64,000 bases of DNA from Lama guanicoe. Its lineage: Eukaryota. This document shows positions 1 through 64,000 of the stretch, in pieces. Within the stretch, counting starts at the first letter, position 1; each line of letters begins with the position of its first letter. The stretch spans positions 3,810,799 through 3,874,798 of the forward strand of contig MU053588.1 in NCBI GenBank assembly GCA_013239625.1, given 5' to 3'. The notes under the pieces were generated by a model. The model did no database searches. It saw nothing but the letters and a program-made list of their open reading frames with translations, and was not told the DNA's origin. A program made the translations under genes and the position numbers.

Positions 1-1006
1 AGAAAGACACAGCAGGGAAGAACTGGGTTTTTCCCCACCGTATACAGGAAGAAGACTCATTTTCCCCCCTAATACATATTCCTTGCCCCTTTGTTCCTTC
101 CTTAGAGAATCCTGATTTTGTTTAGGCATAAACCTTTCTTTAGTAGCCAGATGATGTGGGGAAGCCCCAGGAGTGAGGTCAGAACATACTTTGCCAAATA
201 TTGTGGTTCCATGCCCCCTTCCAGTGAATACTCTAGGCATGAGGGTATGAAACAAGTCAGGCAAATAAAACGTGAGGGGGGCAAGTCAGCCTGGAAGTTT
301 GGGGATAAGCTTTCTTTGTTTCAAAAAGAGACCCAAGAAGAGATGGCCCTTTGTTATTGCCTCTGACTGTGGGTGTGATGCCTGGAACTGCAGCAGCCAT
401 CTTGAGGCCATGAGTTGGATACGCTTGAATGGATCCTTTGGGATATAATGGAAACACTGAATTAGTCAACACAGGAACTGTCCTAACCTATGATCTCCTG
501 TTCTGCAAGATAATCAATTTCCTCTCTGTTTCAACCATTTTGAGTTGGGTCTCCTCTTAAATACAGCCCTGGCCACCATATTGCCTGTAATTCATGCAGA
601 ATATGTGGAAGCAGCCCTGCCTGCAGATTAAAACATTCTAAGTGGTAGTCTTCTTTTTCACTTGCTCCCCCATCTTTGTGGTAGGATCTCTCTCACAGAG
701 GTTGTTTCCCCAGCTCTGGCCGAGTGGGCTGTGTACCATGAGAACTGCAGGAGCAGTGGATGCCTGTTTACAACCTGAAAAACTGTATTTGATGGCTTTG
801 ATGTAAACTTCCCCAGCCGTAGCAAAGCGGGTTGTAGGCAGAGCCCTGACCCAAACTGCGCCACATCAGAGGAGAGTCTGTCTTTTAAAATTTTAGAACC
901 AGACACAAGTAGTTCTTAATACTTGACATTTCAAGGTCATATTTGGCTACTATGTTTGACACAGACGAAGGTAGTCTGTGAAGAGATAGAAAAATGAAGT
1001 GAAGGC

Positions 1007-1157
1007 GGGGAGGGTATAGCTCAGTGATAGAATGCGTGCTTAGCATCATGAGGTCCTGGATCCAATCTCCAGTACCAACTTTAAAAATAAATATAAACCT
1101 AATTACCTAACCCACCTCAAAAAAGAAAAAATCACTATAAAAAAAAAGAAAAAGAAA
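1007..1157 (+). mobile_element. tRNA-Ala-derived SINE (camelid vic-1-like)
   Basis: GGGGAGGGTATAGCTCAGTG...AGGTCCTGG head, AACCTAATTACC spacer, A-rich tail. Confidence 0.85.
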
Positions 1158-1664
1158 ATGAAAGCCCAGCCACAAGGGAAACCACACATTCAGAGGAGAG
1201 GAAGAGTGACAAAGAGAGACAGAGACAGATTTTGCAAAACGGAGACAACATTGATTTCACACAGCTTTTCAATTCTGTTTCTTGTCCCTGGTGCAGCCCA
1301 GAGACCGAGCTCTTGCTTGGATTCTAAACTTCCAATAACGTGGTCTTTTTCGCTTGAGTCAGCTTAAACCGGTTTTATTTCTTACAACCGAGATCCCTGA
1401 ACAAAAACTTGGGAGCCATTAACGATGATGTCCTGATCACTAGCTCTGGTGTAGGACATTATGAGAAATGTATCTCTAGCCTCAGTCTCTGCATCATGGA
1501 ACATGTATTTCTATCCTTTGATCCCCACTGTAGGGCATCATGGGAGATACAGTCCTAGCCTCCAGTCTCTGCCATAGGGTCTCATGGGAGATGCAGTCCT
1601 GGCCTCAGTTTCTGCTGTAAGGCATCATGGGAAATGTATTTCTAGCCTCCAGTCTCTGCTGTGG

Positions 1665-2372
1665 GGTATCAACTGGAGCTAGGCTCCAGATGTCACCCAG
1701 GAGAGCAACCCAAGGGCCCCTGAACTGTTTCTATAAAACAAGTAAACCTGTCTTAGGCAAGGAGGCAAGGAAGTGTCCCCCACACCCGCCCCGCGATAAT
1801 AAAAATCTCTTCTAATAAAAATCTCCCTCTGGGCAAACTTGCAGAACACCAAAACTGATTCTGTCTTCTAGCTGTGTTTACAGGACAAGAACAAGAGGGC
1901 CTAACCACAAGCAACTGGTATAAGCTGTGAACTTCCAAACTGGGACAAAGCTCACTCTACAGCTCATTACCATCTCATTGTAATAGTAAGCTCTCCACCC
2001 ACCCCCGCCATATTGGTTCCACCCAATTCTGACCCAGACTCCAAAGGGCCATCCACACCAGGGTGGAAAAGAGGCCTGAACTACATTCTGGGAAATCGCC
2101 ACCCATTTCCAGAAATCAGAATGACACAAGACCCCTGTCCCCAATAACCGTCACCCTTTTCTATAAAAAGCTTGTCCCTGTGAGTAATCAGGGAAAAGGT
2201 GCCTTTAGAGCATGAGCTCCCCTTCTCCATTCTCTGACCATTGAACAAAAGACTGTCTTGCTTGCACCAAACTCCGTTTCATTATCGGCAGGGAGAACCT
2301 GAGCAGGAAAGAAATCCCTGATGAACCAGGGCATTTTGGTTCCACTAGGGTCTCTTGTCTAATTTGGTAACA
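1665..2372 (+). mobile_element. Probable ERV solo LTR
   Basis: Interrupts the 43-bp array; TATA box CTATAAAAAG at 2161; ends in TGGTAACA; 5' boundary uncertain. Confidence 0.55.
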
Positions 2373-2929
2373 CAATCTCTGCTGTAGGGCGTCACGGGAG
2401 AGGTGAAACTAGCCTCAGTTTTCATTATGAAGCATCTCAGAAAATGTCATTTTAGCCTCATCTCCACCTTAGAGCATCAAGGGAGATATAGCCCTAGCCC
2501 AGGTTTTGTCATAAGATACCATGGGAGATGTGTTCTTTCCTTCCTTCCCTCCTTCCTTTCTGTGTCACCTGATGTATCCTGGGCACTATTCTAGGTACTG
2601 GGAATACAGTAGTGAGCAAATGAAAGGCCCTGCCCTGTATGGAGATTATAGTGGGGAAAATTAGCCAAAAAAACCCCACAAGCAAGTGACTGTTCCAGCC
2701 AACCACTGCAGCATAACAAAATACCCCCAAACTCCACCTTGTAAAACCATAACCTCTTTACTTTGTGATTCTGTGGGTTGGGAATTTGAGCGAGGCACAG
2801 TGGGATCAGTGCCTATCTGCTCCACAATGGACTGGGGCTAAAATGGGCTGCCTTCAACAGCTGGAGATGGACAGGCTGATTCATCTGGGGCCACAGATCT
2901 GAAACCTTGGTTCTGGCTGTTGCCTGATG

Positions 2930-3505
2930 TTGCAGGTTGAATTGTGTCTCCCCAAAATATATGTTAAAACCCTAACACCCAGGTTCTATGAATGTGACCT
3001 TATGTGGAACTAGGTAGGGTCTTTGCAGATGTGAATAAGATGAGGTCATACTGAGGAGGGTAGTATAGCTCAGTGGTAGACTGCGTGCTTAGCATGCATG
3101 AGGTCCTGGTTCAACCCCCAGTACCTCCATTAAAAAAAAACAGTTGAGGTCCTACTGGATTAGGGTGGGCCCCTAAATCCAATGCTGGTATCCTGATAAG
3201 GGGAGAGAGATTTGGAGACACATAGCCATATTCACAGAAAAGAAGGCCACGTGATGACACAGGTGGAGACTGGAGTGATGCAGTCACAAGACAAGGACCA
3301 CCAAGGACCATCGGCAAAACCCCCGGAAGCGAGGAAGAGGCCAGGAAGGATTCTTCCCCAGAGATTTTAGAAGGAGCATGGCTCTGCCAACACCTTGATT
3401 TCGGACTTCTAGCATCCAGAAGTCTGAGAGAATAAATTTCTGTTGTTTGAAGCCACCTCATCTGTAAGTTGGCAGTAATTTATCATGGCGACTGCAGGAA
3501 ATGAG
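2930..3505 (+). mobile_element. MaLR (MLT1-type) LTR with nested SINE
   Basis: Typical MLT motifs: TGTGACCTTAT, GGTCTTTGCAGATGT, GCCAACACCTTGATTTCGGACTTCTAG, AATAAATTTCTGTTGTTTGAAGCCAC. Confidence 0.7.
3053..3140 (+). mobile_element. tRNA-Ala-derived SINE
   Basis: Same head plus poly-A; TSD TGAGGTC(A/C)TACTG at 3041-3053 and 3145-3157. Confidence 0.85.
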
Positions 3506-4520
3506 AACAGTTGGGTTTCCTGGGTCTCCTGCACGTTACATCTGCTGAGGTTGCCATGTTCAGGGTTGCTCCTGCGCCCACTTGGCGGGTGCCTGGGCTG
3601 AGATGGCTGGAACATCTCAGGCTCTCTCTCCAGTGGGCGTCCGTGCACAAGTAGCTTGGGTGTCCTCAGAGCAGGGCAGAAAGACTCTGATGTGGCAGCT
3701 GGCTTCCCCCAGAGCTGGACAGTTTCTTAAAGCCTGGGCCCAGAGCATGGCGTCGCATAACTTCCACCACATTCTATTGGCCAAAGCAGTCACAGAACCC
3801 CTCATGTTCAAGAGGTGGAGATATCGACCCCACCTTTTTAAGCTACCACAATGACAGTTGGGGGCTGTTGTTTGGAGGAGATCCTAAAAAGAAACGTTGT
3901 CCCTCATCAGCCCCCAAATACCATGGAAAATGTTCTTTTTCTTCATATGCCATTGGGCTTATGGGAACGTATTTTTTTTTTTGTCTCTGTGGGTTTGCCT
4001 CAGCAAATCATGGGAAACACCCATTCTTCAATGTTGCGCTCAAAGAGTGCCATTGAAATGCTAGTTCTGTCCTTTTCTCAGTCAGTCTGAGAGCATCCTA
4101 GGAAATACAGCCCAGCCTTTATCTCTTGCCCCCAGAGCAGCAGGGAAATGTAGTTCTATCCTTACTCCCCGTTGCAGGGCATCCAGGGGTTATGTCCTAT
4201 TTGATCTCCTGTCTCAGAGCCCCCCAGGAAATGCAGTCACATCTCCTTAGAACAAAGTAGTCTTGACCTTTGGAGTTTGGGAGAAGAGACTAGAAGATTA
4301 GTGCTTGGATGAGTGAGTTGGAAGGTTGCATCTGGAGCCCAGAAATAGAGGTGGGAACAGCTTAGGGCAGAAACTTACATGGGGTAGCTTCCAAAGCTGG
4401 GGCCTTGAATGTCTGGGTCCTACAATGTGACCCCTAATTCTAGGAGCCTGAGGAAAGGTGCCACTCATTCATTGTCTATGGAAAAGGGTAGATCTGGCCT
4501 TGTTCACTGGTACAAAAAAC

Positions 4521-4592
4521 TTTATTTAAGTATAAAACATTAAATAAAACAAATATTAATTAATAATAACGATAGTGGCAACAATATTAATT
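4521..4592 (-). terminator. PLAUR: PLAUR polyadenylation signal and AU-rich element
   Basis: Minus-strand AATAAA at 4526-4521; ARE nonamer UUAUUUAAU at 4547-4539 inside an AU-rich block of the 3' UTR. Confidence 0.8.
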
Positions 4593-4810
4593 ATCACAAG
4601 AGCTCTCACCTGCTGGCCCGCAGCCTTCTCTAGCTTTTCTCCTCTGGTTCTCACAGCTCTATGAGATAGGGGTTTTGACAGCTGGGAAAACTAAGGCCCA
4701 GAGAGGGCAGCATACTGGCCTGAGGTCACACAGCAAGTCTGCTTGGATGGGAGCTGAGGGAAGAGCAAAGGGGACCCCTGGATCCAGCCAGGGCAGGAGG
4801 AATGTGGGGT

Positions 4811-5064
4811 TCAGGTCCAGAGGAGAACGCCTCCCCAAAGTCGGGCGGTCACAAGCAGGATGACAATGAGGTTGAGGTGAGCGGGGCCAGACCGGTGGGC
4901 GCCCCCAATGCGGGGCTGGATGTCCAGGGCTGGATTGTTACAGCCATTTCCAGTACAGCATGAGACGTTGACATGGGTGAGGCCGAAGGCTTCAGCCACC
5001 TGGAGGTCTTGGCACCAGGAGGGGGCTGCACAACCTCTTATGGTGTAGCTTGGGTTCCCCAGCC
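4811..5064 (-). CDS. PLAUR: PLAUR exon 7 coding part (D3 second half and GPI signal)
   Basis: [45 protein letters not shown]...GGVLLWT, TGA at 4813-4811. Confidence 0.97.
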
Positions 5065-8000
5065 CTGAGGAGAGAGAAGATCGTGTGAGGCTCCCAGCTC
5101 TCGGGCCTGGCCTGGAATCCCTGGGCGACTTGCCACCTTGTGAATGCTGCCCCGAGAAAGCAACAGTTCTAAGTGTGGTCCCGGGACCCCCTGGGGTTCC
5201 CTCTGCCCCTTCCAGGGGATCTGCGAAGTCAAAAGTATTCTCATAATAATACTAAAACGTCATATGGCTTTTTTTGCTCTCACAAGTGTACAATAGGTTT
5301 CCCAGAAACCTCAAGACACGCGATCTTGCAACAGACAAGATATGAGAAGCAGACAGGAGAATCCAGCTGTCTTCTATTGAGCCAGATGTTAAAGAGATTG
5401 CAACATGGCAGAACAATGCCAGTCTTCTCGTTCAGTTTTTTTTATTTTGGAAAATATCTTCCCCCAACCCCCATAAAAATATGTTACGCTCTCATGCAAT
5501 GAGTTTTCAATTGTTCTTTAAAATGAATAAATACATCTTTCAAAATCTCTCAGTTTTAATTTCGAATACAGTAAATATTTATCGATATAACTGACACAAA
5601 CAATAATTTTTAAGAGCACGAAAGCATTTTGAGACCCAAAAGCTTGAGAACCCCTGGAATATTAGAATCCGCCCAGGACTTCGTGGGATGGAATCCCACC
5701 AAGTCCGCAGGAAGGCCCGCCCACCTAGGGGAAGCCCCACCCCCGAGAAGTCCGCATCTCTGTGGCCAAAATGACCATTTTCCAATGAACAAGTCCTAAT
5801 TCCTTACTACTCTTTGCACCCTCCTGAAAGAAGTCCTACCTTTTCCAACAGGAAGGTCCACCTCAATTAAGTCCAGCTTAACGGGAAGTTAACCTCTTGC
5901 AGAACCCCCGCCCCTCCACTAAGCATCCTCTCCCAGCCTCTTAAAGGGCCTCACCATTAGTGCCTGTGGCTTCCAGACATTGATTCATGGGACCTCGGCA
6001 TTCAGTGAGGGAAGACTCTTCGGAGGAACATCCATGGGTGCTATTCCCCTCACAGCTGTAACACTGGAAACCATTCAGTGGCAGGTTTTGAAGCTCCAGG
6101 ACTTGGGAGAAGACAAGTGACCCAGAAACCACGGAAATTAGCACAGAGGGTTCACAGCGTTACCTCCCCAGCCCGCGCGCGATGTCGTGCAGCCCCCTTG
6201 TGGTCAGGCATTTGAACATCACCCTCTTTGGAGGGTTCTCTAGGGCCTGTGAGAGAAATCCCAACTTCCAGCTCCCCACTCACCCGTATCTATCCAGGTA
6301 CTGGGTAAGACAAAACAGTCCCCGCCCTCAGAGGACGTACAATTTAGAGCTACACTGTCCAATATGATAGCCACCAGCCCCATGTGGTTGTTTACATTTA
6401 AATTGAAATCAGTACTCACAGGTGGCCAGGGCTGCCATATTGGACAGTACAGATATAGAACCTTTCCATCACCGTGGAGAGTTCTGTTGGACAGTACTGG
6501 TTTACAGAGACAGAGTAACACAAATGATCTAGATGATACTGGAGGGCAGAGATAGGGAAGTTTTCCCTGAGGATGACGCTTTAAAGCTGAGACTCAACAA
6601 ATGAGAAGGAGCCAGTCAGGTGAACTCCTGGGGAAGATTGTGTGTCAGGGTACTGCATGTGCAAAGGCCATGAGGCAGGATGGAATTTGGCAGTTGTAGA
6701 AATGAGATGAAGACCATGAGGCAGACATAGGGTCTAGGAGAGCCTTTGAGTTTCATTCTAAAAGCAAGGGGAAGTCATTGAAGTGTTTGCGGAAGGAGAG
6801 TGACATGATCTGATTTACATTAAAAAAAACCACTCTTGCAGCTGTGTTGAACATTGCAGGAGAGGCAGCAGGAAGACCAGCAAGGAGGTCATTGCAGCAA
6901 TCTAGGTGGGAGGCCATGGTGGCTTGGACCAGGTGGTGAGCCGTGGAAGGACTGAAGAGGATGTAGGAGCAGAGGATGTAGGTCTTCATGAAGATTTGCT
7001 AGTTTCATTGAATTTCTCACAGAATCCTTCTTTGAGGGAGGGCTTGATAGGTCCATTTTTCAGAGAAGGAAACAGAGAGGAGGGTTTGTCTGCCAGCGAG
7101 CCACAGTCAGCCTGAGCATACCTCCTCGCCCCGATCCTGGGGATCCCCTGACTCTTACCTGGGCCCCCATTGCATTTTGTGGTGTTGCAGCACCGCAGGA
7201 AGTGGAAGGTGTGGTTGTTGTGGAAGCCGGTTGGGCCTGGGCAGCCTGGAAGGTTGCCGCAGCCCCGGGTGTGGCGCTCATCCCTTGGACTCTCTGTAGG
7301 GGACAGAGGAGGTGGTCAGATTGCTAATGTGGGCTGAGACTGGATTTGCCCACTGCAGCAGTTGACTGTCTGTCCTCTGCTTCATTCTTCATTGTAAGAC
7401 CCTCATTTTCTTTGGGGCAGCCATATATTCCAGCCAAAAGATGCAATTTTCAGCCTCCATAGGTGTAGCCATGTGGCTAAATTCTGGTCAGTGTGATCTA
7501 CAGTAGAAAAATTTTATGGGACTTACAGAAAGGAGAATCGTTACAAAAGGAGGTGTGCCCCTTTTTTGCCCCTTCTTTTCCTCTTCCTCTTTCCTGGAAC
7601 TTGGTCTTGAGACCTCGAGTTCCAGCAGCCATCTTGGACTATGAGGCAATCTTGAGAATGGAAGCAATATGTAAGAAATGAGAAGGCACCTGGATTCCTG
7701 GTGACTGTGGAACGGTCCTAGTGGCCCTGGACTTCCTATCACTGGATCTTTTGTGTGAGTACTAACTTTGTACCTTGCTTAAATCCCTGTTCTTTTGGGG
7801 TTGTTTAGTGCAGCCTTGGGGAGGAGCAAAGCAGGGAGGCGTGGATTGGCAAGTTGGGACTCACCTTCTAGGCTCCGGTGAGTTACCACCTCCAGGCACT
7901 GTTCTCCAGGGTTGTGGCACTGCAGGCTCTGGTCCCAGCCCCTCTCACAGCTCAGGTCTGATGAGGCACAGGAAGCACATTCGAGGTAATGCCTTCGAGG

Positions 8001-11000
8001 AAAGATAGGAGGCCGACCTGTTTGGGGAGGAGCAGGAGGGTGAGACTCTGGGGAAGAGCCCTAGAGACCCAGCTCCCTCAGTATCAGTTCCTCCTTATCT
8101 CACCCTTCAGCCAGTCATCAAGTTCCGCCCACTCCATCTCCTGAAACTTTCTAGAATCCATCCCCTCCTTTCCAGCTTCATCATCAGGTCAGACCTCCTT
8201 CAAAACCAGCTTCCTCTCTGGCCTCCTGGTTTCCATTCTTGCCCTTCCCACCCCAGAGCATCCCACATGGCCCTAGAAGGATGCTTCTAATACTCAAATC
8301 CAACCCTGCTTCTCCTCTGCTCAAAACCCCTCCATGGGTCCCCAGTGCTCTCAGAATTAAATCCAAGAAACCCAGTGCAGCATTCAAGGCCCATCAAAGG
8401 CTGGGTCCTGGCCACCTTTACTGCCTCATCTACCTCCACTACCCCCTCAGACTCTGCTCCACACCGACTTCCCTCAGTCCCCGAGTGTATCTGCTGCGTG
8501 TCATCCAGCCTTTGCATCTGCTGTTGCCTTTGCCTAGAACACTCTCCCTATCTCCTACTCATTCTTCAGGGGTCATCTTCTCCAATTTCACCTCCTCCAA
8601 GAAGCCCTCCTCAACCTCCCAGGCTGTATCAGGTGCCCTACTGGGCTCCCCATTTCCAGCCCTGCCCATTCTGGATCATCCCTGTCTGGTGCCAAGTCTG
8701 TTTCCCTTACTGGAGCCCATCCCAGGAGGGTAGGACCAGGGCTGTCTTGGTCACTACTATGTCCCAACATGACCCAGCAGAGGGGCCAGGGCCAGAGAAG
8801 ATCTTCAATAAATATTTGTTAAATGAATGAATGAATGAATGAACAATTCCTTATGTTGTTCCCTGAGATAGCCAGCCTCCAAGATGGCCCCCAATGATCC
8901 CTGCTTCCTTATACCTGTGCCTTTGTGTAGTCCCTTCCAATAAATAATAGAGCTCAGGGGAGGGTATAGCTCAGTGGCAGAGTGTGTGCTTAGCATGCAC
9001 AAGGTCCTGGGTTCAATCCCCAGTACCTCCACTAAAAAATTAATTTAAAAAACCTAATTAGTCCCCCCAAAACCCCCCAAATAAAATAAAATAGCTGCTT
9101 AATAAATTAAAAACAAAAAAAGAATAGAGCTGACCAGACCTGTGGAACTAATAGGATATTGTGGATATGACGTGTGTGACTTCTGCGCTAGATCATGTAA
9201 GACATCACCACTTCTGCGTGGCTCTCTCTTCAATCACTTGCTCTTCAATCACTTGCTCTGGGGGAGACCAGCTGCTGCCATGTTGTAAGGACACTGAAGC
9301 AGCCCCACCGTGAGGTCTACGTGGTGAAGAACAGAGGCCTTGGCCAAAGCCATGGGAGCAGATCATCCACGTGAGAGACACTACCTTGGGCACATTCAGA
9401 TGACTGCAGCCCACTGTCAAACTCTGACTACAACCTCATGAAAGATCCAGAACTGCCTAGCTAAACCACTCCCAGATTCTTGACCTTCAAAAACTTAGTG
9501 AAATAATGCTTTTTTTTTAAAGTTTTAAGGCAATCTGTAATGTGGCAATAGATAATTAAAACACTACCCAATTGTGTCAGAGGTCAAAGCTTCATGTGAT
9601 GGAGCTGTGATAACTTTGCCTCTCACACAGACCTCCCAATCCAGGCCAAGTGGATTAAGAGTTAATTTTCCCTGGAAACACCAGTCATTCCTCTGCCCAG
9701 ATCTTGGCTCACACTGCTCTAAAGCCTGGCATGCCCTCCCCTTCCTGACCCCAGATGTCCAAGTTGAGTTTGGGCCAAGTCTTAGAGAAATTAGAGGGCT
9801 GTCTCAGCCAAGGCTCTCAACTGGCAGGCCAGCAGCTGTAATTCGGTGAATCATTTATAGCCAAAGCCAAATCTTTCTCACCAACCATCCCCAAAAGAAG
9901 AATAACTGAAAGGCCAACAACCCATGTCCTCTCACGTGAACTCCCATGAAAATGGAAGCATGAATTACCATTATTGCCAAAATGGCAGCCTTCACATCCC
10001 CACACCTGTACCCCCAAGTGCCTCCTGGAGGTCTCCTGGCCATCCGTCAAACACCTGAATCTCTGTATGCCCCAAATGGGACTCTCCATCTTCTCCAAAT
10101 CGCTCCTTCTCCTGAATTCCACATCTCTGAGATGGTCTCATCCAGTCCCTCAGGGTAGAAACCTGGCAGACTCTTTGATCCTCCATATCTAGGCATCAGT
10201 CTGAATACTCCCACTTCCCTGTCTTCAAGTTCTGTAATCCTTTTGCTTGGCTGTTTCTCATCTCCACGAAGCCCATCTATTGAGTTCTTAATTTTAGTCA
10301 CTGTTCTCTGTTTCCTGTTTGACTCATCTTAAAAATGGATTCCAGATATCCACTAAAAATTATCCTTTCCTCTGTTTTCTTGATTATGTTGATCATTGCT
10401 ATTTTAAAGTTCCCTGTTTAGTAACTCCAATATCTGATTCATGATATGTCTGTTTTTACTGTGGGATTTTTCTCTTGGTTTCTGGTCAGCTGGTTCTTTC
10501 TATTTTCTTCAGGATATCTTGTACGTTTTGATTAGATGCCAGACATAGATGATAATTTGTCACGGCTCTAAATGATGTTATCTTCTTCCAAAGAGGATTC
10601 AGTTTTCTTCCTGTCGAAGATCAGATGTAGGCATTTTGGGGTCTGGTCTATTTCAGTTTTGCCCTAACTCCTAGCATGTGGTCTCAGAGGGAAGCCTGAG
10701 ACCTCTCTTTCCAACTTGGCAACTTCGTTCCCCCAGCATCATATGCCTGCTGGAGTCTCTGCTCAGTTCTGTAGCTTCCCAGAGACTATTTTCTGTAGAG
10801 TTTCTTGGAGTCTCACCCTATGCATGTACAGCTTGCCAACGCACTGAAGGAAATTTGCAGATTTGGGGACTCCCTTTCCTGTGGTGCCATGCATTCTAGG
10901 ATTTTACTTCTCATTTTTCCAGACACTCTGGCAGCCCCAGACTCCAACCTCTGCCTTCTCAGTCTAGCAACGATCGTTTTCTATTTGTGTTCTATTTCCC

Positions 11001-14000
11001 TTCCACAGCAGAGAGCTGGAAAGTGCACTCAAGGAAAAAGCCAGCTTGTCTGTGGAATTCAACTTCTGTGCTTCCCTTATTTCAAAGATTGGAGCACCTC
11101 CACTTCCTTTCTTCATTTGCTGCTCTTGAGTTACTTCAATAATTGTTTATGGGGAGGCAGGGGAGGGTATAGCTCAGTGGTAGAGTGCGTGCTTAGCAGG
11201 CATGAGTTCCTGGGTTCAATCCCCAGTACCTCCGTTAAAAAAAACAAACTAATTACCTCCCCAACCAAAAAAAAATTGTTTATAGTTTGTCCAGGGTTTA
11301 TAGCTGTTATTGGCAAGGGGGTTGGTGTGATACAAGTGACTCCACATGACCAGAACTGCAAACCAACTCCTTACGTCTAATCCATCGCAAAGTCCTGCTT
11401 TGTAAATAGCCCTTAAATCCTTGCACTTCTCTCCATGGGCACAGTGGACACTTTTTTCTTTATCTGGACAACCTCACCTACCTCCAAGTTGGTCCTCTCT
11501 CATTTACCCGCTTTCCATCATTGCTTCCCTGCAATCTACCTTCCACTCAGAGGTCAGAATAATTTGCTCAAAAATACAAACCAGATCTTGGCACACTCTA
11601 CTTAAACCCTTTCATGACCTCCTACTGTTCCCCAGATAAAATCTCTATTTCCCACCACAGCCTAGAAGGTCCTATGTAATGTGACCTCGCCAATTTCATC
11701 AGTTCCTCTTGTCCCATCTTTCCCTTCCTCCAGCCATGCTACTTTCACCCACCTCTGGGCCTCTGTATCTGTTGCTCCCTCCATCTGAAAAATCCTTTCC
11801 CTTGTCTTTTGACCAGTCTGACTCCTACTCATCCCTCAAGATCTAGGTTAGCTGATGCTTCCTGTAGGAAACCTTCCCTGACCTGAATCAAGTATCTCCT
11901 CTAGGGTCCACAGCCCTTACTCTTCACTCATCTCAGCCCTGATCACTTCGGCCTCTGTTTCTCCTATCTCAGCCCTGAACTGTGCTTCCCTGTTACATCT
12001 CTGACCTTTCTGGTCTGTTTCTCTGATCATGGTCCTGACTCCTTTGCCTGTGCTCCCCTATCCCAGCTCTGAATCATCTGGGCAGTCACTGTCTGGTGAT
12101 GAGTCTGTTACCACCACCCTCCCCCCACACACATACCCAAAAACACAGTGGACCATGGGGCCCAAGGCTGCCTTGGTCTTGCTGTGTCCTCAGTATCGCA
12201 TAAGGGCAGGATGCGGTTTAACCAACCTTCTAGTCACCACAAGCAGGGTACGATGGCATTAGAAATGGGGCTGATATAGGTTTATCAGTTGTTAAATTAC
12301 TGAATTAACAGCTGCTGCCCAAGCTCCTTGGTGGACCCTTGACCACACCCAACTCTCTTTAGAACCCACATGTCCCTGAGACCCACACCAGACCCAGCAG
12401 GAGGCTCCAGGGGAGCCTGTTCTGCTTGGTCAATGCCTTCTGCAATGACCAGGACTGTTAAATATTTGGACTATGATCTCTGGTTACAAGTATTACTTAG
12501 ACTCAATGTTAGTGCTTTCCTTCAGCACATCTAACAGGGAGAGGAAGCTGGCATCCTCTCTCTTGTCACTTCCTTGAAAACAAACGTCTGAATCAGTCCC
12601 CATCAACAAATGAAAGTTTGAGGTCAGGATGAATGAGAATCAAACAGAGTCAGGCGGGATGAGGAACAAACAAAACCCCAGCACAGATGAAGTCCCTCCG
12701 CTTACTGACGTCATTGTGACGAGAATGGCTTTCTCACCTATTTCCTTCCTCACTAGGGCCAGAAAGAGGAATCGCAGCCTGACCAGGCAACAAGGGCCCA
12801 TTCTTTCCCCATCCTTCCTCTCTTGTGAGAATTTGGGGACATTTGAGCCTTTTGAAGTCTTTTTCTTAAACTGACCAGAGCCTAAATCCATGAAACAATC
12901 AAAGGCTTTGTGAACTTTCTTGACATCATTTTTCGCCACCCAACTCAAGGATCGTGTATTCCCGGGGACTTCCCAAGCCCACAGCACCCTGTCTGATTCC
13001 CTCCTTTTTTCACTTCCCTTAAGGACTTTCAGTCGCTGGTATCTCTCTGGTCTTTGTATCTTGGTCCCTTCTTAAGGGATCAAGAAACTAAGCACCTACT
13101 GCCTGAACCATCTCCTGCCCCATGAAAAAATTAGATGGCAAAACATCAGTGAGATACCTCACTTACCTTTTGAGTGTATGTATGTGTGTGTGTGTGTAGC
13201 TTCTTAAAGGCAGGTGTTGCCTCTTACGCATAACAACCACACACACACGTAAAACACATATGGGATGGGATAGGATTAGGGATGGAGGTGAGTTTGCAGT
13301 TGGGAGAGGGATTGGGGACAGTCTGAGATGAGGTGGGGTTGATTAGGGGATGGGGTTAGAGATGTGTTTGGAAGGAGGACAGGTATGAGTTGGAGAATGT
13401 TGACAGTAAAATGAAGTTGGGGATGGGATTGGAAGTGAGGTTGAGTTGGGGCCGAGGATGGGGATGGAGCCAGGCTGGAGATGTGTTTGGGATAAGGAAA
13501 GGTTTGAGTTGGAGTTGGTAGTGGGGTAAGGCATGGAGTTGGGGTTGGGGTAGCCTAGGATTGGGGACAGGATCAGGATGATGGTGAGGCTGGGTTGGAG
13601 ATGGTTTGCGGTTGGGGAGGGCCAGGGCTGCCATACTCACTAGGTTTGGGCCGGTTACACAAGTTTGACCCACAGATGGACTCTGTAAGGGTGATGATCT
13701 GCATGTCTATCCGATAGCTCATGGTCCTGTTGGTTTTCTCTGGATGGGCACAGCCTCTCTCCACCACCTCCAGCTCCTCATGTCCTGTGAGGGAAGTCTC
13801 TTTGTCACTCCAGAGGCTCCTCTGGGCCCAACCAGCCTCTGACACTCTTGGTTATAAGGTCACCCACTCCCAGGGCTGACCCCTACCAATCCTCTCCTCT
13901 AGCTTGAGTCCAACTCTGTCTTTTCTAGAGTTATCTACCCTCTCCCTCACCCCTCTACACTGGGAGCCTACTTTCTCTTAGTGACAACCCTATCCCTGGG

Positions 14001-16688
14001 ACCTTCACGATCCATCAACTCCTCCCTTCCAACTTGGTTAACTTAGCCGGGAGATGCCTCAAATAGGAATCTTTAAAGGAAAATGCTTCAAGCTTACCAA
14101 AAAGTATTAAAGAATGATATAATAAATATTGTGCATTCATCATCAAACTTTATAAAATATTATCATTTTGCTTATATTTATTTCAGATTTTTTTAAAACA
14201 AGATACCAAATTTAAAAGATACTTAAAGCCTCCTGCTTACTTCCCCAAATCCCATTCCCCTTATGCCCTGTCCAGAGGTGTAGGTAATTCTCATACCATG
14301 TATACTTAACAGTATATACTATTGTTTATTTGTATATTGTTTACTTTTTTTTGCTCTATACTATTTATATTAAAAGATATCAGATTCTGCAACATGCTTT
14401 TTTCTCTCTCAACTTTGTTTTTGGGAAGTATCTATGTTTAACCTGCAGCCCTAGTTCCTTCATTTAAGCTGCTGTGGGTATAAAATGTGTGATTATACCG
14501 TCATGTTTCTCCTCTGCTAACGCCTGACTTCAGGGTGTCTCCAGTTTTCCATATCACAAACATTATTGCTAAAAAACATTCTTATACATGTGTCTCTGGT
14601 CACGAGTGGCCAAGGTGCTTGAGGTCTCTATATTCCTAGCAGTCCAGCAGCTGGCTGTAGGGTATGCTAATCTTTATCTGTACCAGACATTGCCACATCG
14701 CTCTGTTTGGTGGATGCACCAGTTTACCCTCCTAATAGCAGGGTTGGCAGCACCACATCCTCATCGACCTCAGTATTGTCAGATTTTTAAGTGCTTGTCG
14801 ATCTGGTGTGCGTGAAACGGGTCTCCTTGTCCTTTTCATGAGCATTTCCCTGATTACTTGTGAGGTAAGATTTCTTGGTCACTCGGCATTCTCTGCCACG
14901 CTGGAGTCGGGGAGCTCACCTTCCCGTATGCGCAGGACTGTGGTCCTGCAGAGGTCCTGGCCGGGGGAACACTCTTCCACCCTGCAATTCCCGTTGCTTT
15001 TACACAGCATGCACTGCAGGCCCCAGGAGGCTGGGGCAGAGAGAGGAGAGGAGAGGACAGGTGTTATTGCTCCGCACCAGGATCCGCCTCTCGCCCCCTG
15101 GAGCCCCGATACCAGCACCAGGCCTCCAGGCCCTGTGCACTCAGGTTCACACTCCACTTCTGCCCGCCCTTCGGTTCCTAGGCTGGGTTCCCGCGGGCTG
15201 TAATTCCAGTCTATCTTTAGACCAACGTTCTATCTCCGCCTTCTACCCTACTGTTCCTTCGCGGCCCACAGGTCCTTCCTACTTCCTGCCCCTGCACGTT
15301 TTCCCCGTGATCCTGTCTGCGCGCAGGACCTATCCCGAAAGGCCGATCCCCACCATCTCTGCAGGTCTGGACGTTTTAGCCCTGCTCCCATTTAGGTCCT
15401 TTTCGCAACCCCACCTGCCCTCTCTCGGTCTATTCCGCCTCGTGAGCTCCCCTCGGGGTGTCCTATCCTCACCTACTCCAGTCGATCTTTACCTTCTACC
15501 CTCGTTCCCGGTGCCCCCCGCTAATGCCCACAGGTTCTACTCCCCTTGGTGGCCTCCCCTCAACGTTCTGTCGCCACCCAGTAGTTCGCGCCAAACTTCT
15601 AACTCCGCCCATGAGCCCTGCGGAGATTCTAACCCCAACTAAAGTGGCGTCCTCAGCAGTGTTCGCCCCGCCCACTAGCTGTTCCCGAGCTATTAGCCCT
15701 GCCCATTGGCTCCACGCCAATATTCTGACCCCGCCCACTATCTCCGCCCCAGTGCTATAGCCCCGCCCACTAGCCCTGTCCCAAGGCCTTTTCCTGCGCA
15801 CCAGAGCTCCTCCGTGGTCCCTTCCCCACTCCAAATTCAGAGTCCTCCCGAGTCATTACTCGTTCTTGGCCTCCCGCGGCCCGGAAAGTTTTCCGAGTTA
15901 TTCATTACCCAACCACCCAGCCCCTTCCCCCACCTCCCGCCCCGCCCTGACAGTTCCTTCTCTATTTCCTTTCGTTTTTCAAACCTTTTTACATTTTCCA
16001 GAGAAAGGGAGTGAGAGGGCCATGTCGGCTAGAGGACAATGTAAAGGAAGGCTCCTCGAAGGACAAGGCTTGGGTCCCCGGAGCCTGGCTCTGCCACGTT
16101 CAGCCTGACTCTCGTTAGCCCTTTTGTATAAGGAGCTCTGTCTTCCAAGTGTGTCTGCGTGTCCGTGTGTGTGTTGGTGAGGGGTGGTGGGTCGGAATCA
16201 GACATAGTGAGGAGCGATGTGGGAGCCTCTGCGGAGTCAGAATCCCACTTACTCAGTGACCTCGGGTCACTTAGTTCACCTCTCTGTGCCTCCGTTTCCT
16301 TCTCTGTGAGCTAAATTGTTCCGCCTGCCCAGTTCGAAATTGCAAGGAAGGCGCTTAGGAGAGTGCCTAGAATAAAGAGTGCACTCATTAAATCGTGGTT
16401 GTTAAGTGCCTTCACTCAACTATTACTTAAAGAATGTCTGCTATGTGCCAAGTGCTGTATCGTGTGGGGCTGCAGACAGCAGGAGAATTATTTGAGTTGG
16501 AGGAAAGGGGGCCTGGAGACTGCGCCCTTCTCCAACTCATCAGACTCTGAGCTCTCCTCCCCTCCCCTCCCCACTCCCTTCCGGGCCATCGGACCCCGTC
16601 CCCTGGGACTCGGGCCCCACCCCCTACCTGGAATGCTGGTCTGAAATGACAACAGCAGCAGCGGCAGCAGCAGCAGCGGGCGGCCCAT
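4811..16688 (-). CDS. PLAUR: Urokinase plasminogen activator surface receptor (uPAR/CD87); 7 coding exons: join(16628-16688,14920-15030,13641-13784,7865-8017,7159-7293,5955-6101,4811-5064), 1005 nt, 334 aa
   Basis: All introns are GT-AG and phase 1. The spliced ORF is open: [41 protein letters not shown]...three LU domains...[23 protein letters not shown]. It closely matches the known uPAR sequence, with a signal peptide and GPI signal. Confidence 0.98.
5955..6101 (-). CDS. PLAUR: PLAUR exon 6 (D3, first half)
   Basis: [49 protein letters not shown]; 147 nt. Confidence 0.97.
6350..6500 (-). mobile_element. MER3-like hAT-Charlie MITE
   Basis: CTGTCCAATATGATAGCCACCAGCC...TATTGGACAG...GTTCTGTTGGACAG internal inverted motifs. 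Confidence 0.65.
7159..7293 (-). CDS. PLAUR: PLAUR exon 5 (D2, second half)
   Basis: [45 protein letters not shown]; 135 nt. Confidence 0.96.
7865..8017 (-). CDS. PLAUR: PLAUR exon 4 (linker and D2 first half)
   Basis: [51 protein letters not shown]; 153 nt; translated by hand, not in the ORF track. Confidence 0.96.
8957..9122 (+). mobile_element. tRNA-Ala-derived SINE
   Basis: Full head and tail; TSD AATAGAGCT at 8946-8954 and 9123-9131. Confidence 0.9.
11160..11275 (+). mobile_element. tRNA-Ala-derived SINE
   Basis: Full head, CTAATTACCTCCCC spacer, poly-A; ATTGTTTAT on both flanks. Confidence 0.9.
13641..13784 (-). CDS. PLAUR: PLAUR exon 3 (D1, second half)
   Basis: [48 protein letters not shown]; 144 nt. 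Confidence 0.97.
14920..15030 (-). CDS. PLAUR: PLAUR exon 2 (D1, first half)
   Basis: [37 protein letters not shown]; 111 nt, AG/GT flanks. Confidence 0.97.
16628..16688 (-). CDS. PLAUR: PLAUR coding exon 1 (signal peptide)
   Basis: ATG at 16688-16686, [20 protein letters not shown], donor CAG|GTAGGG. Confidence 0.95.
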
Positions 16689-16759
16689 GTCCGGCGGCCG
16701 CTCCTCTCCGTGGTCTCCCGGCACCTCTCAGTCTGGCCCCACGAAGGAGACAGTTTTGT

Positions 16760-16920
16760 GGCCCTGAGGGCTCCTCCCAGAAATTTTGCGAAAGAACGAG
16801 TCAGCCCCAGATGTGTGGGTTATCGTGCACCCTCCCTTCTTCCTCAAAAACTTCCTTCTCAGGGTGCGGCCAGCCTGGAGTGGCGGGGGGGGGCGGCTCC
16901 TCTCTGACTCATATTGGCCG
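16760..16920 (-). promoter_or_regulatory. PLAUR: TATA-less PLAUR proximal promoter
   Basis: Perfect AP-1 TGACTCA at 16905-16911; AP-1-like TGACTCG (minus) at 16797-16803; GC boxes at about 16882-16896; kB-like GGGAGGAGCCC (minus) at 16768-16778. This is the same motif order as the described human uPAR promoter. Confidence 0.75.
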
Positions 16921-18904
16921 TGGTCACCTCTGTCATAGACTGCCTGGGTGCAAATTTTCAGTTCTGTCTTCCTGCTATGGGCAAGGGACCTCAGCCCTCG
17001 GATTAAAACTCTTCCCCACTAGAAATTTGTGACTGATTATTATATCATATAGGGCTTTCGTTAGTTTCGTCAGGAGGGATAATGGTATTGTGGTTGTGTG
17101 GGAAAATGTCTTTATCCTTTAGACGCTGAAATATTTGGGGATGAAATAATATAATGGCTCCAGTTTACCTTAAAACACTTTAGCCAAAAAATAGATATTG
17201 CTGTTATGATGGTTTTGTGGTTATGCAGGGAAATTTTTCGTATTTTTTACAGATGCTCATTGAAATATTTAGAGGTTGAATGTCATTGATGTCTGCCTTT
17301 CCCTTAAAACACTTTAGGAAAAAAGAAAGGCAAAATAGCAAAATATCTGTATCAATTTTATCAAAGTAACTTACCTGTCTCCTCTGTGTTTGTAAAGATT
17401 CAGAATAAGCTTTTTAACAAGGAAAATGAAGTGCAAACAATAGAATAGTCTATCCCTCTCAAGATGCTTCTAATCAGTCAGAGCAATTTAGTGCAGTTGA
17501 ATTAAATGCCTGAAACAGTCACTGGCCCATATGGAGGGCTCAACAGATTCTTTCAACATTTACTGAGGACCTGCCAGGCACAGGTCCAGGAGCTGGGAAC
17601 ACAGCAGGAAACAAAATCCCTGCCCTTGTGACTGTGACAGTAGGGAGTAAATACCCGTTGTGTAATCTATCACTGTCAGGCAGTGATAAGTAAAATGCAG
17701 AAAAACAAACCAGATTGAAGTTACTGCAAGGGTACAAGTGAGGCGAGGTTGGTTTTAAGCCAAGTGATCCAGGAGGGCTTTCCTGAAGAGGTGGCATTTG
17801 AGCAGAGACTGAATGTAGTGAGGGAAGAAGTCAGACAGATGGTCCAGGGAGAGTTCTAGGGAGAGGAAATAGCCAGTACCAAGGCCCTGACATGGAGTGG
17901 ACCTGATGAGATCTAGGGACAGCAGAGAGGCCAGTGTGACTGCAACAGAATCAGGAGGGACACAGTGGTAGGCAGTGAATAAGCAATAGCTCTGTCTACA
18001 CTATGGTAATGATTATACAACTGTGATTCTTACTAATTCATCAAAGCCTTAAGGTAATCATTTTAAGATAAAGTGAGAAAAATCCCAAAGAAATTCTCTC
18101 TTCTAAGAGGCAGTATAGCTTAGTGGTTAAGAGTGTGGGGGTTGGGACCAGACTGTGAGGGTTCAAATTTCAGCTACTCATTAGCTGTGTGGCCTTGGGC
18201 AGGTTACTTAACCTCTCTGTGCCTCAAGTCCATTATCTGGAAAGGAAAACTCAGTACCTCCCTCCCAGGGCTGTTGGGCTAGGGACATAAAAGAGGCGCC
18301 TGCCACATAGTACGTGCTCAATTTAAAAAATCATCGTCACTATTATTGTTGCGCCCGACGCTAGACTCTGGCCCTGCAGTTCCTCTCTGGGGGATGTGCA
18401 GGGAAGTGAGAAGTCATAGTCTGAGGATGGCAGTTGTCATGCTGACCCCCTAGCTGGATCACCCTATATCAACAGATACCCTCCTTCTCGAGCTTCAGTT
18501 TCCTCATGTGGAAAATGGGACCCCTCCCGGGACTGGCATGAAGACTGAAGGGGATGTTAATGCATATGAGGTGGGGGGAGAGAAAGATGGGGTGTTGGTC
18601 CAGGTGGATTGAGACTCAGCTCACCCACTTGCTCCTGGGGGGCCTTGGGCGGGTGGCTTCACTCCCTGGATCCTGCCTTTTTCCAGCTATGAAATGGGTC
18701 TAGGGTGGGTGGTGGTGTCTCTCAGTGGAAGGTAAGTTCAGGTCTGGAGACACACGGAGCTGTGTGGTCTGGCACTAACCACTTTCGGGCAGGATGACCT
18801 CACTGCTCTGGGCCACAATTTCCTTCCTTGTTGAGAGAATGATAGCTCTGTCTGGGAGCCCTCCCATCTCTACCCAGGCTGCTCTGGTCTCCCAAAATCC
18901 GTCC

Positions 18905-19550
18905 ATCTGTCTCCCTGTCTGTGTCTGTCTGTCTTTTTTCCCTCTCTGTTTTGATCTTTTTCTTTGTCTCTGTCTTGCCTTGTCTCTCTCCATCCCTGTC
19001 TCTCGTTCTGACTCTGTCCCACTCCCTCTCTGTCCCTCTATCTCTGTATCTTTGTTTCTTCTTTCCGTCTCTTTCTGTCTCTCTGTCCATGTCTCTCTCT
19101 GACTCGTTCTCTCTCTCACACACACACAAGTGACACACACTTGTGAGGCCCAGTGACGTGTTACAGGAGGGCGCAGGCAGGAGGCTGGGCCGTGCTTCAT
19201 CCCAGAAAAGCGGCAGGAACGTCCCTCCTCCTCGTGACTCACCTGGGCCTCACCTGGCTCCTACCTGTCTGCTGGGTCCCCAGGGAGGCCCCCAGGTTTC
19301 GGGGGCTTCCCGGGGCTGAGGAGAGGAGACTCTGGTGTAGAGACAAAGAGGGAGAGAGATCAAGAGAAACAGAGACACAGACAGAGGGAGACAGGAAAGG
19401 AGAGATAGTGAGAGAGTAAGAGGCCAAAGATGGACAGATAGGGGACATCAGAGAGGGACAGAGACAGAGACTGAGAAAACAGCAACTGAGAGCTGAGGAC
19501 AGAGACAGCAAGAAATAGGACAGAGACACACACACACACACACACATTGA
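18905..19550. repeat. CT-rich tract (18905-19130) and GA-rich tract (19320-19550) flanking a 190-bp unique core
   Basis: Directly visible low-complexity tracts of opposite strand polarity. Confidence 0.85.
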
Positions 19551-20051
19551 CAGATGGAGTTATCGAGAATGACCTCCACTTGCCTTCAAAGAAAGAAAAG
19601 CAAAGACAGAGACTGACGGATACCATGCGCATGCAGGCTCATCTAGGACCCCCTCAGCCTCTTGCCACCTGCCTGAGGAAGTGACCATCTCTGTCCTGGG
19701 CTGATTGTGGAGGCAGGTCTGTGGCCATTGCCTCCCTAACTCCAGGAGGCATGACAGGCAACACTCATGAGCTTTCCCATCCTGGCCTGACCACCTCCTA
19801 AATGGGGGGCATCTCAGCTTGGGGCCTCAGTTTTCCTCTGTAAAAGTGGGGGACAGAAGAGGAATCACCCTCGGGATTGGCAGAGCCAGGAAACCCCTGA
19901 GGTCCACACCCTTCTTCCTCCACTTTCCAGACAGAGAAACTGAGACCTGAAGGGGGACTTAATCTATTTATTATTTAGCCAATTTTTAAAATTGAAGTAT
20001 AGTTGATTTACAACCTTGTGTTAGTTTTTGGTGTACAGCAAAGTGATTCAG

Positions 20052-20090
<39 letters not shown>

Positions 20091-20172
20091 TATTCTTTTT
20101 CATTATAACTTATTACAAGATATTGAATAAAGTTCCTTGTCCTGTATTGTAGGAACTTGTTGCTTATCTGTT

Positions 20173-20240
20173 TCTTTTTTAAATGGAGATACTGGGGATT
20201 GAACCTGGGACCTCGTACATGCTAAGCATGAGCTCTACTG
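20173..20240 (-). mobile_element. tRNA-Ala-derived SINE (partial)
   Basis: Reverse-complement head TACTGGGGATTGAACC...GCTAAGCATGAGCTCTAC. Confidence 0.75.
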
Positions 20241-20934
20241 ACAAAAGGTAAGAAGACCATTGTTCCCCTACAGCCTCCGGAGGGAGGGCTCTGTCAACCC
20301 CTGGATTTTGGCCCTTTAAATCATTTCAGATTTCTGAACTCCGGTGCTATAAGAGAATACATTTTTTGTGGCTTTAAGACACTAAGCTGGTGGTAATTTA
20401 TCATAGCAACAATAGCAAACGAATACAGGAGGTTAAGCCACTTGCCTACAATGACTTGTAAGTATAGAGTCAGGATTTGGACCCAAGCAGTCTGGCTCTG
20501 CCGCCAGCGATCATAACCACCATGCTGAGTGTCGCTGCCCCAGGCAGACAAGAACCAGGAGCTAGAAGCCCCCATCTCTTTCCATCCCGTCCTCCACCAG
20601 GCCTCTTTGCCATGCTTCCCACTGGCTTCATGGGGTTGGGGTGACCTGGGAATAAGAGGGAATCTAGAGGGAAAAAAATGTGCTGAGTTTGTGCAGAAAA
20701 GAAAGATTCTCCTGCCTCCAGCACGTTGCAGTTCGAGTTCCACTGCTTAGCTGCCATAGCAGAAATAACCATTGCAATCCAGGGGCCAATGCTGCTCATG
20801 GGTAAAGAGCTCCTATTAGGGGTTAAACTGTGTGCCCACCCCCCCCCCTGCCAGGAAAGGAGGGAAGGAAGGAAGGGAGGAAGGAAAAAAGAAAGAAAGA
20901 AAGAAGGAAGGAAAGAAAGATGTTGAAATCATAA

Positions 20935-21335
20935 CTCCAAGTACTCAGAAAGTGACCTTATTTGGAAACAGGTTTGTTGCTGATGTAATTAGTCAAGATG
21001 AGGTCATAGCAGAGTGAGGTGGGCCCCTAATCCAATATGACCAGTGTCTTTATAAGAAGACAGACACTGAAGACAGAGACACAGGGAGAAGGCCATGTGA
21101 TGGTGAAAGCAGAGGTTGGAGTTATGAGCTGCCAGCCCAAGGCAGCCAGAAAATCACCAGAAGCTAGCAAGGGGCCAGAGAGGATCCCTGTGTTTCAGAG
21201 AGAGCTCAGTCCTGCCAACACCTTGACTTTGGACTTCCAGCCTCCAGATCGTGAGACAATATATTTCTGTTGTTTTAAGCTCCCCCCACCCCCGCCTTGG
21301 TGGTACTTTGCTGTGGCAGCCACTGAAAATGAATA
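20935..21335 (+). mobile_element. MaLR (MLT1-type) LTR
   Basis: GTGACCTTATTTGGAAA...GCCAACACCTTGACTTTGGACTTCCAGCCTCCAG...TTCTGTTGTTTTAAG. Confidence 0.7.
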
Positions 21336-21409
21336 CAGATTCAATGAACTAATAGAAAAATTAGGAAAAAGGGGAAGCACAATGGCTCTTATAGAAATGA
21401 AACTGGAAA

Positions 21410-21500
21410 GGGGGGAAGGTATAGCTCAGTGGTAGAGCGTCTGCTTAGTATGCATGAGGTCCTAGGTTCAATCCCCAATACTTCCATTTAAAAAAAAAAA
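21410..21500 (+). mobile_element. tRNA-Ala-derived SINE
   Basis: Head plus poly-A. Confidence 0.85.
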
Positions 21501-22970
21501 TTGACACTAAAATACCTTTTGCGTTAGCTGGCTTTTGCTGTTATACCACCCCAAAATTTAGTGGCTTGAAACAACAAAAATTATGCCTTATGCCTTAAGA
21601 TTGTGTGGGTTGGCTGGGCCCATCTCGGTCCAGGCTGGCTCGGCTAGGCCTGGTTAGTCTTGGATGGCTTCACTTGTAGGTCATCGGCTGGAGTGGCTGG
21701 GGTGCCCAGAACCCTTCCCATCCTCCGGGAGGTAAGCTTGTTCACATAGTGGCAAAATAGGTTCTCAGGAGCAAGAAAGTGATAACAAAAGCTGCAAATT
21801 CCCCTTAGGCTGAGGCTCAGAACTCACACAACATTATTTCTGCCACATTCTATTGGTCGAAGAGAGCTCCAAGGCTGACTCAAAGTTGAGGAGAAGGAAA
21901 GAGATTCAACTCTTGATGGAAAGGGATGCACAGAATTCATGGCCACTAGCATCTTACCACGCCCCTTTCACCTACAGACTGGCAAAACTAAAACAGTCAG
22001 ATGATGCACAGAGTTGGAGAAGCTGGGTGGAAATAGACACTCCCACACGCAGCTGGTGAGAGTGTAAATTGTTACAAACCCACGGATGGTCATTTTGCAA
22101 TTGCTCTCAAAATTACAAAAGTAGAAAATTCTTTTGATGTTGCAAAACCACTCACCTCTTCTGGAAACTTGGTACACATGTTCTTCACTGCAAAGGAAAT
22201 TGTAATACTGAGCCATAGGAAAATACCTGGCTGTACAAGAGGGACTTTTATCCAATGGGAAAAAGAAAGAGGAAATTGTGTAATTCAGATTACATGATGG
22301 TCAGGTCGAACAATCCAAGGGCAGAACAGTGTGTATGACATACCACTGTTTGTAGGTAAAAGGCAGCTGGGGAGGGGATGCCCAGCCCTTATTTGTTAGG
22401 AAGCGCATTAATTAAAGAACTCTTTTGATATCCCCTCACCTGCAGGTTCCAAATTAAGGGCAGGAAAATGTTGCTTCTCTGCCTCCCTGCCCTTCACACT
22501 CTTCACTCCAAAATCCTCATATTTGTGCAGCTTGTTGCCTGTTTACCCAGACCGAGTTATCAGCTAACCTTTGAGGAGACTGGCTTCTGGTCACAAAGCC
22601 TCCAAAGCACCAGGAGCCACTCCCTCCTCACCTACTCCAGCCTCCCTGGGGACTGTTCTCCCTTCTTCCCACTGCCTGAACCAAGGCGCTCGGGATTCAC
22701 CTGGGAAGGAGGTGGGCTTCCTCCCCAAATTTGCCCCTGCCTCAGCACCCCATCAAGAGGAGCTGCCTCCAGGTTCCTGTCTCTCCCTTAGGACCGGCAC
22801 CTTTCAAAGATTGCTCCTTGACTACACACCCTGATTGAGGGCCCTGCCCCAGCACTTGGGAAGCCTGACAAGCCTGCAGAGTGCCTTTGGACTGGTCTTT
22901 TCTCTTAGTTGAGACCTCTCCTCTGAGCCAAGGGGAGAGGCCAATTCCAGCCTTGCCAGGCCCACTGCTA

Positions 22971-23060
22971 GATGATGATGGTGGTGATGGTGGTGATGAT
23001 GGTGGTGACAGTGATGAAGGTGATGGTGATGGTGGCGATGGTGGTGATGGTGATGGTGAT
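22971..23060. repeat. (GAT/GGT)n trinucleotide microsatellite
   Basis: gatgatgatggtggtgatggtggtgatgat... Confidence 0.9.
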
Positions 23061-23733
23061 GTAGCGTTGACTGTTCTCAGCACTCTGCAGAATTCAGCTC
23101 ATTTTACCCCCACAGCAGCCCTTTGATGTAGGTCCTCCTAGCTGCTCTATTGGAAAAACAAGAAAGCTGACGCTCAGATGAGTGATTTCTCCAAGACCAC
23201 CCATCTTGAAGCAGCAGAAGTGGAACCTGAATCCAGGCTTTCTGGCTTCAAAGTGCTCACCCCTCTCTGGATGGGTGTGTGGTTTCCTTAAAGCTTGAAC
23301 ATCACTAGTAAAAATCCCCTCAGCAGTGACATAGCCAACACTTGTCGAGCGCTTATGGGAGGCCCTGGGGTTTGCCAGTTTAGTGGCTGAACACAATGAG
23401 GCCCCAAACAGGGGAAAGGATATCCCCTGAGTTACCCTTCAAAGGTAGGGACCCAAAGCTATTAATAATAATAACAACAACATGTCCATCACCCTTCTCC
23501 ACTAGGTAGCTTCGGTCTTGTCCCACATGCCCCTTGGGACTCAGTTTCCCCATCTCCCTGCTCCCTAAGACCCTTTCTCCCCTGCCTGGTATCTCAGTGG
23601 CCAGGGTCGCAGGTGGGGCCACTATTTCCTCAGCCTATTTGCTCTCCCACATCCAGGGCTGCCACCTCAGCCAAGGCCCTTGAATAAAAGGCCAGGGCAC
23701 CTGGTTCTGGCTTCCTCCTCTGCGGTCTAGATC

Positions 23734-23792
23734 ATGCTCTGGCTCCTCCCTCCCCTGGCGCTCCTGGGTGCTCTGGCAGCCCCAGAAGATAG
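23734..23792 (+). pseudogene. LU pseudogene exon 1 (signal peptide)
   Basis: ATG in atcATGc; MLWLLPPLALLGALAAPED; donor AG|GTACAT; TATA-like GAATAAAAG at 23682-23690. Confidence 0.7.
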
Positions 23793-24842
23793 GTACATTG
23801 TGTGTGATCCCTCAGAGATGGGGAGGGTTGGCTCAAAATCAAGCGGGTGGTGGGATTCTGGCTTCAGAGTCTGAGCCCCGGCTCCTTCTAAACTCGGCTG
23901 TTCGTCCAGCAGAGGCAAGTGACGGGAGTGTTTGAGAGCATAGTTCTGAAGCCCGGCTGCCTGGGTTGTAATCCTGGCTCTGCCCCCTTCTTAGCTCTGT
24001 GACCTTGAGCAAGCCACTTAACCTCTCTGGGCCTCAGTTTCCCCATCTGTGAAATGAGGATGATAATGGCCTGGCCTCTGGGGACCATGGGGGGCATTCA
24101 TTGAATCAATACATTTGAGGAGTTTTTTAAGAACTTAGAGTAATATCAGGCGGTACGTAGCCTTGTCTGAAGGTGAGCTCTTATTAATAACTTATTATTA
24201 TTCCTTTCCTTGGCCTGCCTGTCTCCCCTTTGGTGCTAATTCTACCACCTTTGGCCCAGGCTGGAAATCAAGGGATCCTAGCCAGGGTCTCACTGTGTGA
24301 TCTTGGGTGAGATGCCAAGTCCATCTGGCTTCAGTTTCCTTATCTATAAAAGGAAGGTATGAGATGAGGTCAGCAGTTTTCAGACTGCTCCTTAGAGACT
24401 TGAGGGTTCTTGGAAGAGCCTCAGGGGCCTCTGGGAGGTTAAGAGAAAGGCTTAGTGGACAGACGGGACTCTTCTCAGCCCAGATGATGAAGGGAAATAA
24501 CACTTTAATCTCTCCTGTTCTGCAGTTGTGAGGGAGATGTTGAGAGAAGGCGTTCCATGGCGAGCCCTAGTAGATTAGGGAGACTGTCAGCAGCTCCAGC
24601 TTGGAGAGGCTGACTCCATCTCCAGACCTTTGCCCACACTGTTCCACCCACCTGGAATGCCGTTCACACACCGCCGGGAAAGTCATCCTTAATGCTCTCC
24701 ACACAGCCCTCCCCTCCCACGCTCAGTCTTTAGATCTATTCTTGAATCATGTGTGAGTGTGTGTGTGTGTGTGTGTGTATGAGTGTATGTGTTTGTTCTC
24801 TTTCTCAAATTGCAAGGTCTGAGCACACCTCTCTCCCCGCAG

Positions 24843-24944
24843 GGACCTCCAAGATGTGTCCAGTCTGCCCTTGGCTGGGAAACTGCACTGAGAGAACCTG
24901 TCCTCCAGCCCAGGACTCCTGCCTGTTTAGCCAGATGCAGCTGG
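24843..24944 (+). pseudogene. LU pseudogene exon 2 (LU1a)
   Basis: ctctccccgcag|GG ACC...; GTSKMCPVCPWLGNCTERTCPPAQDSCLFSQMQL; donor G|GTGGGG. Confidence 0.8.
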
Positions 24945-25201
24945 GTGGGGGCAGAGAGGATGGACAAAGTGCGTGGGCAGGGGGTTGGAGGGGAGAGGCA
25001 TGGACGGGCCGCCCTGGGACTGGAGGTTCCCAGCTTTGCCTGGTAGCACAGCTCAGTACCGCAGGGAGTGGCAGCGGGGAGGGGTGGTGTCCACACCAGC
25101 TGAGGTCCCAGGTTGACCTCCGGGATTTGCTACAGAGTGGGCAGAGGTCTGGGGGCGGGGGTTGGAGCGATCTGTAACCTCTCCTTAAATTCTATCATCA
25201 G

Positions 25202-25351
25202 CAAATGGGACTCTCATCAAGCAACGGGCCCTGCGTGGCCCCTAGGGAATGCTGAGAAGGTGTCTATGCCCTGACCTACAGCCCCGACTTGGTCTCTGGG
25301 TCAGCACAGCCTGCTGTGAATCAAACAACGGCAGCAGGGCTACCCAACAAG
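25202..25351 (+). pseudogene. LU pseudogene exon 3 (LU1b), disrupted
   Basis: ANGTLIK/NGPCVAPREC*EGVYALTYSPD/GLWVSTACCESNNGSRATQQ; +1 frameshift near 25222, TGA at 25253-25255, -1 frameshift near 25289; donor G|GTTTGT. Confidence 0.75.
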
Positions 25352-26124
25352 GTTTGTCAGCGGGACCTGGGGGGTCACACACCCGGGTGGGGTGTCATGG
25401 GAACTTGGCCCTGGTTGCCAGCTCTGCCTGGCTGCTTGAGGCAAAGACAGCCTTCATTTTCTCATCTGGAAAATGGGTGTGAAATAACTTTCGCAGGGGG
25501 TGCCTCCAGCAGAAAGCTGTCGGCACTCGAGATACAGTAGCTGTGCTTATTGAGAGCTCGAGGAGGGGGCTGCGCAGAGGCCCCAGACTCTTATTTTCTC
25601 CTTAGGAGAGCAGCTGCCCTGAAGGTTAGCCAAGCAGAACAAGAAATGTCATGCGCGGTGACGGGCCCAGATCCCGGGTGAGGGGAGGTGCTTACTTTCA
25701 GGTGCTGACTCTGCACTTGCTCCACCTGGACAGCAAGCACCTCCTCACCACCAGCCTCGCTCTAGACCTGGCTCTGAGTGGTGATAAAGATCAGGTTTTT
25801 TGGCTGCTGGGTTCTTTTTCCAAAGAAGGCATTTGTATCTATTTGACAGGTGTAGCAGTGGGGAGAATGAGGCCGTTCCACACTTGGGGCTCCTAGCCTT
25901 CCTTCTAAACCCCTGGGATTTCCCTCCTCTTAAACTGTCCGCATCAACCAAATAAAATAGCCAGGTGCAGGTGGAGAGGCGGGCATGCTATTCTGTACAT
26001 AAAATGCCAGTTATGATCATAACTGCTTCAAACAAAACTCCTATGTGCAAGGAAAGGTTGAAGGGACCACCTAGGAATACTTTGATCACAGCTGTGCTCT
26101 CCGTAGAAACTTTTTTAAAGTATT

Positions 26125-26247
26125 TTTTGAGGGTAATTAGGTTTATTTATTAATTATTATTATTATTTTTAGTGGAGGTACTGGGGATTGAACCCAGGAC
26201 CCTGTGCATGCTAAGCACTGCACACTGCCACTGAGCTACACCCTCCC
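26125..26247 (-). mobile_element. tRNA-Ala-derived SINE nested in a MER33-like element
   Basis: Reverse-complement head and GGTAATTAGGTT spacer. Confidence 0.85.
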
Positions 26248-27169
26248 TGCTACCATAGGAACATAATGTGAGCCATACAGGGAATGAAAGCTTTTTGAGT
26301 AGCCACATTCAAAAGCACAAAGAAATGGATGACATTTATTTTAATAATAGAACTTATTTAAGGCGACAAATCTAAAATATTATTTCAACATGGAGATAAT
26401 CAATATGAAATTACTAATGAGATATTGTACTTTCTTTTTTCAAATGAAGCCTCTGAAATCTAGGGTGTGTTTTATACTCACAGCACATCCCAAAGGGAAC
26501 CAGCCACATTTTAGGTGCTCAGTAGCCACGTGGAGACACTAGTCACGTGTCAGCCAGCGCAGTTCTCTCATCTGCTTTTCTGTATCTGCCAGTGTTTCCA
26601 TACAAACCCCCATTAAAACGATTCATGGTTTAGTTCTGACTCAGGAAAAATATGCTTAGACAGCTTCCTCTTAAGTGTTTCAGGTTTCTAAGAAAACTCT
26701 GCAAATTAATCAGATGGTGGAGAACCTGCAAGCCACGGTCCTACTGTTTTGCAGAACACCACAACATCTTAAAACCTGAAACACCAGCCTCACGTTTTCG
26801 TCACTTTTGGAGGCCGGGGTCTTTGAGGGAGGGCTTTTGCCTGTGTGGTCAGTGTTGCGTCTCCAGGACAGAACCTGGCACACAGTAGGTCCTCGAGAAA
26901 TCTTTGTGGAATTAATTAAAGAACATTTAGGATTCAGCCTGAAGGTTTGTTTAGGACAGAGGAGCAATTTAGGACCAACCCCACCTTGAGGTGCTGTTCA
27001 CTGCTCCTTGGAAAAAGTCTTCAAGGGCTGGAAGCAGGTGGCTGAGACTAGGCTGGTCCCAGTTTGGAGGAAAGTGCCCCCGGGGGGTGTGGGTGGAGGC
27101 AGCAGGCCCAGACGGCTGGTGGGGGAAGGAGGGCTGAGAGGTGGGTGGACCCACACCCACTCCCACCAG

Positions 27170-27313
27170 AGGCAGGACCTGAAGCCCAGCCCAACGGGCT
27201 GAAGTGTCACTATTGTTCTGGGGATAAGTTGGCCCCATGTGACTCCCTTTCCATCATGAACGGCACTGGGAGCCAGACTCTGTGTCTCACCCTCCATGGG
27301 ACATGGCCTGGAG
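27170..27313 (+). pseudogene. LU pseudogene exon 4 (LU2a), donor lost
   Basis: EAGPEAQPNGLKCHYCSGDKLAPCDSLSIMNGTGSQTLCLTLHGTWPG; NGLKCxxC motif; expected Cys reads GGC at 27262-27264; no GT after 27313. Confidence 0.8.
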
Positions 27314-29034
27314 AAAAAAGTTCCTTTCCAGCAGTTATTTGCATGGCTTGCCTCACTGCCACCTACACAGATGTGTTGAGGTTTATTTGCATGTGGGTTC
27401 TGGTTATCTATTGCTATTTAACCAATCACTCTCACCCGTAGTGGCTTAAAACAACAACAGTCGCATTATTAACTCTTACGGTTTCTGTAGGTGGGAAATT
27501 CAGAACAAAACTGCAGGACAGTTTTGAGTCTCTCATGTGGCTGCAGTCAGAGAGCGGCTGGCTGGAGCTGCAGGGTTGAGAGCAGCCAGGGGCTTGCTAA
27601 GCATCTCATCCACGTAGGCTCTGGGCCTTTCCATGTGCTCTGTCCACACTGGTTAGACTGGGCTTCCTCACAGCGTAGCTGCCACCATCTTTACATGGCA
27701 GCAGAAGATTTCAAGAACAAGTATTTCAGCAAGCAAGGTGGCAGCTGCACGGCCTCTTATGACCTAGCCGTGGGAATCACATGATGTCACTTCTGCCACG
27801 CTTCACTGGTTGAAATGGTTGCAAAAGTCCATCTGGTTTCAAGGAGAGGCGATACAGACCTGCCCCTCTTGGTCTCAAAGAATTTGCAGATGTATTTTAA
27901 AATCATCACTGTGTGTTTGCAAATGGTTGGAACAGAGGCTTTTTGAGCAAAAGGCTTAGAATAGAGCTACACTGAGCAGAGGACAAACTATGAAACCAAC
28001 ACAGTGATAGAGAGAAGTGGCCTGGGCTTCTGCTCCTGGCAGTCTCAGGGACTAGCTCCCCCAAGAATTTTTCCTGCTATAAGCTGTAGCGTGCTGGGAA
28101 AGTGGGGTGAGAGGAGCCAGAATGGTGGGAGTGGTCCACTCTGGCGGGGAGAGGCATTTTACCACTGCCATTATTTAGAAATGCTGGTATATGGTGATGA
28201 TAAAAAACAGATTGACTTTCACTTGATTTTATTGTTCTTTTAAATTGCTCTGCAGACAATGCACCCTCTTATATCCTGCTTCTGGGATGGATTGCTCCCA
28301 CTCCCCATCTCCCTTGGTATTCTGATGTTTACAAATGAACTAGATTCCATAAAAAAAATGTTCCCATGATTTTGGGTGCTTACAGGAAATTAGGGAAATT
28401 TCTGAAGGTCTCCAAACAAAACAAAAATGTGAGCAGAAATCAGGAGAGCAGTGAGTAAACATGGATGGCACAGTGGCCCTGAGAACGAATGCTGTTAACA
28501 GCCTGCTTTGAGTGATGACATTTTGGGTCCACAGCATTGTTGTGGAGCTGACTCTTTGACTTCCACATAAGCCAAGGACCTTGGAAGGAGGTTGAAATGA
28601 TGCCAGCTTGGTAGTGCTCCCTGGTTTTCAATATAACCAAAGGCAAATCCCCATCTAGGGAAAAGTCTCCAGGACTCCCACAGATGGACATCAACCGAAT
28701 ATGAACTCATAATCCAGAGCTCAGGAAATGCGCAAGGAAACAAGCCACCATGAGTGATAGCAGAGGTAACAAACAACAGATACAGATCGACAAGGAGCTA
28801 TTGTAATTAGCTGCTACGGAACATAGATATATGTGACACATGTTAAAAAAAAAATAAAGCTAGGACTGCTCCCCCACAAATGAGCAGGCAACAAGAGGTT
28901 GTAGGAAACGACCAGAGAGATTTGAAAATGAATCATATGAAACTATGGGAATTTTCAGACAAAGAAAGGCAGACATCAATGTGAAAAGGCTCAAGCTCTG
29001 AGTTTCCCCCTGCAGCTTACCCCTGTTTCTGCAG

Positions 29035-29174
29035 TGGATCCCCAAATCCTGAAGAGCTGTGCTACACCAAAGATCTGCATCTGCAAGCAAACAGCATCCT
29101 GGGCCCGGAAGAGTCTGGATTTCATCTGACCGCCAAGCCTGAGTGCTACTATGCGGCTTCTCTCACTCAGCCAG
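29035..29174 (+). pseudogene. LU pseudogene exon 5 (LU2b), frameshifted
   Basis: tgtttctgcag|TG GAT...; VDPQILKSCATPKIC/LQANSILGPEESGFHLTAKPECYYAASLTQP; 140 nt (1-nt deletion near 29078); donor CAG|GTGTCT. Confidence 0.75.
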
Positions 29175-30674
29175 GTGTCTTGAAGCCTGACTTCCTGAGA
29201 CCCTACCCTCTCTATCCTTTCTGGATTCCACATGCCCTTCCCAATCCTATATGTTCCCAGGGTACTCCCTCCCGCTACCATAATGCTCCCAGGGAGTTCA
29301 ATTACCCATATGCACACACACACACACACAAATTCACACCACCTGACACCTGAAAGTAGAAAATTCCATTGGCGCATATCCACACATCCACAAACATCTA
29401 CATTTACATCCCAGCACCTGAAACACACCTACAGAGGAGCACACATTTCAAAACAGACACACACATCCTGTTGTGTAAGCGAGACTAAGAGATCTTGGTT
29501 TAAATAAGAAACCTGGTGGTCTTTTTCTTTTCTTCACTTCCTTGCTTGTGAAAGAAGACAGATTTGCCAACACAGTCTTCTCTGGGTTGAACAAAGAACA
29601 TCGACAATAATTTTTGTCTTCCAGAAAAGAGAGATGTTAATTGAGATAATATTTACCAGGGCAACAGCTATCTAAGTGAGACAACTGAACAGAATGACAG
29701 GTGTTTCAGAGGCACAAAGGCGATTTTTAGACCTGGACAGAACAGCATCTCGTTAGCTCTGGGGACATAGAAGTCGCTTTTGTTCGAACCTACACAGCAA
29801 GGACAGTTCTGTGATGCAGAAGAGGATATGTCTGCTGAATCTGCAGGCAAAGTGGGAACATGCTCACCAACACTTCCTCAGATTACCAGCTGCTAGGAGT
29901 TTTACTTTTCAAAACTAAGCCCAGGATTAAATGAATGATCACAGTGAAGAAAAAAAAAGAGGTAGACTCAATCTACAGATGCTAAAATTTGCACCATGGA
30001 AAGGGAAAAAGGGCAAAATAGGATTGCTAACAACTGGAACAAGGGACATGGAATTTTTGTGTATACAACCCCTGTGGACATGTAATATATCCATGCAGGG
30101 ACATATTGGTTGTCAGAGCCAAACACATGGACTGGGAAAGAGACAGGTACAAACACAGAAACATACAAAAGTACGAAATATACACAGACGTGCTGAAACA
30201 CTTAGTAACATCCACAAACATTCACATCTGAACACCAACGTCTACATCCAAGCACCCCAGACCTTGCTGGAAACACAGACACACCCAGACACAGAAATAT
30301 ACACAGACCCACAAAACCAGCCTTGTACACATACACAAAAACACGTGCTCTGTTCACACAGATATGCACGTAGGCACCTACACGTACAGCAACTCACGGA
30401 GGCAGACACACGAACATCCCCACCCTTCCTTAGACCATTTCAGAAAGTATAGACAGAGCGCAACGCGGGCATGCACAACCACGTGTGCACAGAGAAATGG
30501 GCCTGCGTGCTTGTACACACAAACTGCATAATCACAGAAGTGCACGCAGCAGCGTATTTGCGTAGTCACGGGCACATATCGATACGCTCAGAAATGCACA
30601 CACACACACACACACACACGTTGTCCTCCAGCCAGCTCATCTGCCTCTCTCCCCTGGTTCCCAGGCACCTGCAG

Positions 30675-30788
30675 CCCACTCCAAGGCTGAGGGCACCGTC
30701 TGTTTCACCTGCTCAGACGTCTACCATTGTGACCCTCTCCCCTGCAGAGAAGACAGGAACTACTGCCTTCAGACGGCGGGCGTCGCAG
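30675..30788 (+). pseudogene. LU pseudogene exon 6 (LU3a)
   Basis: AHSKAEGTVCFTCSDVYHCDPLPCREDRNYCLQTAGVA; strong donor CAG|GTGAGT. Acceptor is either 30674 (phase 1) or 30664 (phase 0). Confidence 0.8.
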
Positions 30789-31161
30789 GTGAGTGCCCTG
30801 CGGACAGGACAGGTAGGAAAAAGCCACAGAGGCTGGTGTCAGTGGAGGATGTGAGTTTAAAGTCTGATGCCACGTTTGTCATAGTCATTTATTGCTGAAT
30901 GACAAATCAGCTTAAGACGCAGTGCCTTAAACAGCCACCAAAGGACAAATACTGCATGATTCCACTTACATGAGATACTGAGAGTCGTCACAATCGTGGG
31001 AAAAGAAAATAGAATGGCAACAATAGTTTCAGTTTTGCAAAATGAAAAAGTTCTAGCGATCCATTACACATCATGTGAATATTGTTGTCACCACTGAACC
31101 ATACACTTAAAAATGGTTAAGAAGGTAAATTTGGTATTATGTATTTTTTCAACAATAGCTC

Positions 31162-31295
31162 CTTTTTTTTTTTTAAGTCAGGGAGGTAATTAGGTTTATT
31201 TATTTATTTATTTTTAGAGGAGGTACTAGGGATTGAACCCAGGACTTTGTACATTCTAAGCATGTACTCTGCCACTTAGGCTGTATCCTCCCCCC
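31162..31295 (-). mobile_element. tRNA-Ala-derived SINE
   Basis: Reverse-complement head, spacer, poly-T. Confidence 0.85.
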
Positions 31296-31615
31296 TTAAT
31301 TATGTTTTTTTAACCACAATATTAAAAAATAACTTCATGGCTCAAAACAACTATTTATTATTTCTCACAATTTGTTGAATTGACTGAGCTCAGCTGGGCT
31401 GTTTTTTTCTGCTCTAAGGAGTGAAGGCTGAGGTCCAAGGTGTTGGCTGCATTCAGCTGGGAACTCAGCTAAGGCTGAATGTTCGATAGAGCCTCTTACC
31501 TTCTGGGGCCTCTCTCCATGTCTGTAACCTAGTTGAGTTTCCTTACAAGATGGCAGTTAGCTTCTGAGGAGAAAGAAGTGGAACCATCTGCTTCTTAAGA
31601 GACAAGCCCGGGAGT

Positions 31616-31728
31616 GGGGAGGGTAATAGCCCAGTGATACAGTGCATGCTTAGCATGCATGAGGCGCTGGGTTCTATCCTCAGTGCCTCTATTTAAAAAA
31701 AAAACAAAGGAAATAAATTAAAAAAAAA
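31616..31728 (+). mobile_element. tRNA-Ala-derived SINE
   Basis: Diverged head plus A-rich tail; AGAGA(C/T)AAGCC on both flanks. Confidence 0.8.
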
Positions 31729-32371
31729 GAGATAAGCCGAGAACTGTCATACTGTCACTTCTGCACAGTCTACTGATCAGAACAAGTCACAAGGCCAGCT
31801 CAGGGGTGAGGAAATTGATTCCACCTCTTAACCTGGGAGTGGTAAAGTCATGTTGCAAAAACAGCATGCAAAAGTCTGCATCTACTGAAACATTCTGACC
31901 AGGGAGTCCCCAAGTCCCCTGTCAGTCTGTTCCATAAAGGGAAAAGCTGGATCTTCTGTAAATGGGATGAGGAGTTGAACTGAAACCAGCTCTTCTCTGG
32001 TATAAATTCCAAGAGGCACATGAATGGGAGACATAGGAATTCCAGACAAGGAGGAATAGTAAGGATCATGTACCAGACCCAGTGCTGGGCATTTCTGGGG
32101 TTCTAGAGAAGTTCCTGGCTAAGCCCATGCAGGACTCACAGACCGGTTAGGGAGAGATTACAGGTACAGAGCAGCCTTGTCAGGGAAAGGAAGACTTTCT
32201 GAACCATGTGTCTTGATGAACAATGTCAGCAAGTGCATTGGAGGGCACCTAATGCATCTCAGTGCTTCTCAGGCAGAATGAATGCCAACAATGGCATCCA
32301 GAGGGATTTAGGGAGCTCAGCTGGGGGGTGGCTCATGACTACTTCTCCCCTTGCCCTCCATATCTCTCCAG

Positions 32372-32537
32372 CCTTAGGCAAAGATAACTCTGTTGCTTGG
32401 ACAAATTATTCCTGCGTGGCCTCCAGTGACTGCACATTTGACAACTTCATCTCTACCTCGACGTACAGCATTGGCTTTGGCTTCTGGATCAACATTACCT
32501 GTTGTCAAGGCAACTGCCAAGAGCCCCCCTCCTCTCG
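32372..32537 (+). pseudogene. LU pseudogene exon 7 (LU3b)
   Basis: ALGKDNSVAWTNYSCVASSDCTFDNFISTSTYSIGFGFWINITCCQGNCQEPP; 166 nt, apparently one extra C in the C6 run at 32524-32529; donor G|GTATGT. Confidence 0.85.
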
Positions 32538-32795
32538 GTATGTTGCCACCAGAAAGCAGGCAGATGGGTGGCCAAGGAGGTGGTGGGGTGACTTTGGAGG
32601 AGAGTTTGTCCTGGGTTGAGGAGGGCAGGCACTCAACCCCCATTCCCCAACCAAGCTGCCCTAAGGCACCCTGACCCCGTCTCGGTGGGAGAGACCATTA
32701 AGATCATTAATTCCTCTGTAGTAGAGCCCATGAGTGCACGAAGGGCCCTGGGAGGTCCTGAGACTCCTCCCTTCTGACCACGCTCCCCTATACAG

Positions 32796-32942
32796 CCACT
32801 CTGCCAGCCTCAAGAACCCTGAGTATGTTCTTGTGTCCTACGTGTCCTGGGGGCCACTCAGGGCCCTGCAACCACTCCTTCTACATTCAGTGTCCCAGCG
32901 GGGAGACTGAGTGTGTCCAGATGAACCTGGTGTTGGAAGAAG
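32796..32942 (+). pseudogene. LU pseudogene exon 8 (LU4a)
   Basis: ATLPASRTLSMFLCPTCPGGHSGPCNHSFYIQCPSGETECVQMNLVLEE; 147 nt, intact; donor AAG|GTAAGG. Confidence 0.85.
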
Positions 32943-33587
32943 GTAAGGTGGGCGTGATTGAGCCTGAGTGTACTGGGTCTGGATCCAGGCATGCCTGGGT
33001 TTGGGAGTTCATCTCTATCATTCACTCTGTGTGGCCCAAGATAAGTAACTTCACCTCTCTGAGCCTCAGTCTTCTCTCCTGATAAATGGGAGTGGTGGAA
33101 GCACACCTCACAGGGTTTTGGGAGGAGGAAGTGAGCTTATGAGAGCAGTGATGTAGCAGAGGGCATAAAGCAAGATTCTGGGGCCAGACTGCTTGGGTGC
33201 AAATCCTAGATCTTATGAGCTGGATCACCTTAGGCTGGGGATTTCCTTTCTCTGTGCCTCAATCTCCCCATCTGAGAAAGGGGATAATTAGAGTCTCTTA
33301 TCCATAAGACTGTTGTGAAAATTAAATAAGATCATCCATTAATCTTCTAGATGAGTGCTGCCCAGAAGAAATACAATGTTCACGTGTGTAATTAAAAATT
33401 TTCAAGTAGCCGTATGAAAAAGTAACAGGTAAACTTTATTTAATAGTACACTTTATTTAACCAATATATCCAACAGTTATTTCAACATGCAAATGATATA
33501 AGAAATTATAAATGAGATATCTTATTCAGTTTTTCCTACTAAGTCTTTGAAATCTGGTGTGGATTTTACACTCACAGAATGTCCTAG

Positions 33588-33693
33588 TTTGTTTGTTTGT
33601 TTGTTTGTTTATTTATTTTGATGGAGGTACTGGGGATTAGAACCCAGGACCTCCTGCATGCTAAGCATACACTCTACCAATGAGCCATCCCCC
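33588..33693 (-). mobile_element. tRNA-Ala-derived SINE nested in a MER33-like element
   Basis: Reverse-complement head with a (GTTT)n tail; a second, internally deleted plus-strand copy lies at about 33840-33900. Confidence 0.8.
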
Positions 33694-35249
33694 ATCTCCA
33701 TGTCCCAGTTTAAACCAGCCACATGGCAAGCACTCAATAGCCACATGCAGCTAGTGGCTACTGTATTGAACAGCATAATTCTAGAACATAGTGAGGGCTA
33801 TGTATGGTGTTTCAGTGAATCTAAAATGATATCCTTGCAGGGGTAGGGTCTAGCTGAGTGGTAGAGCACATGGGTTCAATCCCCAGTACCTCCATTAAAA
33901 TGACATTGATGGGAAGACAGGAAGGCAGCTCTATTCAGAAATGTTAAAGTGTATGTGCGTTGGGAGGATGGGAATATGCGTCTTGGAACTGACAACATTC
34001 AATCTTAGTGGTGATGACTGTTACGTGTGTGTAAGGCTTACATGGACAGACCTTCAGTCAATCACTGTCCAGAGATGGATGTGTCGGGGAACTTGGGTTT
34101 GTGTGTACAGTGGGATGTGTGTATTGTGTGTGTGTGTGTTTCCTTAGAGGGGTGATGTGTCAGCAGGGAACCTGGGTGTGTTTGTGCAGATTGTTTGAGC
34201 CTCTGGGGGCATCGTGGGTGCTGTATGTGATTGAGACGTGCCTGTGTGCATGTGTGTGCACTTGTGTATATGTGTGTGTGGGTGGGTGTGGGACAGTGAC
34301 TCACAAACACGGCTCTTTGAGGAAGTGTACTCCAGTTCAGGGCAAGAGGAGATAAATATAGACCATGCCGTGACACTAACATTTCTTTCTCAATTTTGTA
34401 TTCTGGAGAAATTCAAAGATAAATAAAAGAATGAACCATTTAGTAAGTCCCACGTACCCTTCATCCAGCTCCAGTAATTATCATAGCCGATCCTGTTTCA
34501 TCTCCACCCTGGCCCCATCTGATTTTGAATACACACTCAGGTATCCTATGACTCAACCCTAAGTATTTCCACACATCCTTAAAAGATAACTGACCTAAAA
34601 ATAACCAATTGTGATGAAGTGTTTTACTGTTGGCAAAATAAGGCTATTTCACTTTCACATTCCCCATCAAATCCTCAGTAAACTAGTTACATTTGTATAT
34701 TTACCTTTATACATAAACAGATCACATCCTATCGTATTTACTATGTCATATACGGCCCTGAGAGGCACAGAAAATAGTTGGGAAACCAGCTGGAGGAATG
34801 TGTGGTGCAGCGTGGCCTCCAGGTGTCATAGTTTTCATTAATATTGAACACAAGTAAAAGAACATCTGGAACATAAGTGTAAGGTGTAAAGAGTAAGAAC
34901 TGAAGGCACGGCCGGGACCAGTCGCAGCTCAAAAATCAGAACATTCCTGGTGAGTTTTCCCGAAGGACATGGATTTGAGGGCCTTACATTCCCTCCGAGG
35001 TTGGCCCGGTCCCATGTGTGCCTTTCCATGTGACAAAGTCTTTTACGCAGGAGACCCCGTGGGGCTGGAAGGAGTTGCAGGAAAATCTGCTTGGTTTGGA
35101 AAAAACCCCGGCGTCTGGGGATGGCAACGCGGGGATGGCGACGCGGAGATGGTGCCAGTGGTGACGCACGTGTGCCAGGCGCTCCCGTGCAGGGGGGACA
35201 CCTGCCCGCGCGCATCCTCACGTCCCGGTCCCCACGCGCGTCTCCGCAG

Positions 35250-35467
35250 GCGGCGGGAACTTCAGCTTGGGCGGATGAGGCACGAGCGACCTGTGCGACA
35301 ACGAGGGGTTTCCCGAGCTCCCCGGCTGCCGGCTGGCGCACCCGCTGGTCTGCAGCTCCAGTCAACGCGCGGTCATGGACTCCGAGTGCTACTCGGGCGC
35401 GGCTCCCGGCGCCCCCATCGCCCTGCCTCTGCTGGTGGTCGCGCTGGGCATCGCGGCCCTCTCTTGA
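35250..35467 (+). pseudogene. LU pseudogene exon 9 (LU4b and GPI signal)
   Basis: tctccgcag|GC...; GGGNFSLGG*GTSDLCDNEGFPELPGCRLAHPLVCSSSQRAVMDSECYSGAAPGAPIALPLLVVALGIAALS*; TGA at the expected Cys position 35276-35278; possible AGTAAA polyA signal at 35582. Confidence 0.8.
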
Positions 35468-36799
35468 GCCCTCGCACCCCAACCATCCTCCCCGTCCCCG
35501 AACCCCGCTTGTTGTTCGGCTAGATGGCGCTCTGATCTATACTGGGGCATTTCTAGGGGCCTGGAAGATTCTGGTGAGAAAGTAAAAAACCAGGAGTGAG
35601 CCTCCTCCCTTAGATGAAGGGCTTCCTTAAGGCTAGTCCTCTGTCCTCACACCCGGACCCCAGAGGCTATACCTCCCCCCTCAGACTAGGCTGATTTTCT
35701 TCCTCATAGTAGAGTTGCTGTCATGGTTACACGTTCTCCTTCAGGTTGGGGGCCCCAAAGACTAAGCATCCTTCTACAAAGTAGGGGGTCCCCAACACCA
35801 GGATACTCCCTCTGGCTAGGGTTGTGTCTCTTCTCGCCAGCACTGGGAAACAACTCCTGCCTCTGTCTTCCTCTTCAGGGTCTAGCAAAGTCCTGGGCAG
35901 CCAAGGCAGAGCTTGAGGACCAAATGCACACCCAAGCCCCCAGGCTTTTAGAGTGGCCCATTCCACTCCCACCATGGGCTCTCCTCAGTCTGGACTTAAT
36001 CTCCCAGTTGTAACCAAATCTGAATGAATCGCATCCCACAATGCCGTGTGCTTTGGGTTTCCTTTTTCTGACATCATACTCTGGAGCCCCTTATATGGTC
36101 TGCTGTCTCTTCTGGGAGTTCTGGGATCCGAGGGGACGTGCAGATGACAATGCTTGGGAGCCAGGATGGGCATAAGATCAAATGCTCAGTCTCGAGTGAG
36201 CATCATTTTAGAGCAAGCATTGGACCCAAAGGATTGAGCAGAGAGGTAAAGCTGGGGAACTCACAGGAGGCAGAATGCCAGGAACTATTTGCTCTCAGCT
36301 GACAGTAATAGAAAGTCCAACTAAAAGAACTGAAACAATTCACCCCGCATTCATTTAACCACTATTTATTGATCACCGTGCTATGCACCAAGCACAGTTG
36401 TAGACCCTGGACACACATAGTAAACAAAATCCCCAGCTCCCAGGAAGATTATGTTTTCGTGGGGGAGGAAGATGATAAACCTCTCATAGGGTATTCGAGA
36501 CGGTGATGAGTACTCTGGAGCAAACAGTGCAGGGAAGAGGAGTGGGGACCACTGCTAAAGGAGTGCACTTATGTACAGGGCAGGTGAGGAGGCCTCGGTG
36601 AGGTGACAGCTGAGTACAGACCTGATGGGGCTGTAGGGAGGGCCATGCAGATGTCTGGGGAACCAGCTGGGGGCATTCCAGGCAGAGGGAACGGCAGAGA
36701 CAAAGGCCCTGAGGCAGGAGCAGTGAGGAATAACTAACGTTGTACAGAATAATAGAAAGAACGGAGGTGGGGGTATCCAGGGGTCATTAATTCAACAGT

Positions 36800-38600
36800 A
36801 CAAAGTACTGCTTTTTACTTGTTAAGTAATATGCCTAGAAAGCAAAGATTTTGTGTTTTATTAAAATTATTTCCTCTGCTTCATGTGATCTTAATCAGAT
36901 CTCTGATTCCTTAGAAAAACAGAAACTTCTTAATATTTAAAGAGCTAAGTTTTGCTCAGAACTATGTAACCTTCTATATTTGCCTTTGAAATCTTTTTGT
37001 TACTTTGGTGAAGTAGGCAAGTGTCATTGCATGATAATCTGTGATCCAATTTAGTCAAGTATCCAAAACCTTTTGATGTTTTTTTTGACAAACTTCCCCC
37101 AAATAAAATTCTAAATAAAATCTTTTTGACCTGAAAGTAACTTTGGGAGTTTCCAGAGGGCCTCTGGAACATCTTAAAAGATTCATTCCCTTTATTAAAA
37201 AGTAGATATTAAACTTATTAGGCTAATTTGGCATGTTAAATGGCATGGGAAACATTGTCAAATAAGTGACAGTAAACCTTCTTAGGTTATATTGCATGGG
37301 TGAATATTATTAATGTGTGTTCTAGAAATTGTATGAATTCCTAACATTCTGATATGTCCTGGTATGATATTTTCGGTCATAATTCTAGTTACTGTCTTAA
37401 AATGTGTGTTTCAGAAATAACCAAATTTCCTTGTCAGTTGCACTATACTGAACTCTCTCTCATCAGAGCCCTAGCCATTGCCATTTTTGAGTCCTTTCTC
37501 TTTTATAAACAGTTATTGTTTTATTCAGGTGCTTTTACAAAAGCATTCCTGCAAAAGCACTTCCTATTCAAAGCGATTCCAGGAAAGGACTTTTGACAAG
37601 TACAAGTTTCTGCTAACTTTAAGATCATAAAAGTGACCTAGGTAAGAATTTCCAGAACTAAAGAAAAAACTGGATTCAAGCAGAACAAGCATTCATTACA
37701 TAGGACTGAATGAACTGAGGAGGATGATTATAATGTTGAAAATCACTTTTTGTTTGAAATAATACAGTTCTTTAATGTTTCGTTTTCTCATATTTAAGGA
37801 AATCTTTCCTCTTAAGCTATCTATGGCTTAACAATTTGACAAAGTACACCTTTGTAAACAAAAATTAAACATTCACTTTCTCTCTCTACTTGATCTCCCT
37901 CAAATTTGGAAATTTTTGAGTATTATTTTTATGGCGATATAGTTATTTACAAAAGTTCAAGAAAAACCTATTCTCCTTGTAATGGGACAATTAGAAACAT
38001 TGACTGTGTGACCAAGGCTTTAACTGGAATATCATATTCAAGTGAGATATGCTTAGACTCAGATAGGACAAGACAACTTTCAGGAACTGCTTGAACTTGG
38101 GCTTGGCTTCCTGGCCTTGAGAGGTTTTTAAGAGTTCCATCTGAGATTCCTCACAGAAGTTCCAAAAAAAACAGATTTAAAAAGAGCCTATGTGATCAAT
38201 CACTTTTCTTGCTGCATTTATGTAAATTTATGTAAATAATCAGGCCAAGTTTAATGCAAATAAATTTAATTTTACTCTGTATCTTTGATAAAAATGGGAG
38301 CAACTATAGGGAGAGAAATTATGTTTGCATCTTTGTCTATAATCCAATCCTGTAATGGTCTTTGAGGTTTTGCTATATACCTCTAAACTGGACTGGATCC
38401 TGAATACTTCTAGTTTCTTCAGATATCTGGCTATGAGTCTCCAAACTAATGTTTCAGTCACTAAGAGCAAAGATTGCCCTTGGATCTCCTTGGAAGGGAC
38501 TATACCAGGTACTGCTCATTACCTGGATGGCAGCCAAAATTCAGGGACTCGAACCTTAGAGACGCATCTCACAGCTGAGAAAGTCTCTGCTTTCTGCTAA
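36800..38600. mobile_element. AT-rich probable ERV1 internal-region remnant
   Basis: Abrupt AT-rich 1.8-kb block in a GC-rich context with no ORF; resembles the non-coding internal segments of MER4-group ERVs; family not verified. Confidence 0.4.
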
Positions 38601-41600
38601 GACCTGTCTGTCTTGGCTTAAAAGCCAGCCTAACCAGTTACTAGTTTTGTGACCTTGGGTGAGTATCTAGACCTCAGCTTTCCCGTTGGTGAAATGTGGT
38701 AATGATGGTTTCTACTTACAGAACTGATGTGAGGGTTGAAAGAGTTGATACAAGCAGAGAAATCAGAAGAGCACATGTGGTAAAAGTTCGGTCCAAGTAA
38801 CCAGGAGCCTTTACTATTATTACTGGGGAAGAGGATCCCCTTTGGATCATGCAGCCAGGATATGCATTTGACTCCCAGAACCCCTTTCTTTCTGCTCCCG
38901 GACATGGCCTGTCTAGAGAATGCCTGCCCTGAGGTGTGGGTGCGGAAGAGCCTGGGGTGGCAAGGCAGGGATAAGGAAGGAAGGAGATGTTTCTGTGCGA
39001 CTGAATCCCCCACGGATGGGGCCAGGATATGATCCACGTCGCTGAGCCAGCAGCCCGTGGCAGGTGTTCAGGAAATGCTTGCAGGCGGAAGCGGTCATTG
39101 AATGAATGACCATGACTCTGGAGTCTGCAGCGGGGAGAAGGGGACTTTGGGGGTGGGGGTGGGGCCAACCTGGACAGAGACTTTAATTTTATTGTACATT
39201 TCTACTGAAATAATCATGACACTCCCGGAAAAGCCTTTGGTTCCCCCCACAGGTGAAAGGTGTAAAATCCTCACTGTGGGCTGTCATGATATCTGGGGCC
39301 AGGTCACCTCTCAGGCCTCATCTCCTCGAACTCAACCCCTCGTCACTCATTTCCCTCCGTACCAGCCACCGTGATCCTTCCTGGACACACCAGGCTCACT
39401 TCTGCCTCAGGACCTTTGCACTTCCATGCCCTCTGCCTGGAATCCTCTTCCTCCTGATGCCCACGGGGCTTGTTTCCTTACTTCATTCAGATCTCTGCTC
39501 AAATGGAATGTCACCTTCTCAGACAGGCTTTCCCGGACCACTCTCAAAAATAGCACACTCCCTCCCCCAAATCACTTGGCTATTTAGTGACCTAAAACTT
39601 GTTATTTCTCACAAGTCTGTGGGTTGGCGGGGCTCAGCCAGAAGGTCCTGCTACTTCCATGTGGTGTCAGCTGGGGTGATTCCTATGGCTGCATTCAGCT
39701 GGAGCTCAGCCGTGGCTGGAATGTCCCTGATGGCTCCAGGCTCATCTCCACGTGGCCTCTGTCTGCTCCACGGGGTCTCTCCAGCAGGGTAGCAGGACCT
39801 CTACGTCGTAGCCCAGGGCTCTGAGGAGGAGAAAGCAGAAGCTGCCTTCTTAAAGTCTGGCTGTGGAAATCCCAGAATGTCATTTCTGCTACATTCTGTT
39901 GATCACAGCAAGTCACAAGACCGGCTCAGGTTCCGGAGAGCATAGAGACCCTCTCTCTTGATGGGAAGAGCAGCCTGTGTCTACAGAGAGGGGAGAGAGA
40001 GTTGGCAGCCGTAGCTACAGCAAATACAGGAAGTACCATCTCCATCACTGCTGTGTTCCTGGACTAGCAGACGCCAAGTAGACACTTGGGAAGCACCTTC
40101 ATTGATTCTGTGATGTGCCTCCTACCTTCTGCCGCATTTTAGCAAGTCTGAAATCAGGAAGAGTCACGGTCGATGGCGCCTTACAATCGCCATCAGCCAG
40201 GCAGCCATGGTTTCGTAGCTGTCACCACCTGGATGTGATAATACAGCTGCTTTGAATTGCTTCACGGCTGCTCCCCAGTGGAGGACAGAGGACTCGTGGT
40301 GTGCAACAGCACGGCTGTCCATGGCTCAGGGGCAGGAGTGACTCCACGGAGCCGGACTCTGCTTGTAGGTACAGCTGAGCCAGTTCACATCCCTTGCATT
40401 TTCTTAGTTGACACAGACAAGACAATAAGATACAGATGGCCTTTGCCTTCATGGAACTTATATTTTTGGGAAGATGTAGATAATAAACAAAAATATGATA
40501 GTGTCAAAGAGCATTCCTAGATACAACACATGAGTGGTATATGATAAAAATCCATATTTTCTAAGTCTACAAAGAGCTCTCGCAGTAAGTGTAAAATAAA
40601 CATTTTAAGTGATAAAAGGAAATAGAATTTTATTGGCAGTATCCCCCCCACTTATTAGTGGGATAGAAAATGATGCATCTGACAACCAGTGGCACCTCAG
40701 TTTGGGTGATCTGGGGAGCAAACTGGTGGAAGGAGTGGATGATGGGAAGATGTGTTCATCTCGTGTGTCTGTCTCCCCTCAGCTCAGCTCCTGGGTTTTG
40801 TGTCTGTCTTGGGAAGACAGGTGGGAAATCAGAATTCTAGCCCTGGTTAGATGAGTCACTCCTTGTGACAGGCTTCACACCCACACCTGGCGCATCCTAA
40901 ATGCTCAGTAAGGGAACACTGGGCCCTAGAGTGTGATCACATCAGCAGCCCCACCAGCCCAGGAGGTCTGTGGGAGCAGAGATGAATGTGAATCATACAT
41001 CTGGACCAGCACAGGGACTGGCCTAGAGTCGGGTCTAAACAGATGTTTGTGGAATGACTCAGTGAATTATTGGGCAAATGAGCTCTCTCTCTCTCTCTCT
41101 CGCTCTCTCTCTCTCAACTCCTGTTTTTTGCACGGGCTGGTGCCTTAGCCTGGGAGGCAACTCCCTGGCAGGCCATGGTTCACTCCTACTCATCCTTCAG
41201 ATCTCAGCTCAGATGCCTCCTCCTCCAGGAAGCTCTCCTTGACCCCTGAGCTGGGTCAGGTGGCCCCTTTGTGCTCCCACAGACCTCCAGTGTTCCCCAT
41301 TCCAGTCCAGCTGACTCTGGGCCTCCACTGTCTGGGGATAAATCTCTGAGTCCTGTGGGGGCAGAGCCCAGAGCTGTCTGGGACATTGCTGCGTTCCCAG
41401 CACCCAGCCCAGGACAGGGCCTGGAGAGATGCTGAATGTTTGATGAGTGAAGAGAGGAGAGGAGGCTTGGCAGACAGGCATGGGTGCAGCGTCCCTGGCT
41501 GGCGCTCTCAGGAGCTGAGAGAAAAACCCCTGGCAGCATGCCAGCTGGTATCAGGTGCGTCTGTGCTGATGCCCTGCAGCTGTCTTGGCACACAGTCACA

Positions 41601-42632
41601 CTGAGCTGTGACCACCCCCTTTTCCTCCGACATGGAGCCCCCATGGGCAGAACCTGTCCTGATGCACTTCTGGGGCCCTGGCTCATGTCTGGGCACATGA
41701 GATCAGGAGCTGGAGGAGAATGAATGGACCTGGTGGGTTTCTAGAGATGCCATCCATATTTATTGCCTGTGTGTCATCGTGTCTCTTCTGGTCTGGAGGT
41801 CTGTGAGCGCCTGAATGTGGGTGGTTTGCAAGGCTGTTGCATCATGTTTGTCTAAGTTTGGTGTTTCCGTAATGACTCTGTATTTGAGGATCTGTGTCCT
41901 TGCTTTCCCTCGTGGGCTAGAGGTGTGTGTCTGTGAATTTGGCGGGGAGGAAACCCGGTCTGTGTGTTTGCTGCCTGGGAATGTCTGAAACTATTTTGCA
42001 ATCTCAGGGTCTCTGCATTTGCGTCCGTCAGCGAGGATGTGAATGAATCTGCGTGATTGCTGGTCTGCGTTTCCCTCTTGACTATGGTTTAAGGATGCTG
42101 TGTTCTGTAATCAGCAGACTACTCTTCCCCATTCTCAGTGTGGCCATGAGCTAGTCTCTTCCCCTTCTGGGCATCCACTTTCTCCTCAGCTGTTTTTGGA
42201 GGCTCCTTTCCAGAACTAAGCTTCGAATCCTTCAGGAAAATCCTTTGAGTAGCAGGGACCTCGGGTTACATCGCAGGAAATGGGGGTGGAGGAAGGCTTG
42301 GGCAGAGAGGAGGCCAGGAGGCAAGGCAGTGTGGAGACAGTTACAAAAGGGCCAGAGGGTCCAGGGGAGGCTTAGAAGCTGCAGAGATGGGGCCAGAACT
42401 GAGGGGAGCTGGGGGAGTCCCCTGTGGCTGGGGTTCGGGTATCTTGGTCTCTAGAACTTCAGCTCCTTCTCTGTGTGCATCTCAATCCCATCCCCAGGGG
42501 CTCGGCTCTCTGACTCTGAGTCTGTTCCGTCTCTGAGCTGGTCTCTCATTCACTGTGTTCTCCTGCCTGACTCTCCCTCTGTTTTTTTCCTGGGAGTCTC
42601 TTTCCCACCTCAGCTCTCTTCTCTCTCTCTCT

Positions 42633-42763
42633 CTTTTTTTTTTTGGAGGGGCAGGTAATTAGGTTTATTCATTTATTTATGTTTGGGGGAGGTACTGGGG
42701 ATCAAACCCAGGACCTTGGCTGTGCTAAGCATGCGTTCTCCTAGTTGAGCTACACCCTCCCCC
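42633..42763 (-). mobile_element. tRNA-Ala-derived SINE
   Basis: Reverse-complement head, spacer, poly-T. Confidence 0.85.
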
Positions 42764-43454
42764 ACACCCCATCCCTCTCTTTTCTCATTCACATCTCTTC
42801 CTACTTTCATCTCCCTCCTTATCCCACTGATGCCATTTGTAATGGTCTTGAGGAAGCCGAGGAGACAGAAAGCAGAATGGAGGAAGGTGTCCTGGAAGAG
42901 TCAGCACCTGAGTTGGGATTAGAAGGATGGGCTGGGGGCTGGGGAGGAGAGGATGTTCAAATTCCAGGGCAGAAGGAAGGCCAGGGTCAGGGAGCCTGGA
43001 AACCAGATACTGAATTGGGGTGTGGGCACTGCCCCACCGCCACCATGGGCCACGAATCCTGGCCAGGGCCAGGCAGGGTCATGCTGGCCTCTCGCCAATG
43101 TTCCCTCTCATCCCAGCCAGGGCTGGCTGAGCTCAATCACCACCCCTGGGGCATGCACAACCTTTGGTGAGGTGGGTAGGTGAGTAGATAGTGCAGAGAA
43201 GGGAAAGTGCATGACTTGTTTGGGAAACTGAGTTCTGGGATGGAGGAGAAATAGAGGGTGGAGTGGCCAGCAGGGCCAGGTCCTCAGATGCCAGGCTGCT
43301 GAGCTGGGACTTTGTCCTGGGGATGATGGAGACCACTACCAGGTTTGAATAAGTCTTGGTGTCAGAAAGATCTCTCTGGGTCTCTGGTGGGGGACTGGGG
43401 GCCCAGTGAGACCAACCAAGTGAGCAGCTGGGGGTGGGGTCCCTGCCCCACCAT

Positions 43455-43625
43455 GGGACCCCGCCCCCTGACATCACTCACATTATTGCACTAGGGCTGG
43501 CTGGCCAATAAGCTGCAGCTTGCTATTATAATGGGTCCTAGCAACGGGCCCTGGCCTTGGGCTAACAGGGAGGAGACCCCACCAGCGGGGAGAGTGTGAG
43601 GGGAGAGGGAGAGCCTGCAGAGCAG
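43455..43625 (+). promoter_or_regulatory. IRGC: Putative IRGC promoter and non-coding exon 1 (donor CAG|GTGAGT at 43625/43626; intron to acceptor at 45359)
   Basis: GC box at about 43459-43467, CRE-like TGACATCA 43469-43476, CCAAT 43505-43509, TATAA 43527-43531, X-box-like GGTCCTAGCAAC 43534-43545. A strong pyrimidine-rich acceptor lies 67 nt upstream of the ATG. Confidence 0.6.
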
Positions 43626-45426
43626 GTGAGTCCCCCCGAGAGCAGAGCTCTCCAGCTGGGCCCCTTGGGTCAGCCAAGGCAGCTGTGTCCAATCCCAATC
43701 CCAGCTCCCTCAGCACTAATTCCACCCAGTGGCCACTGGCTGTCCACCCCTTGCAGTGGGACCCAGGATCTCCCACTTCTCTACCCAGGCCATGCCCGGG
43801 GTGCAGGAGGGACTAGGTGGAGCCCGGGGGAAATACCCCTGCCTGGGATAGGGAATCAGACCTGGCGGGAACAAAGGAATAAGAACCTTTTTCTGCAAGG
43901 GGTGGGGATGGCGTTGGGGATGGCTGTGGGGATGGGGGCAGCCAAGGAGACGAGAGGGGAGGCAAAGACACATGGCTGAAGGGAGAGCAGCTCTTCGGAG
44001 GGACCTGGGTTTGAGTCCTGGCTCTGCCTCTAAGCGGGGACATCACTTTTCTAATCTGAGTCTCAGTTCGTCTCCATCTGATTGGGACAATGATCCCTGA
44101 CCTGAGCGTCTCTCCCAGGGTTCCCTGAAGAGCCTTAGTCAATGAGGAAGTGTATTTTAGAGGCGATGGACAAGAAGAGAGTGTGACCAGGAAGAGGGAG
44201 GGCCAGGGAAGCTCTAAGGTGAGGAGAATGGGATCCCAGGAGAGACCATCATGACGGCTCTGGGAGGTGGGAGGGGACTTGGCCGAGCATGGCCTGCCGT
44301 GCAGGGCTCGGTGTTTAATGAGATGCCTGGTGTGGGGGTCTCCCCGACGCAGGCACCTCCACCAGCTGAACCCAAGAACGTCTCCAAAGATGACCTAGGG
44401 ACAGACAGATGATGGCCCTCATGATGGTCACAGCAGCCCCACAGGGTGGGCAAGGTTATCTTCCAGGGTGCAGACCCTGCAGCTGAGGCTCAGAGAGGGC
44501 AGGAACATCACAGCCAGGACTGTTCATCATGATCATAATAATGACAACAATGCTGATAGCACAGACCACCTGCTCTGGGTCAGGCACAATTTTAAGTGCT
44601 GTCTATGAACCCATTTCATTCTCAACAGCCCCGGGAGGTGGTTTGCTATCATGATCCTTATGATCTTACAGATGAGGCTAGTGAGGCAGAGTTAAGGAAC
44701 TCGCCCCTAGTCACTCAGCCCTTCAGTGGCAGAGGTCCTAGGGACCTGGGGCTAGGTCCTAGGCAGCCTGGCTCCAGGGTCTGGGTCTGCTTTGCCATCA
44801 CTTCACGTTGCTCCCAATCGCAGCAGCAGGAACGCAGTCGCTCTCTGCCTGGGCCCAGGAACGGGGCTGAAGTCCCTTCCTTTGCAGTCCTGACTATGTA
44901 AATTGAAGGACCAAGCTTCAGATATTTAGAAATTTCAGTCAGTGTCAGTAGAGCTTTAAGCCAAGAGCTGGGCCTTCTAAGTCTGGGGCCCTGTGTGACC
45001 GCACGGGTCACAAGTTGCCCATAAAACGGTCCCCATTCCTAGATTATCCCAGAGACTCCTTAGCGCCTCAGAAGCTGGTCAGTCACTAGCAGAGAAGCAA
45101 AAAGGCTCAGAGAGTGCCTCATTTTACCCCAGGTCACACAGCAAGTTAGCCGTGGAAATGGGATGTGAACCGGAGCCTGCCAGACTCCAAAGCCCCCACC
45201 CCACCCCACCCCCGTCCAAAATGCACCCCAGGTTTTTAAGGAGGAGAGGGCTGTGGGGTTCTTGAGAGACTTCCTTTCTACCCCTGGTGTCTCTCTCTCT
45301 TTGCCTCATGCCAAGGCCCAGGAGGCGTGAACTGCTCCCTTCCCACCCCTCCCCCGCAGACGCTGAGGATCCTGCGTCAGTCCGTGACTCTCCCACAGCC
45401 CCCGCGCCGCTGAACCGCTGGTCACC

Positions 45427-46821
45427 ATGGCTACTTCCAAGTTGCCAGCGGTGCCCGGGGAGGAAGAGACCACCATACTGATGGCCAAGGAAGAGCTGGA
45501 AGCCCTGCGCACCGCCTTCGAGTCGGGCGACATCCCCCAGGCTGCCTCCCGCCTCCGGGAGCTGCTGGCCTCCTCGGAGAGCATCAGGCTGGAGGTGGGC
45601 GTCACAGGCGAGTCAGGCGCCGGCAAGTCGTCCCTGATCAACGCCCTCCGCGGCCTGGGAGCCGAAGACCCCGGCGCGGCTCTCACCGGCGTCGTGGAGA
45701 CCACAATGCAGCCCTCGCCCTACCCGCACCCACAGTTTCCAGACGTGACCCTGTGGGACCTGCCAGGGGCCGGCTCTCCCGGCTGCCCCGCCGACAAGTA
45801 CCTGAAGCAGGTGGACTTTGGCCGCTATGACTTCTTCCTGCTGGTGTCCCCGCGCCGCTGCGGCGCCGTGGAGATCCGCCTGGCCTCCGAGATCCTGCGC
45901 CAGGGTAAGAAGTTCTACTTCGTGCGCACCAAGGTGGACGAGGACCTGGCGGCCACGCGCACGCAGCGGCCCTCGGGCTTCAGCGAGGCGGTGGTCCTGC
46001 AGGAGATCCGCGAGCACTGCGCCGAGCGGCTGCGCGGGGCTGGCGTGAGCGATCCCCGCATCTTCCTCGTGTCCAACCTCTCGCCCGTGCGCTACGACTT
46101 TCCGCTGCTCGTGTCCACCTGGGAGCACGACCTGCCCGCGCACCGGCGCCACGCCGGCCTGCTGTCTCTGCCCGACATCTCACTGGAGGCCCTGCAGAAG
46201 AAGAAGGACATGCTCCAGGAGCAGGTGCTCAAGACGGCCCTGGTGTCGGGCGTCATCCAGGCTCTGCCGGTGCCCGGGCTGGCGGCTGCCTATGACGACG
46301 CGCTGCTCATCCGCTCGCTGCGCGGCTACCACCGCAGCTTCGGCCTGGACGACGACTCGCTGGCCAAGCTGGCGGAGCAGGTGGGCAAACAGGCCGGGGA
46401 CCTGCGCTCGGTCATACGCTCCCCGCTGGCCAACGAGGTCTCCCCTGAGACTGTCCTGCGGCTCTACTCGCAGTCTTCCGACGGTGCCATGCGGGTGGCC
46501 CGGGCCTTTGAGAAGGGCATCCCTGTGTTCGGTACGCTGGTGGCTGGAGGCATCAGCTTCGGCACCGTCTACACCATGCTCCAGGGCTGCCTCAACGAGA
46601 TGGCCGAGGACGCCCAGCGGGTTCGCATCAAGGCCCTGGAGGAGGATGAGCCCCAGACTGAGGTCAGCCTGGAGGCGGCTGGTGACAATAGCGTGGAAAA
46701 GCGGGGGTCTGGGGAGGGGAACAGCGAGGAAGTCCCGCTCTCGGCCCGGCAGAAGCTTGGCCTCCTTCTCAAGTACATTCTGGACAGCTGGAAGAGGCGG
46801 GACTTGTCCGAAGACAAATGA
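45427..46821 (+). CDS. IRGC: Immunity-related GTPase cinema / interferon-inducible GTPase 5, 464 aa, single coding exon
   Basis: MATSKLPAVPGEEETTILMAKEELEALRTAFESGDIPQAASRLRELL...; G1 GESGAGKS, G3 DLPG, G4 TKVD; Kozak accATGg; lies between PLAUR and SMG9. Confidence 0.97.
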   Translation: MATSKLPAVPGEEETTILMAKEELEALRTAFESGDIPQAASRLRELLASSESIRLEVGVTGESGAGKSSLINALRGLGAEDPGAALTGVVETTMQPSPYPHPQFPDVTLWDLPGAGSPGCPADKYLKQVDFGRYDFFLLVSPRRCGAVEIRLASEILRQGKKFYFVRTKVDEDLAATRTQRPSGFSEAVVLQEIREHCAERLRGAGVSDPRIFLVSNLSPVRYDFPLLVSTWEHDLPAHRRHAGLLSLPDISLEALQKKKDMLQEQVLKTALVSGVIQALPVPGLAAAYDDALLIRSLRGYHRSFGLDDDSLAKLAEQVGKQAGDLRSVIRSPLANEVSPETVLRLYSQSSDGAMRVARAFEKGIPVFGTLVAGGISFGTVYTMLQGCLNEMAEDAQRVRIKALEEDEPQTEVSLEAAGDNSVEKRGSGEGNSEEVPLSARQKLGLLLKYILDSWKRRDLSEDK

Positions 46822-49800
46822 AAGTGCAGCCCCCACCCCCGCCTCACCCACACACCAAGCCTTAACAAAACCAACCCAGCAAACAAAAAAGGCTGATGTG
46901 GTGAAAATGAGAGATGCAGTTGCTGAGGGGCGGGGTGTGGAGGGCCAAGGGAGGCAGGTGGGCCCAAGTCCCAGAGGGGATATCCTGACCTGGGGAAGGA
47001 ACTGACCTTGGGAAAGAGAGGTTCAAGGTGTGGACAGGGGGCCAGGGCTCTTTAATGGTCTCGCTCTTCCGGGTCCCCAAATGGCCAAGGGGGATTTGTG
47101 GGGCGAAAAGACAGCCTGGCCTGGATCCAAGACAAGAGCACACTATCAACCTAGGTGGGTGGCTGAGTAGGGCCTGGGGCCTGCAATCTCGTGTCCTGTT
47201 TGGAGACAGAACCCATGTCCCAAAGGCGGCCTCTGGCAGGGGAGGGGCAACCAATTGGACCCTGGGATGGGCACAATACTGCCTAGCAACTGAGTTCAAC
47301 AGGGAGACGGGACATCCTGGGCCAGCCCTGCTGCCTGTGAGTGATGGTGGGACTGGGTGGCAGAGTGGGGGAAGCCAGTTGGCCACTGGGCTGGCCTCTG
47401 TGCATAGCCTGGGGTAACAGAACAGGAGTGAAGGTGGAGAGAGGGTGGGTGGGTGCTTCTATGAGCATCCAAGGGGAGAGGATGCAGGGGCACAAGCGGC
47501 CACCTAGAACAGGTCTCGTTTCAGAAAGATGGTGAGTGTGTCTGTGGGTGGATATGTGTGGCGATAAGCTTGCTGATGTGTCTGTGATTGGGAGAAATCT
47601 TGGTAAGTCTCCGTGATTTTGATGCTGTGGGTCTAAGATGGTGAGTAGTTGGCTGAGACTGGGGTTCCCAGTCTGTGTGCTTGGCTGCGTGGCCGTGTGT
47701 GAATGATGAGATGGGTCTGAGAGTGAGGCCACCTGGTGGGATTTCTGAAGCTGCACGAGGCTTCAAATGACAGAGAGTGTGCAACACACTGAGTGAGGGT
47801 ATTGGTCTGGCCCAGGCATCCCTGGAAACCCAGCTCCTTGGTACAGCCTCTCGGTCTGTGCTTGGCTCTCCAGCCGGGATGCAAGAGTGAAACTGACACC
47901 TCATCTGCTCAAGCTGAACTTATATGCTGAGTCAAGGGTCACAGTGTTTAAAAAATTAAAGAACCACCAGACTGGAGGGCTTGGACAGGAAAGATTGCCT
48001 CAAGAGCTTCTGTGGGCTTAGTTGAGGATCAGGGAAGAGTGGGATTTAGGTGCAGAGAAGGGTGAGTTTCCAGGAATTCACTAAGCAGCTCTGGTACAGT
48101 GGAGGTGGCCTTACCCCAGGTACTGGCCCACCAGTACTCCCTGAGGATATTCCGGGATCTGGTGATGGTTCTAGCCTCATCTGGGGGCCTCAAATTACCC
48201 CTGACTCTGGGAAACAGACTAAGAGGTTCCACTTATACTTGGAGGATTAAAGAGAGGGTGTCAATGCTTGTTCCTAAAGAGCTCCTTGCTTTGCAAAAAG
48301 ATTTCTTTCTTCCCAGAACGCCTCCCACTGGCTCCATTGGGACTATCTGGGTTTCACATGGATCTTTCTGCACCAACGCTTCGTGGGTGATCATGGTAGG
48401 GATATCTCAGACCTCCAGATGCACAAGAAAGATGATTCCTTCCAAATCCATTCCAGAAACAGCCCACATCCCTAGACCTGTGGACCCTCCGACATCATTT
48501 TGAGCACAGGGCGACTGGCCTCCAGTGTCTGGGATGGAAAGGTCAGGCGTGAATATAGCGCATGCTCTCACCGCATTGGGTCTAAGGTTAAGAGAGAATG
48601 GGTTACTTTTGCCTCCTGCCTCCATCTGGTGGTCTAGTCTGGTCCCTTCTTTCTCCACCTCTCCCTTCCCCATCCCCCATCTTGACCTTTGGCCCCTGTT
48701 CCAGCTTAGACGTCACCCTCCCCACCCAGGTCCTGCCCCCCAGGCCCTCACCTTGCCTTCCAGGCACCAGTCTCATGTACCATAAATAAGGCCACAGAGG
48801 GCTCTTTCTAATGTCACCACAGACCTCCCCTTCCCCTGCTCAGAAACCTTCCGTGGCTACTCACAGATCAAGATCCAAGCCCATCCCATGCTGGCCTCTG
48901 CCTGAACCTTATCTGCAGTGAGACCCTGAGTCTTCCTAAAACAGCAGAGCTGAGAGGGCTCTGAGGAGTCTGCTCTCCATTCAACAGGTGAGGAAACTGA
49001 CACCCCCACCCCTCACAGAGGGGAAAGTGAAGGCTACAGAGGGGACCTGACTTGCCCAGCATCATCCTGCAAGTCCCTGGCACGACTGGGACTAGAAGCA
49101 GTTGTGCAATCCCAGGAGGTGAGTGCTGCTGCCCTGTCCATCGTACCAGCGAGGACTCAGAGGCCCAGTGGCAGGACAGGGCTTGCCAGAGGGTGCACTG
49201 TGGTTCCTGAGCAGACGCGGGTACTCACAAGCCAGACGGTGCGGGTGAGCAATGTGTCCACTAACATACCAGACCCAACGGGTCTCTTTTCTGAAAGTGG
49301 TCCTGGCACATAGTGGGGCTCAATTGTGCAAAGACTGGGGGCGGTTTGTAAGACAAAAGCATCAGAGGGAGCTGGTCCATATCCTGGCTCTGGTGCAGGC
49401 TGTGAGACGTTTAGCAAGTGACCTTTACCTCCCTGAGCCTCTGTTTTCTGCTCTGTAAAGCGAGGACTTGATAAAATGATGCATGTGGTTAGGACAGTGG
49501 CTGGCCCAGGGTAAATATTAAACATTAAGCTTACCAGCAATGGATGAGGATTCCAGCTCTGAATTGCTGCCCTGTATGGCAATGATTGATCCTAGTGCCT
49601 CGTGCATGGTCAATGCCCCCCAGAAGTTAAGAATTTGAATTCTAGCATCAGGAGACCTCAGTCCCATTCCCAGTATCCCCATGCATGAGCTGGAGGCCTC
49701 AGGCACATGATTCACCTTCTCAGTGCCAAGTGTGGGTAGGAAGGGAATCTCCTTTTCTGGCTCTTCTGAATCATTTATGAGATACTCCAGGAGGAGAACC

Positions 49801-50011
49801 TGGCAGTGATGAACAAATGTGAACTAAGATAAAGCACTAGCTCTCAGCCTGGCATACTGTAGCACTCTCCACGCTATTAATGGTGATGCCTCAAATATTT
49901 TGGGCATGCTGAGGGATGGAGAGAAAGCAACCCAGAGTGAAAATCCTCCCTTCCCTGCCCTCTCCGAGGGCAGCAAGTCCTGAAGACAGAGAATGGGGGG
50001 TCGGGCAGCCC

Positions 50012-51858
50012 ACGGCAAGCGAAGTTTTCCTATCATGCCTCAGCCAGTCCAAATTACTGGAGCTCTCAAGGGACACCAGGGCTCTGAAGGAAGCCTTTGA
50101 GGAGGGGACCTGCCAGCCATAGCCATTAAGTTACAGTCTACACTTCATTTGCTGGAGAATGTCCACTTGGACATTGCTTTAACTGGGGGGACAGGCTTGG
50201 GCAAGTCAACCTTTGTCAATGCCTTCGGGGGGCTGGGGGACGAGGACTCCAACTTGGCCTGCACAGGCGTGGTAGAAATGACTGTGGACCCCACGCCATC
50301 CCCGCACCCCAAGTATCCCAACGTTGCCGTCTGGGACCTGCCAGGCATAGGCGCACCGGCTTCCCGGGCTGACAGATAACCTCCAGTATGACTTCTTCCT
50401 CATCCTTAAGTCAGAGAGCTTTATGGCCAGCCATGCCCAGCTGGCCCGTGAGATCCCGTAGCAGGGCAAGTGTTTCTACTGCGTCCGCTCCAAGATAGAC
50501 ATGGACGTCGCTGACTCGCGCAGTTGACCTCGCCTCCTTCTTGGAGGAGAGGGTGCTCAGCCAGATCCGGGATGACTGTGTGCGGTGGCTGGAGGGTGAG
50601 GGCCAGGCTTTGGGGGGCTAGATTCTAGAGGGATTACCCACCCCTTCCCCTGCATCATCTCGCTGAGGCCCAGAGTGGGGAAAGGGGCCACCTAGCGTCA
50701 CAGAGTGTCACACAGAGTGGGACATTGCTTACAGCTGCCATTTCCTAGGAGTTGGCACTCTGAGTCACTGGTGACAGAGCCCAGTCACTTGCATTAAGGA
50801 ACCAAAATGTAGGTACTGGCTTGTGTATTTCCCAAGTTAGAGCAGTGCCAATGTGATCCATCCATGTGGATGCTGGCACATGTCGCTGGTGGCAGGTGAC
50901 ATGTCTTAAGGGCTCACTGCAGGCCAGGCACCACTTTTTGAACTGAGTTCCCCACCATGACAACATCTCCAGGAGGTAAGGACAATAATCCCTTTATTTT
51001 ACAGATAAGAAGCCCAGAGAGGTTTCGTAACTAGCCCGAGGTCACACAGGGAGTAAGGAGCAGGCTGGGATCTGAACTCAGGCAGCCTGGCTCCAGGGCT
51101 GATGCTCTTAAACCACGTGCTGTGCTGACCCCCGGCAAATGCTTGCGCAAGGCAGCTGGGCCTGCTCGGCGCGGACACCCACTGAAGGTGCTCTTGCCTC
51201 TGGCAGCAGAGGGCCTCAGGGACCCCCAGGTCTTCCTGCTCTCCTTGTTTGAGCTGGGCAAGTATGACTTCAGCCTGCTGGAGGAATCAATGGTGAGGGG
51301 GCTACAGAGCTGCAAGCGGCCTGTATTCCTGGTGGCCCTGCCCAACGTCCCAAAGCCCACACTGGAGAGGAAGGCGGCCTCACTGCAACAGCACATCTGG
51401 CTGGTGGCCACCGTGGCCTGCGGGGCCAACCCGAGTCCAATGCCGGGCGTGACAGAAGTGGCGTGCAACCTGTACACACTCACCCGCTCCCTGGAGGGCT
51501 ACCGCCACAGCTTAGGCCTGGACAAGGGCTCCCTCAACAGGCTGGCGGAACAGACGGGCGACCCCTGCACAGGGTCCTGGAGGTGCTTTGGGGCCCGAAG
51601 ACTAAGTTCAGTGAGGCGCTGGTGGCAGAACTGCTGGGTCAGGCCTCCAGGGACGCCTCAGCGTTCAGCCAGGAGCTCCTCAACATGCCCACCCCGGGTC
51701 ACCTGGCTGCCTGTGGCCTCTCCTTCGCCACTGTCTACCGGATGCTCCACACCTCCCTGGAGGTGGCCGTCAAGGATGCCCAAAGTGTGCTGGCTCAGGC
51801 CATCAACAACCCCCAGCACAAGCTCCTAGATAAACCTGATCAACAACCCCAGCCCTGA
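50012..51858 (+). pseudogene. IRG-family (GKS-type, IRGC-like) GTPase pseudogene, two coding exons (about 50012-50595 and 51207-51858)
   Basis: Colinear with IRGC: KEAFEEG/DLPAIAIKLQ..., G1 GGTGLGKS, PHPKYPNVAVWDLPG, YDFFLI, G4 RSKID, DPQVFLLS, GLSFATVYRML. Lesions: -1 near 50105, TAA 50377, TAG 50459, TGA 50525 with a frameshift, -1 near 51559; probable start ATG>ACG at 50012. Confidence 0.9.
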
Positions 51859-52869
51859 GCCTAGGCCAGCTGCAGGTGGCAGCAAGGGGTTGGGAGCATG
51901 CAGGCGCCCATCTGTGGTGTTGGGGGATGGGAAGGAAGAAACTCCAGCTCTAACTCTTATGGACTGACCTGATGTGCTGTTCTGTGCTTTTGTACCCTAG
52001 GTCTCATGCCCTCTGGCCATTGCCCCTACTTTCCCTACTCCAGTGAACCCCCACATCAACCAGCGGACCCCTGGGAAGCCAGGGGAGGGGATGGGACATG
52101 GGAGTGTTCAGTTCTGACAAGGCAGGGAAGAGCCACTAGTCTGGTGGAGAGCAGTAAGGAGGGTGTCCATGCAGGTCGGGGCATGGGGACAAAGCATTTA
52201 GAAGCACTTCAATAAGAGGGCAGTGAATGTCACAGCTTTCTCGAGCCTTGGGGGGTCATTAAGGGAGGCTCCCACCTAAGGTTTCAGTCAGCAGGTGGCA
52301 GGGCCAGAGCCTGCCCTGGGTGTCATACCTCCCAGACCTGCCCCAGGTCTGCAGTCTCACTTCCCGCCAGAACATCTCTGGCCTGAGTGCTTTCTTCACT
52401 GCCCACCACCCTCTTCAGTTGTGCATTTTTTTCAAGAGACCCTGGGATTCCCATGACCTGGACACCTGAGGGCAGGGGGAAGACATGGAGGACTGGACAG
52501 GTGAGATCAGCTGGTTAGATGGGGACAGGCTGGTTTACTGAAGGGTGGAGCGGCCTGATTTGCGCATCAGGACTAATTTGGGATTAGGGTGTGTGACCTG
52601 ACCCATCTGGAGGTATACTTTGGGAAACACTAAGATGATGTCCCTTGTGTAACTGAGCAGGTGAGGGCAGATACTGTAATGAACTGTATGGTGTATTTAA
52701 CTGAGGGCAGGCTCTGGATTTAAAGGTAGGGACCACTTCTCAGCAAGAGTAGATGAGGCTTATAGGGGACAGAGGCCACCATGTTTAACCAACAGTAGGC
52801 ATCATGTGGAAAGGTAACACCTGAGGACTTGAATGAGGGAAGAACCTGTTTTGACTTTAGGGGAAGCAC

Positions 52870-53217
52870 ACTGGGCCCTCTGCATCCGAGGGCTCCACAT
52901 CCATGGATTCAACCAACCTGGGATTGAAAATACTCAAAAAGAAATTTCAGAAAGTCCCACAAAGCAAAACTTAAATTTTCCAAGTGCTGGCAAGTATTTA
53001 CATATCACTTACAGTGTATTTACAACTATTTACAAAGCACTGACACGGGATTAGGTTTTTAAAGTAATCTAGAGATGACTTACAGTGGCCAAGAGGGTGT
53101 AGGTAGGTTATATGCAAATACCACGCCATTCTACACAGGGTATCGGAGCATTCAAGGATTTTGATATCTGCAGGGGGTCCTAGAACCAATCCCCAATGGA
53201 CACTGAATGACAACTGT
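52870..53217 (-). mobile_element. MER2-family TcMar-Tigger DNA transposon relic
   Basis: Minus strand reads CAGTTGTC...GGGGATTGGTTCTAGGACCCCC...GGTATTTGCATATAACCTAC...CATCTCTAGATTACTT. Confidence 0.7.
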
Positions 53218-53653
53218 ACTATAATTAACTGTATTTAAATTAAGGACATGTTCTATTTTTTAACACTGAATTAGGCACTGCATTTAACTAGGCACCAAAG
53301 GCAGGCACTGTCTTCACGTGAGAGTGGCCGACACAAGGGTAGTCACCGCGTTTAGCCAGTGGAGGAGCCTGTACTTTCCTGTCCATGACAAGGGACGGAA
53401 GGCTTGATGTCACCCCAGGAAACAGAACTCCTCTTTCCAGAGGCTTCCTCCTTAGCGGAGACTGGTCTCATCTGCTCCCAACTCAGTGACCTACAGTGGA
53501 TGTGTCTCCATGGGCGGTTCATTCAGGCTCCAATGGGTGGCCACAGCTCATCTGTCCCCCAAGAGCTGGGACCTGAATTTGTGAAGCTCCCCAGGACAGC
53601 ACGCTGGGGAGAGGGGAAGAAGAGGAACCCCAGAACAGGCTTGCTTGATAATT

Positions 53654-53659
53654 TTTATT
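53654..53659 (-). terminator. SMG9: SMG9 polyadenylation signal
   Basis: Minus-strand AATAAA about 420 nt after the TAA stop at 54082. Confidence 0.7.
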
Positions 53660-54081
53660 CCAACCACCAGATCTGCTCCAGTGAAGAGCCCCCTAGATCC
53701 TGCCTCACCTAACAGGAAAGGGCCTGCCGTCGGGGCAGAGGGACCTGCTGCTCCGGTCCCTGCAGAGGGAGGCCGAGATGGAGCCTGGGCTTCCTGGTGA
53801 CCATCCAGGCTCCTCCCACCGCCTGTCCCTGTAGGGGACTGAGGATGGCTGCCCTGCTCACCTTGAGGGCGGGATCTCAAGGTCATCCCCCTAAACAGCG
53901 CTCCATTGAGGGTGGGGGGCCTGGCCCTGGACACCTCGTGTCTCTGGGCGAGGAAGTTGTGGTCCCATGCCCGGTAGGTCTGCTGCCACTCTCTACTCCG
54001 TGGGGGGAGGACGTGCGTGCCCCTTGCCAACCACTGGGGCCCGAAGGGGGAGTTCGCTGCCTTACATTCTTCCCCTTGGCT

Positions 54082-57000
54082 TTAAGCCAGCAGGCGGCTG
54101 TACTCTGCCAGGGCGGAGGACTTTTTCACCCCGTCCCAGATCCGGGCGGCGTAGTGGAACCTGTGAGAGGAGGTCAACAGTCAGGGCTGCCCTGCCCGTG
54201 GTCCCTGCCTGACCTGAGAGGTCAATCTCCTCACCCAGGATGCAGGGCAGACGCCAAGCTGAGCCGAGGCAGCCTGGGCCCCTTACTTCTCCCAGAGGAA
54301 AAGAGCCTGAAGGTGCCTGGTGGTGGACTAAGACCTCAAGCCCCCACCTCTAAGCTCAAACTTCTTCCCGCTCCACTCGGTGTTGGCCTTTGTGGGCGGT
54401 GGGTCTGTCTCTACCTCCCTCCAGAGTCTTGTGATGATCAGAAACGTCTAGCAGCTGTGGAACCCCCCTACTTCCCCGATTCTCCTCCTCCCCACTGGGC
54501 TCTGGTTTAGATCAGTGAGAGCAGCGCTCTTACCCCGCTGGCCCTGCCCTCGCCCGAGTGGCCGCCTGCTGCTGCGTGTGCACCCCTGGCCCCTTCTGGC
54601 CACAGCTGACTGCAGACAGACCCAGGGGAACCATGCTGGAGCTATGCCTCAAGTTTCTGTTTTCCTTGGAAATTAGATGACGTAGCCCTGAATCTGTGGC
54701 AGATCTGCTGTGGGCTCTGGACACAAAGTCATGCAGAACTGGGGCTGGGGCAGTGGTGCAGGGCTCCGTGAGGGCAGGTGGAGAAAGCCGCTGGCAGAGG
54801 AGGAAAACTGGATGAGACTTCACTACCCTGTGGGGGCCGATGGAAGCTGCAACTCTGGCTCCCGATGGCTTTTCCATTTCCTCTTCTGTAAGGCTATGCT
54901 TTCTGCGCTCAGGATCTTGGAACACATCTTTAAACTTGACCAGGCTCACTGGTCTTACTCTGTGCAATCAGGTGACACCTAACCACAGGTGTGTGACCTC
55001 CCTGGGTGACACTTTCTCTGAGCCTAAATTTCCTTACTAGGAAAGCTGGTGACAAGACCTACACTCCACTGGCTCATAAGAATTTCATCTTAAAGCAACA
55101 AGATGGTAGTAGTCACCTTGCTGCCAAGGTATGGAGGGATTTCTGAAACCCTCGATGTGGTCCAGGTGGGGGCCCTCACCCTGACCCCCTCTGCCAAGTG
55201 TTCTCACCAGTTCTTCTCAGTGAGGATTGTGTGTGACAGCTGCGGCCGGGCCATGGACATCACCTGGCTCCGGAGCTTGCTCACTAAGGACTGGAAACTG
55301 GGGTGGCCACGGTACCCAGGGAGCAGGGAGAAGAGTGGGCTGGAACCGGGTCCTGGAAAGTTAGAGGAGGATGAGGGGGACAGCCTGCCGAGAGAGGAGG
55401 CTTCCTTCCCGTCGACAGCATCCTGGGCTTCCAGAAACACCTCTGAGTTCAGGTCCCCCTGTCCTTCCAGGACTTGGAATTGTGCTCCTTTGAGAGGGTC
55501 CAGGTACCTCAGGAACATGCCAGAGTCTCCCCTCAGACCAGGGTGGATTCCTGTCACCCCCAGACCAGGGTAGCCTGTGTCTCCCCTCAACCAGGGTGGG
55601 CTGTGTCTCCACAGGGACCAGATCCCTTTGAGGGGGGCCGTACCTGCTCTTGGTGGGTTTTCACTCTCTGCTTCACTGTCCATGAAGGGGACCAGGAACA
55701 GATTGACCTCGGAGTCCAGGAAGTCAGGCGGGAGCCCTGGGAAGACGTTGCACTGTAACATGGACAGAGTACCTGGCGGAGAGAACCTATCAGGCTGCAG
55801 GCACCGTGCTGCAGGGCAGCGGGCGGGGTATGCACGTGACGGTCAAACTGGGGTCAGGAGGGGGCTGGGGCTATAGGACCAGGAGCCAGGAGGCCACTGG
55901 CCAGCTTGGGGGACAGTCGGGGGACCCTCACCCTTGTAACGCAAGTGGGAGTGGGCCATGAGCTGGTCAATCATCAGGTGCATCTGCTGCAGCTTCCGGG
56001 GACAGAAGTCCTCTCGGCGGGCTTTGTTCTGCAGGAAGACTGGGGGCGGGGGGGAGAGACGGGCCTGTGGGGCAGCGCGCACTCGGCCACGTGGACGCCC
56101 CTTCCCACACCAAAACTCTGCCTTAAGTCTGAGTTCCCATCACCCGTCAGTGTTTACATGACCAGGAGCCTCGCTTTAGTACCGGGCCCTGTGCTGGCCC
56201 GTGCTGGGGACCAGAGAAATGAGGCAGCTCTGGTTTCTGCCCTCAGGAAGCCCCGTGTCTGCTCCAAACAGAGGCAGAAGAGGAAGACGGCCATGTGATC
56301 AGGAGCAGGACAGAAAGACTGAGGGCTTGGTGAGGTGGAGGAACTGGATCTTTACAGAAGCAGTGCGTCCAAGAGCAGAGCAAGGACAGAGCAGGCCAAG
56401 GAGCTGCAGGTGCGGGGGCCAGAGTAGGTGAACAGGGTGCACAGGGCCTCTGGGGCTGACTTGACACTCACTCCCTGTGCCCCGCACCAGGAGATGTCAG
56501 GGACCCAGAAAGGGGCAGACTAGGGTCCTGTCCCCAGAGCCTGACTCGGGGGTCCCACTCTTGATGGCCAGGGGCACCTCAGAGGAAGTGGCAGCTAATC
56601 CTTTTTGACTTCCCTCCTCAGAAGCCTCATCGTTGCTCCCCCCAGCACCCCACTTCCCTAGAGTGCTCCTGGATTTTGCCCGCCCCTCTCCCCACTGCCC
56701 ACCCTCCAGGCCCCGAAAGCCACTCACCCAGGTGGGGGTAGTACTCAGTGCCTTCATCGGAGCCTGAGGAGCTGCTGGACTCGTGGCTGGGGGACGGGGT
56801 GGAGGGCTTCACCATCTCTGCTGTCTGGAGGAACCTTGGGGTTGGGGGTGAGAGGTTGGTGCTCTGGCCCTGGCCCCCCATGTCCCACAGCCTGGGGAAG
56901 GAGGGGGCTCCCTGTGCAGATCCGATTAAAGCTACAGCCACACTCAGAAAAATGAGACATACACACCATACTCCTCATACAACTTCAGGGAATCCGGGAC

Positions 57001-60000
57001 AACCCTGTCAGACACCACTCCATGGACGCATGTCAACATACGTGTGTTTTTTAATGAGTTTATGCTATCAAGAAAAATATCTTTTAGAGAAGTTTTAAGT
57101 TCATAGCAAAAGTGGGTGGAAAGTACAGAGATTTCCTATAGAACCTCTGCTCCCTGCCACAGCCTCCCCATTTGTCAACATTCTGATGACACATCATCAT
57201 CACTCAAAGTCCATGGTTTACTTCAGGGTTCACTCTCGGCATTGTATGTTCTACGGGTTTTGACAAAAATCACACATATCCACTATAGAGCATCACACTG
57301 AAGGGTTTCATGGCCCCCCAAATTCTCTGTGTTCTACACACTCACCCTCCTTCCCCCTCCCCACCCCTGGCATCCACTGTTACTTTTAGGTCTCCATGGT
57401 TTTGCCTTTTCCAGAATGTCACAGAGTTGGAGTCATACGGTATGCAGCCTTTTTAAATTAACTTCTTTCATCTCATAACATGCATTTAAAGTTCTTCCTG
57501 GTCTGTCATGGCTGGACAGCTCATCTTTTCCGGGCTCTGAGTAGTACTCCACTGTGTGGAGGGACCACAGCTCATTTACTCATTTATCTACTGAAGGGCA
57601 TCTTGGTTGCCCCCTGATTTAGGTCATTAGGAATAAAGCTGCTATAAACATCTGTGTGCAGGCTTTTGTGTAAGCTTTCAGTTTATGCGATTTTGAAATA
57701 ATTTGTCCAAATATGTCAAAGTAATCAGAATAAACCTGTTACCTGAGGAAAAGGATGATGTGATCTGATCAACTCTGGGCCTTCCCCTCACACAGACCAA
57801 CATACAAATACGTGGTCCCCAATTTCAAGGGAGTCACCTGCCCTGAGATGCCCAGTTGTAGACTCTGGCTTCAAACCAAGGCTCTGTGCATACCAGCCAG
57901 GGCCCGTACCCCTACCAGATGTAAACTCCACAGAGCAGTCTGTCTTATCCATGTTTGTCCACACCTGTGTCCCCAGAGCCCAGGACAGCGAATGGCATGC
58001 ACAAATGTCCAACACATCTGTCATGTGAATGAATCCCAATGGACGATGGTAGCAGGAGGGGGAGTGCAGGTTTTAGAATCAAGTCCCTCAGGTCACAACA
58101 GCCAGCTCACCCAGCAGGTTGTTTCAACTGTTGGCCAGACCTTCAGCTCACCCCCAGGGTTACTGACACAAACACTAAGTTCCCATGTATCAGTTGTTTG
58201 CTATGTACCAAGCACTGTGCTGAATGCTTTACATTCTTAAACTCACCGAGTCTGCATGAAAGTCTGCCTATGAGGAACTGTGGGAGAAGCAGGCCCTTGC
58301 CTAGCAAGAACTGGGATTCAGACCCAGGGCTGCCTGACTTGAGACATCTGCTTCCTTCGGGTTGGCTCTCCCCTCCCCACAAGCACCTGTTCCTTCCTGC
58401 TGTCTGTCTAGGCTCTGGGTCCAGGGCTGCTGGCCTCCCCAGAGCTACCTCCTGGAGCCTGAGGCCAAGAGGAGCCCATGCGGCCACAGGATCAGGATTT
58501 TTCCGAGGGGCAGAGCCAGGAGCCCAGCCTGACCTGACTCTTAAGGCCCGATCTGGGGGCACTTCTGGAACCTCCAGCTGCTTCACGCAGGACTCCTGCC
58601 AGGTTCTGACTCCCTCCCTCTCCTGTCCACCAGGGTACCACGGGGATGGTGCACACAACTGGAGGAGAAGGACAATGAGCCTCCAAGGACCAGACAAACC
58701 AGCTCCCCAGGACGTTATTCGTTCAACAAACCTGGGTTAAATACCTGCCTTGTGTCTGGCACTGTGTGAGGCACTGGGGATTCTGTCACCCTAGGGCTTA
58801 CGTTCTAATGAGTCAGACAGACCATAAAGAGGTTTGTGCCATCCCGCCAGGGAGCAATCCATGCAATAAAGGAAAACACAGCAGGGTGTGAGCGGGAGAG
58901 TCACAGAAGATGCAGTGTGAGCAGGTCAGGCAAGGCCTCAGGGTGACCTGAAGGACATGAGGAAGGGAGTCCGACACCTGCAGGAGGAGTGCTTCTGGCT
59001 GAGGGATGGGGTGCAGAGGTCCGAAGCTGCACTAGGAATACCATGAGGCTGCTGTAGCTGTGTTGGAGGGGGTGAGGGGAGGGAGGTGGCAGGAGAGGTC
59101 AATGCGGTGATGGTGACCCCATCACGTAGGACCCCATAAACCACACTTGGGAAGGACCCTGGATTGTAGTCTGAGTGACGTGTACAGTCATGCTGGGTGG
59201 TCCGTGTATTGAGGGAGGTGAGGTGGCTGTGTCCTACTCCAAATTACATTCTCAGAGGGTCCCTGTAGCTGCCGTGCGGAACTGTGAGAGCTGGGCAAGG
59301 CGCCAAGCCTCAGGGCCTGCCCGGCTCCCCGCCCACCAGCTCCTCACCTGTACAGGCTGAGGTCCGTGAACCAGTCCTGGACGACAATCACCACGTGGCA
59401 CACCGTGAAGAGGAAGGCAGCAATCTGGAGTGACTGAGGGTAGGCGGGAAGGGACACCCGAGTTGAAGGTCCACTTGGCCCACCCTACGGTCCCTGATCC
59501 CAGGACTCAGCCGAGGGGGCAGCAGGGCAAGGGCCTCAGAGCCTTTAAGTGCCTACTGTGTGCCCAGACTGTGCTGGCACTTCTGCTACAGACCATCCCT
59601 CAATCGGGCAAGGGGGGCGTGATCACCTCATTTAACATGAGCGGATATGGAGGCTTGAGGGGGGAGTTTTCCGAGGGGCAGAGCCAGCAGCCCAGCCCGA
59701 CCTGACTCTCAGTGCTGGGGCACCCGGGGCTCTCAGGAGGCAGAACCCAGGCCGACCCACCCCAGCTCCCCGACAGGAGGTGAGGAGCTGCAGGCCTGGC
59801 TCGGCCCTCACCTGCATCTCCACGTAGGTGTGGGGCAGGCTGTACTCTGGGGGCAGCTTGCGGTCATTGTTGATGAGGTGGTCCAGGACGGACGGGCTCA
59901 GGATGGGCTGGAGCAGGAAGAGAGGGAGGGGTCAGCAAAGGGCTGGGGGCCGGGGCCCCAGGGCACGTGGCCATCTGAGTTCCACGTGATGACTGCAGAT

Positions 60001-63000
60001 GCAAAATAAGGTCGGAAACACAGGCAGTTTCTAATTAGTACAGAGCCAGTCAGTGGGAGGAGGTGAAAGAGAAAAGTTTCCAAGCAGACACTTTCCCAGC
60101 TCTTTCACAGAACACCGCTGCGCTCGAGCGCCGCGCGCCCCAGAACTCTCCTCGTGCTCATCCATCCAACGTCTACTTGAATGAGTCACGTCCCTTGTTG
60201 TGTTAGCTGTTTCAAATGCTTTCAAAACTTCACTAAGATAATGACTTAGGTCAGGAAACAATGATTAGTGTGAAGACTGGTGAGGATTTAAAAACTGCAT
60301 CAGTGGCTGTAAAAGAATTAGTGGTGAGCTTGTCACCTTTTCTTAAAGGAAAACTCCATTTAAGAATTACAAGAACCAAAATGAACTGGAGAGTCTATTC
60401 ACTTCTTACTGCAGTGAGTGGAATTCTTTAAGAGAGGCTTCCCTGACAGCTCACTTTCTAAGACTCCAGACTCCACAGTGTTTCACTCTGTCTGGTTTTA
60501 ACTTCTTCTCCGCCCCATCCCACGCACAGCCGGTTCAGTTCACCTCCAGGTCCCCGGGGTTCCTGGACCGGGCCTGGCACACAGGTCTCACACCACATCT
60601 GTGGAAGGTTTCCCAAGCTCCATGTGATCAATGTGTACAGCGGCCAGAACTCTGTTCCTCTAACAGTCAGTGAGCATCAGCAGAGAGCCAGGACCCCTCC
60701 CTGGGGAGCTGCGGGCAGGTGGGGAGTGGGTGCACTGCACAAAAACCAGACCTATCAATCCTGCTGCAGTGGGAGGCGCACATGGGCACTAGCAGGCGCT
60801 CAGAGGAGGGGAAGGCTTCCGGGAGGAGGCAACGCCCCAGTGGAGTCTTCAGGGAGAAGGGTTAAATTAGCCAGGCAAACAAGAAGGGGAGAGAGTTCTA
60901 AAGACAGGGACACCGACAGCCAAGAGTACTGAGACCCTGTTTCATGTCAGGCACTGTTAGGACTTTACTTTCGTTAACACGCTGAAACCTCACAAAGACC
61001 CTGTGAGGGAGGTAACATTGTTTTTCCCACTTAAGAAAACTGAGGCATGGAAATGTTAAGTAACTCGGCCAACGTTGCACAGCCTGGGAGAGAGACTACG
61101 GCAAGGCCTTGTGGTGTGCGTGGTGGGGCTGGTGACTACCGCCGAGAGGAGGCCAGAGTCTGAAGGAGGCAAGCCACACCAGCCCTGGGTGCCAGGCAAA
61201 GGAACAGGGACCCTGGGGAAGCTGAGGACAGCGCCAGTCAAACGCAGGGCAGGTCATTTCTAACGAGGAGGAGGAGCCTGGAGGCACAACACACGCCCAG
61301 TCCCATGCCAAGCCCTCTGCCTGTGCCATTCCCGACTCCTCACAGCCACCAGGGAAGCTGAGAACAACTGTCACCCGTTTACAGACGAAGAAGCTGAGGG
61401 AGGGTGTGTGTGTGGCTGGGATGAGGGAGGGTTAAAACTTACTCAAAGTCACCCAGCTGGTAAGGATTAAAGGCCAGATTTGGATACAGCCCGACTCCGA
61501 GGCCCACACTTTGAACTTTGTGTTTCTTTAGGCGCCTGTGCACACGCTGGATGGGAGGGGAGGGGGGTTAAAACCTGGTAAGAAGAGACGGAGGGCCAGG
61601 AAAAGACACACTTGCCCAAGGGCACTAGCAAGGTCATGGCTTGGCCAGAGCCACGGGGCCTCCAAGCAGGGTTCTGGCTTAGGTACACTCGGGGATGGAG
61701 CTGAACGCAGCACGCACCAGAGTGAGGCGAGTGGAGGCCGGTACCTGTGTGTCCAGAAAAACGATCCGCTCCTGGGTAATAAAGAAGTCGATGCCACTGG
61801 TCTGGTTGCCCCCTCGCTCCTTCATTTCTGCGCTCTGGGCCCGGAAAACATACGCCCTGTGGAGAGGAGCAGATGGGGGCATTAGATGCCTCGTTCTCGT
61901 CCTTCGACACCTTCAGAGTGTGGCCCAGTGAGCGAGCACGCAAGATGTGATTCCCGCCTGCTCACAAAGCCTTCCATCCATGGCCCCTGCGGTCTAGGGG
62001 CTACACTGTATACCACATGACTCCACTCCTATCCGTAAGTAGACCTGTTAACATATTCAACAAAATCAGTAAACAGAGGTGTTTAGGAGCAGGGATCCTA
62101 CCAGACTGCCAGGATTTAAATCCCAGCTCTGCCTCTTCCTGGCTGTGTGGCTTGAGTAATCTCCTTAAGCTTTCTCCTCAGTTTCCTCATCTGTAAAATG
62201 AGGATACCAATAGTCTCAAGTTCTCAGGGTGACTGTGAAGTTAATATACAAGAGAGAGAGTAGAGGCTTGGACTGGGAGGTGGGAGTAAAGGAGAGAAGC
62301 AGGCAAATTCTCAAGATAATTAGGAGGGAAAACTTAAGAGACCTGATGGCAAGAGCTGGTACCAAAGTCCACTGGCTGACCTGCCTCAAAAAGGCACGTT
62401 ATGCCTAAAAGATTCTCTCTAGCTTGGGAGTCTGAGTTGAGAGCCATGGGGAAGTTCTGCTAGTTGAGGGTGGAGGCTGACATGGGAAGAAGGCTACCCA
62501 AGAGAGTGGCAGCTCTTCCAGAGCAGAGCCGGGCTGTGCTGAAGCCAAGAGTGAGAAGAGAGGGATGGAGCTGACCCGGGAGACAGAGCAACCCTGCAGT
62601 TCTGGTTCTGGTGATGCATGTTCTCATGACAGTGGTTCTTAACCTGTGGGTTTCCATCAGGCCCCTCTGAGGTCCCTGACTGTAGATGAGTGTAAAATTC
62701 TGCATATTCCGTCAGAGGGTGCATGGACCCCTGATGCCCATTCATGGAGTCCAGGGTAGTATCACCTGCTTTGCAAGAAACCAAGCCCCTGTGTTTTTTA
62801 AATAACCCCAAGTGCCTAATGCCCCTTCTCACTCCCCACCTGGATTCTCCCTTATTAGACTGTCTCTGTCTCCTACTTTGCCTTCTCTCTTTCCTTCCCT
62901 GCCCCTAGTCTGGGGCTCTAGTTCTTAAATTTCCTTCTCCCCCAAATCCTCTCCTGTGACTTCATCCTTCATCTTTTTTTAATTTTAATTTTTTAAATTT

Positions 63001-63833
63001 TGGGGCAGGAGGTAATCAGGTATTTATTTACATGTTTATTTTTAATGGTGGTACTGGGGATTGAACCCAGGATCTTGTGCACGTTAGGCATGCACTCTAC
63101 CACTAAGCTATACCTTCCCCCCTCATCCTTCATCTTTGCAATCACTCCCCATTCCTGCAGGGGAATGCAGGACTGAAGCTGGTCTAGAACTCATGCCCCT
63201 CATCCAGGTCTCCTGCCCCACAGTCTCCCAGGCCACATTGGCCACATCTTGTGAGCATTTGCTCTGCGTCAGGTTCTTGTTAACTTTTGCCTTCCTGATC
63301 TTGTCTCAGCCTCTAAAAACCCACTTTGCAGATGAGGAAGTGAGATACTAGGAGGTGAAGGGCCCTAACCAAGGTCAACTAGCTGGTGAGTGGCAGGGCT
63401 GAGACATGAGGTAAATCTAAATCCAGACTTAATGAAGACATCATCCCAGTTCCTGGCTGGGCCCTGTACCATTTTATGGAGCAAAGCAGGGAGGGAAGGA
63501 TGGAAGAACAGGACTGGTTACCTTGGAGCTACATGAAGATTTGGTCCAGCCCCTAATCATCCTCGTCTGACAAAGACATTGAGGTCAAGGGAGGAGAAAC
63601 AACTTCCCAAAGTCCTTGGTGACACCACTTACAATACCCAGGCCCACGCTCCCCTGACCCAGGTGGGTGCCCACCTCCCTCCCAGCCTCTTCCACACATT
63701 TCCCCAGGGACTCTCCTCACCTCTGGTCCTCCTCGGGAGTGTTGGCTGACAACAACGACATAACCATGGACTTGCCTGTCCCCTGGAGGCCCAGGACACC
63801 AACCACCAAGACATCAGTCTGATCCAACAGGTA
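54082..63833 (-). CDS. SMG9: Nonsense-mediated decay factor SMG9, 3' part: join(63721-63833,61745-61856,59812-59907,59348-59433,56728-56834,55932-56039,55644-55772,55208-55352,54082-54160); 5' exons lie beyond the window
   Basis: Phase-consistent GT-AG exons giving YLLDQTDVLVVGVLGLQGTGKS (P-loop)...IVFLDTQPILSPS...VQDWFTDLSLYRFLQTAEMVKP...VFLQNKARREDFCPRKL...ILTEKNWFHYAARIWDGVKKSSALAEYSRLLA*. Confidence 0.97.
55525..55620. repeat. ~27-bp minisatellite, about 3.5 copies (GTCTCCCCTCAGACCAGGGTGG...), in an SMG9 intron
   Basis: Direct repeats visible in the sequence. Confidence 0.75.
57050..57690 (-). mobile_element. Old L1 3'-end fragment in an SMG9 intron
   Basis: TTTGCCTTTTCCAGAATGTCA...GAATAAAGCTGCTATAAACATCTGTGTGCAGG, typical of L1M 3' ends. 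Confidence 0.7.
62974..63122 (-). mobile_element. tRNA-Ala-derived SINE
   Basis: Reverse-complement head, spacer, T-rich tail; CATCCTTCATCTTT on both flanks. Confidence 0.85.
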
Positions 63834-64000
63834 CTGTGGGAAGATGCAGCAATGTGACCCTGAGAAATCTGTCAGTTGCGGGAGCAGAACGGAGAGAGGG
63901 GCCCTGGAGGCTTCCATGGCTCACATACCTGCCTTGTCAGATATGAAGGGAAAACTGTCACGGCCCCAAATCCCCTCAATTGGGCAAAGGACCTCTGTAT

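Follow-up and report, generated by a model that had tools for sequence, protein, structure and literature searches.

All known multi-domain members of the Ly6/uPAR (LU) family map to the human 19q13 cluster, according to the portions of the reviews available to us, which list six: uPAR, LYPD3, LYPD5, TEX101, PINLYP and CD177 (PMC6600238, PMC6337849, PMC4839075). These excerpts also report that the N-terminal LU domain is without the 7-8 disulfide in uPAR, C4.4A, Haldisin, TEX101, CD177 and PINLYP (PMC6600238, PMC6337849). The uPAR protein (encoded by PLAUR) has three LU domains and CD177 has four (PMC6600238, PMC6337849, as excerpted), while PINLYP and the snake PLA2 inhibitor gamma are two-LU proteins of ~200–225 aa, PINLYP being predicted, in the part of PMC4839075 consulted, to be without a GPI tail. 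LU-family genes may also be dead in one lineage and intact elsewhere, as an excerpt of PMC6600238 describes for CD59 in guinea pig.

Here we describe a further LU gene, found as a remnant in a 64,000-nucleotide stretch of Lama guanicoe DNA (the window). Like uPAR, the protein family to which it belongs has consecutive LU domains, each spread over two exons, a signal peptide and a C-terminal hydrophobic tail preceded by SGAAP, a motif seen in human uPAR and in the family. It differs from uPAR in having four domains, built as a duplicated pair. Compared with CD177, the domain number and the chromosome cluster are the same, whereas the cysteine pattern of the first domain differs. Each half resembles a PINLYP or PLA2 inhibitor gamma protein, but the whole has twice the domains of these and ends in a GPI-type tail. 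Unlike the CD59 pseudogene, it has a parent gene with no name and no literature that we could find.

A nine-exon LU remnant between PLAUR and IRGC

The first-pass annotation had proposed a nine-exon gene with a signal-peptide exon and a GPI-type end, head-to-head with PLAUR. The window contains all nine exons, on the plus strand at 23734–35467, with boundaries set by orthologue comparison (Table 1), and the signal-peptide exon and the terminal GPI-type tail with its stop codon were both found in the window sequence. In tblastn comparisons of intact orthologues against the window, the exons were matched one by one with E-values of 1e-9 to 4e-22 (for exon 8, down to 2e-27), far beyond chance, and exon 1 encodes the very residues with which Camelus ferus P0002 begins. 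The 5' end of the remnant lies ~7 kb from the PLAUR start codon in the head-to-head arrangement anticipated earlier (7046 bases between the two start codons), and IRGC begins ~10 kb downstream of exon 9 on the same strand.

Table 1. Features of the PLAUR–IRGC interval in the window
Feature	Position	Strand	Details
PLAUR coding region	4814..16688	-	start codon 16688
PLAUR last coding exon and GPI signal	within frame 4814-5251	-	E 1.4e-28 to human uPAR
Exon 1: start codon and signal peptide	23734..23788	+	donor 23789-23790 is AT, not GT
Exon 2: LU1 first half, 5 Cys	24843..24944	+	intact; acceptor AG, donor GT; E 2e-16 to Bubalus P0005
Exon 3: LU1 second half	25202..25351	+	orthologue comparison; several lesions
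Exon 4: LU2 first half	27170..27313	+	E 3e-16 to 9e-21
Exon 5: LU2 second half	29035..29174	+	orthologue comparison; one frameshift
Exon 6: LU3 first half, 5 Cys	30657..30788	+	E 3e-15 to 3e-18; donor GT
Exon 7: LU3 second half, 5 Cys	32372..32537	+	orthologue comparison; one frameshift
Exon 8: LU4 first half, 5 Cys	32796..32942	+	intact; AG acceptor, GT donor; E 4e-20 to 2e-27
Exon 9: LU4 second half, GPI-type tail, stop codon	35250..35467	+	stop at 35465-35467
IRGC, single-exon ORF	45427..46821	+	Pfam IIGP, E 7.9e-96

The signal exon is followed by eight exons that pair two per LU domain, as the annotation had it, and all eight ancestral introns are in phase 1. The earlier description of the splice sites as mostly phase 1 was thus right about the phase and wrong about 'mostly', since every junction is phase 1 once the frameshifts are recognised. 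One extra, frameshifting C in the exon 7 run 32524–32529 accounts for an apparent phase-2 junction from exon 7 to exon 8, which is artefactual; by orthology, the exon 8 acceptor is 32794–32795. At the ancestral boundaries, AG is found in seven of eight acceptors and GT in six of eight donors.

The orthologue family and its domain architecture

The window exons match a discrete family of proteins of 414–435 aa, labelled "uncharacterized protein LOC...", from ruminants, carnivores, bats, primates, tree shrew, hystricognath rodents, Afrotheria and Xenarthra. Of 1494 candidates, 58 were matched at E <= 1e-5 by a Kogia protein used as query, all from placental mammals and all of one family, and a profile of 16 orthologues retrieved 61 at E <= 10 among 8000 scored, again all of the four-LU family. 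Exon 7 alone found 3 of 3 candidates. The suspicion that the gene might be intact in other mammals is thereby borne out: signal peptide and GPI-type tail, both read from sequence, occur together in 22 models of 405–435 aa (33-row alignment A2). Exons 1–5 and 6–9 belong to one gene, being joined in full-length models and in a 1941-base assembled contig encoding a complete 418-aa protein (P0006). In a 30-row gene tree the branching agrees with the mammalian orders, and the window read-through groups with a camel-like sequence (support 100) within a ruminant–cetacean–camelid clade (support 100). The four-LU gene is conserved across four placental superorders. Its syntenic position is conserved in the two cases compared, through a Camelus bactrianus model that fuses the LU exons to IRGC and an excerpted cattle gene list in which LOC512005 appears with IRGC, SMG9, KCNN4 and LYPD5 on BTA18 (PMC12837429).

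The human and gorilla models are only 183 aa long, and protein searches found no mouse or rat member of the family. N-terminally truncated models were also observed in cetaceans (273–286 aa), sciurids (289 aa), macaques (277–292 aa) and pig (324 aa). Either erosion of the gene extends to further lineages, or the models themselves are incomplete.

Across 33 sequences, 37 columns have a cysteine majority, in the pattern 10-8-10-8(+1), or 10-8-10-9 when the last column is counted, where 24 of the 29 filled rows have Cys. The motif CC...C closes LU1 and LU3, whereas LU2 and LU4 are without the last pair. In an LU consensus, Asn usually follows the last Cys; the family consensus has Ser or Gln at this position. 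LU1 keeps all ten cysteines (Cys in 24 of 24–25 up to 29 of 29 filled rows) and so departs from the cluster trait of a missing 7-8 disulfide, which extends to uPAR D1 in the reviews as excerpted (PMC6600238, PMC6337849). N-terminal and C-terminal halves aligned with each other in all five orthologues tested (26–31% identity, E 1e-11 to 4e-22): the four-LU protein is the product of a two-LU unit that was duplicated in tandem.

Structural comparison was based on an AlphaFold model (m5cb354bcf7f5) of medium confidence, for which orthologue P0067 was folded and not the window copy; its mean pLDDT is 65.7, with block means of 53–87 in the domain cores. Residues 19–192 and 203–388 each align to uPAR D2-D3 (Z 9.3–11.7, 127–164 residues aligned), and for LU1 the Z-scores against proteins with a single three-finger domain, namely three-finger toxins, GPIHBP1 and Lynx1, are 7–8. 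The best Foldseek matches of the first model were uPAR, CD177, C4.4A and TEX101, all multi-LU proteins. At the sequence level, Pfam UPAR_LY6 was matched by 4 of 16 orthologues (best E 1.5e-12), by 1 of 6 in another set and, among 14 frames in a scan of the window exons, by the exon 8 frame only, below the cut-off (E 3.6e-4; 21.4 against 24.8 bits); the 16-orthologue profile gave no match at E <= 1 against the PDB, uPAR included. Because sequence-profile support is weak, the LU fold call rests on the medium-confidence model and the cysteine pattern. By its predicted three-finger fold and its cysteine spacing, the family is placed in the Ly6/uPAR (LU) superfamily.

Where the gene is intact, its product is a protein of ~415–420 aa with a predicted cleavable signal peptide, a predicted C-terminal GPI-attachment signal and four LU domains, each encoded by two exons split by a phase-1 intron. 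The four domains form a repeated two-LU unit (A-B-A'-B'), and each unit is predicted to pack like uPAR domains 2–3. Such a product would probably act as a GPI-anchored binding protein at the cell surface, and if uPAR, CD177 and the PLI-gamma/PINLYP group are a guide, it may bind a protease or a phospholipase that is secreted.

Lesions of the window copy and alternative readings

The annotation's view that the gene is dead in this genome agrees with the lesions observed. A literal splice of the window copy hits a stop at codon 67, and the lesions comprise three 1-base frameshifts, two ancestral-frame TGA codons, two Cys-to-Gly changes, an AT donor and a TG acceptor. Exon 3 has an extra base at 25222, which brings a TAG at 25243–25245 into the literal frame, a TGA at 25253–25255 in place of the Arg of orthologues, a 1-base gap between 25291 and 25292, and a Cys-to-Gly change at 25330–25332. 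A second Cys-to-Gly change lies in exon 4 (27262–27264), whose ancestral donor position 27314–27315 reads AA, with an in-frame GT 6 bases on (27320–27321). One base is missing from exon 5 between 29078 and 29079, shifting a frame that Camelus sequences keep; the exon 6 acceptor dinucleotide 30655–30656 is TG; and in exon 9 a TGA at 35276–35278 replaces a Cys conserved in orthologues. Of the 37 conserved Cys codons, 34 survive. A search of the animal's own genome (2.05 Gb) with an orthologue gave 7 exon matches, all within the PLAUR–IRGC locus, and no second copy was found. The only copy is disabled and orthologues are intact elsewhere; the window feature is very probably a unitary pseudogene, the sole genome copy of an old placental-mammal gene between PLAUR and IRGC.

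Could the breaks be sequencing or assembly errors, the gene being intact in the living animal? We consider this highly improbable. The frameshifts were read from a single draft assembly (55231 contigs), and in two of the three the affected base belongs to a short run or adjoins one. However, there are at least ten independent lesions, including six substitutions (the two TGA, the two Cys-to-Gly, the AT donor and the TG acceptor) that homopolymer errors do not produce, the Camelus bactrianus model of the locus is flagged LOW QUALITY, and the exon 3 frame shift and the Cys-to-Gly change recur in independent Camelus-like sequences, contig P0105 among them; some lesions are common to the window and Camelus sequences. 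A persisting function in camelids, through a shortened product such as an LU3-plus-half-LU4 protein or through a regulatory RNA, is also very unlikely. Exons 5-6-7-8 and 3-6-7-8 are spliced together in assembled Camelus-like contigs, of 969 and 1423 bases, with open frames of 230 and 188 aa (P0001, P0105), which suggests that the camelid locus is still transcribed, and exons 6–8 of the window retain every cysteine. Yet these frames have no signal-peptide exon in frame and terminate in intron read-through or a foreign exon, and further breaks, in exon 5, the exon 6 acceptor and exon 7, are private to the window. Furthermore, between the window and Camelus ~21 of 229 residues of the LU exons differ (a hand count within exon limits) against 7 of 361 in IRGC, a divergence about five times faster.

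It is scarcely credible that the remnant is a copy or fragment of a named LU gene (CD177, PINLYP or RoBo-1), although the labels of some family members point there: source names include 'uncharacterized', PINLYP-like, PLI-gamma-like, RoBo-1 and, once, for a naked-mole-rat protein, 'CD177 antigen isoform X2'. The four domains of CD177 fit such an origin, as do the nearest ESM Atlas clusters, two-LU PLA2-inhibitor-like proteins matching residues 1–187 and 204–395 at TM 0.71–0.74 (normalised by hit), which are leads only. Against it, the profile returned one closed family with no other LU paralogue at E <= 10; LU1 has the ten cysteines that set it apart from the named N-terminal domains; and cattle PINLYP lies between XRCC1 and IRGQ, a locus other than that of LOC512005 in the gene list as excerpted (PMC12837429). 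CD177, the third-ranked Foldseek match (397 columns, E 3.7e-7), gives a poor overall superposition with the model (Z 7.0, rmsd 19.4 Å), in keeping with the first impression that the exons do not resemble it, and the naked-mole-rat protein was the only sequence of that name in the profile search. Orthology to CD177 was rejected, as the profile retrieves only the four-LU family and the locus lies between PLAUR and IRGC. The neighbours of the CD177 gene are TEX101 and LYPD3 rather than PLAUR.

Under the unitary pseudogene reading, the gene would have been inactivated in the camelid lineage before the split of Lama guanicoe and Camelus and would have drifted since, with transcription and aberrant splicing ongoing.

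A probable seventh multi-LU gene

The PLAUR cluster probably holds an overlooked seventh multi-LU gene, encoding an old placental GPI-anchored four-LU receptor of two uPAR-D2D3-like pairs, which would be the only multi-LU protein with a 7-8 disulfide in its first domain. It is not among the members given in the LU-family reviews as excerpted, no publication on it was found, and its source labels are either 'uncharacterized' or similarity names, as expected of the unnamed cluster member first suggested. Truncation in human and gorilla, a lack of matches in mouse and rat, and death in camelids would explain why the gene has gone without a name.

For the PLAUR–IRGC locus the finding is an ordinary one that adds a member to the LU family, and in the Lama guanicoe genome 12 kb adjoining PLAUR would be annotated as a transcribed pseudogene. 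For the uPAR field, the family offers a case of repeated gene loss, a first LU domain that breaks the rule of 7-8 disulfide loss, and a protein of two D2D3-like pairs as a natural comparison. If this reading is true, the combination of repeated loss in some lineages and long conservation in others would suggest an immune or reproductive ligand system that is dispensable and tuned to the lineage.

Locus structure and lesions of the window copy

The LU remnant is a unitary pseudogene of an unnamed, placental-wide gene encoding four Ly6/uPAR (LU) domains followed by a GPI-type tail. Its nine exons lie between PLAUR and IRGC, as the first-pass annotation had placed them, and both the signal peptide and the GPI-type tail described there are present. 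With exon boundaries set by alignment to orthologues, all eight ancestral introns of the window copy are phase 1, AG being retained in 7 of 8 acceptors and GT in 6 of 8 donors. The altered donor of exon 4 may not be disabling, because an in-frame GT occurs six bases further. Literal splicing reaches a stop at codon 67. The read-through frame, with X at the breaks, spans 417 codons, shares 49-71% identity with 33 orthologues and keeps 34 of 37 conserved cysteines, so the decay is moderate (the lesions are listed in the table below).

Positions and strands of the genes, the LU remnant lesions and the tRNA-like elements in the window
Feature	Position	Strand	Detail
PLAUR, last exon with GPI signal	within frame 4814-5251	-	E 1.4e-28 to human uPAR
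PLAUR, further coding exons	inside open frames 5944-6159, 6989-7315, 7782-8060, 14882-15229	-	
PLAUR, start codon	16688	-	head-to-head with LU remnant
tRNA-like element	21415-21486	+	Rfam 44.2 bits; PLAUR-LU spacer
LU remnant, nine exons	23734-35467	+	between PLAUR and IRGC
Exon 1 donor	23789-23790	+	AT
Exon 3 extra base	25222	+	leads to TAG at 25243-25245 in the literal frame
Exon 3 stop	25253-25255	+	TGA in the ancestral frame; Arg in orthologues
Exon 3 base loss	between 25291 and 25292	+	1 base lost
Exon 3 substitution	25330-25332	+	Cys-to-Gly
tRNA-like element	26173-26245	-	Rfam 32.0 bits; LU remnant intron
Exon 4 substitution	27262-27264	+	Cys-to-Gly
Exon 4 ancestral donor	27314-27315	+	AA
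Exon 5 base loss	between 29078 and 29079	+	1 base lost
Exon 6 acceptor	30655-30656	+	TG
Exon 7 six-C run	32524-32529	+	one extra C
tRNA-like element	33622-33693	-	Rfam 31.8 bits; LU remnant intron
Exon 9 stop	35276-35278	+	TGA in place of a conserved Cys
IRGC, one open frame	45427-46821	+	Pfam IIGP E 7.9e-96

A selenocysteine reading of the exon 9 TGA was considered, since the stop occupies a Cys codon; Rfam detected no SECIS element across 16000-45000, just three tRNA-like SINE pieces, and the question is moot because of the other lesions. An orthologue query against the species' own genome (2.05 Gb) returned seven exon matches, all at the LU remnant locus, and within the sensitivity of that search a working second copy is absent.

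The window DNA is mammalian. PLAUR, whose D2 exon matches human uPAR at E 2e-16, and the LU remnant are separated by 7046 bases from start codon to start codon. A promoter common to the two was dropped as a candidate, with start codons 7 kb apart and a CpG observed/expected ratio of <=0.29 across 17000-24500. Just upstream of the LU remnant start codon, a tandem repeat of 6-24-base, TGATGG-like units (22745-23098) translates in several frames into long His/Ser/Pro or Asp/Gly runs. The three tRNA-like elements look like tRNA-derived SINE heads, not tRNA genes. On the other flank, ~3.4 kb 3' of IRGC, lies a second, broken IRG-family copy (50233-51858, +), whose Pfam IIGP match (E 8.2e-17) is confined to profile positions 183-302. 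When the IRGC portion of a Camelus model was compared with it by tblastn, stops and frame changes appeared, and the copy is probably a tandem pseudogene resembling IRGC.

An orthologue family across placental mammals

The proposal of an unnamed LU gene, dead in this genome and possibly intact elsewhere, is borne out by the lesions and by the orthologues recovered. The exon 7 translation (55 aa) matched all three proteins scored, namely a Camelus ferus hypothetical protein, an unnamed assembled protein and a Kogia 'uncharacterized protein'. Of 1494 candidates, 58 matched the Kogia protein at E <= 1e-5, and a 16-orthologue profile retrieved 61 at E <= 10 among 8000 scored, all of the same family, all from placental mammals and with no other LU paralogue among them. 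Their source labels read 'uncharacterized protein LOC...' or carry similarity names (PINLYP-like, PLI-gamma-like, RoBo-1), one member being labelled 'CD177 antigen isoform X2'.

In A2, the 33-row orthologue alignment, 22 rows are 405-435-aa models that have a signal peptide as well as a GPI-type tail, contributed by ruminants, carnivores, bats, colobines, loris, tree shrew, hystricognath rodents and tenrec; family models from the sea cow and xenarthrans are shorter. The complete 418-aa member P0006 is encoded by an unnamed 1941-base contig, which a gene of ~12 kb would fit only if spliced, suggesting that RNA of at least one species links all nine exons. A gene tree of 30 rows, with the remaining family members left out, follows the mammalian orders; in it the read-through frame of the window pairs with a camel-like sequence (support 100), and both fall inside a ruminant-cetacean-camelid clade (support 100).

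A cattle GWAS paper (PMC12837429) places LOC512005 on BTA18 in one locus with IRGC, SMG9, KCNN4 and LYPD5, while PLAUR ends the neighbouring locus, which also has PINLYP. A gene of this kind is not named in the available text of three LU-family papers (PMC4839075, PMC6600238, PMC6337849), and the main-text literature under ten LOC/XP identifiers of the family comprised only that cattle GWAS, in which LOC512005 is simply listed.

Decay in camelids and possibly other lineages

Camel-like sequences share ~90% identity with the window in the LU exons. In one of them, P0105, the exon 3 reading frame is shifted as in the window and the Cys-to-Gly replacement recurs, so at least part of the damage is older than the split between the window and camel lineages. 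Private damage includes the exon 5 frameshift of the window and an Arg for Cys in exon 5 of Camelus. Between window and Camelus, ~21 differences in 229 LU-exon residues (hand count within exon limits) compare with 7 in 361 residues of IRGC, a disparity to be expected if constraint on the LU exons is relaxed. The RefSeq model of Camelus bactrianus is a LOW QUALITY fusion of LU exons to IRGC, which confirms the LU-IRGC neighbourhood in Camelus.

Exons 5-6-7-8 and 3-6-7-8 are linked in camel-like contigs, which terminate in intron read-through or a foreign exon near 34.4 kb; this suggests that the camelid locus is still transcribed, with aberrant splicing. RNA runs of the window species contained only 0.07-0.18 of the sampled words and carry no weight for expression or tissue. 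Extra exons occur in Camelus gene models and contigs within intron 4 (peptide MAAEDFKNKYFSKQ) and intron 8 (peptide EKFKDK); both peptides are also encoded on the + strand of the window (27491-27784 and ~34380-34426), and these segments look like cryptic exons of a decaying locus.

Human and gorilla models (P0059 and P0068) are limited to the C-terminal 183 aa, beginning at the end of exon 6 and running through the tail, and both carry Cys-to-Tyr at one conserved cysteine of the LU3 end motif with Trp-to-Cys nearby, which suggests that the gene decayed in apes too; colobine monkeys keep forms of 417-421 aa. Neither the Kogia-query search (1494 candidates) nor the profile search (8000 scored) recovered a protein from mouse or rat, which is weak evidence of absence. 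Several RefSeq models among P0003, P0004, P0012 and P0046 (cetacean, sciurid, pig) begin at an internal LU2 Met or have a repeat-derived N-terminus. In the tree, though, the 418-aa P0006 lies next to the sciurid model, so annotation gaps, not gene erosion, may account for some of the short models.

Domain architecture and predicted fold

A2 contains 37 Cys-majority columns in a 10-8-10-9 pattern, the 37th being Cys in 24 of 29 filled rows. All ten cysteines of LU1 are kept, a feature in which the family departs from known multi-LU proteins. N- and C-terminal halves aligned with each other in all five orthologues tested (26-31% identity over 173-196 columns, E 1e-11 to 4e-22), so the protein is a duplicated two-LU unit.

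Support for LU domains from sequence profiles is patchy across the family. Of the two Pfam models singled out in the first-pass annotation, UPAR_LY6 matched 4 of 16 orthologues, as against 1 of 6 in a previous scan, and PLA2_inh was absent from every scan of window frames and orthologues. Against PDB sequences, the 16-orthologue profile had no match at E <= 1, and exon 7 alone gave just a chance match (botrocetin, E 0.85). Because of this patchiness, assignment of the LU fold leans on structure prediction. Mean pLDDT was 56.4 for model 1 (16 sequences) and 65.7 for model 2 (33 sequences), the latter with block means of 53-87 in four beta-rich cores and <50 in linkers and termini. Foldseek ranked uPAR (E 1.5e-7), CD177 (3.7e-7), C4.4A and TEX101 highest for model 1. 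In VIA-align, residues 19-192 and 203-388 of model 2 each matched uPAR D2-D3 (Z 9.3-11.7; rmsd 3.2-5.3 A over 109-164 residues), and its LU1 matched single three-finger proteins at Z 7-8. The nearest ESM Atlas entries for each half, which serve as leads only, were two-LU PLA2-inhibitor-like clusters. Where the gene is intact, its product would act as a binding module at the cell surface, assembled from two uPAR-D2D3-like pairs.
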